From positions 1 through 54,836 of the forward strand of contig CAWVLM010000038.1 in assembly GCA_963930145.1 (NCBI GenBank): a DNA stretch of 54,836 bases, written 5' to 3'. Below are positions 1 through 54,836 of the stretch, piece by piece. This DNA is from Clostridia bacterium (lineage in GTDB: Bacteria; Bacillota; Clostridia; Christensenellales; UBA1242). The notes below the pieces were generated by a model. The model had not been told where the DNA came from. It ran no database searches and was given only the letters and a program-made list of their open reading frames with translations. Position numbers and translations under genes: made by a program. Every line of letters starts with the position of its first letter. Positions within the stretch are counted from its first letter, which is position 1.

Positions 1-1
1 A

Positions 2-868
2 GAGAAAGAAGACCTGCTTCAAGTAACAGAAGAGGGGGAAACAAGCACCTATACCGAAGAAGGCTATTGGTATGTCGAAATGGGAACGTATTCAACAACC
101 ACAGACAACTCCGAAGGCAAACGTGAAAGCGAATATTTACGCTGGAGATATTTCTCAGATACAACGTCGCACTATGAGTTTGATAGAAACACCCGCCCAA
201 CAGGTGAAGGCTATTTTATCTTAGAAAGTTATTATTCTGGTTATCGAAGTGCAAATGTAGGTGGGCTATACTGTTCATGGAATAATGATTATACATATAG
301 AAGCAGTACTGATGCAACCCATAATTACAATGGCTGGAATAATATAGATGCCAATGACTTTTCAACAAGCACAATAAGACAATATATCAATGGGAACGAA
401 GTACAAAAGAGTTATTCAGGCTCATGGAATACAACGGTCACTCCTGCTAATCCATCATCAAACATGTTCACCGACTTACACATAGACCCAGATAATGATA
501 TAGTATACACACAGATAATAGGCAGAACACTCGGAGATTTATATACAGCAATGGCAGATTCAACAACACCAACAGATGAAGATTTTCCAAATTTAACAAA
601 TGCGGATCCAGGTTATCAATACGAGAAAACAGATATAGACAAATTCTGGTTATTATCATATTATGAAGCCTACCACTTATTATCAAATGACACGGCAACA
701 GGAAGTGCTGATACAGATAGAGAGTGGGGATACTACTATTGGCTCCGTTCGCCTAATTCGTCTTATAGTAGTTATGCCTATATTGTTCTTACGTCGGGCA
801 ATCTCGGTAACGGGGATGCCGGCTACGACCTTAGCACGGCTCGAGCAGCTTTCAAATTTTCGATATAG
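2..868 (+). CDS. Surface/secreted protein, 5'-truncated by the window edge; C-terminal W-L-R-S-P type module (DUF6273-like)
   Basis: The frame is open from nt 2 with no stop before the listed Met at 80, so the gene enters from the left edge. LRWRYF, STIRQYINGN, DKFWLLSYYEA, YYWLRSP and the terminal ARAAFKFSI line up with LRWRIL, SEIRAYLNND, DKAFLLSYADI and YTRSP of the 38050-39408 ORF. Confidence 0.6.
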   Translation, partial: EKEDLLQVTEEGETSTYTEEGYWYVEMGTYSTTTDNSEGKRESEYLRWRYFSDTTSHYEFDRNTRPTGEGYFILESYYSGYRSANVGGLYCSWNNDYTYRSSTDATHNYNGWNNIDANDFSTSTIRQYINGNEVQKSYSGSWNTTVTPANPSSNMFTDLHIDPDNDIVYTQIIGRTLGDLYTAMADSTTPTDEDFPNLTNADPGYQYEKTDIDKFWLLSYYEAYHLLSNDTATGSADTDREWGYYYWLRSPNSSYSSYAYIVLTSGNLGNGDAGYDLSTARAAFKFSI

Positions 869-1048
869 ACCCCGAACTTTCCCAAAACCCAAAGAAAATT
901 TGAAACATATATAAATGATATAACCTATCGCTTAATTACTTTAATAGCCAACTTTTTAATAAAACTCAAAAGGCACAATAAATTTGTGTCTTTTGTTTTT
1001 AGAAAATATCAAAAATCATTTTAAATAATATTAACACTTTATATTTAT

Positions 1049-1077
1049 TTGACAAAAACTTATGCTTGTGGTATTAT
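1049..1077 (+). promoter_or_regulatory. Sigma-A type promoter for metG
   Basis: TTGACA (1049-1054), 17-nt spacer, TATTAT (1072-1077) preceded by TGg (extended -10). Confidence 0.55.
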
Positions 1078-1102
1078 TTATTCACTTAAAAGGCAGGGCA
1101 TA

Positions 1103-2680
1103 ATGAAAGAAACATTCTATATCACAACACCTATATATTATCCAAGCAACAAACTTCATCTTGGCAATTCTTACACAACTATTGTCTGCGATGCACTTGC
1201 ACGCTTCAATAGAAAACTTGGCAAAGACGTAATGTATCTCACAGGCACCGATGAGCATGGTCAAAAGATAAGCTTGGCAGCAGAGAAAGCGGGCAAAACT
1301 GAGAAAGAGTATCTTGATGAAATGGTTGCAGACACCAAGTCACTTTGGCAACTTTTAAATATTTCTTATGATAAGTTTATCAGAACGACTGACTCTTATC
1401 ACGAAAAAGCCGTTCAAAAGATATTCTCTGAGCTTTATAACAAGGGCTATATCTACAAAGGCAGCTATAAAGGCTGGTACTGCACACCTTGCGAATCTTT
1501 TTGGACTGAAAGTCAACTTGTTGACGGCAAATGCCCAGATTGCGGACGTGAAGTAAAATTCCAAGAAGAAGAGGCATATTTCTTTAAGCTCTCTGAGTTT
1601 TCGGACAAACTTTTAAAGCTCTATGAAGAGCATCCTGAGTTTTTATTGCCAAAATCTCGTGTCAACGAAATGGTCAACAACTTTATAAAACCAGGTCTTA
1701 CCGACCTTTGTGTGTCAAGAACGTCTGTCAAGTGGGGTGTTCCTGTAGAGTTTGACCCAAAACACACAATCTATGTGTGGATAGACGCTCTTCCAAACTA
1801 TATCACAGTACTTGGCTATGGCAGCGAAGATGATAGTTTGTTTAAAAAGTTTTGGCCAGCAGACGTTCATGTTATTGGCAAGGAAATTGTGCGTTTTCAT
1901 GCAATCGTATGGCCTGCTATACTTATGGCACTAGGGCTCGAGCTTCCGCACCGCATCTTTGGTCACGGATGGCTTATGTTCGGCGGCGACAAGCTTTCAA
2001 AGAGCAAAGAAAACAGCAAAGTTGAGTGCATAGACCCTCGTGTGCTTGTTCCGCTTTACTCAGCAGATGCAATAAGATATTTTTTGTATCGCGAAATACC
2101 TTTCGGCTCAGACGGCAATTATTCAACAGAAGCTTTCTTAAACCGCTTCAATAGCGACCTTTCAAACAACTATGGCAACCTTGTTTCAAGAACGTTTAGC
2201 ATGGTTAAAAAATATTTTAATTCAGTTATTCCTGAAAGCTCCGCTCTTACCGACCCTGACGACATCACTCTCAAAGATGTTGTAGGCAAAGAAGTTAAAA
2301 ACACGCTTGCCTATATGGAAGAGCTTGACGTCACAAAGGCGGTCTCATCGGTGTTTAACATCTTCACAGAAGCAAACACCTATATTCAAAAGGTTCAACC
2401 TTGGGCAGTTGCAAAACAAGAAGACGGGCAAGAAAGATTAAAAACAATCTTAAGAAACCTTCTTGAAATCATCAGAATAGGCAGCGAACTTTTTGAGCCA
2501 TTTGCTCCAACAAAAGCTAGACAAGTGCTTGACGCTCTTGGCGTAACAGATAAGCTTTTCAAAAATCTTGACAATTTTGCAGGGCTCACGGCAGGGCAAG
2601 AACTAAAACCACTTGAAATACTTTTCCCGCGTCTTGACGTTAGTGCAGAGCTTGAAAAACTAGAACAAATCACAAAATAA
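1103..2680 (+). CDS. metG: Methionyl-tRNA synthetase (short form, no C-terminal tRNA-binding domain)
   Basis: HLGN (HIGH-type) and KLSKS (KMSKS-type) motifs and a CTPCES...CPDCG zinc knuckle. The ATG at 1103 (MKETFYITTPIYY) is preferred over the TTG at 1049, which overlaps the promoter. Confidence 0.93.
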   Translation: MKETFYITTPIYYPSNKLHLGNSYTTIVCDALARFNRKLGKDVMYLTGTDEHGQKISLAAEKAGKTEKEYLDEMVADTKSLWQLLNISYDKFIRTTDSYHEKAVQKIFSELYNKGYIYKGSYKGWYCTPCESFWTESQLVDGKCPDCGREVKFQEEEAYFFKLSEFSDKLLKLYEEHPEFLLPKSRVNEMVNNFIKPGLTDLCVSRTSVKWGVPVEFDPKHTIYVWIDALPNYITVLGYGSEDDSLFKKFWPADVHVIGKEIVRFHAIVWPAILMALGLELPHRIFGHGWLMFGGDKLSKSKENSKVECIDPRVLVPLYSADAIRYFLYREIPFGSDGNYSTEAFLNRFNSDLSNNYGNLVSRTFSMVKKYFNSVIPESSALTDPDDITLKDVVGKEVKNTLAYMEELDVTKAVSSVFNIFTEANTYIQKVQPWAVAKQEDGQERLKTILRNLLEIIRIGSELFEPFAPTKARQVLDALGVTDKLFKNLDNFAGLTAGQELKPLEILFPRLDVSAELEKLEQITK

Positions 2681-2701
2681 ATAAAAACAGTTTAAAAATG
2701 G

Positions 2702-2730
2702 AGTGAAAAAATGTTTTTCACTTCATTTTC
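2702..2730 (+). terminator. Intrinsic terminator after metG
   Basis: AGTGAAAAA-ATG-TTTTTCACT, a 9-bp stem followed by a T-rich tail. Confidence 0.6.
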
Positions 2731-2841
2731 GTTTATAAAAAATTTTTAACGACAAAAATCTTGATAAAAATAACAAAAGTATTTAAAATAATTTGAGAAA
2801 AATTCCTTAAAAATGCTATCATATATCTAAAGGAGATTTAT

Positions 2842-5364
2842 ATGAGTGCAACGGCAATAGGTTGGATTGTATCTATTATATTTGTAATAATCTTAGTGAT
2901 AGGCTTTTTTGTGGGCTTTTGGCGTGGACTTAAAAGGTCGACAGCAAACCTTGTGTTTTCTGTTATTGGCATAATAGTTGCCTTTTTTGTAACACCAGTA
3001 ATTACAAACGCCATTATGGGCATACAGATTGATAATAATGGCAAGCAAGTCTCACTTAGTCAGGCGATAATAGAAGCACTAAAAGAAGATGAAACAATTT
3101 CAGCTATCATCACAAGAAATCCGAGCATGGAATCCTTTATAGAAGCCCTGCCTGCCGCTCTTGCAAATGTGGTTGTATTTCTTTTGGTGACCTGCGTTAT
3201 AGAGCTTTTGATATATATTGTTTACAGAATAATTGCATGCTTCACATTTAAAACTCAAGAAGGCGAAAGCAAACATCGCTGGTGGGGAGCAGGTGTTGGA
3301 CTTGTAAAGACCTTTCTTCTCACAATCTTTGCTTTTATGCCGCTTGCTGGGCTTGTAGGGGTGTATGGAACAGCAAAAAACAGTAATGAAATGTTTGTCA
3401 CAAACAGCGAAGTGACGGCAAGCTCTCTTCTAGACGAAGTTCCCCCAGAAGTTGATGAAATTTTGACAGGACTTGAGAATAATGCTCTTATCAAAATCTG
3501 TGGAATTTTTGGACTAGATAACGCAACTTTTGACTATTATTCACAAGTAAAGGTTGACAGCAACACAATATATCTACGAAAAGAATTAAAAAATCTTTAT
3601 CCTATTGCTAATATGACCTATCAAATTGTGAAAACCGATGAATATATAACTTTTAATGATGTAGATTACGATAAACTTGAAAAGTATGTCAATAATTTTA
3701 CTGAAGGTGGACTATTTAAAGGGATTATAGTGGACCTTGCAAATGATATTATTCAAAATTATCAAGAGTATCCATTTATCTCTAAAAGCGAAAATTTATC
3801 ACAAATTCAAGAGATTTTAGCTCCAATTCAAACAAAATTACAAGAATATTCACAAAATCACGACATGCTTGAGCAGTATTTTACACATGATGTGAAATAT
3901 ATCTTCCAAACAGTAAAGACTGCTGCTCAAAATGGTATCATAGATGAAATTATGTCAATGCCACAAACAACCACGCTTGAACATGTCATTGACACACTGA
4001 CAAACGATAAAAATATTGTGGCGACCGAGACTACTCTTTCAAGCGTGCTAGATATCAACCTTGTTCGAGACGCTATAGCACCGCTTACCGAAATGCTACT
4101 TGATGAAGTAAAACAAAGCGTTGAGCTTGAACCGATATCAGTTGACACAAGCTCATGGGGTGAGCAAGATTGGGATAAGCTTTCATCTTCGGTTGTAAAT
4201 GTTCTTAAAGATTATAGCGACCTATCAGACCAAGTAGATATTATAGGCGTTGTGGAAGACCCTAGCCTTTTGATAAGTGATGAAAGCATTGATATTGAAA
4301 ATATAACATCTTCTCTTGGCAAACTTTTAGATGAGGCAAGGTCGATAAAATTATTCTACAATGCAAACGATGAGTCAATAATAGATAATCTTCTTGCAAA
4401 TTACAATATTTCGCTTCCAGATTCAGCGGTATTTAACGCAGAAGGACAGGCTGTTGAAATTGAAAATTATAGCGAATTATTTGAATTTATCACGCCATCT
4501 CTGACAAAAATCAAAGAAAATAATCTCTATGACGTGTTGAATAATTCTCAAGATACTTTAACTCTTATGAGCCAGCTCGCCGAAGTTTTGTCACAAGATG
4601 GCAAAGAAAACCTTTTAAGCGAGATAGTGCTTCCACTTTCTCAAGTTGAGCCAACTAAGACCTTTGTGGTTGAAGAGATGTTGCAGACAATACAAAATAA
4701 TGTTGTAGACTTTACGGCTTTGACTAGTTATCAAGATTGGAAGAATGATTTAGGTCAAATCTCAGACCTTCTTGTAACGCTTAATTCACTCACTCTTGAA
4801 GATGTCACATATCTAGAGCTTGCCATAAATGGAGATGTACAATCTATTATAAATAATCTCACAGAAGTTAGTCTTGCAAGCGTTGTAAAACCAGTGCTTT
4901 ATGCAAAATCAACTTCGTCTTTGAGAGATGAGCTATTTACCTCTATCACCGATGTCGTTGACGGAATAACTTCTGTTACAAATACAATAGACCTAAGCGG
5001 TATAACCTTAGCTCAAAATAACAGTGAAGACCAAGCAGACGAAATTTGCAATATTCTTGCAGACTTCTTAGAACTTAATAAGGTCTATAGCGAAGGCATG
5101 GGCTTAAGAGATATTGATAAGACTCTTCTTGGAGAGTTCTTAACCAGCATGCAACAAAATGCTTACAGGCAAACTCTTCTAGCTAAACAAGAAGCGGGTG
5201 CCTTTAAGAGCGTTTATGACAACATTCTTACAACCATAAAAACAGAATATCAAGATGTAATAGCTCTTTCAAGCGACCTTCAACAGATGCTTGACGAAGA
5301 AAACTATCCATATATTGATTTTACAGCACTCTTTGATTTGATAGCTGAACTTGAAAGTTTATAA
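2842..5364 (+). CDS. Large membrane protein: CvpA-like multi-TM N-terminus plus a ~650-aa acidic helical region of unknown function
   Basis: AAAGGAG RBS 8 nt upstream. Hydrophobic segments in the first ~200 aa resemble the colicin V production (CvpA) fold. The remainder has no motif I recognise. The stop lies just before the rsmH start. Confidence 0.7.
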   Translation: MSATAIGWIVSIIFVIILVIGFFVGFWRGLKRSTANLVFSVIGIIVAFFVTPVITNAIMGIQIDNNGKQVSLSQAIIEALKEDETISAIITRNPSMESFIEALPAALANVVVFLLVTCVIELLIYIVYRIIACFTFKTQEGESKHRWWGAGVGLVKTFLLTIFAFMPLAGLVGVYGTAKNSNEMFVTNSEVTASSLLDEVPPEVDEILTGLENNALIKICGIFGLDNATFDYYSQVKVDSNTIYLRKELKNLYPIANMTYQIVKTDEYITFNDVDYDKLEKYVNNFTEGGLFKGIIVDLANDIIQNYQEYPFISKSENLSQIQEILAPIQTKLQEYSQNHDMLEQYFTHDVKYIFQTVKTAAQNGIIDEIMSMPQTTTLEHVIDTLTNDKNIVATETTLSSVLDINLVRDAIAPLTEMLLDEVKQSVELEPISVDTSSWGEQDWDKLSSSVVNVLKDYSDLSDQVDIIGVVEDPSLLISDESIDIENITSSLGKLLDEARSIKLFYNANDESIIDNLLANYNISLPDSAVFNAEGQAVEIENYSELFEFITPSLTKIKENNLYDVLNNSQDTLTLMSQLAEVLSQDGKENLLSEIVLPLSQVEPTKTFVVEEMLQTIQNNVVDFTALTSYQDWKNDLGQISDLLVTLNSLTLEDVTYLELAINGDVQSIINNLTEVSLASVVKPVLYAKSTSSLRDELFTSITDVVDGITSVTNTIDLSGITLAQNNSEDQADEICNILADFLELNKVYSEGMGLRDIDKTLLGEFLTSMQQNAYRQTLLAKQEAGAFKSVYDNILTTIKTEYQDVIALSSDLQQMLDEENYPYIDFTALFDLIAELESL

Positions 5365-5380
5365 ACTAAAAGGACAGAAG

Positions 5381-6316
5381 ATGAGCGAATTTAAACACAT
5401 TCCAGTACTTTTAAAGGAAGTTATAGAAGGGCTTGATATCAAAGCTGACGGCATCTATGTTGATTGCACTATAGGTGGCGGTGGGCATTCTTCCAAAATC
5501 GTGGAAAGATTGTCAGAAAAAGGTCACCTTTATGGCTTCGATAGAGACAATGAAGCGGTGAAAGTTTGCAAAGAAAGGTTTAAAAACAATAAAAATGTGA
5601 CAATAATTCATGCAAACTATAAAGATGCACCAATTCTTTTGCGAGAAATGGGAATAAAAAGTATAGATGGCTTTTTGATAGACCTTGGGGTAAGCTCCTA
5701 TCAAATTGACACAGCAGAGCGTGGTTTTAGCTTTTTGCATGAAGGCAGACTTGATATGCGTATGGATAAAGAGCAAGACCTTGACGCTTTTGGGGTGGTA
5801 AACTACTATTCCAAAGAAAGACTTTTAGATATTTTATATAAGTATGGCGAAGAGAGCAATGCTCGAAAAATTGTTGAAAATATCATAAAATATCGTAAAA
5901 TTAAGCCTATTGAGACGACAACCCAGTTAAAAGACATCGTTGAAGAGAGTTTTCCAAAAAAAGTGATATACGGTAAAGGCGGAGTTTCAAAAAAGACCTT
6001 TCAGGCAATACGTATTGAAGTCAATGGAGAGCTTTCAGGACTTGACAGCCTTTTAAAAGAGCTTCTTGCAATGCTTTCAAAAGGCGGGCGGGGAGCAGTG
6101 ATAACTTTTCATAGTCTTGAAGACCGCATAGTCAAAAATGTATTCAAAGAAGAAGCCACTGATTGCCTATGTCCGCCCAAAATACCAGTTTGCATATGCG
6201 GACACAAAAAATCTATAAGACTTATAAATAAAAAGCCAGTCATAGCAAGCGGAGAAGAGCTTAAAGCTAATCCACGCAGCAGCAGTGCAAAGCTAAGAAT
6301 AGTTGAAAAACTTTAA
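5381..6316 (+). CDS. rsmH: 16S rRNA (cytosine1402-N4)-methyltransferase
   Basis: DCTIGGGGHS SAM-binding motif, DLGVSSYQ, and the C-terminal NPRSSSAKLR typical of MraW/RsmH. ATG at 5381 preceded by AAAAGGA. Confidence 0.92.
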   Translation: MSEFKHIPVLLKEVIEGLDIKADGIYVDCTIGGGGHSSKIVERLSEKGHLYGFDRDNEAVKVCKERFKNNKNVTIIHANYKDAPILLREMGIKSIDGFLIDLGVSSYQIDTAERGFSFLHEGRLDMRMDKEQDLDAFGVVNYYSKERLLDILYKYGEESNARKIVENIIKYRKIKPIETTTQLKDIVEESFPKKVIYGKGGVSKKTFQAIRIEVNGELSGLDSLLKELLAMLSKGGRGAVITFHSLEDRIVKNVFKEEATDCLCPPKIPVCICGHKKSIRLINKKPVIASGEELKANPRSSSAKLRIVEKL

Positions 6317-6358
6317 TTTAGCCAAAATGTAATATAACAGGAAGGGGGTAAATATAAT

Positions 6359-7096
6359 ATGGAAGAGAAGACCTTACTTGCTGAAATAGAAAAAGAGCAA
6401 AAGAAAAAGATAGAAGAGAAGTTTTTAGAGCAGAAAGGCAGCATTCCAAGTGAAAGTGCAAACAAGACGCTGTCTAAGCCTGAAACAAAAGAGCAGGGCG
6501 AGCAAAAGCGTTCAAAGCCAAATTCAAGCGTTTTTTCATCAAAAAACCTTCAAAATACCGCTCTTGCCGAGAAACTTGAAAAAAAATATAGAGAACTTAG
6601 TGGCGAGCAACTAGACGAGACTGAAGAGCTTGTTTGCCAAACAGAAGATATAGAAGAGCAAACTTTATCAGCAGGTAAGTCTACTATAATCGAAAGACCG
6701 AACTATGATTTTATAGAAGAGCTATCATCCGAGCAGCGTGACAAGATATTTAAAATAGAAAAGCCCGAAACAAAAAGCGAAACCAAACCTAAAACAAACA
6801 AACTTAGAAACATTGTGCTAGCTTTATTATTTTTAATCTTTGGAGTATGGGGTATAATAAATATCGCAACGCTTGATTCGCTAGGCAGCCAGATAAGTGA
6901 CATTTCAACAGAGTATGATATGAATTTGATATCTTATCTCAACAATCTACACAATCTAGATGCCACAAACAGCGAAAACATGGAAAATCTTTTCCAGACA
7001 ATCCCAAAAGACGAAGTTCCACCAAACTCAATCGGGCAGCAATCAAATTGGTTTGATAGATTTTGTAATTTCATAGCAGGGCTGTTTGGAGGCTAG
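6359..7096 (+). CDS. Bitopic membrane protein in the FtsL position of the division cluster (long K/E-rich cytoplasmic N-terminus)
   Basis: Single TM (LRNIVLALLFLIFGVWGIINIA) near residue 150. Sits between rsmH and the class B PBP, where ftsL normally lies. The call rests on position and topology only. Confidence 0.55.
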   Translation: MEEKTLLAEIEKEQKKKIEEKFLEQKGSIPSESANKTLSKPETKEQGEQKRSKPNSSVFSSKNLQNTALAEKLEKKYRELSGEQLDETEELVCQTEDIEEQTLSAGKSTIIERPNYDFIEELSSEQRDKIFKIEKPETKSETKPKTNKLRNIVLALLFLIFGVWGIINIATLDSLGSQISDISTEYDMNLISYLNNLHNLDATNSENMENLFQTIPKDEVPPNSIGQQSNWFDRFCNFIAGLFGG

Positions 7097-7098
7097 TC

Positions 7099-9000
7099 TT
7101 GCAAAAAAAATTCACATTATTTTCATTAAAGAAAAGGATATTAGCAATTCTCTTGGTAATATCCTTTATTTTTTGTGCCTTAATCGTCAGATTATTCGTT
7201 ATACAGGTGATAAATGGCAAAGATTTACAGCTTAGAGCGACCGACCAGTGGACAAGAGACCTTTCTATAGTTGCGCCACGTGGCAGTATATACGATACCA
7301 CAGGTTCAACGCTTGCTGTCAGCTATACAACTTATAATGTCTATGTCAGAGCAAGGGAAGTCATGTCTATAAGCAAGGTCGCATCCGTTTTGTCGCAAGA
7401 ACTTGATTTAGATTTTTCTTCAGTTTATCAAAAAATTAGCAATAGAAATGTCAGCGAAGTGCTGGTAAAAATGCAGGTTGACGGCGAGATTGCAGAGGCT
7501 ATATACAACCATAAACTTGACGGCGTATACTTAGCGGAAAACAGCGATAGATACTATCCAAACGGCAACCTTTTAACGCAGGTGCTTGGCTTTATCAGTA
7601 TAGATAATGTCGGTCAAACGGGCGTTGAAGCATATTATAACGATGTTTTAAGCGGCACTGACGGCTATAGCTATGTCCAAAGTGACCTTCAAGGCAAGGA
7701 GATAGGAGGAAGTTTAAGATACTACTATCCAGCAACGGCGGGCAATAGCTTAACCTTGACGATAGATAGTAAGATGCAACTTATACTTGAACAGGTGCTT
7801 GAGCAAATTATGGAAGAGCAGCAGGCAAAGAACGTTTCAGGGCTTATCATGAATGCCAAGACAGGAGAAATTTTGTCTCTTTCAAGTAAGCCTAGCTTTG
7901 ACCTTAACGATGTGCCACGCGATGACCTTGAAACGCTCTTTGATCAAAGCCGAATAAAACTTGTAACCGATATATACGAGCCAGGGTCTACTTTTAAAAT
8001 ATTGACAGTTGCCGCCGCACTTGAAGCGGGTGTATGCAGTTTAGACGACACTTTCTATTGTCCAGGCTATAGAATTATAGACGGCGAAAAAATCAAATGT
8101 TGGAAAACAATAGGGCATGGAACGCAAACTCTTGCGGAAGCCTTTTCTAATTCATGTAACTGCTGCTTTATGGACCTTGCCCTTAGACTTGGCGTTGATA
8201 GATTCTATGAGTATATGGAAAAGTTCGGACTTGGTCAGCAGACCGGCATAGATATCTCAGGCGAAGGCAGCGGAATGCTTATGGCAAAATCTCAGGTCAG
8301 AACGGTGGACCTTGCTCGTATGGGCTTTGGTCACGCGGTTGCTCTCACCCCAATTCAGCTTTTGACTGCCGTTGCCTCTATCATAAATGGCGGCACTTAC
8401 AACGAGCCACATTTGTTATCTTCAATCACTGACACCACAAGCGGTGAAACACAAACAATAGAAAGCAGTGTCAGGGCAACGGGGGTTGTCAGCAGCGAGA
8501 CGTCTCAAACAGTCAACTACCTTCTAGAACTTGCAGAAAATAAGACGGGCAAATACACCTTTGTTGAAGGCTACAATGTTGGCGGCAAAACGGGAACAGC
8601 ACAGAAATATAGTGAAAGCGGCGGGATTGCTCAAGGTAAATATATTTCGAGCTTTATAGGAACCTATCCGGCGGATGACCCAGAATATATTGTATTTATC
8701 ATGGTTGACGAGCCAAGTGCTGGTGCCTATTATGGAAGCATCGTTGCCGCACCTTATGGCAAGATAGTTTTTAGCAATCTGTTTGACTATCTCAACGAGC
8801 CTAAACAGGATGAAAACGTGAAAGTTGAGTATGTAGAAATGCCCAATGTTGAAGGCTTAAGTCTAGCAGATGCCGCAGTTGCCTTAAAAAATCTAGGCTT
8901 ATACTATGAGCTTGACGGCGAAGGAGAGTATGTTACTAGGCAGCTTCCGCCTGCTGGCACAAGTATTCAAGTTGGCACAAGCGTTGTTTTGATAACCTAA
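7099..9000 (+). CDS. Class B penicillin-binding protein (PBP2B/FtsI type) with one C-terminal PASTA domain
   Basis: N-terminal TM. STFK, SNS and KTGT transpeptidase motifs. PASTA-like tail (VEMPNVEGLSLADAAVALKNLGL...). TTG start 6 nt after a GGAGG. Confidence 0.9.
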   Translation: MQKKFTLFSLKKRILAILLVISFIFCALIVRLFVIQVINGKDLQLRATDQWTRDLSIVAPRGSIYDTTGSTLAVSYTTYNVYVRAREVMSISKVASVLSQELDLDFSSVYQKISNRNVSEVLVKMQVDGEIAEAIYNHKLDGVYLAENSDRYYPNGNLLTQVLGFISIDNVGQTGVEAYYNDVLSGTDGYSYVQSDLQGKEIGGSLRYYYPATAGNSLTLTIDSKMQLILEQVLEQIMEEQQAKNVSGLIMNAKTGEILSLSSKPSFDLNDVPRDDLETLFDQSRIKLVTDIYEPGSTFKILTVAAALEAGVCSLDDTFYCPGYRIIDGEKIKCWKTIGHGTQTLAEAFSNSCNCCFMDLALRLGVDRFYEYMEKFGLGQQTGIDISGEGSGMLMAKSQVRTVDLARMGFGHAVALTPIQLLTAVASIINGGTYNEPHLLSSITDTTSGETQTIESSVRATGVVSSETSQTVNYLLELAENKTGKYTFVEGYNVGGKTGTAQKYSESGGIAQGKYISSFIGTYPADDPEYIVFIMVDEPSAGAYYGSIVAAPYGKIVFSNLFDYLNEPKQDENVKVEYVEMPNVEGLSLADAAVALKNLGLYYELDGEGEYVTRQLPPAGTSIQVGTSVVLIT

Positions 9001-9109
9001 AAATATCTTAATTTGATAGAAAACGTTAAATATACGCTTTACAGCAATCATTTTGTTAAAAAACTGCTATTTACTTGATAAAAATATTAAAAAATTATAA
9101 AATAATAGC

Positions 9110-9820
9110 ATGAGCACGGTATGGATTATCATTATTGCAGTCATAGCCTTTGGAGTTTTGTTGTGTTTTTTGCTGGCGATAGCAAATTTTGCGTACGATA
9201 AGTTTTTACAAAGCTACAAAGAACTTGATAAAGTTTCGCTGCAAGGGGATTTGTCAGTCTATGATTTTATAACTTATATAAATCATAGTGAGTTTAACGG
9301 GAAATTGCAGTTTATTCAAATTTCTCAGCTTGCTGGTGATGCGTATAGCAAAGGGAAATTATTTCTATCAACAAATACCTTAAATAAAAATTCGCTTGCC
9401 TCTATATCTATTATTGCTCATGAACTAGGTCATGCAAAACAAGATAAAGAAGGCAAAAAACTTAAGCGACTACACTTTTTAAGGGCTTTTGGAAAGATAA
9501 TTGGTGTATTTTTGCCTCTTCTTATAATTGCAGGCATTGTTATGCTCATTCTGGGAGAAGATTATTTCAACATAAGCTTTATCTTACTCGGCTGTGCAGC
9601 GTTAATATTTATTCTTGCACTTTTTACTAAGCTTTTAACAATTTCTATAGAAAAAGACGCGTCAAAAAAGGCAATTAAAATGCTTGAAGAATATTTGTCA
9701 GAAGGCGAGATAAAAAAGGCAAAAAAGTTTTTAAACGACGCAAGACTTACCTATTGGGCAGATTTTTTAAGATTGATACTCGGCTGGACAGCATTATCAA
9801 AAAAATCAAGTTTATTTTAA
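9110..9820 (+). CDS. Membrane zinc metallopeptidase, divergent YugP-like (Zn_peptidase_2) paralog
   Basis: HELGH motif followed by C-terminal TM helices, the same layout as the next gene. No Shine-Dalgarno sequence; see the leaderless-mRNA finding. Confidence 0.7.
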   Translation: MSTVWIIIIAVIAFGVLLCFLLAIANFAYDKFLQSYKELDKVSLQGDLSVYDFITYINHSEFNGKLQFIQISQLAGDAYSKGKLFLSTNTLNKNSLASISIIAHELGHAKQDKEGKKLKRLHFLRAFGKIIGVFLPLLIIAGIVMLILGEDYFNISFILLGCAALIFILALFTKLLTISIEKDASKKAIKMLEEYLSEGEIKKAKKFLNDARLTYWADFLRLILGWTALSKKSSLF

Positions 9821-10023
9821 AGTTAAATTTAATTGAAAATAAATATAAATAAAATAATTAGAAAAATAATTTAAAAATAAACAAAAATCATAAAAAATAG
9901 CAAAAAATAAAAATAATGAAAAGCAGTAAAAATAAAAAATAAAAATAAATCAAAAAAAATAAAGAAAAAATCATAAAAAATTAGTAAATTAAATATAATA
10001 AATAATTTAAAGGGGAATTTATA

Positions 10024-10746
10024 ATGGAGATGGGATTTTATATAGGATATATTGTTTCAGCCATAGTGTTAATAATTTCTATAATAATTGCAATAGCAGC
10101 TCAATCAAAAGTGAATAATGCCTATGAAGAAAACAGAGAAAAATTATCATCGCTTGATATGACAGGCGGAGAGCTTGCTGAAAAATTGTCGTCAGATTAT
10201 GATTTAAACCTGATGGTAAGGCAGTGCGGCGGAAGGCTTACCGACCACTACGACCCAACCGATAGAAGTTTAAATATTTCACAAGAAAATTTTAATTCAA
10301 AATCTATTGCAGCACAAGCGATTGTTGCTCATGAGTTTGGGCATGCTCTTCAACATGCTGAGAATTATGCTCCTTTCAAAACAAGGCAAGCCGTAGTAAA
10401 GATAAGCAACCTTGTTTCTAGAATGCTTATGCCACTTTTGATAGTGGGAATTCTTCTTCAAATATTCTTGCTTGGCATCGCAGGTCCACTTGTAATATAT
10501 ATTTCTGTTGCACTTTATGCGGTAGCCGTAATTGCCAATCTTGTAACTCTTCCAGTGGAAGTCAATGCGTCATCAAGGGCAAAAGATTTGCTTGTAAAAC
10601 TCGGCTGCACAAGTGATAGCGAAGTTCAAGCCACAGACAAGGTGCTAAACGCCGCCGCTTTAACCTATGTTGCATCCCTTCTCGTATCCATGGCATATTT
10701 CTTAAGATTTTTGTTTCTTCTTCTTATGTGGACAAAACGAGATTAA
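10024..10746 (+). CDS. Membrane zinc metallopeptidase, YugP family
   Basis: LTDHYDP...IAAQAIVAHEFGHALQH, characteristic of the YugP/Zn_peptidase_2 family. AAAGGGG RBS. Confidence 0.85.
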   Translation: MEMGFYIGYIVSAIVLIISIIIAIAAQSKVNNAYEENREKLSSLDMTGGELAEKLSSDYDLNLMVRQCGGRLTDHYDPTDRSLNISQENFNSKSIAAQAIVAHEFGHALQHAENYAPFKTRQAVVKISNLVSRMLMPLLIVGILLQIFLLGIAGPLVIYISVALYAVAVIANLVTLPVEVNASSRAKDLLVKLGCTSDSEVQATDKVLNAAALTYVASLLVSMAYFLRFLFLLLMWTKRD

Positions 10747-10775
10747 AAATAAACAATAAGTAAAATAATAATAAA

Positions 10776-10826
10776 AATAATGTATCAAAATGATCTATGA
10801 AAGATATAAGATACATTATTTTTTAT
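10776..10826 (+). terminator. Hairpin terminator after the YugP gene
   Basis: AATAATGTATC ... GATACATTATT (11-bp stem, long loop) followed by TTTTT. Confidence 0.5.
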
Positions 10827-10906
10827 AAAAGAAAAAACAATTTATAAATAAATCTCATTGTTTTGGAGATAAAGACAAAGAATTGAAGTATGAAATTTTA
10901 AAAAAT

Positions 10907-11113
10907 TCAAATATTACTATTTATCATCTCATCAATGCTTACTTTAAAAATTTTAGCTAATTTTCTAAGCATTGCAATGGAAGGCTCTGTTCGACCTTGC
11001 TCCCAATTTGCATAGCAACTTTCAACAACGCCAAGTTTTTCGGCAACCTGCTTTTGCGTTAGTCCGATATCTTTTCTTAAATATTTCAAATTATCACAAA
11101 ATATTTTATCCAT
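10907..11113 (-). CDS. XRE-family helix-turn-helix transcriptional regulator (68 aa)
   Basis: LTQKQVAEKLGVVESCYANWEQGRTEPSIAMLRKLAKIF is a classic Cro/C1-type HTH. Confidence 0.85.
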   Translation of the reverse strand: MDKIFCDNLKYLRKDIGLTQKQVAEKLGVVESCYANWEQGRTEPSIAMLRKLAKIFKVSIDEMINSNI

Positions 11114-11131
11114 ATAAAAATTTTATGCAAA

Positions 11132-11155
11132 ACTAGACAAAATGTCTAGTATAAT
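11132..11155. promoter_or_regulatory. Perfect 8-bp inverted repeat (candidate XRE operator) abutting a TATAAT box
   Basis: ACTAGACA-AAA-TGTCTAGT (11132-11150), with TATAAT at 11150-11155, in the 60-bp divergent intergenic region. Confidence 0.5.
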
Positions 11156-11173
11156 TCTATAAAAGGAGTTGAA

Positions 11174-11830
11174 ATGGAAGAAATAAGAATGAATAAAACA
11201 GAAGAAAAAATATTGCTTGAAATGAGATTTCAAATTCCACTCATATTACATATATTGGCGCCAATAGCCATAGTATTGGCAACATTTTTGGCTGTATTCA
11301 CAGGTATATCTGAAGTGTGGGCTTTTGTAGTGATTGTTGCAGTTATATATATTGTGTTATGTATTGGCATACATAACGAAAAATGTATAATAACTGACAA
11401 GAAAATAAAAGGGCGTAAATTTATATTTTTTGGTTATAAAAGTTATAATTTAAGATTAGATATGATTGACGGAGTTGAATCACAAAATATTGCAGGTATC
11501 AATGGAATAAAAATTAAATTTACACAAGGATATGTCAATTCAACTGGTGGGGATAAAACATTAAAAATTGAAAATGTAAAAAATATAGATGAGGTACTTG
11601 CTCAGTTAAATAAAATTATATCCAGCATAAGAAATGATAAGGATGTTGCAGCTGATTTATCATTAAAACAATCCCAGGCAATCAATAATATAGCGACATC
11701 CATTGCATCAAATAAACAAAGTGTTGATATAGTTAATTCTTTAAGTCAATTAAAAAGATTATTAAACGAAAAAGTTATATCAAGTGAAGAATATGAAAAA
11801 AAGAGAAAAGAATTATTAGAAAAATTCTAA
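11174..11830 (+). CDS. Membrane protein with a PH-like middle region and a C-terminal SHOCT domain
   Basis: AAAAGGAG RBS. Two N-terminal TM helices. The C-terminal LNEKVISSEEYEKKRKELLEKF matches the SHOCT short C-terminal domain pattern. Confidence 0.7.
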   Translation: MEEIRMNKTEEKILLEMRFQIPLILHILAPIAIVLATFLAVFTGISEVWAFVVIVAVIYIVLCIGIHNEKCIITDKKIKGRKFIFFGYKSYNLRLDMIDGVESQNIAGINGIKIKFTQGYVNSTGGDKTLKIENVKNIDEVLAQLNKIISSIRNDKDVAADLSLKQSQAINNIATSIASNKQSVDIVNSLSQLKRLLNEKVISSEEYEKKRKELLEKF

Positions 11831-11863
11831 AATAAAGCTTTACTCTTTTTTATTGATTATATT

Positions 11864-13267
11864 TTAGTTAAATTTAACCCTTTCTCCTATATACGAAATA
11901 AGCTCATCTATATCAAGCCTTATCTGCTCCATGTTGTCACGGTCTCGAATTGTCACTGTGTTATTTTCAAGTGTGTCAAAGTCTATGGTCACGCAGAAAG
12001 GTGTTCCAATTTCGTCTTGTCTGCGATAACGCTTACCAATAGAACCTGCTTCATCATAGTCACACATAAATTCTTTTGAAAGTTTGCTGTAAACTTCTTT
12101 TGCTTTCTCAGAAAGATTCTTTTGAAGAGGAAGGATTGCAACTTTATAAGGTGCTATTGCAGGGTGGAAGTGCATAACAACTCTTGTTTCGCCGTTATCT
12201 AGGCTTTCTTCTTCATAAGCCTGACAAAGAATGGCAAGTGTCAATCTATCTGCACCGATAGAATATTCAATAACATTAGGTGTATATTTTTCATTAGTGA
12301 ATGGGTCTACATATTGCATGTTTTTGCCAGAATATTCTTGATGACGAGATAAATCCCAAGTGCCACGGTGATGTATTCCGTTAAGCTCTTGCCAGCCAAT
12401 AGGGAAGTTGTATTGAATATCACAAGCAGCCTTTGCATAGTGTGCAAGTTTGTCGTGGTCGTGGAAACGTAAGTTTTCAGCTTTTAAACCTAAATTTTCA
12501 ACAAATTCAAGTGCTCTTGCCTTGTAATTGTTGTAAATGTCCATAGAATCTTCTTCGCGGCAGAACATTTGAAGCTCCATTTGTTCAAACTCAATGGTTC
12601 TAAAGAGGAAGTTTCCAGGTGTGATTTCATTTCTGAATGATTTTCCAATTTGTGCGATTGCAAAAGGCACCTTAGCTCTCGTTGTGCGTTGAACATTTAA
12701 GAAGTTCACATATTCACCTTGGCAAGTTTCAGGACGAAGATAAACCTTATCAGCATCAGCCTCAAGCGTTCCACGAGAAGTGACAAACATAGGATTGAAC
12801 TTGCGAATTGGTGTCCAATCAAAACCGCCGCAGTGTGGGCAACTAATATGATGTTCATTGATATATGCTTCAAGTTGTTCATTTGTCATAGCTTCAGCAG
12901 AAACGCTGCCTTTGCTGTGTGCTTCAACAAGGGTGTCAGCACGAAAGCGTTGTTTGCACTTTTTGCAGTCCATTTTAGGGTCACCAAAACTTGCCACGTG
13001 ACCACTTGCTTCCCATACGCGTGGGTTCATAAGAATAGCCGCATCAACGCCATAGGTGTTAGGGTCTTCTTGAACAAATCGCTTCCACCATGCACGCTTG
13101 ATGTTGTTTTTAAGCTCAACTCCTACAGGACCAAAATCCCAAGTGTTCGCAAACCCGCCGTAAATTTCGCTGCCAGGGAACACAAATCCACGACTTTTAC
13201 ATAAGTTGACAATCTTGTCCATTGTAAGTTCACTTTTCATTTCTTTAACTTTATTTTCATCTTTCAT
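11864..13267 (-). CDS. glyQS: Glycyl-tRNA synthetase, homodimeric (alpha2) type
   Basis: FVFPGSEIYGG N-terminus and class II motif 2 FRNEITPGNFLFRTIEFEQMELQMF. The ATG at 13267 has a GGAGA RBS; the longer listed ORF runs into the T-box leader. Confidence 0.93.
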   Translation of the reverse strand: MKDENKVKEMKSELTMDKIVNLCKSRGFVFPGSEIYGGFANTWDFGPVGVELKNNIKRAWWKRFVQEDPNTYGVDAAILMNPRVWEASGHVASFGDPKMDCKKCKQRFRADTLVEAHSKGSVSAEAMTNEQLEAYINEHHISCPHCGGFDWTPIRKFNPMFVTSRGTLEADADKVYLRPETCQGEYVNFLNVQRTTRAKVPFAIAQIGKSFRNEITPGNFLFRTIEFEQMELQMFCREEDSMDIYNNYKARALEFVENLGLKAENLRFHDHDKLAHYAKAACDIQYNFPIGWQELNGIHHRGTWDLSRHQEYSGKNMQYVDPFTNEKYTPNVIEYSIGADRLTLAILCQAYEEESLDNGETRVVMHFHPAIAPYKVAILPLQKNLSEKAKEVYSKLSKEFMCDYDEAGSIGKRYRRQDEIGTPFCVTIDFDTLENNTVTIRDRDNMEQIRLDIDELISYIGERVKFN

Positions 13268-13354
13268 TATATTTTCTCCTTTTTTATTCCATTTTTGTTG
13301 ATTTTTAGCATTTTTCTTTAAATTTATATAGTTTCGTGGCAGAAAGGCTTGCAA

Positions 13355-13552
13355 AAATTTAAAAAGCCCTATGCAAAACTTGCATAGGGGCGATAATATC
13401 GTATTTCGCTGTTCCACCCTAATTCATGTTAAACTTATGTTTTTTATATGATTTTTATAAAATCACACAACTATATTTAAAATTTAACACCTTATTACTA
13501 TCTTTACGCCGACACGCGTTTAGCTCTGGAGTTGCCAATTCCGTCATTGCTA
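13355..13552 (-). promoter_or_regulatory. T-box leader (Gly specifier GGC) with terminator/antiterminator
   Basis: Minus strand reads AATTAGGGTGGAACAGCG (T-box sequence, 13407-13424). It is followed by the CCCTATGCAA-GTT-TTGCATAGGG hairpin plus CTTTTT (13361-13389). GAATTGGCAAC places GGC+A (13534-13536) as the specifier. Confidence 0.85.
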
Positions 13553-13557
13553 TAAAT

Positions 13558-13585
13558 ATTATAATAAAATAAAAATAAAAGTCAA
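13558..13585 (-). promoter_or_regulatory. Promoter of the glyQS T-box leader
   Basis: Minus strand: TTGACT (13580-13585), 16-nt spacer, TATAAT (13558-13563). Confidence 0.6.
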
Positions 13586-13615
13586 CAAAAAGCACACGAT
13601 TTTTTTGTTTTGATA

Positions 13616-13643
13616 TTGACTTTTTTATAATTCAAGGTATAAT
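13616..13643 (+). promoter_or_regulatory. Promoter for the 13691 gene
   Basis: TTGACT (13616-13621), 16-nt spacer, TATAAT (13638-13643). Confidence 0.55.
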
Positions 13644-13690
13644 TATTATGCAAAGTTTTAGTTTATCTAGAATTAAAAGGTAAGGTTTTT

Positions 13691-14698
13691 ATGGATAACA
13701 AATTATTAGAAAACATTGCTTTTCAAGAACATGAAGATTGGAAAAGAGATATTTTAAGCATACTTAACAACGAGCCAAGATGGTTTATAATAAGAGATGT
13801 AAACCTTGCTGCAAAACTTGACGAGCAAGACAGCGGAGAAGTTCCGTTTGTTCCATCAGTTTATCGTAAAAACAATGGAGAATGGGAAGTAGATCTTTTG
13901 CATGCAAACTTCTTTCAACTTCCAAGAGAATACAAAGAAACATGCTTGGGGCTTGCTGAGAAGGCTATCTACATACTTCAAAATTTTGGGAAAGGATTAA
14001 GCAAAGATAATCGTCTGAATAGATGTTATAAAAACGCACTTATTATGCTAGGTGCAACAGAAAAGCAGTTTGAAGGCAATATTGAAGACTTTGTTAAAGA
14101 ATTTTTAATGGAAAAAACCAAAGGAAACAATGTTGTTTATAAAATAGATGGTGCATATATTTTCACAAAGTTTGACAATCCATCAACAATCTATGCAAAA
14201 ATTTATGGTATGTCACAAAAAGATAAGCGTGAGCTTGAAGATTATTATGCAATCAACAATTCTCACCAGATGCGAGATCTCGATCGTGGAAGTCAATTGA
14301 GTATCGAAGATATAATGGCACGTGGTGAGCAAGTTATTCCTCAAGCATACCATGAAGACTGGGAAAAGTGCGTGAAAAAATACACAGGAGAATATATCAA
14401 CCTTCAAAGATCCTATGGTTGGAATAAAGACTATAGTGACGAAACATTTAAATTTAAAGCAAAAAGAAGTCTTTTAAAAGTTGTTCAACTTATTGAAGAT
14501 TTAAGCAGGGGAAAGTCTACAAAGTCAGTTTCTCCAAGAATTGATAACATCCTGGAACTTGCTCTTGTTGTTAAATTTGGCAAGAATGGCAATTTGATTG
14601 CAGACAATGTTGGATTTGTTTTTGACGATAATCCCCAAAAAGCTAAATCAAGTGACCAACCACAAAATGCCGAAGCAGATGACACAGAAAATGAATAA
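13691..14698 (+). CDS. Hypothetical cytoplasmic protein with two H-E-D-W containing (RyR-like?) segments and an acidic tail
   Basis: AAAAGG RBS. QEHEDWKRD near the N-terminus and AYHEDWEKC...YGWNKDYSDE near residue 220. Family assignment is tentative. Confidence 0.6.
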   Translation: MDNKLLENIAFQEHEDWKRDILSILNNEPRWFIIRDVNLAAKLDEQDSGEVPFVPSVYRKNNGEWEVDLLHANFFQLPREYKETCLGLAEKAIYILQNFGKGLSKDNRLNRCYKNALIMLGATEKQFEGNIEDFVKEFLMEKTKGNNVVYKIDGAYIFTKFDNPSTIYAKIYGMSQKDKRELEDYYAINNSHQMRDLDRGSQLSIEDIMARGEQVIPQAYHEDWEKCVKKYTGEYINLQRSYGWNKDYSDETFKFKAKRSLLKVVQLIEDLSRGKSTKSVSPRIDNILELALVVKFGKNGNLIADNVGFVFDDNPQKAKSSDQPQNAEADDTENE

Positions 14699-14734
14699 TT
14701 GACTGTCTAAATGATTTGTCAAAGGAGAAAAGCT

Positions 14735-15229
14735 ATGACTATTATCAAAAAGATGCAAAAAGGACTTAAAGTTGCGGGCTTATCCCTTTTTCTTGGACTA
14801 GGTTCAATTTTAATTGCAACAGGAGTTGGCTGTGCAATAGGTTCAGCCGCAGTTGACGGCCGATCAAAAGCTGAATTTTATGCTTCAGAAAACTATGAAC
14901 AGTTAGAAGGGCAACAAACAACAGAAAGTGGAAGTGATACTCTTAATGAGAATTTATATTATTCTTCTAAAGACCCAGCTGTTGTCAAAGACCGCCAAAC
15001 AGTGCTTGTACTTGCCGTGACAAGTGGGCTGACTATTTTAACGGGGGTCGGGGTTGGTGTTGGAAAAGGCGTTGCAAGCTTAACGGGCATGGAAACTACG
15101 CATGAAACCATCATTGATGAAATAAAAGATACAATAAAAGAGATAAAAGAATCATCGCCAAACAAGAAAAGAAAAAAGAATATTTTTGAGGCAGAAGAAC
15201 GCCGTTATAATACTATTGAAAGATATTAA
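14735..15229 (+). CDS. Small membrane protein (two hydrophobic, Gly-rich segments; K-rich tail)
   Basis: The ATG at 14735 has an AAAGGAG RBS 7 nt upstream; the listed ORF start at 14711 lacks one. Confidence 0.6.
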   Translation: MTIIKKMQKGLKVAGLSLFLGLGSILIATGVGCAIGSAAVDGRSKAEFYASENYEQLEGQQTTESGSDTLNENLYYSSKDPAVVKDRQTVLVLAVTSGLTILTGVGVGVGKGVASLTGMETTHETIIDEIKDTIKEIKESSPNKKRKKNIFEAEERRYNTIERY

Positions 15230-15240
15230 AAAGATAAAAA

Positions 15241-15275
15241 AGATGCAAAATATTTATTTTTGCATCTTTTTTTGA
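15241..15275 (+). terminator. Intrinsic terminator
   Basis: AGATGCAAAA-TATTTAT-TTTTGCATCT followed by T7. Confidence 0.7.
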
Positions 15276-15361
15276 TAAAAATCATTAAAATTTTCGATTT
15301 TTTTGATAATTTTTATATTTTTTTGATAAAAAATTAAAATTAAAATATAAAAATATCAAAA

Positions 15362-16954
15362 TTATTTTTTGCTATTTTTTTCAAGCCAAGCCATATATTC
15401 TTCATAAGTTCCTGTGAAGTCATTATAGTGATTTTCATCTATAATATCAATAATTCTGTTTGCAACCGTTTCTATTATTTCTTGGTCGTGTGTTGCAAAC
15501 AAGATATTGCCACGGAAGGCTTGCATGCCTTTATTTAGTGCGGTGATACTTTCAAGGTCAAGGTGGTTTGTAGGTTCGTCTAATATCAAAAGATTGCCTT
15601 GTTCAAGCATCATTTTTGCAAGCATACATCTCACTCGTTCTCCACCTGAAAGCACATTTGCAGGTTTAAGATTCTCTTCACCAGTAAAAAGCATACGTCC
15701 TAGCCAACTTCTTATATATGTTTCATTTTGGTCTTTAGAAAATTGTCTAAGCCAGTCCACAATCGAGCTTGTATTGCCTTCAAAATATTCGTTGTTGTTT
15801 TGTGGCAGGTTTGTGACTTTTATAGTCTTTCCAATAAACACGTTGCCGCAGTCAGGTTTTTCTTTTCCTAAGATAATATTGAATAAAGTGGTTAAAATTT
15901 GACTATTTTTTGCAAAAAAAGCCACTTTTTGCCCTTTTTCTATATTAAAATTCAATTTTTTAAACATTCCAGCCTTGCTTAATCCTTCAACTTTCAACAC
16001 TTCTTTGCCAATTTCTTGAGTGTATTCAAAGTTGATATAAGGGTATTTTCTAGAAGAAGGTTTAATATCCTCAATAGTCAATTTTTCAAGTTCACGCTTT
16101 CTGCTTGTTGCTTGTTTTGATTTAGATGCGTTTGCAGAGAAACGTGCAATAAATTCCTTAAGTTCTTTGGCTCGCTGTTCGGCTTTTTTGTTTTGGTCTT
16201 TCATCTGACGAAGAATAAGTTGACTTGACTCATACCAGAAATCATAGTTTCCAATATACATATTGATTTTACCATAGTCAACGTCACAAATATGCGTGCA
16301 GACCTTGTTTAAAAAGTGACGGTTGTGAGAGACAATGATAACAATATTTTCAAAGTCTAACAAAAATTCTTCAAGCCACCTTACGGTTTTAAAGTCAAGG
16401 TTGTTTGTTGGTTCATCTAAAACAAGGATGTCAGGGTTGCCAAAAAGTGCTTGTGCAAGCAAGATTTTAACCTTTTCTTTAGGGTCAACGTCTTTCATTT
16501 GGACATAAAACAACTCTTCGTTTATCCCAAGATTTTGAAGAAGAGTTTTAGCTTCGCTTTCCGCTTCCCAGCCGCCAAGCTCGGCAAATTCAGTCTCAAG
16601 CTCGCCAGCCCTTATTCCATCTTCTTCAGTAAAATCAGGTTTTGCATAGAGTGCATCCTTTTCTTTTTGAACTTGCATAAGTCTTTTGTGCCCGAGAAGA
16701 ACACAGTCAAGCACAGTTTCATTATCATAGGCATTTTGGTTTTGTGCAAGCACGCTCATTCGCTCGCCAGGAGTGATAAAAATTTCGCCAGTGTTAGGCT
16801 CAATTTCTCCCGTCAAGATTTTAAGAAAGGTGGATTTTCCTGCACCATTAGCCCCAATTATTCCATAACAGTTACCTTTTGTGAACTTTAAGTTTACATC
16901 TCTATAAAGCACTCTTCCGCCAAACGCCAAAGACACATTGCTCACTTGTACCAT
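15362..16954 (-). CDS. ABC-F family ATPase, YbiT-like (530 aa, two NBDs, no TMD)
   Basis: Intact NBD1 Walker A (GANGAGKS). Walker B LVLDEPTNNLD and LILDEPTNHLD. LSGGERVR signature. Overall N-terminal pattern matches E. coli YbiT as I remember it. The NBD2 P-loop is degenerate (see findings). Confidence 0.88.
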   Translation of the reverse strand: MVQVSNVSLAFGGRVLYRDVNLKFTKGNCYGIIGANGAGKSTFLKILTGEIEPNTGEIFITPGERMSVLAQNQNAYDNETVLDCVLLGHKRLMQVQKEKDALYAKPDFTEEDGIRAGELETEFAELGGWEAESEAKTLLQNLGINEELFYVQMKDVDPKEKVKILLAQALFGNPDILVLDEPTNNLDFKTVRWLEEFLLDFENIVIIVSHNRHFLNKVCTHICDVDYGKINMYIGNYDFWYESSQLILRQMKDQNKKAEQRAKELKEFIARFSANASKSKQATSRKRELEKLTIEDIKPSSRKYPYINFEYTQEIGKEVLKVEGLSKAGMFKKLNFNIEKGQKVAFFAKNSQILTTLFNIILGKEKPDCGNVFIGKTIKVTNLPQNNNEYFEGNTSSIVDWLRQFSKDQNETYIRSWLGRMLFTGEENLKPANVLSGGERVRCMLAKMMLEQGNLLILDEPTNHLDLESITALNKGMQAFRGNILFATHDQEIIETVANRIIDIIDENHYNDFTGTYEEYMAWLEKNSKK

Positions 16955-16986
16955 AAAATAAATTCTCCTTTAACCAATTCATATTT

Positions 16987-17015
16987 ATTATAATTAAAAT
17001 TTCCTTCCCTGTCAA
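16987..17015 (-). promoter_or_regulatory. Consensus sigma-A promoter for the ABC-F gene
   Basis: Minus strand: TTGACA (17010-17015), 17-nt spacer, TATAAT (16987-16992). Confidence 0.65.
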
Positions 17016-17225
17016 CAAAAAGGTGATTTAAGTGTTGCAAGGCAAAAATATTTTAAATAATGAAATTATTAACAAAAAAATAAATTTTTTAAATTTTTAT
17101 ATTTATTTTTAAATATTTTTATTTTAAAATAATTTTTAGAGTTTTTTATTTTTTGAAATATTTTTGTTCTAAATAATTATAATAAATATAATTTCTTATA
17201 AACTATGACAAAAAGCGAAAATTAT

Positions 17226-17254
17226 TTGCCTTTTTCGTAGCAAAAATTTATAAT
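17226..17254 (+). promoter_or_regulatory. Candidate promoter for the giant ORF
   Basis: TTGCCT (17226-17231), 17-nt spacer, TATAAT (17249-17254). GGTGAGGTG RBS before the ATG at 17292. Confidence 0.5.
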
Positions 17255-17291
17255 AGAATTGTAATATATTTGTGAAGGTGAGGTGCCTTAG

Positions 17292-20200
17292 ATGAAAAGA
17301 AGGTTAAAAGAGAAAAAAGCAAAGAAATCAAGCGGTAAAAAGTGGCCGTTGTGGCTGACTTTCATACTTGTCATTGCAGCGGTAGGTGCTATATCTGGCA
17401 TAACAGTGCTAGGCGTTTATCTTGCAGGTGGTTTTGAAGAGCGAATAATAAACCCAGAGGCAATAGCTTTTTCTTACGATGAAAGTCTATATAATGAAAG
17501 CACAGGGCAACTTGAGGTTACAGATGATTTTACTTTAACTATCACAACTCCAACAGACCCTGTCACAGAAACGGCAGTCACACTTTCTTTCACAAGTGGT
17601 CTTTTCCATAAATTTGATGGGGATGACGGCGTAACATACATAGATAATGAGATAATTCAAGTTCCAGAGGTGGTAACGCTTGGTCAGCCTTTTCAGGTCA
17701 AGCTTATACGCGACAACTATCTTGTAGACAGCGAAGGGAAGGAAATATTAGATGAATATAATCGGTCTATAGATTGGATTGTTGGCGGAATTTCGGTTTT
17801 GCAAGCAAGAAGTGAATATAACATGATAAGTGCAGTCACTTTGCAAATTGCAGTAGATGTTCCTGTATATATGACAGAGACAGTGGCAATCAACTCAACA
17901 ACAGAGACAACAAACCAAATAGTAACAGGCGAGGCGTTCCATCTTGACACAATATTCTACCCAGCAAAGAGTGAATACATATATAGTGATGATGCAAACA
18001 GTAATATTGACGAAGAGAATAAACGTGTAAAACATGCTTACTATCAAGCAATAAATGTGGATGCAAGCAGCCTTTCAACGCGATATGATGGAAGATATGA
18101 TGTAAGTTTTATTGCAGGCGATCAAGCGGTTGATAATATAACCATGATGGGTTATACATTTAGAGATGCTGCAACTCAAATAGCAACAGAAAACCTATAT
18201 ATAGATTCAACAGACGAGCTTTTCTATTCACAGGTTTTAGGATATCTTTTCTCTTCAACAAACGACGTTTCTTCTTCTTTAAATATAAGAATTGGTGCGG
18301 CTAGCGTATATAATTTCACTGTAAGCAAGGCAGGCTCAACAGTATCAATGAACGCAGACAGCACTATGAGAATATATTTAAACCAATATTTATATGACCA
18401 AAGTGCCGAGTTTTTAGGGGTTAATATCTATTCAACATCAGGCTCTATAATTGAAAATATGCTCCCAAACCTAGCACTTTCCTTTGAATACAACGGCTCA
18501 GACCCAACGCTTGATGAAAACGCCTTTTTAACAGTACGCGGCGGTGAAAGCGTTGTGGTAGACGGAGTTACATACTATAAGCCATATTCAAATGTTTCAA
18601 ATTATAACTATAGTTATTGGGATTTATTGTCTTCACAAAACGCAAATATAACAGTTAGCGTTGTGCTTTTAATTGAAAATGAAGATGGTTCTTATTCGCT
18701 TTTTGGAGAGCCTTCTCTTATTTACAATTTCACCTTGTCAGTTGAAAGACATGCCGAGTCTGCAATCTCTTGGGCTGATTCAAGCGATATCGATGTTATG
18801 CTTAACTATAACACCGATGGCAGCATCAATCCTTACACATTAAATTTGGACGGGCTTGTATCTATACCAACAGACAATATCTATCAAAGCTATGTTTTCT
18901 TTGCATACTTTGGTGAAGGAGAAAAGGATGCACTAGTTCCAACAGCAAACACAATCATTGGCTCAACAGGTTATAACTATGATTTAACAGGCTACTATTC
19001 AACAGATATAGATAACCTTATGCTCTTTGCAATAAATGGCAGCACAATCACTCTTCAAAACACAGGCACGTTTAGATTATATTATGCAACAATTATAACA
19101 GAAAATGGTGTTCCTGTATATGAAGAAGACCAAAGCGGAAATAGAACATATCAGATTGCCATGATGTGCAACGAATATATAACTGTAACGTGCGAAAAAT
19201 CTCTTTATCAAGATTCAATTCGTGCTGGCGAGATTGACGTCAGTGCTTTCCCAGAGGTGAATGGCGAAATTGCAATAAATCAAGGTGCAACTCAAACAAT
19301 CAGCGTAACATTTAGGGTGATGGCAGAATCTGTATCTGTATTCCAAGAAGAATACGACAATGGTTATATCAATCTATTTGTAAGAAGTTCGCAAGGTGCC
19401 GATGTAAGTTCATATTTCTCAATAGTAAGCAGAGAATTCTCTATTGATGGAACGTCAGGCGAAGGCGTGCTTAAATATCAAGTCAATGTGAATACTGGAA
19501 TAAGTATAGATATTTTAAATGGAATATATATCTCTCAATTTGTATTAAATTATAATGATAATGATGACACTAACATTGATTGGGTTATAGATGCTCCAGC
19601 CGAAACAAATATTTGTATCTACAGCCCAGTAGCTACCAATCTTGAAATAGCCCCAGAAGGAGCATATGATTACAATAGTTTTATAACAGGCGAGGAAACT
19701 ATCTATGTAAATCAATCTTTAAATGCTGGTGGCAATTTTTCAACAACTATCAGTCTTGGGAATGTTGAACTTAGTAGCGTAACAGAACTTTTGGCAAGAC
19801 TTTTAGGTGCTGACAATAGCTATGTCACAATAACAGACCAAAAAGATAGAATAGATACTCTTGCAGGGAATTGGAAATTTGTTGTTTCAAACGGCTCTGC
19901 TGATGCAGTCAATCTAAACGGACAAACCTTCACCTTCAGACAGGCTAGCGGTGCCGAGGTGACTCTTGCTCTTGCAAGCACTGACGGCAATGCAACGAGC
20001 TTGACAAATGGACAAAGCATAACTTTAAATATCTCATCTGTTGGTGTAACCTATGCCGATAGCACAGATTCACTTGACCCATTTACAAATGATGACTACA
20101 CGGAAGAGACTGATATATCAAACATCGCTGTAAGCAAATATGGTGCAAAGTCAAACAGTGCGACAGACACAATCAACCTAAGCACTCTTGTAAGATTTTA

Positions 20201-23200
20201 TATAGGCGAAGAAGCTGGCAGAACTCAGTATAACAACATACGTTTTCAGCTCAGCCAACAATATCTCAATGACAGCACGCTAACTGATGATATGATTGTT
20301 GACCTATTTGGACCTGACGGCATGCTTACATTATTTAATGAAACAGGCGTTATTTCAGGACTAGACGGCACTGCCGCGTCTATTAGGGCAGCACTAAGCG
20401 GACAGACAATCACAAAAGTTATGATAAATAAAGACTTTGCGGTAGACCATATTATAAGGTTCACCATTTCAGATACAGGAGAAAATGGTGCAATAAGTTC
20501 AACGTTAAGTTTAACGCTACTTTCAAATTTATCAATTTCATCTCAAAACTATCCAAATAATGGTGAAACTTTATATGCAAGTGCAGCTTTAGAACTAGAA
20601 AATACTGTTACGAATAATTATCTTAACTATAAGTCTGGGATTTACGATAATTCTTTTGCTTCACTCTATGATGACGGCGTGTCAATGTATTATATAGTAA
20701 GAAGTGGCAACAATTATATCTTGCAAGATACCATGCCTTCGTCTTATGTGGGAATATTCTATGCCCAAGAAACTAACGTAGGCGGAACATTCATTCCAGC
20801 AGGAACAATCATCTTCTCAGACTTTTGGAACGTTCCATCTCAGACATATTCAATAACATTTACACCAGATGGCGAGAATTACTTTACATTGAGCCGTACA
20901 TTAAGCTTTGTGGTAACTCGCGACCTTGCCATAACTGACCTTGAAAATGTTTACTATATAATGAACGATGGGGCAAACTATGGTATATCAAACTTTGTAA
21001 GTCTGCATAGAATGTCCACAGCAGGCAGCACAGCAGACACAGCCATAAACGGAATCGATGTGGAATATGTATTCTCTGATTATCTAGTTTATGAAAATAA
21101 CAATGTCACAAAGAGCGATGACGCATTCTTTGTATTTGATTATAACACAACTGAGCTTATCACAACCTTAACAATAAATTATCTAGTTCGTGGTGCAAAT
21201 GACATAATATTAAATAGAGTAGAGCTTGGCTCTGTTGAAATCAAAATAAAATTGTATTCTAATGGCGATGATTTTGACCTTTACGAGTATATTGCAAGCT
21301 TAATATCTTATGATTCAAACTACAGCATAAAGGCAGAAGTTCAAAATGTGGGTTCAACAGAATATATAATGCTTCAAGAAGGCACTTGGTTCTTAAATGA
21401 TGACTTTGCTATACTTGGAACAAACAGCTTCAACATCTATGGCAATTTAAGAACATATGCCACAGACGGCAACTCACAATCAACATCTAACTACTTAGGT
21501 GTAACTTATGATTCAACAGGGCACACTGTTATAGATGAAGAAGGCTTGGAAATAACACTAACAGGCACAAGACTTACAACAAGAAATTCAAGTGGCAGAC
21601 TGCTTCAAGGCCTTGATAGTGAAAAACTCTTCCTTGTTGTATACTTTGGTTCTGCAAATGAAAATTATGGCGAGAAGCCAGAATTTCCAGGTTCTATTGC
21701 GGTAATGTACGTGCCAATAGTAATATCATCAATTGGCTATGATTATGTAAATTATGAAAGCGAGCTTGAGGCTAGCAGCAATCTCGCAACCGCCATGACC
21801 GACCCTAATACTCTTATTGAAAATGGTATTTATGATATAGTAACAGCAGGGCAGGTAACACAAATTTTAAGCGAATATACATTCGGTGAAACTGTTGCAA
21901 ATGGCTTATATATGATTACAAATTCAAGTTTATCAGTAAATATCGAATATTATCCTATTGATACAACAGGTTCAGTTCAAACTAATTCTGAAATAGTCAA
22001 ACTTATTTCTATAGAGTCGCAGCAAGTTGGAAGCGGCGAATATGAAAGAGTGGGCAATCTATATCTTAACCACCTTACAAATTCAATTGATGATTTCTAC
22101 CTGGCATTAAGATACACAATTTCAAACTCGAGTGACAGCCGTGAATTTTTCTACGTGCTTAAAGTTATTCCAGATGTCATTGTAGAAGAATCTGTATATG
22201 GCTATAATGGCAATTCAGAATTCTTAGAAAGCGAAGTGAACAGCGAAAATATGGTTGAGCTTGACCATATATTTGGTGCAACCACGCTTAACGAAAATCA
22301 AAAAAGATTCAACATCACAAAAGTTCTTCCACTAGTTGAAGGGTATGCGATAGAAGAAGCTTATAAATATTTAACTATCACAAATGATTCTGAGCAAGTT
22401 ATATCCACTTTAGACGCAATTATACAGCGAGACATGACGATTTCAGTATCTCGCGTGGATGAAAACGATGATGTAACAGGCGACTTGCAGCTTATCACAA
22501 TCACAACACTAGAGCAAATAGTCGACCTAGCAGATTATTTTGAAGATATTGCAAGTGGCGATAGATTTGTAATTGAAATTATTGCAGGTGAAGGTGATTT
22601 ATTCTATAACGGGCAACAGATACAGGTTTCACACGACACCATCACAGACTTGCAAGTCGAGGTCACAGAAGAGATGCAAGTATGGTTTACATTATATAAT
22701 AGTGATAATCAACTTAAGGCAGATTCTCAATTTGTGACTATCACAAAAGATGAACAAACCATTGACCTAATAGAAGTTTTTGCTGAAGCCTTTGATGCAA
22801 TTGAAGATTTTGAAATTGCAACAGGAGACATTCTCACAATCAAGATAATTTCGGGTGAAGGCGATATAATATACAATGGCACAGAAATATTCTCAGATTT
22901 AAAAGAAGAGAACGCTGTTGAAAGTGTTATGGCTGGCGAAGACCTTTATTACACAGAAGAGACATGGTCAGATTATGTAAGAATTTATTTCTCTGAAGAC
23001 TACTCAAAAATGTACTACACGCCATACACAAGCGAGCAGCTTACAATAAACATCAGGCACAGTTATAAGGGTGGGGCACAAGATGATGAGCTAGCCGTTA
23101 TAGGTGGCGAGCAGTACTACACATTCATTCTCAACACAACCACGTATAACTATTCAGTAAGGTTTGCAGAAGATGGCAAATCTCCAGTGATAACAGATGA

Positions 23201-26200
23201 AAACAGCACAACCTACACATGGGAGGTCTCTAGAGAAGATATTTCAGACGCAAGAACGCTTTCTATGGATATAAGATTGCTAGAAGGCTATATTGCAGGT
23301 TCAGCACAGAGCTACACAGAGGTTTGGAATATTCTTGAGATATCTATGACGGGTGAACGAGCAGCAAATCAAGAGATAGGTATGGGCACAGAATCTGCCG
23401 TTGTATCTTTTGATTATGATAATTCTCAAGCAAATCAAGGTCAATTTAATATCACTTTTGCAGATTATATTTCAAGTGATAGACAAATAGAATTCACGCT
23501 CTATACAGAGCAGGGCTATCTTGCAACACTTATAATAAACATATCAGCAACTGCAAGTTATGAGATTATTGCAGGAAACAGCACTTTGCTTGGCGGAAAC
23601 TCATACCAATTTAATAATGTGTTTGCTATCAGTCTAAACGGCTCAGAAACACCACTTTCTGGCAGTGACTATATAGTCACCTTAGATTCAATCACAAGTT
23701 CGTCTAAGGATATAAATGGCTTTGATGGCACAGACTTTATCATATTTGATGAAAATGCAACATTTATAGTTGCAGACCTTATCAGAGACTATAATGTAAC
23801 GCTCAGCTTTATAGTTACATTTGCAGAAAGTGCAGGCTCAAGTTATGTCAACCAAGTATTCACATTCACAGCAACGTTAACTCTTGGTCGAAATGTTACC
23901 TATAAAACAAGTGCAAACGGCGGAGCTGTTCTTGCAGGCGAAGATTTAGAAATATACGAGAGCGGCATATTTAACACAAACCATAGTTATGAAAATACAG
24001 AAATCGTATATAATGGTTCATCTTCAAGTCCAGCCTTTGCGTCAATAGAAGGAACAACAATTCATACAAACTATATTGCAAGCGACACAAATGTTGATGT
24101 AAACATGATTGTCACATTATATTTTAATTATTCAAACGCTCACACTCTAACAAATGTGGCATACCAAACCTTTACAATAACCTATTCGTTCAACGCATAT
24201 AAGAGCGTAACGCTTGACGCTAAGTATCCTTCTCCTAATGGCGAAGCTCTCACAAGAGAATATCTAGATGATGGCACATCATTTACAAATATTCTAACAG
24301 GTTTCATTTTGCATAAGCCAGCCTTCAATCAAACCGAAGGTGGAGAGCCATTAAACAGAATTACAATCAAAAAAGGCAATAGAAAGGGCACGCAACTTGA
24401 ATACGAAGATATAATATCAAGTATAACAGACACAAACAACCTTTCAATTTCAATTATTGCCATGTCAAACGCAAGTGTCTATACCGATACTGTTAAAGTG
24501 AATGACGGTGCTGATGAAAATGATACAAACTATGTGGTAAGCAGCGAAATTGAATATAACAAAAACATCACCTTTAAACGTGGCACTTGGACATCCACAA
24601 AGACCGAAAATGGCACAAAAATATCTTTCAACGATAACGGGAATGACTCCTATGTAACATTTAGAATAACCTATCAAGAAGTGTCTTGTGACTATACAGT
24701 CTATATTCTTGCAAACTCTATAATTGCTCAAATAAACTATACAAGTGCAAACGTTGCAAGTGGCAATTATTCAGATGGCGATAGCTCAATACTAGTATCC
24801 TATGAAACTCTATATGTCGACAAAACTTCAACGACCGCTTTGTTCGGGCAAAACAGAATGGCAAGCGTTGTGTTTAGCAATGACCTTGCAGTCACAGGCT
24901 CATACTATATTGTATTTGCAGCTGAAAGCAACTATAGCACTGATAGCAGCACAAATTTCTATGCATCATATCCACAATATATAAGCTCAAGTAATGCAGG
25001 GCAGATAGCAAATATAGACCTTGGTTACAGCATGGCAAAGGACGGGAACGACTTTGTATATGTTGGCACCTATGAAGTTGCAGCTTTTGAGAGCAATATG
25101 CTTACAGTTGCCGAAAATGGTTTGATTGCGAAAGCAGGCTCAACACAAAACAATGCGGCAACGTGGGCAGATATCAATAAACTCACGAATAGTGATGCAA
25201 ATCAAAGAATATTCACAAGTTTAACTCTCACTCATAGAATAGAACTTGTCTATGGCGGCTCAAATGGCGTGCCTATTGCATATAGTTATTATGGCAATAT
25301 GCTTGCTAACTTTGAGTTTATCAAAGGCTCAACTATAAATTATAAACTTGACACAATAAACGGAATATCAGTATTCGGCTCGTCGTCTCTTAATAAAGAA
25401 GATGGCAGCACAAAAGCCGAAGTTATATTCTCCTTAAATTACTACTTTAAGCCAAGTATAGATATTGACGTAGATGAAAAGATATCAAGCCAGAATAACT
25501 ATATTGAACTTGAGGTAAACTATGAAATTCCAAGTATGGTAGAGCTCTTTGGCGTTCGTCACCCAACAACAGGAGAATATATCAATGAAGCCGATTTCGG
25601 AGCTGGTAAGGCTAATTTAAGTTTTGAAAGTGTAAATTATCAAGTAAATAATAAATTAAATACTGTTGATGAATCTTATCAAGATATCCTTGACGGGTAT
25701 ATCTCAACCTATAATTTTGCAGACGAAGGCTTTAGGATTCAAGCACAAGACGATGGTACAAATAAATATGTATATCTATTCTCATCAGCCATCCTAAACG
25801 CAGGGCAATATGCCTATGACTATATGCTGCTGCCACTTGGTGCAGATAATCAAGGTGACTTTGTTCTCACAAGACTTGCTTATACCGTTCCATTAGATGG
25901 GACAACACTGTCCTATGAAAAGGAATTTTATATCGTAGTTAAAGTCGTTCCAGATTATCAAATAACCTATGGTGGAAATGTTGTAGAAAATGACTTAAAT
26001 AGTGACGCAGTCACAAATCAAGGCAATCCATACAATATTGTAAGCCTTACAACAGATTCAAATACAAATATAACTCATTATAGTGAATTTACTTTAACAA
26101 GCTCCAGCACCGTAACAGATGGACATGTTTCTGTAAGACATACCAATGGTGATAACACCTCGGTAGAACTTGCAACTTCCAACTTCACGATAACAATGGC

Positions 26201-28226
26201 TGTTCCAGGCACAACAATAGAAGGTATTGAATATAATAATGCAACAAATATAAATCAAAAATTGCAGGCTGATTTAAATAGGGCTTGGGGAAAAAGTAAT
26301 AACACATACACATTGAAGGAGGGATTTAACACGACCTTCACATCAGCAAAAGAAGTAATTTTTGGGACTCAATATTACTACATTCAAGCGGTAGACCCAT
26401 ATGGTTTCACATATATTCTATATTTCAGCTTACAATCATCTTATTCAGAACCTGACATAAAAGCTGATACTATTTCGCTTACCGAACTTGGCTATATTGA
26501 CTTTGGTGCTCAATATGAGCTTATCAGTGTTCAAGAAGTGGTAAAAGATGATGAAACAGAATTCTATATCAATTCACAAACCTATCCACCTGAAACCACA
26601 GACGCATCAGTTCAACTTGTTGAAATCACAGGCATTGAGGCCTATCTGTTCAGTGCCGATCCAACAGGTATAGGCGGAATATCCCAAAAAGAGAAGGGTG
26701 GTGGTTATGAAATAACAAACACTGAAGATCAAAACAAATGGCCAAACTATAACGAAGACATCTCTTATTTTGAAGTTCCGATGCTAAACTATGTAACAGT
26801 TGACTCAATTATGTTCTATGATATGGACGATAATGCAATTATAAAAAATGCTATAGAGCCAACAAAAATAGGAACGGAAAGCGGCTATACTCTTGCTACA
26901 ACCACAAGTTCATCAGGCGAAGAAAGTGGCATGGCAATCTATAACGGTCTTGGCACAAATAACACAGGTCGTCTTCCTTATGAAAACCCAGGGGAAGATA
27001 AGAATAACCTAGTTGATGGGCAACAATATTTGCCATTCCAAGTTCCGCGTATCACAGATACAAGTTTATTTGAAGATAGCAACACCGCCCAAGCACAAAT
27101 GGTTGTTAGACTTAAATATAAAAAAGACACAACAATAGAATATTATGACTTAAAGGTTAATGTAACTATCACAAGAGAAGTCACGATCATGTCAAATGAA
27201 GGTGCTTCACCTGTCAGAGATGGTGTAGGCTTTAATTTGAGTGGCGAATTTGAAGTAACAAGCGGTGGGGACAAATTGGATAGTAAGAAAGTTACATACC
27301 TAAATGATACACTTGAAGTTCTTGTCAATGGCGGGCAATCAACATCGTTTGAGATGTATCTATATAGAGACGACAGTCTATATAATAATACTCCGGCAAT
27401 TGTTGATATATCTAACACAGGCAATAGTTGGGCGAGAACAGAGTATATTTCAATATCACAGTATTTAAGAACCAATGTACAACTTGGTGATGAAATACAA
27501 ATTGTTCCACGCGATCAAAATGCAACATTCTATTATGTATATAATAATGGTGCAAGTGCAACATACTATCAATATCAAGTATTTGCTAAAGCGGATGGTT
27601 CTCTTGCAATTAAACAGGCGGGCAGGCCAAATATAGAATGTAACATTCTAATAAGGGAAATAGCTCAAGATGTTATCTATGTTGAAAACGCATCACTACT
27701 TGAGGCTAGAAATTATTATAACGTAAGAAAATACTATATTGTCAGCGTAAACTTTGGCGGAAGCGGCAGTGCAACTCCATTTAACTATAGAGTTTCTAAA
27801 AATTATTATGTAACTGGAAGATATTTCATGCTGCAACGCAATTATACAGCCCAAGATATCATACCATCTATCAATTGCACAGAATATCAAGGTCAGCGTA
27901 TATCGCTTCTTGCCCAATGGTCAGGCACAGCTTATTTCAGTCTCCACTATGCTACTAGTGAGCTTCAGCCAGATACTACTAACACTATAGGGCTATCTTC
28001 AGCAGCTTCAGTATTAACCTTTACTCTTGATGCAACAGATGGTGCGTCTGGTAATGCTGAGGTTAGTGATAATGGAACGATTACATTCTATAATTCATTT
28101 ACTTATGATCAATATGTAAAGATTATCATTAGAATGAAAGTTTCGGGAGCTGATAGAGAAATCAGTGATGATGGCGGACTTGTCACGCTTGGCACGTTAA
28201 AACTTCGCTGGAAAGAAAAATTTTAA
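17292..28226 (+). CDS. Giant (3644 aa) N-terminally membrane-anchored surface protein, no recognisable domain
   Basis: Uninterrupted 10.9-kb ORF. K-rich cytoplasmic head (MKRRLKEKKAKKSSGKK) followed by one TM (WPLWLTFILVIAAVGAISGITVLGVYLAGG). The rest is T/S/N/Y/I/V/G-rich. No LPXTG-like C-terminus. Confidence 0.85.
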   Translation: MKRRLKEKKAKKSSGKKWPLWLTFILVIAAVGAISGITVLGVYLAGGFEERIINPEAIAFSYDESLYNESTGQLEVTDDFTLTITTPTDPVTETAVTLSFTSGLFHKFDGDDGVTYIDNEIIQVPEVVTLGQPFQVKLIRDNYLVDSEGKEILDEYNRSIDWIVGGISVLQARSEYNMISAVTLQIAVDVPVYMTETVAINSTTETTNQIVTGEAFHLDTIFYPAKSEYIYSDDANSNIDEENKRVKHAYYQAINVDASSLSTRYDGRYDVSFIAGDQAVDNITMMGYTFRDAATQIATENLYIDSTDELFYSQVLGYLFSSTNDVSSSLNIRIGAASVYNFTVSKAGSTVSMNADSTMRIYLNQYLYDQSAEFLGVNIYSTSGSIIENMLPNLALSFEYNGSDPTLDENAFLTVRGGESVVVDGVTYYKPYSNVSNYNYSYWDLLSSQNANITVSVVLLIENEDGSYSLFGEPSLIYNFTLSVERHAESAISWADSSDIDVMLNYNTDGSINPYTLNLDGLVSIPTDNIYQSYVFFAYFGEGEKDALVPTANTIIGSTGYNYDLTGYYSTDIDNLMLFAINGSTITLQNTGTFRLYYATIITENGVPVYEEDQSGNRTYQIAMMCNEYITVTCEKSLYQDSIRAGEIDVSAFPEVNGEIAINQGATQTISVTFRVMAESVSVFQEEYDNGYINLFVRSSQGADVSSYFSIVSREFSIDGTSGEGVLKYQVNVNTGISIDILNGIYISQFVLNYNDNDDTNIDWVIDAPAETNICIYSPVATNLEIAPEGAYDYNSFITGEETIYVNQSLNAGGNFSTTISLGNVELSSVTELLARLLGADNSYVTITDQKDRIDTLAGNWKFVVSNGSADAVNLNGQTFTFRQASGAEVTLALASTDGNATSLTNGQSITLNISSVGVTYADSTDSLDPFTNDDYTEETDISNIAVSKYGAKSNSATDTINLSTLVRFYIGEEAGRTQYNNIRFQLSQQYLNDSTLTDDMIVDLFGPDGMLTLFNETGVISGLDGTAASIRAALSGQTITKVMINKDFAVDHIIRFTISDTGENGAISSTLSLTLLSNLSISSQNYPNNGETLYASAALELENTVTNNYLNYKSGIYDNSFASLYDDGVSMYYIVRSGNNYILQDTMPSSYVGIFYAQETNVGGTFIPAGTIIFSDFWNVPSQTYSITFTPDGENYFTLSRTLSFVVTRDLAITDLENVYYIMNDGANYGISNFVSLHRMSTAGSTADTAINGIDVEYVFSDYLVYENNNVTKSDDAFFVFDYNTTELITTLTINYLVRGANDIILNRVELGSVEIKIKLYSNGDDFDLYEYIASLISYDSNYSIKAEVQNVGSTEYIMLQEGTWFLNDDFAILGTNSFNIYGNLRTYATDGNSQSTSNYLGVTYDSTGHTVIDEEGLEITLTGTRLTTRNSSGRLLQGLDSEKLFLVVYFGSANENYGEKPEFPGSIAVMYVPIVISSIGYDYVNYESELEASSNLATAMTDPNTLIENGIYDIVTAGQVTQILSEYTFGETVANGLYMITNSSLSVNIEYYPIDTTGSVQTNSEIVKLISIESQQVGSGEYERVGNLYLNHLTNSIDDFYLALRYTISNSSDSREFFYVLKVIPDVIVEESVYGYNGNSEFLESEVNSENMVELDHIFGATTLNENQKRFNITKVLPLVEGYAIEEAYKYLTITNDSEQVISTLDAIIQRDMTISVSRVDENDDVTGDLQLITITTLEQIVDLADYFEDIASGDRFVIEIIAGEGDLFYNGQQIQVSHDTITDLQVEVTEEMQVWFTLYNSDNQLKADSQFVTITKDEQTIDLIEVFAEAFDAIEDFEIATGDILTIKIISGEGDIIYNGTEIFSDLKEENAVESVMAGEDLYYTEETWSDYVRIYFSEDYSKMYYTPYTSEQLTINIRHSYKGGAQDDELAVIGGEQYYTFILNTTTYNYSVRFAEDGKSPVITDENSTTYTWEVSREDISDARTLSMDIRLLEGYIAGSAQSYTEVWNILEISMTGERAANQEIGMGTESAVVSFDYDNSQANQGQFNITFADYISSDRQIEFTLYTEQGYLATLIINISATASYEIIAGNSTLLGGNSYQFNNVFAISLNGSETPLSGSDYIVTLDSITSSSKDINGFDGTDFIIFDENATFIVADLIRDYNVTLSFIVTFAESAGSSYVNQVFTFTATLTLGRNVTYKTSANGGAVLAGEDLEIYESGIFNTNHSYENTEIVYNGSSSSPAFASIEGTTIHTNYIASDTNVDVNMIVTLYFNYSNAHTLTNVAYQTFTITYSFNAYKSVTLDAKYPSPNGEALTREYLDDGTSFTNILTGFILHKPAFNQTEGGEPLNRITIKKGNRKGTQLEYEDIISSITDTNNLSISIIAMSNASVYTDTVKVNDGADENDTNYVVSSEIEYNKNITFKRGTWTSTKTENGTKISFNDNGNDSYVTFRITYQEVSCDYTVYILANSIIAQINYTSANVASGNYSDGDSSILVSYETLYVDKTSTTALFGQNRMASVVFSNDLAVTGSYYIVFAAESNYSTDSSTNFYASYPQYISSSNAGQIANIDLGYSMAKDGNDFVYVGTYEVAAFESNMLTVAENGLIAKAGSTQNNAATWADINKLTNSDANQRIFTSLTLTHRIELVYGGSNGVPIAYSYYGNMLANFEFIKGSTINYKLDTINGISVFGSSSLNKEDGSTKAEVIFSLNYYFKPSIDIDVDEKISSQNNYIELEVNYEIPSMVELFGVRHPTTGEYINEADFGAGKANLSFESVNYQVNNKLNTVDESYQDILDGYISTYNFADEGFRIQAQDDGTNKYVYLFSSAILNAGQYAYDYMLLPLGADNQGDFVLTRLAYTVPLDGTTLSYEKEFYIVVKVVPDYQITYGGNVVENDLNSDAVTNQGNPYNIVSLTTDSNTNITHYSEFTLTSSSTVTDGHVSVRHTNGDNTSVELATSNFTITMAVPGTTIEGIEYNNATNINQKLQADLNRAWGKSNNTYTLKEGFNTTFTSAKEVIFGTQYYYIQAVDPYGFTYILYFSLQSSYSEPDIKADTISLTELGYIDFGAQYELISVQEVVKDDETEFYINSQTYPPETTDASVQLVEITGIEAYLFSADPTGIGGISQKEKGGGYEITNTEDQNKWPNYNEDISYFEVPMLNYVTVDSIMFYDMDDNAIIKNAIEPTKIGTESGYTLATTTSSSGEESGMAIYNGLGTNNTGRLPYENPGEDKNNLVDGQQYLPFQVPRITDTSLFEDSNTAQAQMVVRLKYKKDTTIEYYDLKVNVTITREVTIMSNEGASPVRDGVGFNLSGEFEVTSGGDKLDSKKVTYLNDTLEVLVNGGQSTSFEMYLYRDDSLYNNTPAIVDISNTGNSWARTEYISISQYLRTNVQLGDEIQIVPRDQNATFYYVYNNGASATYYQYQVFAKADGSLAIKQAGRPNIECNILIREIAQDVIYVENASLLEARNYYNVRKYYIVSVNFGGSGSATPFNYRVSKNYYVTGRYFMLQRNYTAQDIIPSINCTEYQGQRISLLAQWSGTAYFSLHYATSELQPDTTNTIGLSSAASVLTFTLDATDGASGNAEVSDNGTITFYNSFTYDQYVKIIIRMKVSGADREISDDGGLVTLGTLKLRWKEKF

Positions 28227-28271
28227 TTCAAACAATTAAATTTATATCATACATTATCAAAAGGGGGAAAT

Positions 28272-29723
28272 ATGAACTGGTTTACAATAAGCTTCACGAT
28301 TGTTGTATGCATCAATTTTCTCCTTTCGATAGGTATGGTGTTCTATGAAAAACGCAAGCCAGAAAATATCATCGCATGGCTTACGGTGTTAACCTTTTTG
28401 CCAATCTTTGGTTTCCTATTATATGTTGTCTTTGGAAGTGGTTTAAGCGTAACCACACGCCGAATGATAAAAAAGAAATCAATTTCTGAGCGTGATATAA
28501 TCAGAAATATTGACGGTATACAAACGCTAGAAGAAGCAAAGCTTGACGGAATATTAAAAGACGATCAAGAGCTTGTCACGCTTTGCTATTCTTTTGGCTC
28601 TTATCCAATTCCTGGAAATGATATCAAGATATTCACAAACGGAATAGACAAAATAGAAGCACTAAAAAAAGATATCCTAAACGCAAAGCAGTCAATCAAT
28701 ATTCAATACTATATCTTCGCAAATGATAAAACAGGGAAAAGCATTATGGACCTTCTTTGCAAGCGTGCAAGAGAAGGAATAGATGTCAAACTTATGTATG
28801 ATTCAATAGGCTCAAGGAAAGCACCACGCCGCTTTTTTAAAAAACTTGAAAAGGCAGGCGGGCAGGTTGGCGAGTTTTTTCCGCCACTATTTCATATAAG
28901 AAATCTCAATTTAAAGCTCAACTATCGTAATCACAGAAAGATAGTTGTCATTGACGGAAGAATTGGCTATACAGGTGGCATGAATTTGCGTGACGACCAT
29001 ATGGGACTTGATAAAAAAATTAAGCCCTGGCGAGACACTCATATCAGAGTGGAAGGCAGCGGAGTCTATGCCTTGCAAAATAGTTTTCTAGATGACTGGC
29101 GATATTGCACGAATGATAATACTCCGCCAAAACTATATCTAGAAAACGGCTATTTTCCAAGCCCCCAAATTTGTGGGACAGCTACCGTGCAATTTATTTC
29201 GTCTGGACCAGATAGCCAAGTGCAAAAGATAAAAGAGACCTTTGTAAAAATGATAACAAACGCAAAGAAGCGTGTTTATATTCAAACGCCTTACTTTATT
29301 CCAGACGATGTATTTTTTGCAGCAATTCGTATCGCTGTAAATAGCGGAATAGACGTGCGTGTGATGGTTCCAAGCGTTCCAGATAAAAAAACAGTATATC
29401 TTGCCACACTTTCTTATTTAAAGGAAGTGGCAGATATGGGGGTTAAAGCATATCTCTATAATGGCTTTTTGCATAGCAAAACTATTTTAGTTGATGACAA
29501 TAAACTCTCCGTTGGCACTTGCAACACTGACAACCGCTCCTTTGGGCTCAATTTTGAAAACACTATGATAATATATTCAGAAAGCTTAAATAAAGAGTAT
29601 TTTAATATATTTAATAATGATATCAAAAGTTCACAAGAAGTAAACAGTGAATTTTTCAAGAAAAAACGTTGGATAACAAAGATGCTGCAAGCAGTTATGC
29701 GTCTATTATCATCATTATTCTAA
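28272..29723 (+). CDS. cls: Cardiolipin synthase (PLD superfamily)
   Basis: Two N-terminal TM helices. Two HKD motifs (HRKIVVIDG...GGMN and HSKTILVDD...GTCNTDNRS). Confidence 0.92.
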   Translation: MNWFTISFTIVVCINFLLSIGMVFYEKRKPENIIAWLTVLTFLPIFGFLLYVVFGSGLSVTTRRMIKKKSISERDIIRNIDGIQTLEEAKLDGILKDDQELVTLCYSFGSYPIPGNDIKIFTNGIDKIEALKKDILNAKQSINIQYYIFANDKTGKSIMDLLCKRAREGIDVKLMYDSIGSRKAPRRFFKKLEKAGGQVGEFFPPLFHIRNLNLKLNYRNHRKIVVIDGRIGYTGGMNLRDDHMGLDKKIKPWRDTHIRVEGSGVYALQNSFLDDWRYCTNDNTPPKLYLENGYFPSPQICGTATVQFISSGPDSQVQKIKETFVKMITNAKKRVYIQTPYFIPDDVFFAAIRIAVNSGIDVRVMVPSVPDKKTVYLATLSYLKEVADMGVKAYLYNGFLHSKTILVDDNKLSVGTCNTDNRSFGLNFENTMIIYSESLNKEYFNIFNNDIKSSQEVNSEFFKKKRWITKMLQAVMRLLSSLF

Positions 29724-29804
29724 AAATGTTAATGGTTAAAAATAAGCTTGCAAAATGAAAAATCTTAAAAATCATAATATAAGTGTTTGAAATTATTAAA
29801 CAAC

Positions 29805-29841
29805 AAAAAAGATTAAATGCAAAAACATTTAATCTTTTTTT
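29805..29841. terminator. Bidirectional terminator between convergent genes
   Basis: AAAAAAGATTAAATG-CAAAAA-CATTTAATCTTTTTT, a 15-bp stem with A/T runs on both sides. It overlaps the last codons of the minus-strand gene. Confidence 0.65.
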
Positions 29842-31082
29842 ACTCGCCCTATTGTTGTATTATCTTCTTTCCTACTTCTTAAACTTTTGACGGGATGCTC
29901 CTTGTCTTGCAATCTATAGTCAGTTTTAAACTGCTTTATATGATTTTCAATCACAAGATGAGAAGGCATAGTTAAAACATCTTTAATAACTTTCTTTTGA
30001 TATTCAAAGAAGCGGGCATTGTCTGGCAGTTTGTTAACAGCACAATAATTTTCTAGGTCGCAGGTGTTACAAACTGTCTCTGAAAGAACTTTTCTAATAT
30101 ATTCCTTTTGCGGTGCAAAGGCAATAAGCTCAGGGAATTCGCCATTTGGCAACACGTCAAACCAATCTTTGTTTTCATATTTTCTTACAATTTCAAGTGC
30201 AAAGTGCAAGTGTGCAAGCTCTTGTTCAAAAAGCATTTCCCAAATTTGCTTTATGTGCGGGTCACTTTCGTTATTATACATGCTGTAATAAAGATAACAT
30301 TCAATATATTCATGCATCAAAATATCGTCAAGCATCGTCATGGATGGGTCTATAAGTGAGCCATACTGTGAAACGTGCTCTTCTTCAACCATTGCAATTT
30401 CACTATATATTTCTCGCCCTTTTTGATTTTTATAGAATGAGCCTAAATTCATATAATAATTCATTGTCTGCTGCTCGGCTGCAGTTATAATTGAGACATC
30501 ACATTTAGTGATAGGGTCGGCAGACATATTGCTGATTGGCTTTTTGATATTGTCATAAGGATGGCGGTGATGTGCCACTGTCGGTCTGCTCGGCATGATT
30601 TCAGTGTACGAGCCAATATATTTTTCTGCATGCTCGCCCATATCAGTTTCAAGAAGATTTGCATACCTATAAAGGTGGTCGAAGTCTTCAAGCAAAGCAA
30701 AGTCTAATGCATTTTTAACGAAACTATTGGTTTGTCTTTGAGCAAGTATAGCGGTAAGGTCAACAGCAAGCTGTTCATAGCCCAACGTTGTTTGCAAAAT
30801 GTTTTCGTCAATAGGCTTTAGCGTTGAGATGAGTTTTTGCTGCTGCTGTTCACAATTTCTGATAAGCCCGATAGCACGCCTTATATCATTGTTTCCACAA
30901 TGTCTATTTAAGTGATGTTTAGACCACACCGCTTCATACTCAGTTCCGTTCATAAGAATGCATCTCACACGCGTATAAGGGTCAACTTCATCTTTATTGT
31001 ATGGTTTAGGTGCAAGCATTTTAAAATTCATAATAGTGCTTTCAATTTTCTTTGGTTTTGCTAAAAATGGGTTAAAACTCAT
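29829..31082 (-). CDS. Ferritin-like di-iron carboxylate protein (function unknown)
   Basis: The ATG at 31082 has a GGAGG RBS 7 nt upstream. ExxH motifs (EEEHVSQY, EQELAHLH) plus upstream Glu-containing helices suggest a four-helix di-iron site. Confidence 0.6.
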   Translation of the reverse strand: MSFNPFLAKPKKIESTIMNFKMLAPKPYNKDEVDPYTRVRCILMNGTEYEAVWSKHHLNRHCGNNDIRRAIGLIRNCEQQQQKLISTLKPIDENILQTTLGYEQLAVDLTAILAQRQTNSFVKNALDFALLEDFDHLYRYANLLETDMGEHAEKYIGSYTEIMPSRPTVAHHRHPYDNIKKPISNMSADPITKCDVSIITAAEQQTMNYYMNLGSFYKNQKGREIYSEIAMVEEEHVSQYGSLIDPSMTMLDDILMHEYIECYLYYSMYNNESDPHIKQIWEMLFEQELAHLHFALEIVRKYENKDWFDVLPNGEFPELIAFAPQKEYIRKVLSETVCNTCDLENYCAVNKLPDNARFFEYQKKVIKDVLTMPSHLVIENHIKQFKTDYRLQDKEHPVKSLRSRKEDNTTIGRVKKD

Positions 31083-31287
31083 AAATATTCCTCCAACAAA
31101 GAGTTTACCCAATTTTATTTTTTTCATACTGAAGTGATGCATATTTCTTTCAAAACGCATTTTTTTAGATATGTCTATAGTTCTGTGTGATAATTTTAAC
31201 TTTTGCTAGTTTCAATTAAGTTTGATACTAAAAAGCTATCAATCTATTAAATTTGTCAATTTTTACACTATCAATGTCTTTATAAAT

Positions 31288-31319
31288 AAAACATGGACTA
31301 TTTTCCTAGCCCATGTTTT
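31288..31319 (-). terminator. Hairpin terminator after the lipoprotein gene
   Basis: AAAACATGG ... CCATGTTTT, a 9-bp stem. Confidence 0.45.
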
Positions 31320-31338
31320 TGTTTAAAATTATGATTTT

Positions 31339-32331
31339 TTAACCCCCAATTTGTCCGCTTTCTACACTATCAATAGGTGGATAGCTTTCTTCGTTAAGGT
31401 CAGCAGGGTAATCAAATTCACCATCGTAACCAATCATATTAAGTTCTACATTTCCTTTAATATTAACAGGCATTGGTTCTTGTCCTTCTTGCATGGTGAC
31501 TGCAATAGTCATGTCAACATTTCCTGTAACGTTTACACCTACAAGTCCTTCATCATTGCATACAACATAAATAATTATGTCGCCAAATGAGTTAAAGGTT
31601 AAAGTAGATGCAAGTTCAGGATTGTTTTCAGCAATCAAAGATGGAACAAACTCTTGCATAAATTCGCCATTCAAAGTTACTTTAACTTTATAGTCATTTT
31701 CGCTTTCACTTGTTTCAAGTAAGAATCCTGTTCCGTAAACTTCTTCAGGAATATATTGTAAAACGCTTGTAATATCAAATGTAGGTATTTCAGTTACATC
31801 TTGACTTGGGTCACCAGTAGCAAGTTTTTGAGAAAACTTAAGACTAGGCAACTGAGAACTTAATCCTAAATTTGCCAAAACCTCTTCAGCATCAGAAAGG
31901 TTAACATACATTGAGCCTTGTGTTAAATACATATAAGCCGAGCCGTTAGCTTTCATAACCTCGTCACCAGCACTTGTTGTCATGCTGATATCATGTTTTC
32001 CAAGCAAATCAAAGTAGTTTACATCAACGCCGCTTTCAGAGCTGTTTTTAACTTGAAGGCTAGAGGCAAGTTCAACATTCATTTTTACGTCACCCATGTC
32101 AATATCAGCCCCTAAATCTAAGGTAAGTTTTGCACCGCCAAGCAAGTTTTCGCTAGTCAAGCCCCTTGTTTGCAAGTCACTAAGCACATTTGCATATTCA
32201 GTCGTCTCAACAGCCGCATAGTCGCCTTTGGTGTCCACATTTATTTCTTTGTCTCCACCGCATGCAGTCATAACCAAAGCACAAGGAACGATTGCCAAAC
32301 TAAGAGCTGCAGCCTTTAAAAATTTTTTCAT
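31339..32331 (-). CDS. Lipoprotein of unknown function
   Basis: The ATG at 32331 has a GGAGGAAAA RBS. Signal peptide MKKFLKAAALSLAIVPCALVMTAC|GG with a lipobox Cys. Confidence 0.8.
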   Translation of the reverse strand: MKKFLKAAALSLAIVPCALVMTACGGDKEINVDTKGDYAAVETTEYANVLSDLQTRGLTSENLLGGAKLTLDLGADIDMGDVKMNVELASSLQVKNSSESGVDVNYFDLLGKHDISMTTSAGDEVMKANGSAYMYLTQGSMYVNLSDAEEVLANLGLSSQLPSLKFSQKLATGDPSQDVTEIPTFDITSVLQYIPEEVYGTGFLLETSESENDYKVKVTLNGEFMQEFVPSLIAENNPELASTLTFNSFGDIIIYVVCNDEGLVGVNVTGNVDMTIAVTMQEGQEPMPVNIKGNVELNMIGYDGEFDYPADLNEESYPPIDSVESGQIGG

Positions 32332-32465
32332 ATTTTCCTCCTTATCTATTAAAATTATATCATCTACCAAGATATTTGTCAAACATATTTTTCTTTTATA
32401 TCTAATTTTGTCCAATTTTTTTGTATTGCTTGATAAAATCTACTAAATGTTCTATTATTGTATAT

Positions 32466-34673
32466 ATGAAACATTTGGAAATAATATCACCTAAAAATTT
32501 AGAAATCTTGTCACCTGCAGGCAACTTTGCAAGCTTAAAAAGTGCAATATATAATGGTGCCGATGCTGTATATTTGGGTTTAAATAGCTTCAGTGCAAGG
32601 GGAAATATAGAAAATTTCACACATGAAAATTTGAAAGCTGCTGTAGATTTTGCCCATCTTTATAGCGTTAAAGTCTATTTGACCTTAAATACACTGATAA
32701 AAGATAGCGAATTTGACGATGTACTCAAAAGCGTAAAGGCTGCACTAGAAGCAGGCGTTGATGCGTTTATTGTGCAAGATATAGGGCTGTGCTATTTTTT
32801 AAGGCAGAATTTTCCAAATATTGAACTTCACGCAAGCACACAGATGGGTATTCAAAATATAGAAGGCGTGAATGCTATTGAGCCCTTAGGTTTTTCAAGA
32901 GTTGTTCTTGCAAGAGAAACTCCACTAAGTGAGATAAGACGAATAAAAGAAAATAGCAGCATTGAAATAGAATATTTTGTTCAAGGAGCCTTATGTGTGG
33001 CATATTCAGGCAACTGCTATCTTTGCTCGCTACTTGCAGGTAGTAGTGGCAACAGGGGAAAGTGCAAACAGTTTTGTCGTCTTAAATATAGCCTTTTTTC
33101 TGACACTCAAAACCGTCAAGGCTATCTTTTAAGCACAAAGGATTTTTGTATGCTACCAAAACTAAAACAGCTCGCTTTAAATGGAGTTACAAGTTTTAAA
33201 ATTGAAGGCAGGGCAAGACGAGAAAGTTATGTGGCAGTTGCAACAAATATATATAGAAAGGCAGTTGATAATGACTTTAAATATACAAATGAAGATATAA
33301 GGTCACTTATGAAAGTGTATAATCGCGGAAATTTTATAAGTGGTTATTTTGCGGATGAAAATATCATCTACCCATACGCACAAAACCATATAGGTATAAA
33401 GATTGGCAGGGTGATAAATTTTAAAAAGGGCAAAAAGTTTAACGAAGTGACCATAGAGACAAATCATAAGCTTAAACGAGGCGATGTTGTTAAATTTTTT
33501 GTTAATAATATTGAACAAGGTATCATAACACTTGTAGACATCAAAAAATTGTCAGATAACACCTATCTTGTCTCCACTACGGCAAACTTGCCAAATAGCA
33601 GCGAAGTGAGACTTGTTGTTGACAGTGAATTTGAAAATAAATATCTAAATAATGTCAAAAAAATTGGAGTAGATGCATATTTGTCAGCTCACATCAATCA
33701 AAAAGTAAAATTGGAGCTGTCTTTTAAAGACATTTCTGTCACTATTGAGAGTGAATATCTAGCACCTCAAGCTAAGACTTTATCCTTGACCTATAATGAT
33801 GCATTTGCACAGCTATCCAAAATGGGTGAAAATTTCACTTTAAAATCATTAAAATTAGATGTAGAAAATGTTTTTTTAACAAAATCCGAGTTAAACGAGT
33901 TAAGAAGAATAGGTATTGAAAAATTAAAAAATAAAATTATAGAAAATTATAATAAAATAAATAAAATAGCTGAAAAATCAAAATATATTCAAAAAAATAT
34001 AGAAATAATTGATAAAAAAACAAAAAATAAAGATATTTTAATATTTGATGATTTTAATAAATTAAATAATATTCATAATTTAAATGAATTTTTATTGATT
34101 TATGCTTCTTATGATTTTAACGAAAATATAATAAAAAATCTTTATGATAAACATCAAAATCTAAACATTTATCTTTCACTTCCTGTTCTTGTAAATGAAA
34201 ATGAGCTAAAAAAACTAAAAAATATAATTTTTTATTGTCAAAACTGGGGAATAGTTGCAAACAACTATTATGCACTAGACCTTTGCGACAGGTCAAAGAT
34301 AATTTTAGGCAGTAATATGAATGTTTTTAATAGCTATGCTGTAAAATACTATGCAGAGCAGGGCTATAAAGAGATAATTTTATCAAAAGAAGATTTTGAT
34401 ATAGAAACAATAAAAAATAGCGATATAAATCTATATTGCATGTCAAACTATCGCCCAGAGTACATGTATTTTAGACACTGCCCATATAAAGAATTTTTGC
34501 AAAGCAGATGCGATAAGTGTAAGGCTAATTTCCCTGACCTAACCTATAAATTAAACAATCAAAAATTTATTTTAAAAAGACAAAAAATTATTACTTGTCA
34601 ATTTATTTTAAAAGCATCAAATACTATAACTAGAAATGTGCCAAACACAATAAATAAAGTTATAGAATTATAA
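32466..34673 (+). CDS. Peptidase U32 family protein (long form with a K/N-rich insert)
   Basis: LEILSPAGNFASLKSAIYNGADAVYLG and EYFVQGALCVAYSGNCYLCS, typical of the U32 family. ATG at 32466 (MKHLEII). Confidence 0.85.
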   Translation: MKHLEIISPKNLEILSPAGNFASLKSAIYNGADAVYLGLNSFSARGNIENFTHENLKAAVDFAHLYSVKVYLTLNTLIKDSEFDDVLKSVKAALEAGVDAFIVQDIGLCYFLRQNFPNIELHASTQMGIQNIEGVNAIEPLGFSRVVLARETPLSEIRRIKENSSIEIEYFVQGALCVAYSGNCYLCSLLAGSSGNRGKCKQFCRLKYSLFSDTQNRQGYLLSTKDFCMLPKLKQLALNGVTSFKIEGRARRESYVAVATNIYRKAVDNDFKYTNEDIRSLMKVYNRGNFISGYFADENIIYPYAQNHIGIKIGRVINFKKGKKFNEVTIETNHKLKRGDVVKFFVNNIEQGIITLVDIKKLSDNTYLVSTTANLPNSSEVRLVVDSEFENKYLNNVKKIGVDAYLSAHINQKVKLELSFKDISVTIESEYLAPQAKTLSLTYNDAFAQLSKMGENFTLKSLKLDVENVFLTKSELNELRRIGIEKLKNKIIENYNKINKIAEKSKYIQKNIEIIDKKTKNKDILIFDDFNKLNNIHNLNEFLLIYASYDFNENIIKNLYDKHQNLNIYLSLPVLVNENELKKLKNIIFYCQNWGIVANNYYALDLCDRSKIILGSNMNVFNSYAVKYYAEQGYKEIILSKEDFDIETIKNSDINLYCMSNYRPEYMYFRHCPYKEFLQSRCDKCKANFPDLTYKLNNQKFILKRQKIITCQFILKASNTITRNVPNTINKVIEL

Positions 34674-34700
34674 AATAGGGACTCTAATCCCTATTTTTTA
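34674..34700 (+). terminator. Intrinsic terminator after the U32 gene
   Basis: AATAGGGA-CTCTAA-TCCCTATT followed by TTTTT. Confidence 0.65.
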
Positions 34701-34716
34701 TTATATTTAATTATTT

Positions 34717-35142
34717 TTATAGTTCTTTGCCACAATATTGACAAAATTTACTATCAGCGTCAATTTGTTTTCCACAATGTTTGCAATATTTTTTCTCTTC
34801 TGTTAAAGCCTCTTGCACGCCTTCCACAGCGGCCTTTGATATGGTTTTCACGCCTTGACTTGCAATGTCACTTTGAACTATCGTGATATCTTTAAGGTCT
34901 TGCTGACTATCCAAGATAACTTGCTTATTCATTTTAATCAGCCCCTTTTGTAAAAGCGGAAGAAGTGTTATCAAAGTTACCATAAAGCCTATAGTTATCG
35001 CAAAGCTTCCGCATATCACTAGTGCAGGAGAGACGTCGTCAAGTGTTGAATTTACAATAATCATGGCAATACCACCTAGCATGACAATTCCAGCAATTAT
35101 TCTTGCGACAACGATGCCGCTTATTTTTTTCTTATTGCTCAT
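34717..35142 (-). CDS. Membrane protein with a C-terminal zinc ribbon
   Basis: The ATG at 35142 has an AAAGGAG RBS. Two TM helices. The C-terminal CKHCGKQIDADSKFCQYCG is a double CxxC zinc ribbon. Confidence 0.7.
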   Translation of the reverse strand: MSNKKKISGIVVARIIAGIVMLGGIAMIIVNSTLDDVSPALVICGSFAITIGFMVTLITLLPLLQKGLIKMNKQVILDSQQDLKDITIVQSDIASQGVKTISKAAVEGVQEALTEEKKYCKHCGKQIDADSKFCQYCGKEL

Positions 35143-35262
35143 ATTTTGCTCCTTTAGTGATATTATGTCAAAACTAAATAAAAAAGTCAACAAAAACAAA
35201 AAATAAAGTAGTTTTATTTTTTATTTATATATTTTTATGATATAATAAGCAAGGGAGAAAAA

Positions 35263-35640
35263 ATGAAAAAATTAGTTTTTTTAAAATGCAATGTATGCGG
35301 CAATGTGGCTGTAAAACTTGTAGATAAAGGCGTTCCACTTTTTTGCTGCGGACAAATGATGCAGGAAGTCGACGTCAACTCTGTTGACGCAGCGGTTGAA
35401 AAACACCTTCCAGTTGTAGAGCAAAATGGCAGGGTTTTACATATTAAAGTTGGCGAAGTTGCACATCCAATGACAACAGAACACTATATTTCACATATAG
35501 TTATTCTAACAGATAAAGGCTATTACATAAGAGAACTTACTCCGCTTGATAAACCTGAAATGGCTTACACATTATCAGCGGATGAGAAACTCGATAGAGT
35601 TTATTCAATATGTAATCTTCATGGAATTTGGAGCAGATAA
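35263..35640 (+). CDS. dfx: Desulfoferrodoxin (2Fe superoxide reductase)
   Basis: N-terminal desulforedoxin Cys pattern CNVCGN...CCGQ. Centre II ligands in EKHLP, HPM, EHYISH and CNLHG. 125 aa. GGGAGA RBS. Confidence 0.9.
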   Translation: MKKLVFLKCNVCGNVAVKLVDKGVPLFCCGQMMQEVDVNSVDAAVEKHLPVVEQNGRVLHIKVGEVAHPMTTEHYISHIVILTDKGYYIRELTPLDKPEMAYTLSADEKLDRVYSICNLHGIWSR

Positions 35641-35649
35641 AGGAGAAAA

Positions 35650-36015
35650 ATGGCAAAAATTAAGTCAAAAAAACAAAATATCGGTATTTTTGCAATAATT
35701 TTTTTGCTCGTGCTTGGTGGTGTTGCTGGGGTTTTTACAGCAAAACATATAACTCGCAACGATGTTTTTGAGATAATTGGCGAGCAAACCATCACCTTAA
35801 GCGTGGGTGAAACTTATCAAGATGAAGGTGCAAAAGCGGTATCTTTTGGCAAGGACATCTCGTCAAAGATAGTCAGTGAAAATAATATTGATTATTTAGC
35901 TGTTGGCACCTATTATATAAGATACACCGTTGATGATATAAGATATCGCGGCATAGAGCGGTATAGGGTTATTATTATTGAAGCGTCAAGCGAGGTGAGC
36001 GATGAAGGTGTTTAA
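35650..36015 (+). CDS. Membrane-anchored protein with a bacterial Ig-like (DUF5011-type) domain
   Basis: N-terminal TM, then ITLSVGETYQDEGAKAV...DYLAVGTYYIRYTV, which is typical of Ig-like DUF5011 domains. AAAGGAG RBS. Confidence 0.65.
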   Translation: MAKIKSKKQNIGIFAIIFLLVLGGVAGVFTAKHITRNDVFEIIGEQTITLSVGETYQDEGAKAVSFGKDISSKIVSENNIDYLAVGTYYIRYTVDDIRYRGIERYRVIIIEASSEVSDEGV

Positions 36016-37132
36016 GTGGCTTGGCGGGTTTTTTCTTGCCTTAATAATTCTTGCAATAGGGTTTGCAGCTGGCTTTGCGATTGATATTTTTATTATTGAC
36101 AAACCGAAAACAGAAACCTTTATAAGCGGTGATTTATCAATACACTTTTTGCAACTTGGAAATAAATACACAGGCGACAGCGTTTATATTAAGTGTGGCG
36201 AAAATGACATATTGATAGATGCAGGCTCTCGCAATGACTCTTCATCCACAATTATAGACTATGTTGACGAGTATGTCACCGATAACACTCTTGAATATGT
36301 GATTGCAACGCATGGGCATGAAGACCATATTGCGGCATTCTATAGCGAGGCAGACAGAACAGGAATATTTGACTACTATCAAGTTGAAAATATAATTGAT
36401 TTTCCACTTACAAACAGCAGTGCAACATCAAGAACTGTTGTAGGTAAATACTATGCTGCTCGTGACAAAGAAATCGCGGAAGGAGCAAATCACTGGACTG
36501 CACTTGAGTGCTATAACAACGAAAATGGTGCAAGCAGGGTGATACAGCTTTCTAGTGATGTCGAACTTGAGATTTTATATAATTATTATTATGACCACAC
36601 TCAATCATCAGGCGAAAATGACTATTCAGTGTGTGTTATGATAAATCAAGGCGACAACCATTATCTTTTCACTGGCGACCTTGAAAAGCGGGGAGAAGAA
36701 AGGCTTGTTGAATATTATGCAGAAAACCACGGCGGACTTCCACATTGCGTATTGTATAAAGCAGGGCATCACGGCTCAAAAACTTCAAGTTGCCCTTTAC
36801 TTATGGAGACAATCACGCCTGAATATGTTTGCGTATGCTGCTGTGCGGGAACAAGCGAATATACCGACAATCCAGAAAATCAATTTCCAACGCAGGAGTT
36901 TATCGATAATGTTGCTCCATACACAGACAACGTCTACGTCACATCAATGGTAGATAATTATGTCGATAAAGCTGATTTTTCAGCACTTGGCACGGTAAAA
37001 CCCATGAATGGCAATATAGTTTTCACCGTTTCAGGCAATACCATAACAATAGAATTTAGCGATAGCGACCTAAAACTGAAAGATAGCGATTGGTTTAAAA
37101 ATAACCGAACTTGTCCATCAACTTGGCAATAA
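36002..37132 (+). CDS. Membrane-anchored MBL-fold hydrolase (ComEC C-terminal-domain-like)
   Basis: HGHEDH metal motif, downstream GHHGS, N-terminal TM. Overlaps the previous gene by 14 nt. Confidence 0.75.
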   Translation: MKVFKWLGGFFLALIILAIGFAAGFAIDIFIIDKPKTETFISGDLSIHFLQLGNKYTGDSVYIKCGENDILIDAGSRNDSSSTIIDYVDEYVTDNTLEYVIATHGHEDHIAAFYSEADRTGIFDYYQVENIIDFPLTNSSATSRTVVGKYYAARDKEIAEGANHWTALECYNNENGASRVIQLSSDVELEILYNYYYDHTQSSGENDYSVCVMINQGDNHYLFTGDLEKRGEERLVEYYAENHGGLPHCVLYKAGHHGSKTSSCPLLMETITPEYVCVCCCAGTSEYTDNPENQFPTQEFIDNVAPYTDNVYVTSMVDNYVDKADFSALGTVKPMNGNIVFTVSGNTITIEFSDSDLKLKDSDWFKNNRTCPSTWQ

Positions 37133-37173
37133 AATTTTAATACAATTTCTCCAAACTTTAATTGTTTTTAAAG

Positions 37174-37210
37174 ATTGTTAATTAAAAATTCATTAACAAT
37201 TTTTTTTTTA
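37174..37210 (+). terminator. Intrinsic terminator of the MBL hydrolase operon
   Basis: ATTGTTAAT-TAAAAATTC-ATTAACAAT, a 9-bp stem followed by T9. Confidence 0.75.
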
Positions 37211-37318
37211 TATTTCAATGTGTTTAGCGTTGTTCTTTTAAGTTAATTTAGAATTTGTAAGGTTTATATGAAATATTTGCAAGTGAATCACAATGGCTAA
37301 ATTTGTATGCATACTATA

Positions 37319-37414
37319 CACGCGAATGGGAGAGCTTTTTGTAAACCAAAAAGCTCTCCAAAAGGCACAAAAGTGCCTTTTACAAACTCTCGCGAGAGTT
37401 TGTTCATTCGCGTG
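37319..37414. other. Four-way-junction 'cloverleaf' module A (96 nt)
   Basis: A 10-bp outer stem encloses three contiguous hairpins of 12, 9 and 11 bp. Pairings were verified base by base (see findings). Confidence 0.7.
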
Positions 37415-37490
37415 CAAATTTTTATAAATAACTACTATATAATATTCATTAAAAAAATTTAAAAATTTTTAAAAAAATTGTTAAATTTGC

Positions 37491-37518
37491 TTGACACGCG
37501 TTGCGGGGGGGGTAAACT
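37491..37518 (+). promoter_or_regulatory. Promoter with a G8 tract in the spacer
   Basis: TTGACA (37491-37496), 16-nt spacer CGCGTTGCGGGGGGGG, TAAACT (37513-37518). Confidence 0.5.
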
Positions 37519-37524
37519 AATAGC

Positions 37525-38035
37525 ATAAAGATAGTCGCCGTATGGCGACTATCGCGAGCGGCGAGCCAAATGCTCGGCGGCCGATAGGTTGAGTTAGAAA
37601 AATAAAACCTTTTCCGCTCTTTTGAAACAGACAAAATTAGATGTTATGTATGTACTATACGATAGAAAGTGGCTAAGCCACCAAACATCTAGTTTTCCGC
37701 GAGTGTGAGAAGGCACGTGTTGTTTTGCATTTTGCAGAACAACACAGAAGGCAAAAACTTTTGCCTTTAAAAAACATATAGTTTTTTGTGCCTTCTCATG
37801 CTTGAAGCTCGCTCGAAAATGTTGGCTACCTAGTTGTTAAGCACTTAAAAAGTGTGACATTTGTCACAGTTGAAAATTTTTTTAAAAATCTTTAATTTTG
37901 TGACGTCATCGTGCCGTCACCCTTGAGACAAAGGGGTTACGAAAGTGCTAGAATATGACTAAGATATGCAAAAAAGGTCGAATTTTGCATAAAACTATAG
38001 CGTTTAAACAAAATAAAGAAAAATCTAAAATTTAA
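37525..38035 (+). ncRNA. Candidate large structured RNA or highly structured 5' leader of the DUF6273-like gene
   Basis: About 510 nt with no credible ORF, packed with perfect hairpins and multi-branch junctions, and richer in GC than other intergenic DNA here. Strand is inferred from the promoter only. Confidence 0.4.
37706..37798. other. Four-way-junction 'cloverleaf' module B (93 nt)
   Basis: 11-bp outer stem TGAGAAGGCAC/GTGCCTTCTCA enclosing hairpins of 12, 8-9 and 7 bp. Confidence 0.7.
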
Positions 38036-38049
38036 AAGGAAGGTAAAAA

Positions 38050-39408
38050 ATGAGTCTTAAAATCAAACTTATGTCAGCAATTTCAGCATTTATCTTAGTG
38101 CTAAGCATGCTGCTCGTTGGAGTTTTGGCAGCAACGCAAACGATTAACCTTAAAGGAACAGTAAACTTTAATGTTTCAGATTCAACGTTATATCTAAAAG
38201 ATATGCGTATTCAAACTGAGAGTACAGGGCAAGATAGCACAGCTGATAATTTTATGCCAGGCTTTATTAGTGGAGAAATAGATATAAATTTAGGCACAAT
38301 TTCTTCATCAAGTGGCTCAGTCAATATATACTTTGACTTTGTAAATACCACTTCAACAATGTATCAAGCTTCGCCAACAGGCGGCAGCGGAGTAACCTTA
38401 TCAACAAGTGGAATGATAGCGGGCTCTCAAGTTGCAATTGGAGACGTTACAACAGCAGATATCTCAGGCACAATAATTTTAACAATACAATTCACTGGCT
38501 CAAGCAGCGTTGATTTAGATGGAATATCAATCTCGTTTAATGAATATTCGCCATACGAGAGAGTAGATGCAGATGACAATCCAGATCCAAATGGAGATTA
38601 TCTATACTTTGGATATTACCCGCAAACAATAAAGACAGCAGATGTTACAGTTGGCTCAGCTCCAGAATCAAATGGCTATTATTTAGGTAGTGACGGAGAA
38701 TATTATGCAAAAGTCTCAGCAAACCCTTTTGACAGTAATTATACCTTTTCAGATGGCACTACAATAGTTTCAGGCACAGAATATTATTTTAAAGTTGAAC
38801 CTTTAAGATGGCGTATTTTAGATGATGCCTATGGTGATGGAACAGCACTTATTGTATGTGATTCAATAATAAATGCAATGTCATTCCAATCACAAGTTAA
38901 GAATAATGAAGATGATGGATATAACTACGTCATAGATGATTCAGGTGAATATATATTAGATAAAGATGGAAATAAAGTTTACGCAAATAACTATGAGTAT
39001 AGCGAAATTAGAGCGTATTTAAACAATGATTTCTATAACAGTGCGTTTAGTAATGGAGAACAAACAATCATTGTTACAACCGAAGTTGATAATAGTTTAG
39101 AATCAGCTGGCGTTATGAGTGATCAAAAATACATTTGCAATAACACTTATGATAAAGCATTTTTATTGAGCTATGCAGACATTGAAAATTATGGGTTGCA
39201 TCCCCAACTCTCAGGAACATTTGATTTTATAACAAGTGATTATAGTCGTGCTTCAGGCATAATTATGGAAGTGAGATACCAACCATTAGGCGTAGGGCGT
39301 TCATACACACGTTCACCTTTTGGTTATGAATACGGAGGAAATTATGGATTAGATGTGATTTCCGTATCAGGGGGGCTACTGGGAATTCTTCAGCAAATTC
39401 CAACTTAA
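38050..39408 (+). CDS. Secreted DUF6273-like protein (W-L-R-S-P type module), C-terminus probably frameshifted at a G6 tract
   Basis: AAGGAAGG RBS. Signal peptide MSLKIKLMSAISAFILVLSMLLVGVLAA. LRWRILD ... YTRSP module. The expected family tail is in the adjacent frame (see finding). Confidence 0.8.
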   Translation: MSLKIKLMSAISAFILVLSMLLVGVLAATQTINLKGTVNFNVSDSTLYLKDMRIQTESTGQDSTADNFMPGFISGEIDINLGTISSSSGSVNIYFDFVNTTSTMYQASPTGGSGVTLSTSGMIAGSQVAIGDVTTADISGTIILTIQFTGSSSVDLDGISISFNEYSPYERVDADDNPDPNGDYLYFGYYPQTIKTADVTVGSAPESNGYYLGSDGEYYAKVSANPFDSNYTFSDGTTIVSGTEYYFKVEPLRWRILDDAYGDGTALIVCDSIINAMSFQSQVKNNEDDGYNYVIDDSGEYILDKDGNKVYANNYEYSEIRAYLNNDFYNSAFSNGEQTIIVTTEVDNSLESAGVMSDQKYICNNTYDKAFLLSYADIENYGLHPQLSGTFDFITSDYSRASGIIMEVRYQPLGVGRSYTRSPFGYEYGGNYGLDVISVSGGLLGILQQIPT

Positions 39409-39461
39409 CTGGTCTTCTTCCCGCCATGCAAATTCAACTATAAAAAATTATCAACACACAC

Positions 39462-39499
39462 AAAAAAACTTTTATGTAGAAATTCATAAAAGTTTTTTT
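39462..39499. terminator. Bidirectional terminator
   Basis: AAAAAAACTTTTATG-TAGAAATT-CATAAAAGTTTTTTT. Confidence 0.65.
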
Positions 39500-39571
39500 A
39501 ATTAAAATATAATTTTTTTTAAATTTACTTATTATCTGAATAAAAAATATTTTTATTTTTTATATTTTATC

Positions 39572-40771
39572 TTAATAATTTTCTGCACACACTTCAAAGA
39601 AGCTTTGTGGGTGGTTGCAAGCAGGGCAAATTTCAGGTGCTTTTGTTCCAACAACGATATGTCCGCAATTTCTGCATTCCCAGATTTTTACTTCAGACTT
39701 TTCAAACACTTGTTTAAGCTCAACATTTCTAAGCAGTGCGCGATATCTCTCTTCATGGTGCTTTTCAATAGCTGCAACAAGGCGGAATTTTGCAGCAAGT
39801 TCAGGAAAGCCTTCCTTTTCAGCAGTCTTTGCAAAACCGTCATACATATCAGTCCATTCAAAGTTTTCACCTTCAGCTGCAGCTTCAAGGTTCTGGGCTG
39901 TGTCACCAATTCCGTTGAGTTCTTTAAACCACATTTTAGCGTGTTCTCTTTCATTCTCGGCGGTCTTTAAGAAGAGTGCAGCGATTTGCTCATAGCCTTC
40001 TTTCTTTGCAACAGAAGAGAAGAATGTGTATTTGTTTCTTGCTTGGCTTTCACCAGCAAAAGCAGTTTGAAGATTCTTTTCTGTCTCAGTTCCTGCGTAT
40101 TTATTTGTCTTTTTCTCTTCAAGAAGTTCTAAGTTGTCACCAGTTGCTTTGCACACAGGGCAAACAGGCTCTTTTCCATCTTCAACTTCAAAAATTTCTC
40201 CACATATTTTACATCTGTATTTTTTCATATTTTTCTCCTTTTTATTTAAATTTATATTTTCTTCTGTGTTTTCTTCATTGCATGGCAATTTTTCTAATAT
40301 TTTTTTAGCTTCCTCAACAGGGAACTCACTAGTAGGTGGATTTTCTATCATGCTTTCTAAAAACTCATGTGCATTTTTGCTTTGTGGCAGCATATATCCA
40401 GCTTCGCGCACAAGGTCTTCAGCCATAAATCTATTTGATTTTTCAATGGCTTTCATAAGCCTATAAAGGTTGTCGTTTTCAGTGTTTTCCGCTATTTGCT
40501 TTGCCATATTTTCCACTTTAACTTTGTTTTTCATAAGGCTATTAAGTGAATTTATAACACTTTCGTCCTTTTTCTGTTGTGGGGGAAGTTCAAGCGGCAG
40601 CATGGAAATTGCCTTGCTAGGGCAGGCTTTAGCACAAACCCCACAGCCAACGCACTTTTCTACGTCTATCACACTATTTTCAGTATCGGTCGCACCATAC
40701 GGACAAACATACAAACAAAGGCAGTCTTTGGTGCAAAGTCGCAAATTTCTAACAGCTACAAATTTTTTCAT
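39572..40771 (-). CDS. Single ORF: 4Fe-4S ferredoxin domain + helical linker + rubredoxin-like knuckle + rubrerythrin (di-iron) + C-terminal rubredoxin
   Basis: [12 protein letters not shown] and [12 protein letters not shown] clusters at the N-terminus. YRCKICG...CPVCKA. ExxH di-iron motifs ([16 protein letters not shown]). WECRNCGH...CPACNHP. A strong internal RBS and ATG at 40228 would give a stand-alone 218-aa rubrerythrin. Confidence 0.8.
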
Positions 40772-40773
40772 TT

Positions 40774-41424
40774 TTAAACTCTCCCTTTAATTTGTTCAAA
40801 TTTAAAATTCGGAACCTTGCAAACAGGGCAAATCTCAGGCAGCTTATCGCCTATATAGACAAAGCCGCATATTGTGCAAACCCAAATGCTTGTGTTCTCT
40901 AAAATTTTGTCGCCGTCTTTTTGATAGCGGTCAAGAATATTTTTAAGCATATTTGTCACTTTTTCGCTCCATACCTTAGCCCTAAGTGCTCCGCGGTCGC
41001 CTGCATCTTTTGCCTTTTCATCTGCATTTTTAAAACCATAGTCAAGGTCTTCATTGATAAGCTTTGTGATATTTTCAACGTTTGCATTTTGTTCAGCTGG
41101 GGTGATTGAAGAAAAATAATTGGCTAGTGTGTTGAAAAGCTGCATTTCTTCAAATTTATATTGTTTTTCGCAGCCTCTTGCAAGATTTGAGCATAGCGAA
41201 GACATCTCTGCCACAGATAATTTTTGCATATCGTCAAGTTTTTCATCAATATCAAACTTTTCTGCCATATCGTTTGCAGAGTCTTTATTTTCCTCAAGCA
41301 GTTCAAAAAGTGATTTAGGCGCACCGCATACAGGGCAAACCCAAGTCTCAGGCAGTTTATCAAACGGCACTTTTTCTTTGCTGTCGTCGTAGATAAATCC
41401 ACAAATTTTGCAAATATATTTCAT
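40774..41424 (-). CDS. Rubredoxin-domain protein: canonical N-terminal rubredoxin, helical middle, C-terminal rubredoxin-like knuckle
   Basis: [12 protein letters not shown]...[10 protein letters not shown] at the N-terminus and [10 protein letters not shown]...CPVCKVP at the C-terminus. Confidence 0.75.
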
Positions 41425-41586
41425 ATAACCTCACTTTTTTTAAGTTGTTGTAATATTTATATCATAAAAAATTTTATTCCACAAACAAAAAATCGCAAAT
41501 TTTTGACAATTAAAATTTGATTATTGATTTTTTATTTTAAATTTTATAAAAATAGTATTAAAATTCATTTAATAGGAGCAAAAATT

Positions 41587-42444
41587 ATGAAAGGAATTAT
41601 TTTAACTGCAGGAAATGCAACACGACTTAGACCAATAACAGATTGCTATGGCAAGGTGCTTGTGCCAATTTATGATAAGCCAATGATAGACTACGGCGTA
41701 TCTTTACTTCTCGGAGCGGGGATAGATGAAATTGCAATAGTATGCAATAAAAAAGATTATAAAACTTTTAAAGGGTTATTTGACAAAAGTATCTATAAAG
41801 GAAAAATCAAACTTTTTATTCAAAAAAAGGCACTTGGCACGGCACATGCAATAAAATATGCAAAAAAATTTATAAAAGAAGATGATTTTACATTGCTTTT
41901 TGGCGACAATATCTTTGTTATGAAAGACATGGGCAATTTATTGAAGAATGCCATAAGCGAAAATCATGGTATGACTTTGTTTGCAAAACAAGTTGATCAC
42001 CCACAGCGTTTTGGCGTTGTGGAGTTTGACAAGAATTATAAAATCATAGGCATAGAAGAAAAGCCAGCACAGCCTAAAACCAATTATGCAGCGGTCGGGC
42101 TATATATTTGTGAAAACGCGGCAATGCAGGCGATTGAAACCTTGCAGTTGTCGCCACGCGGCGAATATGAATTTACCGATGTTATTCAAAACTATGTGAA
42201 AGATGGCAAAGCCAAAGTATGCGTGCTCCCAGACGAGTGCAAATATCTAGACACAGGCACTTTTGATTCTTTGCTTGAGTGTTCTATTGATGTTAAAGAG
42301 TTTGAAAAGAAGAATGGACTTCTTGGCTGTGTAGAGCTTGAGCTATACAAACTTAACAAAATCACAAAGCAAGATTTTAAAAATGTAATTTCTCATTACG
42401 CAAAAGATTATAGAGAAAGGATTGAGAAAAGTATTACAAAATAA
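41587..42444 (+). CDS. Sugar-phosphate nucleotidyltransferase (RmlA/GlmU-N-like)
   Basis: MKGIILTAGNATRLRPIT (G-x-G-T-R-L-like), LFGDNIF, EKP motif (IEEKPAQPK). The ATG at 41587 has an AGGAG RBS. Confidence 0.8.
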   Translation: MKGIILTAGNATRLRPITDCYGKVLVPIYDKPMIDYGVSLLLGAGIDEIAIVCNKKDYKTFKGLFDKSIYKGKIKLFIQKKALGTAHAIKYAKKFIKEDDFTLLFGDNIFVMKDMGNLLKNAISENHGMTLFAKQVDHPQRFGVVEFDKNYKIIGIEEKPAQPKTNYAAVGLYICENAAMQAIETLQLSPRGEYEFTDVIQNYVKDGKAKVCVLPDECKYLDTGTFDSLLECSIDVKEFEKKNGLLGCVELELYKLNKITKQDFKNVISHYAKDYRERIEKSITK

Positions 42445-42723
42445 AATATGACAAAGCGATAAAATTCAATAATTTTCAAAAAATATAAAAAATTTTAAAA
42501 AACATAACAAAAATAATATATATAGTAAAAATGCATCACAAGCTTTGCCCTGAATTATTTAAGACTATCTTTTTTCAGTATTTGCTTCAAAGTAAGGTGC
42601 ATTTTTATGACAAGAAATATAAAAAGCAATTATAGATGGTATCCGCAAGAATTATATGGTGATTTATACCCTAGATTTGACTAAACTTTTGGCTAAACTT
42701 TTGAAACAAAATAAGACACAAAC

Positions 42724-42760
42724 AAAAAAGCAAGCACTATATATAGGTATAGACGCTTGC
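42724..42760 (-). terminator. Terminator of the tRNA-Arg transcription unit
   Basis: Minus strand: GCAAGCG...(internal TATAG/CTATA)...GCTTGC followed by TTTTTTG. Confidence 0.5.
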
Positions 42761-42773
42761 CATGCATACTATA

Positions 42774-42895
42774 TGGTGCGTCGCAAGGGGTCGACGCGTT
42801 AAGAAAACTTGGCGGTGTCCAAGTTTTTAGCAAAAGACGGGTGAAATTAACTTTCACCCCGCCGGAACGGGCGAACCTTGGTTCGAATCCCTTAA
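42774..42895 (-). other. Unassigned ~120-nt structured element ending in a tRNA-Arg-derived acceptor mini-helix + ACCA
   Basis: Minus strand carries hairpins CGAACC/GGTTCG, GGGTGAAA/TTTCACCC and AAAACTTGG/CCAAGTTTT, then GCGTCG-ACCCCTTG-CGACGC-ACCA. It lies between tRNA-Arg and the terminator. Confidence 0.45.
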
Positions 42896-42920
42896 AAAAG
42901 ATTACAAGACGTAGTCATGG

Positions 42921-42997
42921 TGGTGCGTCGCAAGGGATTCGAACCCCTGACCTTTCGTTCCGTAGACGAACGCTCTATCCAGCTGAGCTAGCGACGC
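42921..42997 (-). tRNA. tRNA-Arg (anticodon ACG), CCA encoded
   Basis: Reverse complement GCGTCGC-TA-GCTC-AGCTGGATA-GAGC-G-TTCGT-CTACGGA-ACGAA-AGGTC-AGGGG-TTCGAAT-CCCTT-GCGACGC-A-CCA folds as a canonical cloverleaf. Confidence 0.95.
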
Positions 42998-43033
42998 AAA
43001 TTTATCTATGTGCCAAAATCACATTACTGCAGT

Positions 43034-43062
43034 ATTATATCATAAATTTTAAAAATTTGCAA
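43034..43062 (-). promoter_or_regulatory. Promoter of the tRNA-Arg unit
   Basis: Minus strand: TTGCAA (43057-43062), 17-nt spacer, TATAAT (43034-43039). Confidence 0.6.
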
Positions 43063-43143
43063 TAAATTTTTGCAAGAATAAATATTTTCTTATATAAGTT
43101 TGTTAAGCCAGGGTAAATTTGTTATAATTAAAAAGGTGAAAAA

Positions 43144-43734
43144 ATGTTAGACTACGAAAGAAAATATGCTGACAAGTTAATCGCAGGAATAGATGAAGCG
43201 GGGCGTGGACCGCTTGCGGGACCAGTTGTTTGTGCTTGCGTTATAATGCCGCTAGATGACGATAAAATTATAGAAGGAATAAATGATAGCAAAAAACTCA
43301 GTGAGAAAAAACGTGAGGCGCTTTATGATAAGGTAGTGAACACTGCTTTAGCTTATTCTATCATTGAAATTGACGAAAAAACTATAGATAGTATAAATAT
43401 TTTAAACGCTACAAAACTAGGCATGAAAAAGTCGCTTGAAAGTTTACTAGTAGCACCTGATATTGTTTTGATAGACGCAGTAAGAATTGACACCATAACG
43501 CCGCAGGATAATATCATACATGGTGACGCACTTAGTTATAACATTGCCGCAGCATCAATTCTAGCAAAAGTGCATAGAGATAGGCTTATGAAAAAGTTAT
43601 CTTTAAAATATCCTGAATATAATTTTGCAAAGCATAAAGGCTATGGCACAAAAGAGCATATAGAAGCATTAAAAAAATTCGGCAAGTGCGAAATTCATCG
43701 CGAGAGCTTTATAAAAAATTTTATTGAAAAATAA
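43144..43734 (+). CDS. rnhB: Ribonuclease HII
   Basis: GIDEAGRGPLAGPVV, NDSKKLS, and the HGDA...AASILAK pattern of RNase HII. Confidence 0.92.
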   Translation: MLDYERKYADKLIAGIDEAGRGPLAGPVVCACVIMPLDDDKIIEGINDSKKLSEKKREALYDKVVNTALAYSIIEIDEKTIDSINILNATKLGMKKSLESLLVAPDIVLIDAVRIDTITPQDNIIHGDALSYNIAAASILAKVHRDRLMKKLSLKYPEYNFAKHKGYGTKEHIEALKKFGKCEIHRESFIKNFIEK

Positions 43735-43817
43735 ATAAAAATAATTTTTGCTTTTATATTGAAATATTTATTTTTTTTGTTAAAATATATATGTAGTAAT
43801 TTTAATAGGAAGAAAAC

Positions 43818-46800
43818 ATGAAATCAATTTATACATATTATAAAGAAAGACTGATAGAAATAAGCGGAAAAAATCGAAGCTTATATTCTAAAAATTTGAG
43901 CAAAAAATATGCCTACGATATCGGTGCAGTAATCGGAGATGACGCTGACGAACTTGATGAGTTTTTAACTTTCTTGTGGAAGGGCAAACGTTCAAGTTAT
44001 GCACTTATTCGAAAGGACGCAAAGGAAAGACTTGCAAAAAACTTTAATCTTGAGACCAAGATTAAGGCGTCTTTTGTTGACACAAAGGATATGTCGACAG
44101 ACGAAAAGCGTAGCGAGAATCTTCGTCGTGAAAGGGTGAAGAAGGAAGAGATGAAAAAGCTTCTGCTTTCACAGGTAAATCAGCTTAAAGCTCTTAAGCG
44201 AGAAATTGAAGAGTTTGCAAAGGAAACAGGGCGATATGAAATGTTTATTGGCTACCCATTTGTTGTTGGGCAGCTTAGCAAAGACATTCAAATCAAAGGT
44301 CCGCTTATTCTCTTTCCTGTCACAATAAATATTGAAGATGACCAAACAGTATCTATCGAAGCAAAACATGACGAGCTTATTCAGATAAATAAGGTTATGC
44401 TTCTTGCCTATGCCAAAGAGCATCGCCTTAATTATGAAGGGCTTATCATGGAGTTTGATAACCTTGTTGACTATAAATTAAAAAGTGTCGGCGATGTTAT
44501 TGACTATCTTTCTGCCTATGGGTTTAAATTTGACTATGACGACAAAAAATCAAATAAGGGTCTTATAAGATTTGACAGCATCAAAGAGCCATCCTTCAAA
44601 GATGACGGACTTAAAATTGTCAATGCCTGTGTTGTAGGCAGATTTCCGCTTGCAAATGCTATTTATAATGACTATTCTCTTCTTGAGAAAAAAAAGCTTT
44701 CAAGTGAAGCTATTGACCAGCTTTTGCAAGGCAAACAAAACAGAAAACTTAAAAAGGTTGACCAAAGAATCTATACAATAAATGACCTCGACTACGCACA
44801 GGAAAGTGCCATTACAAAGCTTAACGAGTCAGGAAGTCTTGTCATCTACGGTCCGCCTGGAACAGGTAAGTCACAAACCATTGTAAATATAATATCCGAT
44901 GCTCTTTGCAAAAATAAGAGAGTGCTTGTTGTCTCTCAAAAGAAAGCGGCACTTGATGTTGTATTCAATCGTCTAAAAAATTTAAACTCAAAGTGTATGT
45001 TTATAGTGGACGCCGAAAAAGATAAGGTGGGATTTTATGAGAGATGCAATAAAATGCACCAAGCTTTGATGGGCTTCTATCATGCAAAAGAAGAGAATAA
45101 CGAGTATGATGTTGTTGAAGAGAACATTCAAAAGGAAGTAAATGACCTGCAAGTGATTTCAGACACACTTTTTACAAAGACGCCTTTTGGTTTAAGTTTG
45201 CAAGAGATGTACGCAAATTCTGCTCGAATTGGTAAAACCAGCAATGACTATGTGTTATATAAGCAGATGATAAAGAATCATGAAATAATGAAGATGGACT
45301 ATAAGCGTCTCTACCAAACCATTCGCGTGATAAAAGAGAAGAATAAAGCCGCACTTTACTATAGATATATTCAGCTTAAAAAGACCAACCCGCTTATCGA
45401 CCACATCAGAGCCGATGTCGATATTCATGTAATCAACCAAATGAAAACCTATTTAAATGGGCTTATTCAAAAGACTATAATCCCATTTGACACAGCAAAG
45501 CATCCACACGCACGTCAACTTATGGTATATATGCTTGAAAACGACATTGAAGACAGCAAAGATATCAAGCCGCTTGTCAAGATGATTTCAAAGATAGACT
45601 ATCCAAAAATGCACACCGCACTTAACTGGTCAAAGGTCATCTTCCCAGTATACCCATTTGTCAGACATAACTTAAACCAAAAAGAAAAAGAGATTTCTAA
45701 GCAGTTTGAAAGCACTTTAAATGATATTAAAAACTATATCAGCAACTATTCGCTCCTTGAGAAAGTGTTAGACAGAAAAGGGTATTTAATGACAGTTGAC
45801 AATATTGTCAATGGCAACACCATTTTCTTGAAACTTTTGCTCAATGCACTTGACGATTATGTTGAAATACGCGACGTCAATGTGTCTCTTCAAGGATTGA
45901 CCGATGACGAGAAAACCATACTCAACTTTGCTTTTACCAATGCAAAAAATTTAAGACAATTCCAAGATATAGTTGATAGAATTTTAGAGATACGTATCTA
46001 TCATGAAGCAGTAACTTATGAAGAGCTTAACAAAGAAAAACTTTCAAAGATTATCGATTTTGAAAACATACGCAACAGAATTTTATCACTAAAGGCGGAC
46101 GAAAAACGCATATCAAGCGAAATTGCTATAGATAAGTTTAAAGATGAGTATGTGGAGCATTTTAATAGCGACCCAGACAATAAAAACTATCTATATCAAA
46201 TCACCAAGCAGCAGGCACTTATGCCAATACGTAAGATGATGGAGCTTTACGGCGATTATCTTTTAAAGCTATTCCCATGTTGGCTTTTGTCGCCAGAGAG
46301 CGTCTCAACTATCTTCCCACTAAAACGCAATATGTTTGATATTATATTGTTTGATGAAGCCAGCCAAGTGTTTATAGAAAACACACTTCCAACTATCTAT
46401 CGTGGAAAGTTTATAGTCGTTGCAGGTGACTCAAAACAGCTTCGCCCAACAGCAACCTTTATGAAGAGATATCTTGGCAACGATAGCGATGACGATATAG
46501 ACCTTGCAACACAAGCCGCTCTTGAAGTTGAAAGTTTGCTTGACCTTGCAACGTCACGCTTTGCAAGCACAAATTTGACCTATCACTATAGAAGTAAGAA
46601 TGAAGAGCTTATCGACTTTTCAAACTATGCCTTTTATGACGGCAAACTACAAATTGCTCCAAATATATCAAAGAATGTTGGCAACAAGCCAATCGAGCGA
46701 ATAAAGGTCAACGGCAAATGGATAAACCGCCATAACGAAGAAGAAGCTCAGGCGATTGTGACCTTGCTTAAAAAGCTTATCAAGAATAAGAAAAATAAAA

Positions 46801-47639
46801 GTTCAATCGGAATTATCACTTTCAACACAGAACAAGAAAACGCTATTGAAGATGCCATTGATAAAGAGTGTCACAAAGATACAGCCTTCCGTGACGCCTA
46901 TATAAGAGAGCAAAACAGAAAGGAAAACGGCGAAGACACTTCAATCTTCATCAAAAATCTTGAGAATGTTCAGGGTGATGAGCGTGATATAATAATCTTC
47001 TCCATAGGTTATGCAAGAAATGAATATGGCAAAGTGGTTGCTCACTTTGGTCCACTTTCTGTTGAAGGTGGAGAAAACAGGCTTAACGTTGCTATCACTC
47101 GTGCAAAGGAGAAGATATACGTTGTCACAAGCATAGAGCCTGAAGAGCTTGCCGTTGAAGGCACAAAGAATGCAGGACCTAAGATTTTCAAGAGCTATCT
47201 TAAATATGTTCGTGCAATTTCTAATAAAAAATACAAGGAAGCTGAGTATATTTTAAATAGTTTCAAGCCAGCTCTTCCTGAAACAAACGAGGTTATAGTT
47301 GAAAATAATCTTGAAAAATATATCAAAGAAGAGCTTACAAAGCTTGGCTATAGCGTTGAGACCAATCTTGGCAACACCGATTATAAACTTTCGCTTGCAG
47401 TCTATGATAAGAGTATTGATAGATATCTTTTAGGCATTGAATGTGACTATGCGGCATTTAGAAGCAGCGATTCTATTATGGAACGTGATGTCTATCGCAA
47501 TAAATTCCTTGAATCTCGTGGCTGGAAGATTATGAGAGTATGGAGTCGTGACTGGTGGCTCAATAAAAATAAGGTTATAAATAGCATTGTAAAGGCAATC
47601 AATTTACAAAAGAAAGAACTAGAAACAAAGGGAAAATAA
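43818..47639 (+). CDS. Superfamily 1 (Upf1/Dna2-like) helicase with a DUF4011-like N-terminus and a C-terminal DUF559/Vsr-like PD-(D/E)xK nuclease-fold domain
   Basis: Walker A GPPGTGKSQT, Walker B LFDEASQ, VAGDSKQLRP, VQGDERDIIIFS, NVAITRAKEK. The C-terminal ...GIECDYAAFRS...RDVYRNKFLESRGWKIMRVWSRDWW is typical of the DUF559-type endonuclease fold. Confidence 0.85.
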   Translation: MKSIYTYYKERLIEISGKNRSLYSKNLSKKYAYDIGAVIGDDADELDEFLTFLWKGKRSSYALIRKDAKERLAKNFNLETKIKASFVDTKDMSTDEKRSENLRRERVKKEEMKKLLLSQVNQLKALKREIEEFAKETGRYEMFIGYPFVVGQLSKDIQIKGPLILFPVTINIEDDQTVSIEAKHDELIQINKVMLLAYAKEHRLNYEGLIMEFDNLVDYKLKSVGDVIDYLSAYGFKFDYDDKKSNKGLIRFDSIKEPSFKDDGLKIVNACVVGRFPLANAIYNDYSLLEKKKLSSEAIDQLLQGKQNRKLKKVDQRIYTINDLDYAQESAITKLNESGSLVIYGPPGTGKSQTIVNIISDALCKNKRVLVVSQKKAALDVVFNRLKNLNSKCMFIVDAEKDKVGFYERCNKMHQALMGFYHAKEENNEYDVVEENIQKEVNDLQVISDTLFTKTPFGLSLQEMYANSARIGKTSNDYVLYKQMIKNHEIMKMDYKRLYQTIRVIKEKNKAALYYRYIQLKKTNPLIDHIRADVDIHVINQMKTYLNGLIQKTIIPFDTAKHPHARQLMVYMLENDIEDSKDIKPLVKMISKIDYPKMHTALNWSKVIFPVYPFVRHNLNQKEKEISKQFESTLNDIKNYISNYSLLEKVLDRKGYLMTVDNIVNGNTIFLKLLLNALDDYVEIRDVNVSLQGLTDDEKTILNFAFTNAKNLRQFQDIVDRILEIRIYHEAVTYEELNKEKLSKIIDFENIRNRILSLKADEKRISSEIAIDKFKDEYVEHFNSDPDNKNYLYQITKQQALMPIRKMMELYGDYLLKLFPCWLLSPESVSTIFPLKRNMFDIILFDEASQVFIENTLPTIYRGKFIVVAGDSKQLRPTATFMKRYLGNDSDDDIDLATQAALEVESLLDLATSRFASTNLTYHYRSKNEELIDFSNYAFYDGKLQIAPNISKNVGNKPIERIKVNGKWINRHNEEEAQAIVTLLKKLIKNKKNKSSIGIITFNTEQENAIEDAIDKECHKDTAFRDAYIREQNRKENGEDTSIFIKNLENVQGDERDIIIFSIGYARNEYGKVVAHFGPLSVEGGENRLNVAITRAKEKIYVVTSIEPEELAVEGTKNAGPKIFKSYLKYVRAISNKKYKEAEYILNSFKPALPETNEVIVENNLEKYIKEELTKLGYSVETNLGNTDYKLSLAVYDKSIDRYLLGIECDYAAFRSSDSIMERDVYRNKFLESRGWKIMRVWSRDWWLNKNKVINSIVKAINLQKKELETKGK

Positions 47640-47645
47640 AGATTT

Positions 47646-49070
47646 ATGGCAACACTAGATACAGTAACATCAGTAATCATAACACTACTTGGGCTATTTT
47701 ATGCTTATAACGTTTTATATCTTATTTTAGGATTTTTTGGAAAAAGCAAGACATATGAAGAAACTGATGTAAAGAAAAAATATGCAATAGTTATCTCAGC
47801 ACGAAATGAAGAGCGGGTTATAGGCAACCTTCTTGACTCGCTAAATAAACAAAATTATGATAAAAAACTTATAACAATATTTGTGGTGGCGGATAACTGC
47901 ATAGATAACACCGCTAAAATTTGTCGCTCAAAAGGTGCTATTTGTTATGAAAGATTTGACCCAAGCAAAGCTCGAAAGGGCTGGGCACTTGAATTTCTTT
48001 TTGACAATATAAAGCGTGACTATGGAATAGAAGCCTTTGACGGCTATATTATCTTTGACGCAGATAATGTTGTAGAGCCCACTTTTGTCAGCGAAATAAA
48101 CAAAGCAATGGTAAAACAGGCGGGGGGGGTGGTAATAGGCTACCGCAATACAAAAAACTTTTCAACTAATGTTATTTCTTCAGCCTATGGCTTTCATTTT
48201 GGAAGAAGTATTCTTACAAGGCATCGCCCAAGACAGGTATTGCACTCTTCAACACACCTTGCAGGCACAGGCTACTGCATCTCATCAAATCTATTGAAAG
48301 ATGGATGGCATTTCCATACTTTAACTGAAGATACCGAGTTTACTATGGACTGCGTAAGTAAAGGTATTACCATAGGTTATTGCGAAGCGGCAGAGTTTTA
48401 TGACGAGCAGCCGACTAACTTCTTTGTAGCCTTCAGACAACGTATGCGTTGGACTCGCGGCAGACTTGTGGTGTTTTTTAAATATTTCTTCCGCCTTGTC
48501 AAAGGTATGTTCACTTGCAAGAAGGGCAAGAAATGGGCAAATTATGATATGCTTTCTTATGTTTCACCCAACGCTCTTTTCAAACTTGCTATAAGTGCAA
48601 TTTATCCAATCACGGCAGCTATTATTTCACTTGTAAACCATCAAGCTCTGCCTTATATCACTTGGCTTTCAGCGATAGGCAGCAGCCTGCTTTCAACCTA
48701 TCTTATGGATTTCTTTCAAGGTATTTTAATCTTGATAAAAGAAAGAAAACATATAAAATGCTCAAAAGTCAAGCAGGTTTTATATTTGTTTTGTTGGCCG
48801 TGGTTTGATATAATCAATATACCTTTACTTATTTTATGTTGCTTTATTCCTGTAAAGTGGAAACCTATCGTACATAAAGACACAACAAAAATAGAAGATT
48901 TGTCAAGCACGCAAATATCTGAAGAAAGTTTAGCTCCAAATTGCCAGAAAAACACTTTGATTTGCAAAAAATATACGCCTCTCAAGCAAATTCCAGACAT
49001 TTTAGCACGAGACTATAAATTCGTGCTTGCAAACTATAAGAATATAAATTTATCTATAAGGAAGACCTAA
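47646..49070 (+). CDS. Processive family-2 glycosyltransferase (membrane-embedded synthase type)
   Basis: IIFDADN (DxD), TLTEDTE, QRMRWTRG (QxxRW), TM helices at both ends. Starts 7 nt after the helicase stop. Contains an in-frame G8 tract. Confidence 0.85.
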   Translation: MATLDTVTSVIITLLGLFYAYNVLYLILGFFGKSKTYEETDVKKKYAIVISARNEERVIGNLLDSLNKQNYDKKLITIFVVADNCIDNTAKICRSKGAICYERFDPSKARKGWALEFLFDNIKRDYGIEAFDGYIIFDADNVVEPTFVSEINKAMVKQAGGVVIGYRNTKNFSTNVISSAYGFHFGRSILTRHRPRQVLHSSTHLAGTGYCISSNLLKDGWHFHTLTEDTEFTMDCVSKGITIGYCEAAEFYDEQPTNFFVAFRQRMRWTRGRLVVFFKYFFRLVKGMFTCKKGKKWANYDMLSYVSPNALFKLAISAIYPITAAIISLVNHQALPYITWLSAIGSSLLSTYLMDFFQGILILIKERKHIKCSKVKQVLYLFCWPWFDIINIPLLILCCFIPVKWKPIVHKDTTKIEDLSSTQISEESLAPNCQKNTLICKKYTPLKQIPDILARDYKFVLANYKNINLSIRKT

Positions 49071-49091
49071 AAATTTTTGGGTCTTTTTTTC
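49061..49091 (+). terminator. Intrinsic terminator after the GT2 gene
   Basis: AAGACC-T-AAA..TTT-G-GGTCTT followed by T7. Overlaps the stop codon. Confidence 0.65.
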
Positions 49092-49151
49092 ACATTTTAA
49101 CCTTATATGTTTTATATTGATAATAGGGGAAGTGCGAAAAAAGGGACAAAA

Positions 49152-49958
49152 GTGAACGGCACAACAATAACAATCATATCTATAGCTTTTATATTTTTAA
49201 TGACAACTCTAGGTTCCACAGTGGTATTTTTCTTCAAACATAAAGTCAGTGAAAAACTAAGCAGCCTATTCCTAGGTTTTGCATCGGGCGTGATGATAGC
49301 AGCGTCTGTGTGGTCACTGCTTTTGCCATCCATTGAGCAGTCGTCATCACTTGGCAAACTCAACTTTTTGCCTGCCGCTGTTGGTATAATTTTAGGCTGC
49401 CTATTTTTAGTGATTATGGATAAAATTATCCCAAATTTACTTAAAAAAGATAAAAATAACAAAAAAAACAGTGATTTTTCACCAAAAAAACATGGTTTAA
49501 ACAAATCAAGTAAACTTTTCTTAGCGGTGACCTTGCATAATATTCCAGAAGGTCTTGCAGTAGGTCTCGCTCTTGGCAACGCTTTTATTGCAGGAGAGAT
49601 ATCGGTGTTTTATTCGGCACTTTGGCTTGCCATTGGCATAGGGCTACAAAATTTGCCCGAAGGTGCAGCTGTCAGTCTGCCCATGAAAGAGCAGCTTGCC
49701 TCAAACAAAAAAGCCTTTTTCTTTGGCACTCTCAGTGGAATAGTCGAGCCAGTTATGGCTGTTGTTGGCATATTTGTCGCACAGATTCTTTCGCACCTTA
49801 TGCCGTGGCTTCTCTCTTTTTCTGCAGGGGCAATGCTCTTTGTGGTTGCAGAAGAGCTTTTGCCAGACGCAAAAAATTCTCATTCTGGGCATATAGGTTC
49901 TTGGGGGTTTATAGTGGGCTTTGTGCTTATGATGATTCTTGATATAGCTTTAGGATAG
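49152..49958 (+). CDS. ZIP-family divalent metal (zinc) transporter, ZupT/GufA-like
   Basis: LHNIPEGLAVG and QNLPEGAAVS signatures. The GTG at 49152 follows an AAGGGA RBS; the listed ATG at 49107 has no RBS, so the start is uncertain. Confidence 0.85.
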   Translation: MNGTTITIISIAFIFLMTTLGSTVVFFFKHKVSEKLSSLFLGFASGVMIAASVWSLLLPSIEQSSSLGKLNFLPAAVGIILGCLFLVIMDKIIPNLLKKDKNNKKNSDFSPKKHGLNKSSKLFLAVTLHNIPEGLAVGLALGNAFIAGEISVFYSALWLAIGIGLQNLPEGAAVSLPMKEQLASNKKAFFFGTLSGIVEPVMAVVGIFVAQILSHLMPWLLSFSAGAMLFVVAEELLPDAKNSHSGHIGSWGFIVGFVLMMILDIALG

Positions 49959-50012
49959 CTTTTAAATTATGATTTAATAAATAAATTTTTAAAATTAAAT
50001 AATACTAATAAT

Positions 50013-50246
50013 ATGAGTTACTATAATTATCACGCTGAAATAAAAAAGTTGATTTTATCAGGCAAACTTGTTGGCTATAAGTTTGTCGATGATTATAATG
50101 GAATAAAGCCCGCACTTGTGCTATATTTTAATGACCATAGACCAATGCCCATTCGGAGTTACCGCTGGGAAGAATACATACCATTTCTTATTATGCGAAG
50201 TGATAAAATGGTGAAAATAAAAGAAGAAAATTCAGATAAAAAATAA
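50013..50246 (+). CDS. Small hypothetical protein (77 aa)
   Basis: Non-low-complexity ORF in an otherwise empty gap, but with no clear RBS. Confidence 0.4.
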   Translation: MSYYNYHAEIKKLILSGKLVGYKFVDDYNGIKPALVLYFNDHRPMPIRSYRWEEYIPFLIMRSDKMVKIKEENSDKK

Positions 50247-50284
50247 ATTTTTATAATAATTTAACAAAAAAACAAGGCAATACA

Positions 50285-50313
50285 TTGACATTCTATTTAA
50301 AGAGTAGTATAAT
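50285..50313 (+). promoter_or_regulatory. Consensus promoter for the 50335 gene
   Basis: TTGACA (50285-50290), 17-nt spacer, TATAAT (50308-50313). Confidence 0.65.
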
Positions 50314-50334
50314 AAAAAATAGGAGGATAGATAA

Positions 50335-50667
50335 ATGGCAACTAAAAAATCATCAACAAAATCTTCAAAGAGTTCAAGCTCATCATCAAGCTCAAAGAGA
50401 AGCAGCATATGGGGACTCAATAAGATATCATTCTGGACAATAGTAGCTGCAACATTTTTATATGCAGTAGCACTTATTTTGGCTGCTTGTAAAGTAAGTG
50501 CAACAGCTGTAAGTGTTCTTCAAAATATTGCCACTGCAGTGATGATCGTTATTGTATCAATTCTTGCTTGGAGATATGTAAGACCAAAACAAATGGTATG
50601 GAAAGTATTGTATGTTATATGTCTTCTAATAGTCATTGCTGGAATTATAGTTCCACTTGTAGTTTAA
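50335..50667 (+). CDS. Small membrane protein with a Ser/Lys-rich N-terminus and three hydrophobic helices
   Basis: AGGAGG RBS. MATKKSSTKSSKSSSSSSSSKRSS followed by TM segments. Confidence 0.7.
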   Translation: MATKKSSTKSSKSSSSSSSSKRSSIWGLNKISFWTIVAATFLYAVALILAACKVSATAVSVLQNIATAVMIVIVSILAWRYVRPKQMVWKVLYVICLLIVIAGIIVPLVV

Positions 50668-50688
50668 GGGGTTTAGGCATAAACACAC

Positions 50689-50717
50689 AAAAAGGGCGTT
50701 GAAAAACGCTTTTTTTA
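50689..50717 (+). terminator. Intrinsic terminator (GAAA tetraloop)
   Basis: AAAGGGCGTT-GAAA-AACGCTTTTT followed by a T run. Confidence 0.7.
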
Positions 50718-50813
50718 TTAAAAAATCCAACAAGACAATAAATTATGCAAAGTTTGTATTTACTTTAGCGAAAAAGTGTTGTATAATATAAAAAATTAAA
50801 TTTGGGTGGTTAT

Positions 50814-52814
50814 ATGAAATTTATGAAAATAAAAGAAAAAGAAATTTCCACAAATAATTTTATTTTACCATTTTTATTTATAGTTTTTGCTATAATTTTT
50901 GAAATGGTCAATTTTTTATATATTGGTTTTAAAGATGTTGATGGCAACTTGATGGTTTTGCCAACATATTTTTTATTTGATTTTGCCATAATTTTAATGC
51001 TTGCAGGGCTAATTTATGTTGTGCATAACAAAATAATCATGCAAATATTATACTATTTTTTGTTATTTGTGCAATGTGCTTTAAATATAGCAAATTCTAC
51101 GATGTATTATATCTTTGGTGATATCTTATCTTTTGACCTATTCTATTTAGGCGGCGAAGCAACGTCAGCTATCACTGTAGATGTCATCGATTGGGGTGGA
51201 GTATTCCTAAATTTTGGTATTTTTGCTCTAATAGTTGCAATTTCAGTGGTGCTAGTAAAGAAAAATAAAAAGACCGTTACCATCAAAAATTTTTCTATGC
51301 CGTGCATAGTTCTCTCAGTGGCAATTTTATGTTGGTCTATGGGTTTAGGCTTATATGAAACACAGGCAATCACCCTTGCCGATGCACAGGCAGGGCAATC
51401 AGAAATAGAAAGCAGTGATAAATATCTATGGGACAATTTCCAATTCAAGCTTGACGCCTTTGAAAAGTTTGGACATTATGGGTTTTACACAAAAAGCGTG
51501 CTAAATCTTATATTCCATGACGAAGTAACAGAAAATGATATAGAATACTATCAAAATTTTATAGATGAAGGCTATCACGAAGAAGACCCAACCGCACCAC
51601 TATATGGCGACAACTTAATTATAATCTTATGTGAAAGTATGGACTGGTTTGCAATAGACCCATACAACACTCCAACGCTATATTCTATTGCAACTGGCAA
51701 CAATTCAATATCTTTCACAGGTTTTCATGCAAGAAATAGAACTAATAACAGTGAAGGTATTGTTCTAAACGGCTCAACACCTAGAAATATGTCAGTTTCA
51801 GCTGCCTATGATAACGGTTACACCTTTGACTATGCACTTCCTAAGCTATTTAAGTCTACAAGTCACGGCGAAGATGTTGTTGCAATTTACACCCATCAAA
51901 ACAGCAGCAGCTTCTATAATAGAAACGTCACGCACACACTGGGATTTGGCTTTGATGAAATGTATATGAATGAAGCATATACAGGTGAGCAGTCAATAGG
52001 TGCTTGGGGTGAGTGGATGAGCGACCTTGATTTTACTAAAAATGTGATAGACGATATTTTGCCGACAAATCAAAGATTTTTGACCTTTTTCACATCTTTA
52101 GCATCACATGGGCCTTATACATACAGAAATCCGTACTACGAAGAGTATTATCAAATTCTTGATGAAAATTATGAAAAATACATGGAATGGTATCAGACTG
52201 AAACAGATTATGTTATGCCAACAGGCAATGACTTTGAACATTTGTATTATTATAAAGCAGCCTTTATCGACCTTGACCGCACTGTTGCAAATATGATTGA
52301 AGAACTTGAAAAACGCGGACTTAGTGAAAATACATCGATTTTATTCTTTGCCGACCATAATGCCTATTATCACGATTTGAGTTTGAAGCTTAAAGGCATA
52401 GACAAAGCAGATTTTTATGATACCTATGCATATAACATTCCGCTTATGCTTTATAGTCCAAAACTAACAAAAGAGAGCGGCGGACAGATTATTGATACGT
52501 TCTGTAATACCTACGACGTTCTGCCTACTATTTGTGACCTATTTGGTCTTCCATACAACTCAAATCTTATTTATGGCTATTCTATTTTCTCAGAAGAAAT
52601 AGAAAATTCCTTCTTTGTCTCACACTTAAATGGAATGTTTAATGAAGATATCTATAGTTTAAATATAAGCGATATCTATATCGTAGGCGAAGATGTCACG
52701 GATGAAGATATTAAAAAATTTAAGCGTAATGCAAATAGATTCTATAAACGCCAAGCTGAACTTGAAATTATCTACGAAAATGGCATAAATGGAACAAGAA
52801 AACTTGTTTCTTGA
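50814..52814 (+). CDS. LtaS-family (sulfatase-fold) lipoteichoic acid synthase / phosphoglycerol transferase
   Basis: Five N-terminal TM helices followed by an extracellular alkaline-phosphatase-superfamily domain (LCESMDW, FFADHN). TATAAT at 50782-50787. TGA stop. Confidence 0.8.
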   Translation: MKFMKIKEKEISTNNFILPFLFIVFAIIFEMVNFLYIGFKDVDGNLMVLPTYFLFDFAIILMLAGLIYVVHNKIIMQILYYFLLFVQCALNIANSTMYYIFGDILSFDLFYLGGEATSAITVDVIDWGGVFLNFGIFALIVAISVVLVKKNKKTVTIKNFSMPCIVLSVAILCWSMGLGLYETQAITLADAQAGQSEIESSDKYLWDNFQFKLDAFEKFGHYGFYTKSVLNLIFHDEVTENDIEYYQNFIDEGYHEEDPTAPLYGDNLIIILCESMDWFAIDPYNTPTLYSIATGNNSISFTGFHARNRTNNSEGIVLNGSTPRNMSVSAAYDNGYTFDYALPKLFKSTSHGEDVVAIYTHQNSSSFYNRNVTHTLGFGFDEMYMNEAYTGEQSIGAWGEWMSDLDFTKNVIDDILPTNQRFLTFFTSLASHGPYTYRNPYYEEYYQILDENYEKYMEWYQTETDYVMPTGNDFEHLYYYKAAFIDLDRTVANMIEELEKRGLSENTSILFFADHNAYYHDLSLKLKGIDKADFYDTYAYNIPLMLYSPKLTKESGGQIIDTFCNTYDVLPTICDLFGLPYNSNLIYGYSIFSEEIENSFFVSHLNGMFNEDIYSLNISDIYIVGEDVTDEDIKKFKRNANRFYKRQAELEIIYENGINGTRKLVS

Positions 52815-52873
52815 AAAATAATAAACTTATTTTTCAATTCATTTGTGCAATATGGGAGATGTTGAAACTTTAT

Positions 52874-52974
52874 ATGTCTAGCAGCGTACGTCTTTTGCAA
52901 TGCAAAAGCCGTCAAAACGCTTTTCAAGCGTTTTTGCAAGCATAGCCATGCTTGCCGCTGCTAGACATTTTTTA
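52874..52974. other. Four-way-junction 'cloverleaf' module C (95 nt) plus a T run; may also serve as the terminator after the LtaS-family gene
   Basis: 13-bp outer stem ATGTCTAGCAGCG/CGCTGCTAGACAT enclosing three hairpins of 7-11, 9 and 8 bp, followed by TTTTT. Confidence 0.7.
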
Positions 52975-53019
52975 TAAGCCAATTTTAACACAATATAGCT
53001 TTTAAGAATATAAAATGTT

Positions 53020-54051
53020 ATGTTCTCAAAAATATATATAAACAGCACAAATTTAATTCACAATGTTGAAAAACTTGAAGAAATTGCTGCACACAAGATA
53101 TGCGTGATGATAAAGGCAAATGCCTATGGGCATGGCATGAAAGAAATTCTCTCTATTTTAAATGATAAGGTTGACTATTTTGGCGTGTCAAACCAAAGTG
53201 AAGGCCTGCTTGCGAAGAGATATACAAAGAAGGATGTAATAGTGTTCGGTGCCTGCGAAGATTATCGGGTTTGCATGCAAAATGATGTTTCTTTTGCACT
53301 TTTTTCATATTTAGACGCAAAAAAGATAGCAAAAACAGCAAAAAAATACAACTTAACACCCAAAATGCATCTTTGTTTAAACACTGGCATGAATAGGTAT
53401 GGTGTTAAAACCGAGAAAGAGCTTCAAAAGATAATCACTTTTTTAAAAAAGCAGGGCTTGTCTCTTGCAGGAATCTATACTCATTTCTCTTCACTAACAA
53501 CTGATAGAGACTATACTGAAAAACAAAAAGAAAAGTTTTTTAGATTTATAAAACATATTCCTAAGGAGTGGCAAACGATAAAGCATGTTGGCGGCGGGCG
53601 AAGCATCTTTGAAAAACTTGATGTTGATATGTTTAGAGTAGGGCTTGAAGTGTATGGCTATGGCAACGAGTTTGTCAAGCCTGTCCTTTCAGTTGAAAGC
53701 ACGATAGTTGATATTCAGCAGGTAGATAAAGGCGAACATGTCGGCTATCTCTGTGGTTATACCGCAGAAAAAGATATCACCGTTGCAGCCATTCCGCTAG
53801 GCTATGGTGATGGGCTGCCACGGAAACTTTCAAATAAGCTAATAGTATCAATAAGGGGAAAAGAAGCAAAGGTAACAGGCAATATCTGCATGGACGCCTT
53901 TATGGTAGATGTCTCTGATAATAATTGCAAGATAGGCGATAGCGTTATGATAATGAATAATGCGTCCGCTCTTGCTCCGCTTATTGAAAGCACAGAATAC
54001 GAGGTTCTCACAAATCTAGCTAAGTTTAGGGGAGAGCGAGTTATAGTTTAA
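53020..54051 (+). CDS. alr: Alanine racemase
   Basis: VMIKANAYGHG (PLP lysine), IPLGYGDG, and NICMD near the C-terminus. Confidence 0.9.
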   Translation: MFSKIYINSTNLIHNVEKLEEIAAHKICVMIKANAYGHGMKEILSILNDKVDYFGVSNQSEGLLAKRYTKKDVIVFGACEDYRVCMQNDVSFALFSYLDAKKIAKTAKKYNLTPKMHLCLNTGMNRYGVKTEKELQKIITFLKKQGLSLAGIYTHFSSLTTDRDYTEKQKEKFFRFIKHIPKEWQTIKHVGGGRSIFEKLDVDMFRVGLEVYGYGNEFVKPVLSVESTIVDIQQVDKGEHVGYLCGYTAEKDITVAAIPLGYGDGLPRKLSNKLIVSIRGKEAKVTGNICMDAFMVDVSDNNCKIGDSVMIMNNASALAPLIESTEYEVLTNLAKFRGERVIV

Positions 54052-54096
54052 ACGCAATACCTTTACAAATTATAAAAAATATGCTATAATTATGGC

Positions 54097-54774
54097 ATGG
54101 AAGAAAAATATAGATTAAGAGATGAGGCTAAGGAAGAACTTAGAGACTCAATTCCTAAAAACATAAAACCAGAAGATTTAGAGATTGACGAACATATTGA
54201 TGACAAATACACAAGCTCAGTTTTTGCACGCTATAAAAATGGTGAATCAAAAAATAAATGGTTCTTGTGGTCGGGCTATTTGTCAGTAGTTTTTGGCGTG
54301 CTTTGCGTTATATCAATGGCTATCTTGGGTATTGTCTTTGCCTTTAGAAGCGGTGAACTTCGTCAAGATACCACCTATGACTATGACGGCAGTCGCACAA
54401 AGATACTTGCAAGCTGCATCGTGGTTTCAATAATCGGTATAATCGGCTTTATTGTTGGGCTTAAAGTAAAAAGTTTTGCTAGTCTAACACAAGAAGAACT
54501 TATAGAGCATGTATGGCTAATTGTTGGTGTGGCTATCTTGCAGTTTTTCTTCGGTGGCTTTATCTTTGTTATTTTGACGATTGTCGGATATTTTGTTGGT
54601 ATTGGCTCAGACTATGGAGCAATATACTATAATCGAATTGACAGCTCGTCTGACCAATACAAGCGGCTCAAGGACGCAAAGAGCTTATATCAAAATGGCG
54701 TTATTGACTATGAAGAATATATGCGTCTGCGTCAAGAGATTATAAGAAACGCCGATACAAATCGCTGGGTATAA
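54097..54774 (+). CDS. Membrane protein (four TM helices) with a SHOCT-like C-terminal tail
   Basis: KSLYQNGVIDYEEYMRLRQEII resembles the SHOCT motif. The hydrophobic core has four helices. Confidence 0.65.
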   Translation: MEEKYRLRDEAKEELRDSIPKNIKPEDLEIDEHIDDKYTSSVFARYKNGESKNKWFLWSGYLSVVFGVLCVISMAILGIVFAFRSGELRQDTTYDYDGSRTKILASCIVVSIIGIIGFIVGLKVKSFASLTQEELIEHVWLIVGVAILQFFFGGFIFVILTIVGYFVGIGSDYGAIYYNRIDSSSDQYKRLKDAKSLYQNGVIDYEEYMRLRQEIIRNADTNRWV

Positions 54775-54836
54775 TCTTATAAAAATGATTTATAGCTAAA
54801 AGTTTATTATAAAAACGTCTTAACATTTTGGTTATG

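Follow-up and report, generated by a model that had tools for sequence, protein, structure and literature searches.

Intrinsic terminators and the stem-loops that stabilise mRNAs at their ends or between cistrons, like REP-type barriers at 3′ ends and the 5′-terminal hairpins protecting Firmicute mRNAs, are among the closest described counterparts of the structures presented here. Gram-positive S-layer genes, which encode abundant surface proteins, carry long structured 5′ leaders and tandem promoters, and surface-protein genes of gut bacteria are often under the control of invertible promoters. Furthermore, poly-G tracts in promoter spacers set the expression of tp0126 and tprL in T. pallidum and of porA in N. 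meningitidis (PMC7864442). The domain DUF6273, which is encoded downstream of the region analyzed here, is a C-type-lectin-like receptor-binding domain (PMC10743442; bioRxiv 10.1101/2024.10.15.618418).

The region comprises positions 37133-38049 of a 54,836-nt stretch of DNA from a Clostridia bacterium, called the window in the following. No credible ORF was found in it; none exceeds 61 amino acids and all overlap palindromes. A sliding scan of the minimum free energy (MFE, 120 nt) over the whole window had its top at 37261-37830, with GC-corrected residuals down to -6.3 standard deviations. Compared to dinucleotide shuffles, on which all z-scores of folding are based, 37515-37830 in its entirety reached z = -9.1 and 37840-37925 reached z = -2.25. 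The first-pass annotation had described a gene-free, structure-dense spacer, and no stretch of the window is more structured (z about -9 to -11); all features it had listed were recovered, at offsets of 0 or 1-2 nt (Table 1).

It had also been unable to place the structures in a known RNA family. In agreement with this, 37133-38049 has no Rfam match at gathering score or at E ≤ 10, and no Rfam 15 covariance model of OLE, GOLLD, ROOL, raiA, T-box or riboswitches matched in the region. The sole Rfam 15 match in the window at gathering score is a tRNA-Arg, and the best match in 36900-38300 at E ≤ 10 reaches 22 bits, where the gathering score is 80. About 12 related regions, including the homologous L082 and L093 (relatives are given by L numbers), yielded nothing, and as a positive control the OLE model detected a true OLE RNA in the relative L006. 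The three cloverleaf-like four-way junctions A, B and C are not tRNA-like, as ARAGORN and Rfam (RF00005) reported only the tRNA-Arg at 42921-42997; their arms have 7-17 bp and their loops show no conservation, compared to the tRNA pattern of 7/4/5/5 bp. Searches for similar plasmid or phage DNA gave chance A/T matches only, and a BLAST of the spacer against the whole window (55 kb of genome) returned self-palindromes and A/T tracts, with no second copy.

Table 1. Coordinates of the features in and downstream of the spacer 37133-38049, together with cloverleaf C.
Feature	Position	Strand	Remarks
Intrinsic terminator of the MBL-fold gene	37170-37212	+	A/T-rich stem ATTGTTAAT...ATTAACAAT, then T10; inverted repeat I25
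12-mer ATGCATACTATA adjoining cloverleaf A	37307-37318	+	Sequence match
Cloverleaf A, perfect four-way junction	37319-37414	+	Descriptor scan and fold
A/T tract, UP-element-like	37445-37490	+	Directly 5′ of P1
Promoter P1	37491-37518	+	TTGACA, 16-nt spacer ending in G8, TAAACT; 10/12 consensus matches
5′ hairpin, 10 bp	37530-37553	+	GATAGTCGCC-GTAT-GGCGACTATC; z -4.65
Block between direct CGCGAG repeats	37553-37703	+	Repeats at 37553-37558 and 37698-37703
Unit copy, roughly 64 nt	37556-37619	+	nhmmer profile match 37568-37619
Y-shaped module	37633-37696	+	13-bp closing stem around two 5-bp hairpins; z -3.16
Cloverleaf B, four-way junction	37700-37804	+	Core 37705-37799; z -10.1
Two small hairpins	37853-37920	+	TGTGAC-ATTT-GTCACA and GTGACG-N9-CGTCAC, A/T tract between them; z -2.25
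Promoter-like site P2	37925-37954	+	GAGACA-18-TAGAAT; TG upstream of the -10 element
5′-UTR hairpin	37965-37991	+	TATGCAAAA-N9-TTTTGCATA; conserved, energy alone not significant
DUF6273-domain protein gene	38050-39408	+	452 aa; Pfam PF19789, E 2.3e-13
Cloverleaf C, four-way junction	52874-52969	+	z -8.4; missed by the first-pass annotation

As judged from its sequence, the region is a mosaic of the end signals of one gene and a folded control region of the DUF6273 gene. In L084, the closest relative, 37135-37465 is unalignable and the remainder of the spacer is 97% identical; the left edge of the identical stretch lies at about 37466, in the A/T tract. Almost the entire spacer is missing from the close relatives L002 and L003. 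The block 37559-37697 is absent from L082, where about 5 nt stand in place of the 139 nt found between the CGCGAG repeats in the window, and pieces of it are located upstream of P1 there and in other relatives; the order of modules varies. A BLAST for spacer homologues beside the MBL-fold gene found none in 80 species genomes, even at 89% protein identity; they surfaced only with the DUF6273 gene as anchor. Conservation beyond the source strain was established for P1, cloverleaf B, the unit, P2 and the gene-proximal hairpin. The former view of one large RNA does not hold, as the parts belong to different evolutionary blocks, and the relatives show a mosaic. CGCGAG had been noted three times, and its copies at 37391, 37553 and 37698 are indeed three of the four on the plus strand of the 55 kb.

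The terminator of the MBL-fold gene was not flagged by the consensus scan, because its stem holds fewer than three G-C pairs. It is followed by cloverleaf A, which has a closing stem of 10 bp, hairpins of 13, 9 and 9 bp and linkers of 0-1 nt (MFE -57.6 kcal/mol, z -10.6). A T5 run (37419-37423) lies 4 nt beyond its stem. A counterpart with largely different sequence was identified at the syntenic spot in L002 (6299-6399), and the structure is absent from L084. Its location upstream of P1 and in the part that does not align with L084 speaks against its being part of one large RNA. The only other exact copy of the adjoining 12-mer is located at 42762-42773, where it abuts the duplicated 3′ end of the tRNA-Arg. 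Together with a one-mismatch copy, the two exact copies compare to 0.44 expected with at most one mismatch, and at least three occurred in 0 of 100 shuffles.

P1 is the best promoter-like site of the region in the consensus scan, and the TTGACA/TAAACT promoter, as annotated previously, was found to be conserved ahead of every DUF6273 homologue examined. The A/T tract also precedes it in L082, L084 and L086. Its spacer contains a G8 run (37505-37512), which had been missed; a homopolymeric tract, as sought in phase-variable promoters, is thus present in the 16-nt spacer. The pattern TTGACA-N8-G8-TAnAnT is kept in L006, L082, L086, L087-92, L093, L095-97 and L098-100, and the run length is identical in eight of nine lineages. 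The exception is L084/L085 with GGCGGGGGGG and GGAGGGGGGG (GG(C/A)GGGGGGG) and an 18-nt spacer. These two near-identical contigs differ within the G run itself, which could be a poly-G read error. A fixed promoter feature would explain this constancy of the G8 length in eight of nine lineages no less well than a hypermutable tract. In viral contigs, the P1 pattern had 16 matches against a rough estimate of about 7, which is roughly chance level. Pairing of the G8 with UUUCCGC of the unit is complementary on paper and was rejected, as MFE folds of nine lineages gave no consistent partner. Another G8 is present in the window within a glycosyltransferase ORF.

Between P1 and the gene no canonical terminator was found on the plus strand by the consensus scan, as had been stated before. 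With no terminator-like element on the way, P1 would most simply give a leader of about 530 nt. Thus, of the earlier alternative of a ~525-nt leader or a stand-alone RNA the leader is retained, but its length is not fixed, as P1 lies about 66 to 531 nt ahead of the start codon among relatives, and a second conserved promoter-like site, P2, is nearer to the gene. In L087 and L098 the distance is only about 66-92 nt, which leaves no room for an sRNA and suggests that P1 is primarily the promoter of the gene.

The 5′ hairpin is located about 5 nt from the predicted P1 start site. A predicted hairpin opens the putative P1 transcript also in L084, L087, L093 and L095, and in L082, L086, L098 and L006 the predicted hairpins begin further into it. 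The following unit contains a hairpin CGAGC-CAAAT-GCTCG, the end TTTTCCGCTC and the closure GAGCGG/CCGCTC. In the nhmmer profile search it was found upstream of DUF6273 genes only, downstream of P1 in the window and upstream of P1 in most relatives. The stem of its hairpin covaries (CCAAAC/GTTTGG, CCAACC/GGTTGG, CGAAC/GTTCG, CGAGC/GCTCG). A 3-way junction closed by GAGCGG/CCGCTC had been proposed here; it persists as a sequence unit conserved in relatives, but its stability is that of chance (z -0.76). AGCGGA as a 5′ partner for TTTCCGCT of the unit was discarded, as only the window, L084 and L082 have it, whereas L093, L095 and L098 do not. One hairpin of the Y-shaped module is the conserved AAAGTGGC-N3-GCCACC; its GTGGC hairpin segment matches L082 (3306-3332) at 92.6% and recurs in L093.

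Cloverleaf B, which is located within the predicted P1 transcript, is closed by a stem of 10-17 bp that surrounds hairpins of 13, 9 and 7 bp, and no U-run follows this stem. In folds of the window and of L082, an outer stem GCGAGC (about 37554)/GCTCGC (about 37807) can enclose the block together with B. The junction is conserved in L084 and L082 with 98.4% of the cells paired, compared to about 50% when the partners were slid by 1-3 columns. Five two-sided pair changes were counted against 1.7 in shuffles (3 of 500), as well as four one-sided G·U changes on the sense strand. The covariation check thus found compensatory changes in a relative of 62% identity, in a set of three sequences of which two are nearly identical. 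The compensatory changes and the G·U pairs on the sense strand with which B was retained point to selection on the RNA fold.

In the gene-proximal part, L082 keeps the hairpin GTGACG-N9-CGTCAC, not TGTGAC-ATTT-GTCACA. The P2 arrangement recurs in L082 and L083, and the 5′-UTR hairpin is present in L082 and, with a G·U variant, in L083. A ribosome-binding site AAAGGAAGG was found at about 38035-38043. The DUF6273 protein has an N-terminal signal or anchor sequence, and in every context examined its homologues are preceded by an ORF-free stretch of 340-930 nt. A BLAST of the gene against the window for the repeats of a diversity-generating retroelement (DGR) gave the self-match only, and no reverse transcriptase was found among the 20 ORFs scanned from 28272 to the end of the window. 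A phage origin of the gene was rejected, as IMG/VR contains no relatives.

A descriptor scan with shuffled controls was used to search 857 kb for further junctions and gave 23 strand-hits scoring at least 33, against none in shuffles. Junctions with three hairpins occur at nine sites (none in shuffles), and other versions are not enriched (two-hairpin nine against five, four-hairpin none against none). Cloverleaf C has a closing stem of 13 bp and hairpins of 10, 9 and 8 bp followed by T6, and is the sole terminator-like structure between a sulfatase-family (LtaS-like) gene and an alanine racemase gene, with no canonical terminator in this spacer by consensus scan. Neither A nor C was reported by that scan. 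A U-run after the closing stem is present in A (T5), C (T6), L002 and L093 (T6), and the junction of L093 is likewise the only terminator-like structure 3′ of its upstream gene. B, L012, L021, L086 and L098 lack one; the junctions of L012 and L021 lie exactly between a stop codon and the ribosome-binding site of the next gene. Relative to the neighboring genes both hairpin orders occur (L086 compared to the window). With B lacking a U-run and both orders in use, no single orientation-specific mechanism fits all copies.

The helices of the junctions are 97% Watson-Crick, which is typical of terminators and DNA palindromes and atypical of old functional RNAs, so a DNA-level origin or function is possible. 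The inner hairpins share the words AGGCAAAA, AAACTC and AAATTTTTAA, and the closing stems are unrelated in sequence; within one genome A, B and C have a common architecture and only short words of common sequence. An excess of recurrent hairpin words like that of uptake signals was not seen. Branched terminators or cloverleaf repeats of this kind were not found described in the literature. The lower-scoring descriptor matches in L004, L005, L007, L009, L010, L011, L027, L029 and L069 and at 15224-15328 of the window were rejected as coding sequence, plain A/T-rich terminators or unconvincing folds.

The explanation that we consider most likely, at about an even chance, is that the spacer is a two-block mosaic in which the leader is autonomous through its own promoter, resistant to nucleases and possibly tuned by poly-G, and in which the junctions serve as stabilisers or terminators. 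In Block 1 (37133 to about 37465) the MBL-fold gene would have the signals for its 3′ end, with cloverleaf A as a second, branched terminator or insulator behind the plain one, because a U-run follows its 10-bp closing stem; alternatively, A could be an independent small RNA, about 100 nt long. Block 2 (about 37466 to 38049) would be the control region of the DUF6273 surface-protein gene. Here the A/T tract and the near-consensus sigma-70 promoter P1 would start a transcript about 530 nt ahead of the start codon, and this would read through into the gene. As its length sets the spacing between -35 and -10, the G8 run is a candidate slipped-strand “rheostat” that may tune or switch expression. 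The leader would then consist of the 5′ hairpin, the unit, the Y-shaped module, junction B and finally P2 with the conserved hairpin near the gene. Exonucleases, both 5′-3′ RNase J-type and 3′-5′, would meet roadblocks in the 5′ hairpin and in the junctions with their perfect pairing, structures that RNase III may also cut. The mRNA would thereby be long-lived and its expression independent of neighboring transcription, and the junctions with a U-run (A, C, L002, L093) would terminate transcription. The explanation does not account for the position of the unit upstream of P1 in most relatives.

A more far-reaching and tentative proposal is that the four-way junctions form an undescribed class of perfectly paired elements of 80-125 nt in uncultured gut Clostridia of this clade, with a closing stem, exactly three hairpins and linkers of 0-2 nt, which is defined by its architecture rather than its sequence and combines fast turnover with compensatory upkeep. 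Its members would serve as branched terminators, intercistronic punctuation and leader modules, clustered at exchangeable DUF6273 surface-lectin genes with their dedicated G8 promoter and private 64-nt unit. Together these might be an uncharacterised system of expression or variation, e.g., with the junction recognised by a specific RNase or a junction-binding protein.

It is also conceivable, though we think it unlikely, that both the cloverleaves and the 139-nt block belong to the small, non-autonomous DNA palindromes that move or propagate themselves (MITE-, REP- or BIME-like) and have little or no function for the host; in a variant of this, three-hairpin elements would insert into the loops of existing terminator hairpins, and the spacer would be long because it is an insertion hotspot. 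The patchy distribution is in line with this, as L084 and L003 have no copy of the A found in the window and L002, and L082 has no copy of the block found in the window and L084. So are the direct repeats flanking the block, the two hairpin orders relative to flanking genes, the unrelated closing stems with common inner words and the 97% Watson-Crick pairing. However, hardly any sequence is common to A, B and C in the one genome, no REP- or MITE-like consensus emerges from them, and near the locus neither terminal inverted repeats nor a transposase or RAYT gene was seen. A clean empty site was not found. Furthermore, the upkeep of B in the 62%-identical relative by compensatory changes and sense-strand G·U pairs speaks against mobile palindromes, and enrichment of exactly three hairpins is not expected from random nesting of palindromes.

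The leader must also be weighed against a stand-alone sRNA of about 300-370 nt (roughly 37525 to 37830-37890), which P1 would drive, which would be processed or stop short of P2 and which would act in trans or as a protein sponge, with DUF6273 expressed from P2 only. P2 and its hairpin show conservation of their own, the most stable folds all fall in the stretch from P1 to about 37830, the outer stem can enclose the block and B, and a weak hairpin followed by T7 is present at 37853-37883. This hairpin is not kept in L082, though, and between P1 and P2 there is no canonical terminator; as moreover the sequence separating P1 from the gene has not been kept as a whole in relatives and P1 is so close to the start codon in L087 and L098, the sRNA is judged to be quite improbable. 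For a single large conserved ncRNA of the OLE/GOLLD/ROOL type covering all of 37133-38049, length, a G+C content above that of other spacers and the extreme z-scores could be cited, but we regard it as very improbable given the different histories of the two halves (unalignable and 97% identical in L084, respectively), the absence of nearly all of it from L002 and L003, the variable module order and the missing Rfam match, although the OLE model works on L006. Hardly credible at all is an inverton at 37490-37864 between 35-nt inverted repeats (37455-37489 and 37865-37899). Inverted repeat I1, which is 83% complementary, does flank a promoter-bearing segment, but its arms are low-complexity A/T sequence that matches equally well as direct repeats (D1, D2, D7), the orientation is the same in all relatives (window, L082, L084) and no recombinase gene adjoins the locus, so that this reading was rejected.

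Should the junctions prove to be functional RNA modules, they would add branched, four-armed structures, which standard terminator finders miss, to the terminators and mRNA stabilisers known from bacteria. They would then provide lineage-specific insulation and stabilisation for the expression of lectin-like surface proteins in abundant uncultured gut Clostridia. The pattern TTGACA-N8-G8-TAAAAT and the private 64-nt unit are handles for finding DUF6273 genes in metagenomes, for a read-level test of poly-G-dependent expression and for the regulation of a family that is mostly known from elsewhere, as a receptor-binding domain of phages and a target of DGRs. If the elements are selfish palindromes, the locus would still be a clean example of the growth of a spacer to about 1 kb by modular insertion.

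Among known systems, the enterovirus 5′ cloverleaf, an element of eukaryotic RNA viruses, and tRNA resemble the junctions in architecture only, with a closing stem and three stem-loops in about 90 nt; B also lies near the 5′ end of an RNA, like the viral element. Unlike in both, there is no conservation of sequence or loops, and the stems are two to three times as long as those of tRNA. Retron msr-msd RNAs have, in one orientation, a similar closing stem around two short hairpins and a longer one. However, the “long” hairpin has merely 26-33 nt here, the copies are candidate terminators or parts of a leader, and no reverse transcriptase adjoins A, B or C, whose flanking genes encode an MBL-fold hydrolase, the DUF6273 protein, a sulfatase-family protein and an alanine racemase. 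With REP, BIME and MITE elements the region shares that its elements are intergenic, palindromic, modular and variably present in close relatives, but no repeated consensus (55 kb of genome) or transposase was seen, and pairing is kept by compensatory change.

Like tp0126/tprL of T. pallidum and porA of N. meningitidis, P1 is a surface-protein promoter with a poly-G tract, here G8, between -35 and -10. In tprL, G8 is permissive and G10 nearly silent (PMC7864442); in the present set G8 with a 16-nt spacer prevails, and a single lineage carries an interrupted run of 10 nt with an 18-nt spacer. Unlike in contingency loci, the run length is the same in eight of nine diverged lineages and therefore more conserved than usual. 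The two tandem promoters, the long leader with a base-paired 5′ end and the secreted surface protein are reminiscent of S-layer leaders, whereas the DUF6273 leader is far longer, modular and contains a four-way junction as well as a cassette-specific unit.

Finally, the junctions differ from terminators in that the “loop” of the closing stem consists of three perfect hairpins with linkers of 0-2 nt in a junction of 80-125 nt, and in that five of them (B, L012, L021, L086, L098) have no U-run. Like terminators and stabilisers, they are diverse in sequence, defined by structure and almost purely Watson-Crick in their stems. They are located after stop codons (C, L093), between cistrons (L012, L021) and, together with the hairpin 37530-37553, at the 5′ end of a leader (B), and in A, C, L002 and L093 a U-run lies beyond the closing stem as in intrinsic terminators.

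The gene-free stretch of 917 bp at positions 37133-38049 is real, unusually structured and uncatalogued, and it is a composite rather than one large RNA. It is flanked by a gene (36002-37132) coding for an MBL-fold (ComEC-C-terminal-like) hydrolase and a gene (38050-39408) coding for a DUF6273-domain protein; its ORFs comprise at most 61 amino acids each and overlap palindromes. A folding scan with a sliding 120-nt frame along all 54.8 kb of the window ranked positions 37261-37830 highest, GC-corrected residuals reaching -6.3 sd. Every structure listed in the first-pass annotation was found in the sequence; as stable folds, cloverleaves A and B (four-way junctions of a closing stem and three hairpins), the 5′ hairpin and the 13-bp-stem junction stood, whereas the GAGCGG/CCGCTC "3-way junction" did not. 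Overlooked at that stage were a run of eight guanines (G8) in the spacer of promoter P1 and the third cloverleaf, C.

Structured elements of the window and of loci from related genomes (L-numbers), with folding z-scores against dinucleotide shuffles
Feature	Position	z	Remark
Cloverleaf A	37319-37414	-10.6	convincing junction
Cloverleaf B	37700-37804	-10.1	convincing junction
Cloverleaf C	52874-52969	-8.4	convincing junction; different spacer
37515-37830	37515-37830	-9.1
5′ hairpin	37530-37553	-4.65
13-bp-stem junction		-3.16
GAGCGG/CCGCTC "3-way junction"		-0.76	chance level
P1	37491-37518
G8 in P1 spacer	37505-37512
P2, promoter-like	37925-37954
64-nt unit	37556-37619
Junctions L002, L073, L084 (B), L082 (B)			convincing
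Junctions L012, L021			convincing; mutually homologous; exactly between stop codon and next gene's ribosome-binding site
Junction L086			convincing; 27-bp closing stem; ~190 nt upstream of P1
Junctions L093, L095			convincing; immediately 3′ of rpe stop codon; T6 after; spacer without other terminator
Junction L098			convincing; spacer downstream of the gene
Hairpin + T-run at P1, L087	3934-3975
Hairpin + T-run at P1, L093	2696-2770
Hairpin + T-run at P1, L095	2694-2765

With Rfam 15 at the gathering score, a tRNA-Arg was the only match in the window; at E<=10 the region gave sub-threshold noise only, and the homologous regions in relatives were likewise without a match. The search itself performed as intended, since the OLE model detected a genuine OLE RNA in locus L006 as a positive control. 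Similar DNA was not found in plasmid and phage collections. The OLE RNA (L006 10759-11137, 219 bits, interrupted by the locus end) lies a few kb from an MBL/DUF6273 locus of that relative, which places the clade among the OLE-bearing anaerobic Firmicutes.

The 3′-terminal 16 nt of the tRNA-Arg gene (TGGTGCGTCGCAAGGG, 42921-42936) recur at 42774-42789, and a structured segment of 131 bases separates the original from the duplicate. The arrangement resembles the scar or att pair of a very small tRNA-integrated element. The 12-mer ATGCATACTATA is located directly 5′ of the duplicate (from 42762) and likewise directly 5′ of cloverleaf A. Elsewhere in the window, positions 17292-28226 form one ORF of 3644 amino acids.

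In eighty loci with MBL-gene homologues, drawn from MAGs of uncultured Clostridia, BLAST detected no sequence homologue of the spacer. L002, whose MBL protein is 89% identical, lacks the DUF6273 gene; the site corresponding to A is occupied there by a cloverleaf plus T-run with A's architecture and, for the most part, a sequence of its own. In L003 (80% identical), both the DUF6273 gene and a cloverleaf are missing. Homologues of the spacer were recovered once the DUF6273 protein served as anchor. L084 and L085 show the synteny of the window and 97% identity from 37466 onward, whereas the MBL gene is just 85% identical and 37135-37465 is unalignable. In a sliding comparison, ~37466 to ~40200 matched L084 (3410 to ~6150) with 94-100% identity over ~2.7 kb, apart from the spacer immediately 3′ of the DUF6273 gene, where identity drops to 76%. 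This tract begins immediately 5′ of the promoter and spans promoter, leader, DUF6273 gene and part of a rubrerythrin gene. As identity outside it is 82-90%, it points to a recent homologous recombination between lineages. L082, with a 62% identical DUF6273 protein and different neighbours, retains the promoter region (79%) and cloverleaf B through the gene (77%) and lacks 37559-37697. More distant DUF6273 homologues (43-50% identity) are found in unrelated contexts, e.g., rpe/PHP-whiA-dnaE, sigma-70/rpsL and rubrerythrin/YcxB, and all have ORF-free upstream regions of 340-930 nt. The data fit a mosaic of two blocks: one would comprise the signals at the 3′ end of the MBL gene, among them branched structure A and the U-run that follows it, and the other would be an autonomous control region of the DUF6273 gene.

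The C-type-lectin-like domain DUF6273 is known from receptor-binding proteins of phages and from DGR targets (PMC10743442; 10.1101/2024.10.15.618418). The protein in the window carries a signal or anchor sequence at its N-terminus. No DGR template repeat was found for its gene, and no reverse transcriptase among the ORFs scanned (28272 to the window's end).

The P1 motif, TTGACA-N8-GGGGGGGG-TA(A/T)A(A/C)T with a 16-nt spacer and a preceding A/T tract, precedes DUF6273 genes in nine lineages; deviations are confined to L084 and L085 (GGCGGGGGGG and GGAGGGGGGG, 18-nt spacer). The distance to the start codon is ~66 nt in L087, 92 in L098, 180 in L006, 258 in L086, 306 in L093, 385 in L082 and 531 in the window. 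Poly-G tracts in promoter spacers switch expression of tp0126 and tprL in T. pallidum and porA in N. meningitidis; for tprL, G8 is permissive and G10 nearly silent (PMC7864442). The window, from a genome with 36% G+C, holds two G8 runs in 55 kb, the second one (48122-48129) inside an intact family-2 glycosyltransferase ORF (47646-49070), a classic layout for putative phase variation by frameshift in a surface-glycan gene. A phase-variable P1 is supported by this run and by the L084/L085 difference, and weakened by the invariance of G8. P2 (GAGACA-18-TAnAnT) and the gene-proximal hairpin ATGCAAAA...TTTTGCAT are retained in L082 and L083. Several IMG/VR phage contigs (L101-L116) carry promoter-like TTGAC-N9-G8 or longer-TAnAnT sites, four of them in one 208-kb contig, and one family has a common attgcTTGACTTCGGAGTAGGGGGGGGTAGAAT; by a rough estimate their total is near chance.

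The inferred P1 transcript starts with a predicted hairpin in the window, L084, L087, L093 and L095. In the last three there is a longer hairpin with a T-run; its stem covaries across lineages, and its 5′ arm (AGGGTA...) begins immediately after the -10 box. Since this arm reaches upstream of the likely start site, upstream read-through would form a full terminator there and P1 transcripts would not.

Furthermore, a 64-nt unit, consisting of a hairpin with covarying stem and conserved loop followed by ATTGTCCG, GTTTAAAC and TATTTCCGCTC, was located by an nhmmer profile solely upstream of DUF6273 genes. There are three copies in L093, two each in L095 and L098, and one each in the window and L084, all in sense orientation; L082 has one sense and the sole antisense copy. 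Relative to P1, the unit is downstream in the window and in L084 and upstream in the remaining loci. In L082 a long-range stem of 12 bp, formed by GAGAGCGGAGAA and TATTTCCGCTCTC, surrounds both copies in the ORF-free region 2960-3400 5′ of P1 (z -3.6), which is a bigger form of what the window has reduced to 64 nt. Three DUF6273 lineages have perfect DnaA-box 9-mers (TTATCCACA) within their P1 leaders or close to them (L093 2721-2729; L098 1603-1611 and 1914-1922; L086 593-601), and one-mismatch copies (TTATCAACA) are present in L086 and the window (39448-39456); no replication genes are nearby.

Cloverleaf B is retained in L084 and L082. In alignment A3, 98.4% of cells pair, vs 38-56% with partners slid by 1-3 columns. 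Five pairs changed on both sides, vs 1.7 in shuffles (3/500); four further pairs show one-sided changes via G·U on the sense strand. A descriptor search over 857 kb, which required a closing stem of 7 bp or more, three hairpins with 6 bp or more each, linkers no longer than 2 nt and no more than one defect in any helix, gave 23 strand-hits scoring at least 33, at ~13 sites, and none in dinucleotide shuffles. With identical thresholds throughout, real vs shuffled sites numbered 9 vs 0 for three hairpins, 9 vs 5 for two and 0 vs 0 for four, so the enrichment is specific to the four-way junction. Junction helices are 97% Watson-Crick, with sense-strand G·U pairs exceeding A·C mismatches by 8 to 2. 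Recurring hairpin words (AGGCAAAA, AAACTC, AAATTTTTAA) define at least two sequence-related subgroups; the junctions C, L073 and L093 show no sequence relation, and the order of the hairpins with respect to the adjacent gene varies among copies. That the junctions constitute a novel class of their own, with a dedicated partner, is possible but less likely than not.

The main alternative is that the junctions are mobile or self-propagating DNA palindromes. Such palindromes would explain why the junctions are present in some loci and absent from others, occur in both orientations, have unrelated closing stems and pair almost perfectly, but not why a repeated consensus is missing, why there are compensatory changes with G·U pairs, or why the structures are limited to exactly three hairpins. 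A stand-alone small RNA transcribed from P1 is possible and ranks lower, as P1 immediately precedes the gene in several relatives. One giant RNA over the whole spacer, a candidate reading in the first-pass annotation, is contradicted by the comparative data, and so is an inverton, whose repeats are low-complexity A/T.

For the composite control region, the most economical mechanism would consist of four elements. A strong promoter may be tuned by its G-run; the 5′-proximal hairpin and the perfectly paired modules would shield the leader from exonucleases and are possibly RNase III sites; modules of junction and U-run would act in termination and insulation; and a second promoter near the gene would contribute. 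Components of these kinds are already known: structured leaders, modules for termination and stabilisation, and promoters with a homopolymer run.

Follow-up and report, generated by a model that had tools for sequence, protein, structure and literature searches.

Transcript-end and extragenic palindromic elements are an already known kind of sequence. The REP and BIME elements of Enterobacteria and Pseudomonas are extragenic palindromes located at gene 3' ends or within operons, never in promoters; they are thought to stabilise the upstream mRNA and have DNA-level partners too. Integron attC sites (57-141 nt) are recognised by their folded structure, are unrelated in sequence between cassettes and have, in some cases, a branched centre. 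In the AAV ITR T-shape and the telomere foldbacks of Streptomyces, an outer palindrome surrounds small ones, the pairing is Watson-Crick and recognition is by shape. Among terminators, tandem or 'cluster hairpin' arrangements have been divided into the U-, V- and X-shaped classes of WebGeSTer (Gupta and Pal 2021, PMC8355165); no closing stem is described in that paper, in which the word 'junction' occurs 0 times.

Here, we describe intergenic modules in which three abutting hairpins (H1 to H3) are enclosed by an outer stem, forming a closed four-way junction. They were found in the window, i.e. the whole stretch of 54,836 nucleotides analysed, and in loci of its relatives. The modules occupy the same genomic niche as REP and BIME elements. 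REPs, however, are high-copy families spread by RAYT transposases, and a REP unit is a single imperfect hairpin or a pair, whereas each module is unique, forms a closed four-way junction and is seen without any RAYT. With attC sites the modules share the principle of structure, not sequence; the R/L boxes, extrahelical bases, one-strand DNA action, cassette array and integrase of attC were not seen at the modules. The AAV ITR and the Streptomyces foldbacks terminate linear replicons and have two inner arms and specific protein-binding motifs, whereas the modules are internal, have three arms and share no motif. A tRNA likewise has a four-way junction, an acceptor-like closing stem and three arms, but the modules lack D, anticodon and T-loop features as well as the unpaired junction bases, and their arms comprise 6-15 instead of 4-5 bp.

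Like intrinsic and cluster-hairpin terminators, the modules consist of stable, mostly perfect hairpins just past stop codons, in which the sequence drifts while the pairing stays; modules C, E and G end in a T-run, and several hairpins grouped at gene ends have themselves been described before. Unlike cluster terminators, they always have three hairpins, spaced 0-2 nt apart, inside a closing stem of 9-17 bp, and a U-tract therefore follows a multibranch junction, not a simple hairpin. Half of the families have no T-run, and three families lie past an ordinary terminator. It is the closed three-hairpin layout that differs from the known kind, and we found no description of closed three-hairpin intergenic elements in the searchable literature or Rfam; we think it unlikely that the modules are something further from known systems. 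We tentatively read them as transcribed RNA punctuation (probability of about 45%), that is, as branched terminators where a U-tract is present and as 3'-end or intercistronic stabilisers or processing sites elsewhere.

Three modules in the window and their fold

The window is chromosomal DNA of an uncultured Clostridia bacterium from gut metagenomes, with ~35% G+C and the standard code. It contains three modules:

37319..37414, + strand: module A; outer stem 37319-37328/37405-37414, H1 37329-37359, H2 37360-37381, H3 37382-37403
37700..37804, + strand: module B (core 37706-37798); outer stem of up to 17 pairs including G-U, possible on the + strand only; no T-run after it
52874..52968, + strand: module C; outer stem of 13 bp, H1 of 3+7 bp with a T/C mismatch, H2 of 9 bp, H3 of 8 bp

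The stems which a first-pass annotation had quoted are all present in the window sequence at the positions it gave. For module A, the RNA fold of the + strand is identical as MFE and centroid structure: an outer stem of 10 bp encloses hairpins of 13, 9 and 9 bp, the helices are separated by 0-1 nt, and 82 of the 96 nt are paired (about 80 in that annotation). H1, originally described as 12 bp with the loop GTAAACC, does form a hairpin, but of different size: in the MFE structure, it comprises 13 bp and a loop of 5 nt. The fold has an energy of -56.5 kcal/mol (z -11.6), which none of 200 shuffles reached. The + strands of B (-49.1 kcal/mol, z -10.1) and C (-49.0 kcal/mol, z -8.6) show the same topology. 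The core of B had been delimited correctly at 37706-37798, while its outer stem extends beyond these limits to 37700-37804.

With either RNA or DNA parameters, all three modules have an outer stem of 10-13 bp around exactly three abutting hairpins; DNA parameters left the structures unchanged (z -9.9 to -12.6), and the minus strands adopt mirror images of these folds at similar energy. In module A, all 41 pairs are Watson-Crick and no wobble is available to orient the strand, which was set solely by the orientation of the flanking genes. Scanning the whole 54.8-kb window for closed multibranch folds returned only A, B and C at dG/nt <= -0.52, with the next best fold at -0.31, and dinucleotide shuffles of the whole window (n = 8) reached best values between -0.30 and -0.38. 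The four-way junction proposed at first is the fold obtained for A, B and C under both parameter sets, and none of the eight shuffled windows contains a comparable branched fold.

Surroundings of the modules

Modules A and B share a 917-nt spacer, which is flanked by the gene for an MBL-fold protein (36002-37132) that resembles the ComEC nuclease domain and by a gene for a DUF6273 surface protein (38050-39408). The genes flanking module C are a sulfatase-family gene (50802-52814) and alr (53020-54051). The spacers contain the following further features:

37174..37210, + strand: canonical intrinsic terminator of the MBL-fold (ComEC-like) gene, hairpin and T10, 109 nt 5' of A
37415..37425, + strand: weak, displaced T-run after A, CAAATTTTTAT; T5 begins 4 nt past the stem and is poorer than that of C
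37466..39300, + strand: exchanged block comprising the promoter-like site, the structured leader that contains B, and the DUF6273 gene; 96-100% identical to L113 bar one 100-nt stretch at 87%
37491..37518, + strand: promoter-like TTGACA-16-TAAACT, located between A and B; its spacer contains a G8 run (37505-37512)
52968..52973, + strand: T6 run at C, composed of the last stem base 52968 and T5 at 52969-52973; T6 is kept in the L120 and L121 orthologs

The distance of 109 nt between the terminator and A is practically the 110 nt noted in the first reading. Given the promoter-like site between A and B, module B is probably situated within a long leader and A upstream of the start; the leader around B is highly structured (z -14.6). 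The genes flanking the block 37466-39300 are ~85% identical to L113, compared to the much higher identity of the block itself, and A is found 52 nt left of the block boundary. Module B is part of a gene cassette that was exchanged recently. A and B do not belong together as a pair: that they form the two ends of one element was ruled out, as L113 has B without A and B moves with the DUF6273 cassette. In L110, which has A, the presence of B cannot be judged because the contig stops at the poly-G run before the position of B, and it is this run (37505-37512), not the module, which accounts for the contig breaks near A.

A metagenome scan for relatives returned one close relative only, and the first modules seen in relatives all adjoined the MBL-fold gene. 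A functional tie to this gene was ruled out, since alr-centred loci carry modules at unrelated sites (C, D and E); the apparent link is thus a sampling effect combined with positional orthology.

Same shape without shared sequence

Modules A, B and C have no common sequence beyond an 11-nt chance match. For the search by structure, we used a covariance model of A alone with its structure supplied and with filters off. In the window, this model recovered B with 45.3 bits (E 5e-9) and C with 39.3 bits (E 1.5e-7), both at full length, and the best further match reached 12 bits (E 0.87). Applied to 179 kb of relatives' DNA, where a covariance-model search had been suggested by the first-pass annotation, the same model found 11 more modules, all at E < 0.01 and identical to the set of the energy scan, and nothing else below E 0.01. 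The initial impression that the layout is the same while the sequence is free is thereby borne out and extended to 14 modules in 10 families. No similarity was detected between modules at non-orthologous sites, either within or between genomes, across the window and ~1.9 Mb of related loci (< ~3% of any one genome).

Occurrence across the clade

Our survey sample comprised ~1.9 Mb of related loci (L numbers), amounting to less than ~3% of any one genome. Together with the window, it contains 14 distinct modules which belong to 10 sequence-unrelated families:

Family A: window, L110, L111 (identical copy in L110 and L111)
Family B: window, L113, L114
Family C: window, L119, L120, L121
Family D: L121, L123
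Family E: L125
Family F: L001, L081
Family G: L002 and ten population contigs
Families H and I: L004, L128; I also L131
Family J: L015, L019, L028

Module length ranges between 83 and 116 nt, with outer stems of 9-17 bp and arms of 6-15 bp, and the number of arms is always three. Module-bearing lineages have a density of ~1 module per 15-20 kb, while ~0.9 Mb of more distant relatives contained no modules. An RNALfold scan added no modules to this set. The element is a clade-wide feature of one uncultured gut Clostridia lineage and no local oddity.

Within 275 kb of module-bearing lineages, every run of three abutting perfect hairpins is closed by an outer stem, and no closed modules with two or four strong hairpins were found. 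The outer stems of the closed triplets comprise at least 9 perfect bp, except for C in L120 (mismatch), and the number of unpaired junction nucleotides is 0-2, except for module I (3 and 2). This strict architecture of three hairpins plus closing stem, together with the nearly fully paired junction, would be in line with a dedicated protein, such as an RNase specific for double strands or for junctions, or a scaffold or decoy partner, which binds or cleaves the perfect four-way RNA junction; the modules would then represent a structured-RNA class defined by shape only. Recognition of shape over sequence would also fit family D, in which one hairpin has been swapped as a whole between L121 and L123 while the rest is conserved. 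However, the modules lie next to unrelated genes for housekeeping and surface proteins, with no candidate partner gene linked to them, they offer no conserved loops or unpaired nucleotides to read, and their arms vary between 6 and 15 bp, so that we regard a protein partner of this kind as rather unlikely.

With respect to position, all 14 modules are intergenic and located on the coding strand of the preceding gene, and none (0/14) lies between divergent genes. They follow the stop codon at a distance of 8-190 nt, with the exception of B (~570 nt, in the leader). Modules A, F and G are found 70-115 nt past an ordinary terminator. Module D ends ~20 nt and J ~70 nt before the next start codon and, being this close, neither can be a full terminator there. 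Module E is followed by T8 and module G by CTTTATTTTTT.

Conservation, gain and loss of the modules

Module C is orthologous in three species with alr proteins of 82-87% identity; the neutral intergenic DNA of the compared species is no longer alignable. Compared with the window, its orthologs in L119 (identical), L120 (1966-2054) and L121 (9834-9926) reveal compensatory changes and sense-strand G-U pairs. In the outer stem, ATGTCTAGCAGCG/CGCTGCTAGACAT of the window is replaced by AGGTCTAGCAGCC/GGTTGCTAGACCT in L121, which amounts to two double changes (T-A to G-C and G-C to C-G) and one change from G-C to G-U, and H2 reads CGCTT/AAGCG in the window versus CGCA/TGCG in L121. Family D shows a T-A to C-G change in the outer stem between L121 and L123, where one hairpin was wholly replaced by an unrelated one and the other helices are nearly identical. 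Between L019 and L028, family J differs by T-A to C-G in the outer stem and A-T to G-C in H1. The compensatory changes at orthologous spacers, which the first-pass annotation had named as a check, are thus present in C, D and J, with 2-3 species for each orthologous family. All double changes quoted here were read straight off the sequences; an anchored pair count yielded 11-17 double changes per species pair, but this number is an overstatement inflated by register shifts, as the MAFFT alignments are out of register in some hairpins.

The B ortholog in L113 (8286-8380) differs by one A/G change in a stem (U-A vs U-G), one loop change and one change in the flank. In L004, H1 of module H contains a bulge and H2 of module I an A-C mismatch; other strains are perfectly paired at both places, indicating selection for pairing. 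Module G has the same sequence in 11 population contigs, which were assembled independently, and this invariance rules out a hypervariable or diversity-generating site. An assembly artefact was likewise ruled out, because A, C and G recur in independent assemblies.

The modules are also absent from a number of orthologous positions. Module A is absent from L112-L118, including the very close strain L112 and the next-closest lineage L113-L118, and one of these strains without A encodes an MBL protein of 98.4% identity. Module C is missing in L123-L125, its absence coinciding with an alr identity of <= 77% and a spacer of merely 35-92 nt, and the position of J is empty in most relatives. Incomplete forms were found in L132 and L133, which have the 5' arm, H1 and H2 of module I without H3 or the closing arm, the break being located between H2 and H3. 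The 5' arm of module I in L004 is part of a tandem-repeat unit which is also found without a partner. In L014 and L025, tRNA-Ile is followed by an inverted copy of its anticodon arm, which encloses two unrelated perfect hairpins. At module H, a 9-nt direct repeat of the 5' arm flanks a 140-nt indel, and a 77-nt indel lies 20 nt before A.

As far as their origin is concerned, and whatever their function, two of these arrangements, the incomplete module I of L132 and L133 and the tRNA-Ile copy in L014 and L025, show that a closing arm can be an inverted copy of sequence that already existed upstream. The modules as a whole might be mutational by-products, created or perfected by inverted copying of nearby sequence through replication template switching and either largely neutral or useful only in a secondary way. 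This would account for the inverted upstream copies at module I (L004, L132, L133) and of the tRNA-Ile anticodon arm (L014, L025), and the scarcity of G-U pairs fits arm-to-arm copying as well. A random process, however, would not be expected to produce a fixed number of three hairpins. Module G is, moreover, invariant within a population, and modules are retained at orthologous sites even between species in which neutral intergenic DNA can no longer be aligned; we therefore consider a mere by-product quite improbable.

Comparison with known RNAs and mobile elements

None of the modules was assigned to a family of Rfam 15, either at the gathering threshold or in E-value mode, and the best overlapping score was 18.7 bits against a threshold of 55.8. 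For 37100-38100, Rfam in E-value mode returned noise only. The sole tRNA detected in the window by ARAGORN and Rfam is a tRNA-Arg at 42921-42997. tRNA, tmRNA and every Rfam family were thereby ruled out, and the statements of the first-pass annotation that the element is neither a tRNA (no match of ARAGORN or the Rfam tRNA model to the modules) nor SAM-I or another known riboswitch (no Rfam score near threshold) hold. A BLAST search of 37250-37900 against 50,697 phage and 72,556 plasmid records was without a match, ruling out a phage or plasmid origin with respect to these records. The outer stems lack the R''/L''-L'/R' boxes and the GTTRRRY motif of integron attC sites, and no integrase adjoins the modules.

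Presence and absence among close relatives (A missing in L112-L118, C in L123-L125 and J mostly empty) would be expected for miniature mobile elements of the MITE or REP type, with the outer stem, which does resemble one, as terminal inverted repeat and with further copies outside a sample covering < ~3% of any one genome. In this sample, however, no second copies were found and none of the 10 families has similar modules at non-orthologous sites; the flanks show no consistent target-site duplication. The annotated genes around the modules include no RAYT (Y1 HUH) transposase, and no other transposase gene was found nearby. Long orthologous conservation with covariation is, furthermore, unlike decaying MITEs, which makes a mobile element highly improbable. 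As for REP and BIME elements, no sequence family is repeated in the window and ~1.9 Mb of loci (< ~3% of any genome), whereas the position, extragenic and 3' of a co-oriented gene in 14/14 modules, corresponds to theirs.

Strand signals: RNA or DNA

Pairs which are wobbles on one strand only can indicate the strand on which the fold is maintained. On the gene-sense strand only, we found three such wobbles in C of L121, two in C of L120, one in H1 of B, where L113 has U-A instead of the U-G of the window, and 2-3 in the extended outer stem of B. Wobbles restricted to the opposite strand comprise an A-C in module I, which is polymorphic, and perhaps two more where helices of J meet in L028, resulting in a balance of ~9 versus 1-3 wobble pairs. 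In addition, module C is directly followed by T6 in three species, without an A-run on its 5' side, and a conserved promoter-like sequence for alr is located downstream of the T-run; C thus stands where a terminator would be expected.

Among all internal pairs, only 4/463 are G-U, and both strands fold about equally well. The near-absence of G-U is unusual for an RNA selected on one strand only. The G-U frequency of 0.9% in modules versus 8% in terminators is not a usable comparison, since the terminator set includes chance hairpins from coding regions and clear intergenic terminators are perfect too.

Almost pure Watson-Crick pairing, with both strands alike and also under DNA parameters, would rather be anticipated if the modules acted at the DNA level. 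A single strand could form the cloverleaf in the lagging-strand template or in transformation or conjugation intermediates, or negative supercoiling could drive extrusion of a branched cruciform, in either case providing a site for recombination, replication, topology or a junction protein. The location of A, F and G, in spacers past canonical terminators and 5' of the next promoter-like site, is compatible with such a role, as are the breakpoints at modules, i.e. the 140-nt indel at H, the breaks within I in L132 and L133, and the cassette edge and 77-nt indel 52 nt and 20 nt from A. Palindromes, though, are recombination-prone whatever their function, so breakpoints are no proof of a DNA role. 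Moreover, in families B and C, wobbles that can pair only in RNA or on one strand cluster on the gene-sense strand, module C has kept its T-run on one side with no A-run upstream, and extruding a 95-bp branched cruciform from duplex DNA is known to be energetically costly. Overall, we see a DNA-level role, including the Holliday-junction-like one put forward in the first-pass annotation, as a real but minor possibility.

Modules as putative RNA punctuation

Under the preferred reading as transcribed RNA punctuation, each module would be read out as part of the transcript of the upstream gene. The three inner hairpins would form in turn as RNA polymerase advances, thereby bringing both sides of the outer stem into contact. 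In modules with a U-tract behind the stem (C, E and G, less clearly A and D), closure of the outer stem could act like the hairpin of an intrinsic terminator, yielding a branched terminator. Where it is lacking, as in the intercistronic or leader modules B, F, I and J, the compact, fully paired junction may serve as an exonuclease barrier or processing site; such a barrier would set the stability of mRNA segments, similar to REP elements in enterobacterial operons. What the sequences demonstrate is the fold, its recurrence, its maintenance through compensatory changes, its location 3' of genes and the T-run at C, while transcription through the modules, termination and stabilisation are what we infer.

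Measured against known intrinsic terminators, the modules do not present a simple hairpin, as the 'loop' of the outer stem is a three-hairpin multibranch of 65-95 nt. A U-tract is found at C (T6, in three species), E and G, is weak at A (T5 after 4 nt) and D, and is absent at B, F, I and J. The 'branched terminator', one of three functions among which the first-pass annotation made no choice, gains support for C, with its T-run in three species, and for three modules of relatives. For A, this reading is weak, owing to the location past a canonical terminator and a T-run starting 4 nt beyond the stem, and it fails for B, which has no T-run and lies inside a long conserved leader. Since A, F and G are situated beyond an ordinary terminator, little transcription is expected to reach them. 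The terminator or stabiliser idea also leaves the strict three-hairpin design and its closing stem without explanation, and neither the near-perfect Watson-Crick pairing nor the rearrangement breakpoints at modules are accounted for by RNA punctuation, which keeps a role in DNA or a specific junction-binding factor under consideration.

A bolder view would be that each genome contains of the order of a hundred sequence-unique perfect four-way junctions, kept by a trans-acting reader of junction shape in RNA or in single-stranded or extruded DNA, and possibly coupled to the building of arms by inverted copying of upstream sequence; we hold this to be unlikely.

Implications

If the modules are branched terminators or stabilisers, signals at transcript ends can be multibranch junctions. 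As terminator predictors seek single or tandem hairpins, such signals would be missed or mis-scored in common gut bacteria. The class represents a clean natural case of selection for shape, in RNA or DNA, with free sequence and a fixed closing stem plus three arms. Should a junction-specific reader exist, it would form a new pair of cis element and trans factor and provide compact, orthogonal and sequence-programmable parts. Finally, the indels and cassette edges clustered at modules bear on palindrome-driven genome rearrangement in these organisms.

Sequence variation in the DUF6273 leader and gene

The DUF6273 surface-protein gene and its leader comprise the following features:

37466-~39300, block containing the promoter-like site, the structured leader including the four-way-junction module B, and the DUF6273 gene
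37491-37518, promoter-like TTGACA/TAAACT with a 16-nt spacer, upstream of the DUF6273 gene
37505-37512, run of eight G within this spacer

The block was 96-100% identical to L113, a locus from a relative, with a single stretch of 100 nt dropping to 87%. Identity in the genes flanking the block on either side was lower, at about 85%. Judged from this identity profile, the block resembles a recently exchanged surface-protein cassette. A different allele (73% identity) is found in the related locus L001, and the DUF6273 gene is entirely absent from the species represented by L002.

Across the strains L112-L117, both the G-run and the spacer vary in length, with about 7 to 9 G in the alignment as inspected by eye. 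The G-run is also the end point of many metagenome contigs. Based on this length variation and on the contig ends, we consider the TTGACA/TAAACT site with its G-run a candidate phase-variable promoter.

Besides module B, the same leader contains two strong local folds, at 37503-37618 (116 nt, -47.9 kcal/mol) and 37633-37697 (65 nt, -18.6 kcal/mol), and a scan against Rfam returned no match for either. Both folds may belong to a leader RNA or small RNA that has not been described before.

Strain differences around modules H and I

Modules H and I, two sequence families of the junction, were compared within one species (L004 11125-11520 and L128-L133). One difference between the strains is an A/C-rich indel of 140 nt. 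The 9-nt direct repeat at its borders (GCAACTCTT) constitutes module H's 5' arm. Before module I, a degenerate repeat of 31-45 nt (TTTGTTTTTAAC...GAGG...AGAAGA) is present in two or four copies depending on the strain, and in L132 and L133 two parts of module I, its hairpin H3 and its closing arm, have been lost or are absent. Module I is followed downstream by a fragment from the 3' part of a gene for an LRR surface protein.

The alr start region and a long open reading frame

In the start region at 52975-53022, no Shine-Dalgarno sequence precedes alr, and its ATG lies a few bases past a promoter-like AACATAAAA...TAAGAATAT(A) motif, which is conserved and common to the related loci L120, L121 and L123. 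The alr mRNA may be leaderless.

A single open reading frame of 3644 aa occupies 17292-28226; its orthologs in relatives span 3555-3745 aa, and none of them has a Pfam hit on record.

tRNA-associated repeats

Partial copies of tRNA genes were found in the window and in two related species:

42921-42997, minus strand, tRNA-Arg(ACG)
42880-42893, inverted copy of its T-arm
42775-42790, 16-nt direct repeat of its 3' end
L014 2682-2815 and L025 7254-7399, inverted copy of the tRNA-Ile(GAU) anticodon arm, downstream of the tRNA and its terminator

At the tRNA-Arg site, the relatives L102 and L103 carry a REP_ORF2-G2P rolling-circle replication gene, and L121 a phage-type integrase. The repeat arrangement at 42775-42997 resembles a scar left by an element that had integrated into tRNA-Arg(ACG). 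The loop of the tRNA-Ile inverted copy holds two perfect hairpins, unlike in sequence between the L014 and L025 species, and in both the tRNA is predicted to be able to form a closed, module-like junction with its downstream inverted copy.

Follow-up and report, generated by a model that had tools for sequence, protein, structure and literature searches.

The plus strand of positions 37700-37804 folds into a near-perfect four-way junction with linkers of 0-1 nt, here denoted cloverleaf B. The window, meaning the whole stretch of DNA analysed, is a contig of 54,836 nt from a gut Clostridia genome. The fold of B is real and highly non-random, and the molecule that adopts it is most likely RNA. 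We put at about 0.5 the probability that B is a hyperstable module, defined by its shape only, that would serve RNA stability or insulation within a leader or a small RNA. The evidence for the fold, its strand and its surroundings is presented below, followed by a comparison with similar elements in related genomes.

Structure of cloverleaf B

The cloverleaf is both the minimum free energy (MFE) and the centroid structure of the segment 37695-37810 (plus strand, RNAfold), with an energy of -59.3 kcal/mol. The corresponding value for 200 dinucleotide shuffles is -24.8 +/- 3.3 kcal/mol (z -10.6), and none of the 200 is as good. The outer stem and the three hairpins of the original prediction are all present, both by a check of the sequence and in the RNAfold structure. 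The suggestion that the outer stem could be extended by about six pairs also holds: the 11-bp core (37706-37716 / 37788-37798) continues for another 6 pairs, of which three are G·U, and the resulting 17-bp stem is found in the MFE and the centroid alike. The structural elements, all on the plus strand, are as follows.

37700-37716, plus strand: 5' arm of the closing stem, 17 bp with 37788-37804, in MFE and centroid
37701·37803, 37704·37800 and 37705·37799, plus strand: G·U pairs of the closing stem
37717-37729 / 37733-37745, plus strand: hairpin H1, 13 bp, loop of 3 nt, one U·G at 37725·37737
A37746, plus strand: single linker base
37747-37755 / 37760-37768, plus strand: hairpin H2, 9 bp, loop of 4 nt, terminal G·U 37747·37768
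37769-37775 / 37781-37787, plus strand: hairpin H3, 7 bp, loop ATATA
37788-37804, plus strand: 3' arm of the closing stem, followed by AAGCTCGCTCGA, with no T-run

A shape scan was defined as three gap-free hairpins and a closing stem, with stems of at least 7 pairs, an outer stem of at least 8 pairs and G·U pairs allowed. At strict settings the window yields three matches, whereas its full sequence, dinucleotide-shuffled 30 times, yields none; at looser settings, 197 of 200 shuffles of the intergenic region of B are without any match. B had been described as embedded in a large structured region, and the fold of 37133-38052 agrees with this (z -16.5 on the plus strand, -13.4 on the minus strand). 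The description of B as a copy is correct in one respect only. It has the same architecture as the two other cloverleafs of the window, A (37317-37416) and C (52874-52968), but no BLAST similarity to them; A and B are not paralogous repeats, as BLAST finds no similarity between them past a shared 14-nt motif.

Strand and nature of the molecule

All five G·U pairs of B are on the plus strand, with none on the minus strand. As RNA, the plus strand is more stable by 13 kcal/mol (-59.3 vs -46.3 kcal/mol), so that the wobble asymmetry proposed as a means of assigning the strand is indeed seen. Under DNA parameters, the strands hardly differ (-35.7 for plus, -33.6 for minus); consequently, the strand inference is valid only if the molecule is RNA. 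The earlier preference for a plus-strand RNA over a DNA structure is thus borne out by the G·U polarity and the RNA energies, but not by the DNA parameters.

The module is also carried by a sister species (L111 and L112) with three differences, two in stems and one in a loop. The G to A change at 37737 turns the U·G pair of H1 (37725·37737) into U-A, and the T to C change at 37799 turns a closing-stem G·U (37705·37799) into G-C, while the loop change, A37776 to T, adds an eighth pair to H3. The two stem substitutions are the only ones, and both are interconversions of G·U and Watson-Crick pairs on the plus strand, as predicted for a plus-strand RNA, in two events only. Since these homologues lie in a recombination block that is 98-99% identical, just two substitutions are informative. 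As far as sequence comparison goes, these observations support B being an RNA of the plus strand, and the single-stranded-DNA reading of B is weakened.

Genomic context

The window is ordinary chromosome of a gut Clostridia MAG, with genes such as metG, PBP, proS-like, peptidase U32, desulfoferrodoxin, rubrerythrin, RNase HII and alr; genes for a transposase, a recombinase or a reverse transcriptase are absent from the 55-kb window. B lies downstream of a gene for a ComEC-like MBL-fold protein, which stops at 37132 and is followed by a hairpin terminator of its own at ~37170-37210. From 5' to 3', this terminator is followed by cloverleaf A, an A/T-rich block, a promoter-like site, a 10-bp hairpin, the domain containing B and a DUF6273 gene. 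The main features are the following.

37317-37416, no strand assigned: cloverleaf A, closing stem of 10-12 bp and hairpins of 13, 9 and 9 bp, all Watson-Crick
37491-37518, plus strand: promoter-like site, sigma-70-type TTGACA-N16-TAAACT, the best match in the region (10/12)
37530-37553, plus strand: perfect 10-bp hairpin, ~5 nt downstream of the predicted transcript start
37554-37812, plus strand: multi-branched domain closed by GCGAGC (37554-37559) and GCTCGC (37807-37812)
37925-37954: second candidate promoter, TG-extended TAGAAT, which could drive the DUF6273 gene without B
38050-39408, plus strand: DUF6273 gene with a hydrophobic N-terminus (Pfam PF19789, E 2e-13)

We infer the transcription of B from the consensus promoter match. 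The spacer of this promoter-like site contains a tract of eight G (37505-37512), and the A/T-rich block lies upstream. Both hexamers are kept in L111-L113 (in L111 the site is at 8062-8097), with a spacer of 16 nt in the window, 18 nt in L111, 18 nt in L112 and 17 nt in L113, the difference being due to the G tract. Phase variation through homopolymer tracts is known for surface-protein promoters in other bacteria. The poly-G spacer here looks like that of a slipped-strand phase-variable promoter placed before the DUF6273 gene, with homopolymer sequencing or assembly error as another possible origin of the length differences. The DUF6273 gene is likely to be the cargo of this promoter and leader.

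Judged by its position relative to the promoter-like site, the hairpin at 37530-37553 is a possible protective hairpin of the 5' end. The domain that follows (37554-37812) holds a small hairpin, a Y-shaped module and cloverleaf B. The segment 37524-37886 folds with -136.9 kcal/mol (z -9.7), and the domain appears in both its MFE and its centroid, with the same pairing in the fold of the whole intergenic region. The Y-shaped module (37633-37696) is directly 5' of B and consists of a 13-bp closing stem with one mismatch and two 5-bp hairpins inside; its motif TGTATG(T/C)A(T)CTATAC is found again a little 5' of cloverleaf A (~37306-37321).

The leader and the DUF6273 gene (~37466-39400) are 98-99% identical to L111 8041-10000, and likewise to L112, as compared with only 85% for the MBL gene. 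This indicates, on sequence grounds, that the surface-protein module has probably been recombined or transferred recently between species. The mosaic breakpoint between the window and L111 falls in the A/T-rich block, at ~37440-37480. The leader is not more conserved than the coding sequence; both are 98-99% identical to L111, and for one recombination tract such identity says nothing of selection on the leader. Two contigs of the same species (L114 and L115, 98.6% identical) are without a 73-nt segment upstream of A (window 37225-37297), and both stop inside the A/T-rich block before the promoter-like site, at the equivalent of window 37481. The gap and the contig ends could reflect heterogeneity of the population, or an assembly that broke off at structured or low-complexity sequence.

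Elsewhere in the window, a second, weak DUF6273-like ORF is found at its start (80-868), and a 3644-aa ORF occupies 17292-28226, with no Pfam record for its L101 orthologue. At the position syntenic to tRNA-Arg(ACG) (42921-42997, minus strand), relatives have a gene for a rolling-circle Rep (REP_ORF2-G2P) or for a phage integrase (L103/L104 15117-16043; L118 1-733), and we regard this tRNA-adjacent site as a putative integration hotspot.

Comparison with known RNA classes

No Rfam family matches the intergenic region of B at the gathering thresholds, including OLE, ROOL, GOLLD, T-box and riboswitches, and a search with permissive E-values gives only sub-threshold chance matches there, the best with 22 bits against a cut-off of 80. 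Neither conserved unpaired nucleotides nor a wide distribution is found for the structured region. Outside the L111-L113 block and the same-species contigs L114/L115, BLAST finds no homologue of the intergenic region in 80 related genome loci, in phages or in plasmids.

The resemblance of B to tRNA, which has arms of 7/4/5/5 bp and conserved D and T loops, is in outline only, the stems of B being two to three times as long. ARAGORN and the Rfam tRNA model (RF00005) call nothing at 37700-37804; the sole RNA gene called in the window by these two methods is the tRNA-Arg at 42921-42997.

B was also rejected as an intrinsic terminator, defined as a stable stem with a U-rich tract within 0-2 nt of its 3' arm. 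Its closing stem is followed by AAGCTCGCTCGA, and the terminator scan is silent on the plus strand at this point. The position of B does not suit a terminator either: it is 570 nt past the stop codon of the MBL gene, beyond that gene's own terminator and downstream of the promoter-like site.

Cloverleafs in related genomes

To place the three cloverleafs of the window among their relatives, loci of related genomes were fetched via the flanking MBL-fold gene, and cloverleafs were found by parsing of Lfold output. Cloverleaf A is ~110 nt past the simple terminator of the MBL gene, with a TTTTT on the plus strand that begins 4 nt past the stem, and is present in the same-species contigs L114/L115. 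In L002 and L003, whose MBL proteins are 93% and 89% identical, the corresponding intergenic region also has a cloverleaf, built alike but unrelated in sequence. There are two cloverleafs in L005 and one in L022; L016, L020, L087 and L029 have one between an upstream Ig-like gene and the MBL gene. The architecture therefore recurs without sequence similarity by BLAST in A, B, C, L002/L082, L003 with L101-110, L005 (two), L016/L020/L087, L029 and L022. Searched by BLAST against the window and all loci, each cloverleaf matches only itself and same-species orthologues, with no copies of the REP/BIME or MITE type.

Across the set as a whole, the design is three hairpins and a closing stem, with 40-45 bp in total and -50 to -60 kcal/mol. 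When high-quality matches are counted by hairpin number, three hairpins give 24 strand-hits, two give 15, mostly weak, and four give 1. Many intermediate relatives are without a cloverleaf at the MBL site. Loci from more distant Clostridia, ~0.5 Mb in all, contain no comparable cloverleaf; three candidates with three branches passed the filter there, which are much less regular and lie outside matching intergenic regions. A specific link to the MBL gene was considered and rejected: most cloverleafs of the relatives adjoin this gene, yet C is elsewhere and many relatives have none there. As the loci were sampled around the MBL gene, an association between the two is not established.

In eight of ten elements, every G·U pair is on the same strand. 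The plus/minus counts in this comparison are 7/0 in B, 5/0 in L003, 3/0 and 2/0 in the C orthologues of L118 and L117, 2/0 in L020, and 0/2 and 0/3 in the two elements of L005 (L005a and L005b), which favour the strand antisense to both flanking genes, a point against the RNA reading. A T-run is present on the strand favoured by G·U in C, L117, L118, L003, L022 and L005a. L082 differs from L002 by one C to T change that gives a G·U on the plus strand, and L020 differs from L029 by three compensatory changes (identified by eye, from two distinct sequences). Within the species of L003, the cloverleaf sequences of 10 contigs are identical, with no variation seen.

The 5' arm of the closing stem of L005b (GAGGCTTGCAGAAGA) is repeated 50 nt upstream, the two occurrences being at L005 7348-7362 and 7398-7412. 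The duplicated arm adjoins an apparent C-terminal fragment of a gene for a leucine-rich-repeat surface protein. The duplication may be a trace of how cloverleaf modules arise.

Cloverleaf C

Cloverleaf C lies 60 nt past the stop codon of a sulfatase-family gene, upstream of alr.

52874-52974, plus strand: cloverleaf C with T-run, a 13-bp closing stem and three hairpins, then TTTTTT directly

Orthologues of C were fetched via alr, which is 99% identical in L116, 87% in L117 and 82% in L118. All three keep the cloverleaf (L117 1966-2060; L118 9834-9935) and a T-run right after the closing stem (TTTTTTAT, ATTTTTTAT and TTTTTTGTG). The plus strand of the C orthologues is favoured by 7-8 kcal/mol, with the same direction in folds of the whole spacer. 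The cloverleaf is also the RNAalifold consensus of only three distinct sequences, in which 8 pairs differ at both positions and another 5 have become G·U through a change at one. The fold is thereby kept in three species, two of them other than that of the window. In L120-L122 (alr 74-77% identical), the spacer between the sulfatase gene and alr is 35-92 nt long and contains no cloverleaf, as compared with 205-239 nt where the cloverleaf is present.

Since the fold is kept through compensatory pairs and a T-run is directly 3' of it, C looks like a branched intrinsic terminator. By sequence, C and the elements of L003 and L022 have what defines an intrinsic terminator, except that a four-way junction stands where the loop would be. 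In the literature on cloverleaf or branched terminators, no description of such elements was found. B has no U-tract, and the terminator role proposed for C is thus not transferable to it. A TATAAT is situated only ~4 nt upstream of the alr ATG and is kept in the window (53000-53022), L117, L118 and L120, which suggests that the alr mRNA may be leaderless.

Proposed role of cloverleaf B

We propose that a plus-strand transcript would start from the promoter-like site at 37491-37518 and run toward the gene of the DUF6273 secreted protein, with B as one branch of its multi-branched domain. This transcript would be either a leader of ~525 nt or a separate RNA of ~350 nt. B is without sequence-specific features and would belong to a lineage-specific set of modules defined by shape only. 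The mechanism could be purely thermodynamic: a large pairing energy is packed into helices that are each shorter than two turns, and the compact block would be hard to open for exonucleases and for the transcribing or translating machinery. Such a block may define and protect RNA ends and insulate adjacent units. With a U-tract behind its closing stem, as in C and its orthologues, L003 and L022, the module would be a Rho-independent terminator of branched form. In a leader, the case of B, and between the cistrons of L016/L020/L029, it would be a stabiliser or a processing boundary. A stabilising or insulating function of B is accordingly put forward as what the structure may do, and the constant count of exactly three hairpins is left unaccounted for by the thermodynamic reading.

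Precedents exist for parts of this scheme. Processed transcripts of Clostridium cellulolyticum differ in stability according to the free energy of their intergenic stem-loops (PMC4423207), and gut metagenomes contain many 'palindromic' candidate RNAs of 80-130 nt, mostly terminator-like (PMC8040213). A wider proposal, which we regard as tentative and rather doubtful, is that one gut Clostridia lineage evolved RNA four-way-junction modules defined by shape and free of sequence. These would arise de novo at unrelated intergenic sites, owe their continued perfection to selection or to template-switch correction, and find repeated use as leader elements, as stabilisers between cistrons and as terminators of branched form.

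Alternative explanations

The main alternative to an RNA module is a cluster of palindromes acting at the level of DNA, which we consider unlikely. Nested palindromes would form a four-way junction in single-stranded DNA or cruciforms, for example on the lagging-strand template, and would act in replication or recombination, or would be functionless by-products of template switching ('quasipalindrome correction'). Template-switch correction keeps arms perfectly complementary. This reading accommodates stems that are nearly all Watson-Crick, the equal folding of A, C and L002 on both strands, the DNA-parameter energies of B (-35.7 and -33.6), the patchy presence among relatives, and the fast turnover of sequence with arms that are still perfect; the arm GAGGCTTGCAGAAGA duplicated 50 nt upstream in L005 hints at local duplication or inversion. 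It is at odds with the G·U pairs, which are polarised to one strand per element, the strand with the T-run, and with one-sided substitutions that keep G·U and not A·C. Furthermore, the closing-stem arms are 70-80 nt apart, which does not permit extrusion from duplex DNA, the elements are exactly at gene ends or between cistrons, and no genes of single-stranded-DNA mobile elements are nearby. It is also rather improbable that B is a domain of one specific new 'ornate' non-coding RNA of ~300-350 nt (37525 to ~37885) with a phase-variable promoter and a trans-acting or protein-binding role. The promoter-like site is strong, the nested multi-branch domain has a z of -9.7, no ORF exceeds 61 aa or has coding signals, and a weak hairpin with seven T is found at 37853-37883; this putative terminator is poor, however, with a 6-bp stem and a T-run 9 nt away. 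Rfam gives no match, homologues are confined to the 98-99% identical block of L111-L113, with none in phages or plasmids, and there are no conserved unpaired nucleotides, which are the usual mark of ligand- or protein-binding RNAs.

The remaining explanations invoke known kinds of genetic element. Cloverleafs inserted by a lineage-specific enzyme that recognises shape would be non-autonomous mobile or REP-like elements. BLAST finds no sequence families within or between genomes, terminal repeats and target-site duplications are not recognisable, no transposase or RAYT-like (IS200/IS605-type) gene is present in the 55-kb window, and orthologous copies diverge in step with their flanks. We hold this explanation to be very unlikely, even though the presence of cloverleafs is patchy and lineage-restricted, several unrelated ones occur at the same MBL locus, and intergenic regions are 120-150 nt longer with a cloverleaf (205-239 vs 35-92 nt for sulfatase-alr). 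The leader switch of C. difficile cwpV is an inverton, an invertible switch for phase variation, and the structured segment could be one if the 35-nt inverted repeat 37455-37489 / 37865-37899 bounded it. In favour are the 83% complementarity of the arms, which flank both the promoter-like site and the structured domain, a downstream gene whose product is of a secreted or surface type, and the same-species contigs L114 and L115, which end inside the left arm. The arms, though, are low-complexity A/T and equally good as direct repeats, only one orientation occurs among the four independent contigs spanning the left arm, and the window has no recombinase gene, which together leave an inverton highly improbable. 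Finally, the cloverleaf outline suggests a tRNA-derived or tRNA-like element, and DUF6273 is a C-type-lectin-like domain known as a DGR target in phages (PMC10743442), so that an accessory RNA of a DGR targeting the DUF6273 gene could be imagined. Both ideas are already largely refuted: ARAGORN and the Rfam tRNA model call only the tRNA-Arg at 42921-42997, stems are 7-17 bp long with no D-, T- or anticodon-loop signatures, the window contains neither a reverse transcriptase gene nor a template-repeat copy of the DUF6273 gene, and the structure is 5' of the gene and not 3' of a variable repeat.

Relation to known systems and implications

If the RNA stability or insulation module is the correct reading, its closest relatives are intrinsic terminators and REP-like elements. 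C and its orthologues, L003 and L022 resemble intrinsic terminators in their conservation of structure only, their compensatory evolution, a G+C-containing stem that abuts a U-tract and a location at gene 3' ends. A canonical terminator, in contrast, is a single hairpin of 5-15 bp, whereas the loop of the cloverleaf is replaced by three hairpins, the free energy is 3-5 times the usual one, and B has no U-tract. REP/BIME elements and the C. cellulolyticum stem-loops (PMC4423207) are palindromic, intergenic or intercistronic, and transcribed, and guard upstream RNA from 3' exonucleases by stability and not by sequence; the cloverleafs are likened to them on the assumption of a similar stabilising effect. 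The cloverleafs of L016/L020/L029 have the REP-like trait of lying between two cistrons of one operon. REPs are, however, multi-copy sequence families with a cognate RAYT transposase, while the cloverleafs are branched and unique in sequence. The perfect four-way-junction design and the purely structural conservation are what is unusual in comparison with both groups.

More remote likenesses concern the fold. Like tRNA, the cloverleafs have four helices at one junction with an 'acceptor-like' closing stem, but they have no conserved loops and no motifs of a variable loop or of D/T-loop interaction, and their stems reach 7-17 bp. OLE, ROOL, GOLLD and raiA share with the B region an elaborate multi-branched fold in an intergenic region of Firmicutes; unlike it, they have conserved sequence cores and Rfam models, none of which matches here. 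The T-shaped inverted terminal repeat hairpins of parvoviruses and cruciform palindromes also nest small palindromes in a larger inverted repeat. They belong to linear or single-stranded-DNA replicons, unlike B, which is in a housekeeping region in mid-chromosome and whose G·U polarity points to RNA.

The implications depend on which reading is correct. If they are only DNA palindromes, the cloverleafs are a curiosity of mutation bias. If they are functional RNA modules, bacteria can use perfect four-way junctions, and not single hairpins, as the basis of terminators and RNA-stability elements, and such elements can be conserved by shape alone, with full turnover of sequence between species whose flanking proteins are ~90% identical. 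Such a class is missed entirely by terminator predictors and by homology-based searches for non-coding RNA, and would offer natural, compact and very stable parts for synthetic biology. Should the lineage-wide proposal be true, the lineage would have to possess either a factor of its own for recognising the four-way-junction shape or a mechanism dedicated to making such modules, and B would be a module of a phase-variable, ornate leader or small RNA controlling a lectin-like surface protein. Functional cloverleafs would also account for the long, 'empty' structured intergenic regions in the genomes of uncultured gut Clostridia.

Follow-up and report, generated by a model that had tools for sequence, protein, structure and literature searches.

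The window, by which we mean the whole stretch of 54,836 nucleotides analysed, has a G+C content of 35% and belongs to a lineage known only through MAGs of uncultured gut Clostridia. Near its right-hand end, an LtaS-family (sulfatase-domain) gene and the alanine racemase gene alr follow one another on the + strand, and the spacer between them holds a compact structured element, here called copy C, which begins 59 nt past the LtaS-family stop (52814), lies on the same strand and ends 51 nt before alr. Copy C comprises 95 bases (52874-52968) and folds into a 13-bp outer stem around three hairpins, followed by TTTTT. The features of the locus are as follows:

50802-52814, + strand, LtaS-family gene, 670-aa ORF (Pfam Sulfatase, E = 1.9e-25)
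52874-52886, + strand, 5' arm of the outer stem, ATGTCTAGCAGCG
52887, 52913 and 52935, linkers of copy C, one nucleotide each
52888-52912, + strand, hairpin H1, 10 pairs with one T.C mismatch, loop AAT
52914-52934, + strand, hairpin H2, 9 pairs, AAAACGCTT / AAGCGTTTT, loop TTC
52936-52955, + strand, hairpin H3, 8 pairs, GCAAGCAT / ATGCTTGC, loop AGCC
52956-52968, + strand, 3' arm of the outer stem, CGCTGCTAGACAT
52969-52973, + strand, T5 run, candidate U-tract, abutting the outer stem
53009-53014, + strand, TATAAA, probable -10 box of alr, 5 nt before the ATG (read from the sequence)
53020-54051, + strand, alr (Pfam Ala_racemase_N and Ala_racemase_C)

The coordinates that a sequence-only reading of this DNA had given for the stem, hairpins, linkers and T-run all agree with the sequence, and the cloverleaf that it proposed is reproduced exactly by RNAfold, in the minimum free energy (MFE) and centroid structures alike. 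All 13 pairs of the outer stem are Watson-Crick pairs (7/13 G-C), and closing this stem adds -21.5 kcal/mol to the three hairpins. The MFE of copy C is -49.5 kcal/mol compared with -25.1 +/- 3.2 kcal/mol in 200 dinucleotide shuffles (z = -7.67), none of which was as stable; DNA parameters give the same fold (z = -8.3), as does the minus strand. In a sliding scan of the whole window, the only multi-branch folds of this type were copy C and two others, A and B (-49 to -58 kcal/mol), and the best three-branch fold in eight block-shuffled windows reached -29.8 kcal/mol. The cloverleaf of copy C is confirmed as real and lies far beyond chance.

A consensus terminator scan of the LtaS-family/alr spacer finds no ordinary hairpin terminator, bearing out an earlier claim that none follows the LtaS-family gene, and the same scan does not call copy C. 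Nor does a consensus promoter scan find a promoter-like site in the spacer, and a promoter belonging to copy C itself was rejected because the scan shows none upstream. Judged from sequence, alr probably has its own promoter and possibly a leaderless mRNA, which makes a terminator upstream of it plausible. In nearly all relatives (L001-L032), TATAAT or a near-variant (TATACT, TATAAA, TACAAT) occurs within the last ~10 nt before the alr ATG, the conserved hexamer standing 4-5 nt from the start codon.

An RNAfold-based family scan of the window and 63 related loci (L-numbers below), covering about 1.2 Mb, found the same architecture at roughly 15 independent loci, with a density of roughly one cloverleaf copy per 20 kb. 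The members, several with orthologues in more than one locus, are:

A, window 37319-37414, + strand, outer stem 10 bp, hairpins 13, 9 and 9 bp, 41 Watson-Crick pairs and no G-U
B, window 37700-37804, + strand, outer stem 17 bp including 3 G-U, hairpins 13, 9 and 7 bp, 5 G-U pairs in all
C, window, L001, L038 and L002, with a distant group, C2, in L010, L041 and L032 (seven orthologues)
D, L001, L002 and L003
E, L004
F, L006 and L007
G, L008
H, L010, L041 and L032
I, L014
one copy after the MBL-fold gene, L054-56 (L054 11299-11399)
one copy, L061 (11220-11305)
X1 and X2, two copies, L063 (7891-8006 and 8222-8340)

In all members the outer stem is 9-17 bp long and closes exactly three simple hairpins, each of 5-15 bp; 0-4 junction nucleotides are unpaired, and the total length is 86-119 nt, with about 40 Watson-Crick pairs. 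Versions with two or four hairpins did not appear in the family scan under the same filters, and no member was found in about 290 kb from more distant relatives (alr identity <= about 65%). The stems are almost entirely Watson-Crick (41/41 pairs in A, 40/40 in C, 49/49 in G); G-U pairs are absent from most copies and number about 12 in roughly 660 pairs family-wide. Closing the outer stem is worth -12 to -27 kcal/mol among the members, and each putative coaxial stack, taken as the sum of its helix lengths, measures about 19-24 bp. A presence/absence polymorphism of H between L010 and L032 was rejected; L032 carries H with a damaged outer stem, a copy that the scan had missed.

The sequence-only reading had placed A and B 15 kb from C (measured, about 15.1-15.5 kb upstream) and had taken the three for copies of one dispersed family. 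A dispersed family there is, with about 15 loci in related genomes, but A, B and C are not sequence copies of one another: their architecture is common and blastn-short and a repeat search detect no similarity, so that a sequence repeat family of A, B and C was rejected. Sequence is hardly shared between family loci in general, and the traces that do occur are few. C and D reach a local score of 36 against a null maximum of 28, with the 3' arm of H2 and H3 in common, and H2 of C resembles H2 of the non-orthologous D in L001 (AAAAAGCG ttc CGCTTTTT); a GACTTGC-type outer stem is common to E, X2, F and G, which lie at four different loci. This weak paralogy suggests a REP/MITE-like dispersed origin of the family, whose modules probably spread long ago by duplication or transposition and are now held in shape locus by locus. 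A D19 match at 6502-6538, which falls within an ORF, was taken as chance. In the spacer that follows the MBL-fold gene there is one cloverleaf in L054 and L061 and there are two in the window and L063, all unlike in sequence; in its H2 and H3 the L054 copy has likenesses to B (AGGCAAA, AAAAAAC) and to H3 of A (AAACTC). On a 1.2-kb contig that holds the 225-aa gene, no element follows that gene.

Within the set of seven C orthologues, a run of at least five T directly past the stem is present in all seven. Between the window, L001 and L002, whose alr genes are 83-89% identical, the element is 71-78% identical, compared with 53-59% in both flanks and 70-85% in neighbouring coding DNA; copy C, in other words, is preserved about as well as coding DNA between relatives, and its flanks have decayed. 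All four helices are retained through compensatory changes. RNAalifold, applied to six orthologues spanning C1 (the C orthologues of the window group) and C2, predicts 29 pairs, in 12 of which both sides have changed in a compensatory manner; in the same six-sequence comparison 6/9 aligned pairs of H3 have changed on both sides with pairing retained, and the pairing of H1 is kept in this way in L001, L002 and L010. A CTAG.AGC core of the outer stem is common to C1 and C2, including L010 and L032, and the loops and single-stranded parts vary. Wobbles in the diverged orthologues (two each in L001, L002 and L032) are G-U on the + strand and reduce the stability of the minus strand, while L038 has one A.C mismatch of the opposite polarity. 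Many of the compensatory changes are transversions without a wobble intermediate. L001 and L038 differ at two positions inside the element, and are 100% identical in the upstream flank and in both CDS samples and 96% identical in the downstream flank.

The position of copy C can be compared with what relatives carry at the same boundary. Between the LtaS-family gene and alr there is nothing in L003-L009 and L011, a canonical terminator in L013 and L027, and a cloverleaf with a T-run in the carriers of C1 and C2. Similarly, at the boundary between a glycosyltransferase gene and a ZIP transporter gene, the window and L001 have a simple hairpin and T7-8 before a conserved (GT)CACATTTT motif, and L008 has cloverleaf G and T8 before the same (GT)CACATTTT motif. 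At two gene boundaries, then, a cloverleaf with a T-run stands in the place that a canonical terminator has in relatives. Given that relatives have an ordinary hairpin terminator at its position, copy C most likely ends LtaS-family transcription, and we give a probability of roughly 0.5 to its acting, in the + strand RNA, as a branched intrinsic terminator that also provides the LtaS-family transcript with a stable 3'-end cap. The + strand polarity of the G-U pairs, of which B too has five, and the invariant T-run of the orthologues likewise point to use as RNA.

In the proposed mechanism, RNA polymerase leaving the LtaS-family gene would transcribe the 5' arm of the outer stem, after which the three hairpins would fold in turn and draw this arm beside the emerging 3' arm. 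The 13-bp outer stem would then zip directly ahead of the U5 tract, creating the geometry for transcript release, and the released 3' end would be a compact, perfectly stacked four-way junction that should withstand 3'-to-5' exonucleases and insulate alr. Folding of a nascent-RNA prefix of copy C predicts that the three hairpins form and that the 5' arm stays essentially free. What the analysis shows is the structure, its conservation, the compensatory changes, the family and the equivalence in position to ordinary terminators; transcription through copy C, its termination, the stabilisation of the product and any function of the four-way junction in members that do not terminate are inferred.

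Copy C resembles an intrinsic terminator in having a G+C-containing stem followed at once by a conserved T/U run, in its location just past a stop codon on the coding strand, in keeping its pairing while its sequence is free, and in being interchangeable in position with the ordinary terminators of relatives. It differs in that a canonical loop measures about 3-10 nt, whereas the stem of copy C closes a 69-nt insert with three hairpins and a four-way junction, and in its stability of -49 kcal/mol, compared with -8 to -14 kcal/mol for the ordinary terminators of this window, which are simple hairpins; moreover, about half of the cloverleaf family is without a U-tract. The likeness to REP/BIME/REPIN elements, some of which act as terminators or mRNA stabilisers, is that both are extragenic, structured palindromic modules found at 3' ends and between genes and are lineage-specific. 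REPs, however, are imperfect hairpins of 20-40 nt with a strong consensus, hundreds of copies and a RAYT transposase, whereas the cloverleafs have no common consensus, a fixed four-helix fold and no transposase among the genes checked (18 flanking genes searched with Pfam, in genomes seen as fragments). MITE-like repeats (Correia/NEMIS, ERIC/IRU, pneumococcal BOX, RUP) have a similar size of about 100-150 nt and terminal inverted repeats, as which the outer stem of C could count; they are intergenic and co-transcribed, and can terminate transcription or be processed. Those families, in contrast, are recognisable by sequence and have target-site duplications, and the cloverleafs have neither and keep perfect pairing in orthologues over long divergence. 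No target-site duplication borders C or G, and a TTTAT that flanks C in the window was rejected as one because it is absent in L001 and L002. Copy C thus falls outside both the simple-hairpin criterion of canonical terminators and the sequence-consensus criterion of REP/MITE families.

Comparison with other known elements gave a similar outcome. Rfam 15 has nothing at gathering score for C, the A/B region or L063, and matches in E-value mode are far below threshold. ARAGORN and Rfam find a single tRNA or tmRNA in the window, tRNA-Arg at 42921-42997, and a tRNA-like element was rejected in view of the lack of a model match and arms of 8-13 bp. A phage or plasmid origin was rejected as well, blastn against phage and plasmid collections having returned no relevant match. 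The t-elements of plant mitochondria are tRNA-like structures at mRNA ends (PMC1920247), and share with the cloverleafs the idea of a cloverleaf-shaped non-tRNA structure that defines transcript ends at gene boundaries; they differ in that they derive from tRNAs and that RNase P and RNase Z process them, while the arms here are about twice tRNA length, match no tRNA model and occur in a bacterium. Integron attC sites have a conserved structure and variable sequence at gene boundaries too, but an attC consists of one imperfect hairpin, carries extrahelical bases and conserved R boxes, lies next to an integrase and forms arrays, none of which is seen here; the attC core (GTTRRRY) and bulges are absent from C, whose neighbours are LtaS and alr. 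A retron would share the outer stem, but the flanks are a sulfatase-family gene and alanine racemase, with no reverse transcriptase. Our literature search found no description of a cloverleaf or four-way-junction terminator or repeat family. The four-way-junction modules among which copy C is counted lie at gene ends and in intergenic spacers and make up a family that is fast-evolving, apparently undescribed and restricted to one clade of uncultured gut Clostridia.

For the family as a whole, termination is not the defining role. A T-run is missing from both sides of B, E, F, I and the L061 copy, and a canonical terminator precedes A, the L054 copy, F in L006, H and I; for A it is the ordinary terminator of the MBL-fold gene, about 110 nt away. 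Member B stands between a poly-G promoter-like site and a DUF6273 ORF; D has a housekeeping gene on each side, both read in the same direction, and the next ribosome-binding site is 12 nt away from it. The L054 cloverleaf, which does have a T-run, is placed between two ordinary terminators of convergent genes. About half of the members are without a T-run or behind an ordinary terminator, which argues that the four-way junction has another role or none, and probably only a part of the family, namely members that have a T-run (for example C, C2 and G), serves as terminators.

The main rival, an explanation at the level of DNA and possibly selfish, would take the cloverleafs for REP/MITE-like nested palindromes that spread through intergenic 'safe' sites (3' ends, convergent genes), with termination incidental and the arms kept up by intrastrand template switching, by arm-to-arm correction during replication or by cruciform-related selection. 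In the folding models, the almost purely Watson-Crick stems and the identical folding of C on both strands and as DNA fit such palindromes at least as well as RNA. As many compensatory changes are transversions without a wobble intermediate, their pattern could also be explained by one-step arm-to-arm template switching, a process documented to create and maintain hairpins (PMC8794818). Little transcription is expected behind canonical terminators, where many copies lie; presence at the same site is patchy among relatives, and the paralogy signals described above, both that between C and D (36 against 28) and the GACTTGC-type stem of E, X2, F and G, agree with spread as DNA, as do the two L001/L038 differences within an element whose flanks are nearly identical. 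Rearrangements, too, occur next to the elements: A/B, E and X1/X2 have the DUF6273 cassette as a neighbour, F has a 270-nt indel at its side, and the 5' arm of X2 shows tandem partial duplications. We nevertheless consider this explanation unlikely for copy C, given the lack of target-site duplications, of a linked transposase in the regions seen and of common sequence between A, B and C in one genome, the conservation of the element at the level of coding DNA amid decaying flanks, the strictly fixed three-hairpin architecture, and the G-U polarity and invariant T-run that point to RNA. More tentatively than for the branched terminator, we entertain as a possible, if doubtful, reading that the cloverleafs form a new class of structured module, a perfect four-way junction with free sequence and a fixed shape (an outer stem around exactly three hairpins, no nucleotides at the junction), kept by a clade-specific factor that would recognise RNA or extruded or single-stranded DNA; such modules could double as terminators, as insulators, and as hotspots or landing sites in the turnover of gene modules, among them the DUF6273 surface-protein module with its poly-G promoter. 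In an alternative version, cloverleafs may form by insertion into terminator hairpins.

A perfect four-way junction whose two coaxial stacks would measure about 20-22 bp, read in RNA by RNase III, another double-strand-specific nuclease or a clade-specific protein would set mRNA ends or half-lives, for which the t-elements offer a precedent (PMC1920247). The fixed architecture with free sequence and unconserved loops, the two putative coaxial stacks of about 19-24 bp each and the presence of members without a T-run inside transcription units (B in a leader, D between co-directional genes) are all consistent with such processing or binding. The elements, however, have none of the internal loops or conserved nucleotides typical of RNase III or RNase P substrates; with ARAGORN and the Rfam tRNA model negative and G-U pairs scarcer than is usual under RNA-only selection, we regard this role as improbable. 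It is very improbable, in our estimate, that the cloverleafs are stand-alone small RNA genes with their own promoter and the T-run as terminator. The L054 cloverleaf and its T-run would belong to neither mRNA, as they lie between the two canonical terminators of convergent genes, and a strong promoter-like site (TTGACA-16-TAAACT) stands upstream of B, but there is no promoter-like site upstream of C and none that convinces for A or L054, Rfam gives no match, and loops and single-stranded parts are unconserved among orthologues, leaving no seed for base-pairing. We hold it equally remote that the cloverleafs serve recombination or replication as folded single-stranded DNA, attC-like or similar to a single-strand origin. 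Conserved structure with free sequence would suit such a site, as would the cloverleaf at the 5' edge of the DUF6273 module, which occupies different loci in the window and L063 versus L004; against this, a GTTRRRY-type core, extrahelical bases and a nearby integrase or Rep gene are all absent, housekeeping genes adjoin C, D, G and H, and the elements occur one by one, without forming cassette arrays.

If copy C does act as a branched terminator, intrinsic terminators can rest on a stem that closes a folded four-way junction, a form that terminator predictors miss and that matters for operon annotation in uncultured gut Clostridia. The family offers a clean example from nature of a shape that is conserved while the sequence is free, with almost no wobble; it could help to separate RNA-level selection from the upkeep of palindromes in DNA by template switching, and may point to a clade factor that reads four-way junctions. 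Stable, compact and sequence-programmable terminator/insulator modules would also be useful parts for engineering low-GC Firmicutes.

Several further observations concern the surroundings of the cloverleafs. A TTGACA-16 nt-TAAACT site, whose spacer includes eight consecutive G (seven in L004 and L063), precedes a signal-peptide DUF6273 gene at three places:

window 37486-37518, promoter-like site, and 38050-39408, DUF6273 ORF
L004 ~3405-3440, promoter-like site, and 3852-5189, DUF6273 ORF
L063 8641-8672, promoter-like site, and 8750 onward, DUF6273 ORF

In the window and L063 this module of promoter and DUF6273 gene comes after the MBL-fold gene, and in L004 it comes after a helicase gene, always with a cloverleaf upstream; the DUF6273 proteins of the window and L004 are 36% identical (E = 2e-71). 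The run of G in the spacer suggests a surface protein subject to phase variation by strand slippage. In L063, positions 8090-8222 hold two extra tandem partial copies of the X2 5' outer arm and the start of H1 (ACGAGGCTTGCAGAAGATAC...) with a period of about 62 nt; they lie directly upstream of the complete X2 and look like slippage or abortive duplication at the structure. Past cloverleaf F there are one to three tandem repeats of ~77 nt (L006 6334-6620, L007 11892-12040), downstream of an F420-0:gamma-glutamyl-ligase-family gene, each of which could encode a peptide of ~22 aa on the minus strand, e.g. MRTFDIIIKFYSSLLKNALNEE. L006 also has a ~270-nt insertion with a canonical terminator between the upstream gene and F, which is absent in L007 (alr 96% identical).

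Upstream of the ZIP-family transporter gene, and past the terminator of the gene before it, the window (49089-49140) and most loci have a conserved (T)TCACATTTT ... TATATTGATAATAGGGG(A/C)AGTGCG block, which has no Rfam match at gathering score and may serve in metal regulation as an operator or a leader motif; the mechanical ORF start of the ZIP gene at 49107 is probably overcalled. At 15117-16043, adjoining the tRNA-Arg region, L056 has a rolling-circle Rep gene (PF23343 REP_ORF2-G2P) where L054 and L055 have RNase HII, and this region is probably a small integrated ssDNA phage or plasmid. Finally, the motif ATG(C/T)AT(A/G)(C)ACTATA(C/T) occurs three times in the window, just upstream of A (37306-37320), some 40 nt ahead of B (37646-37662), where it falls within a smaller three-way fold at 37632-37697, and near a structured stretch beside tRNA-Arg (42758-42775).
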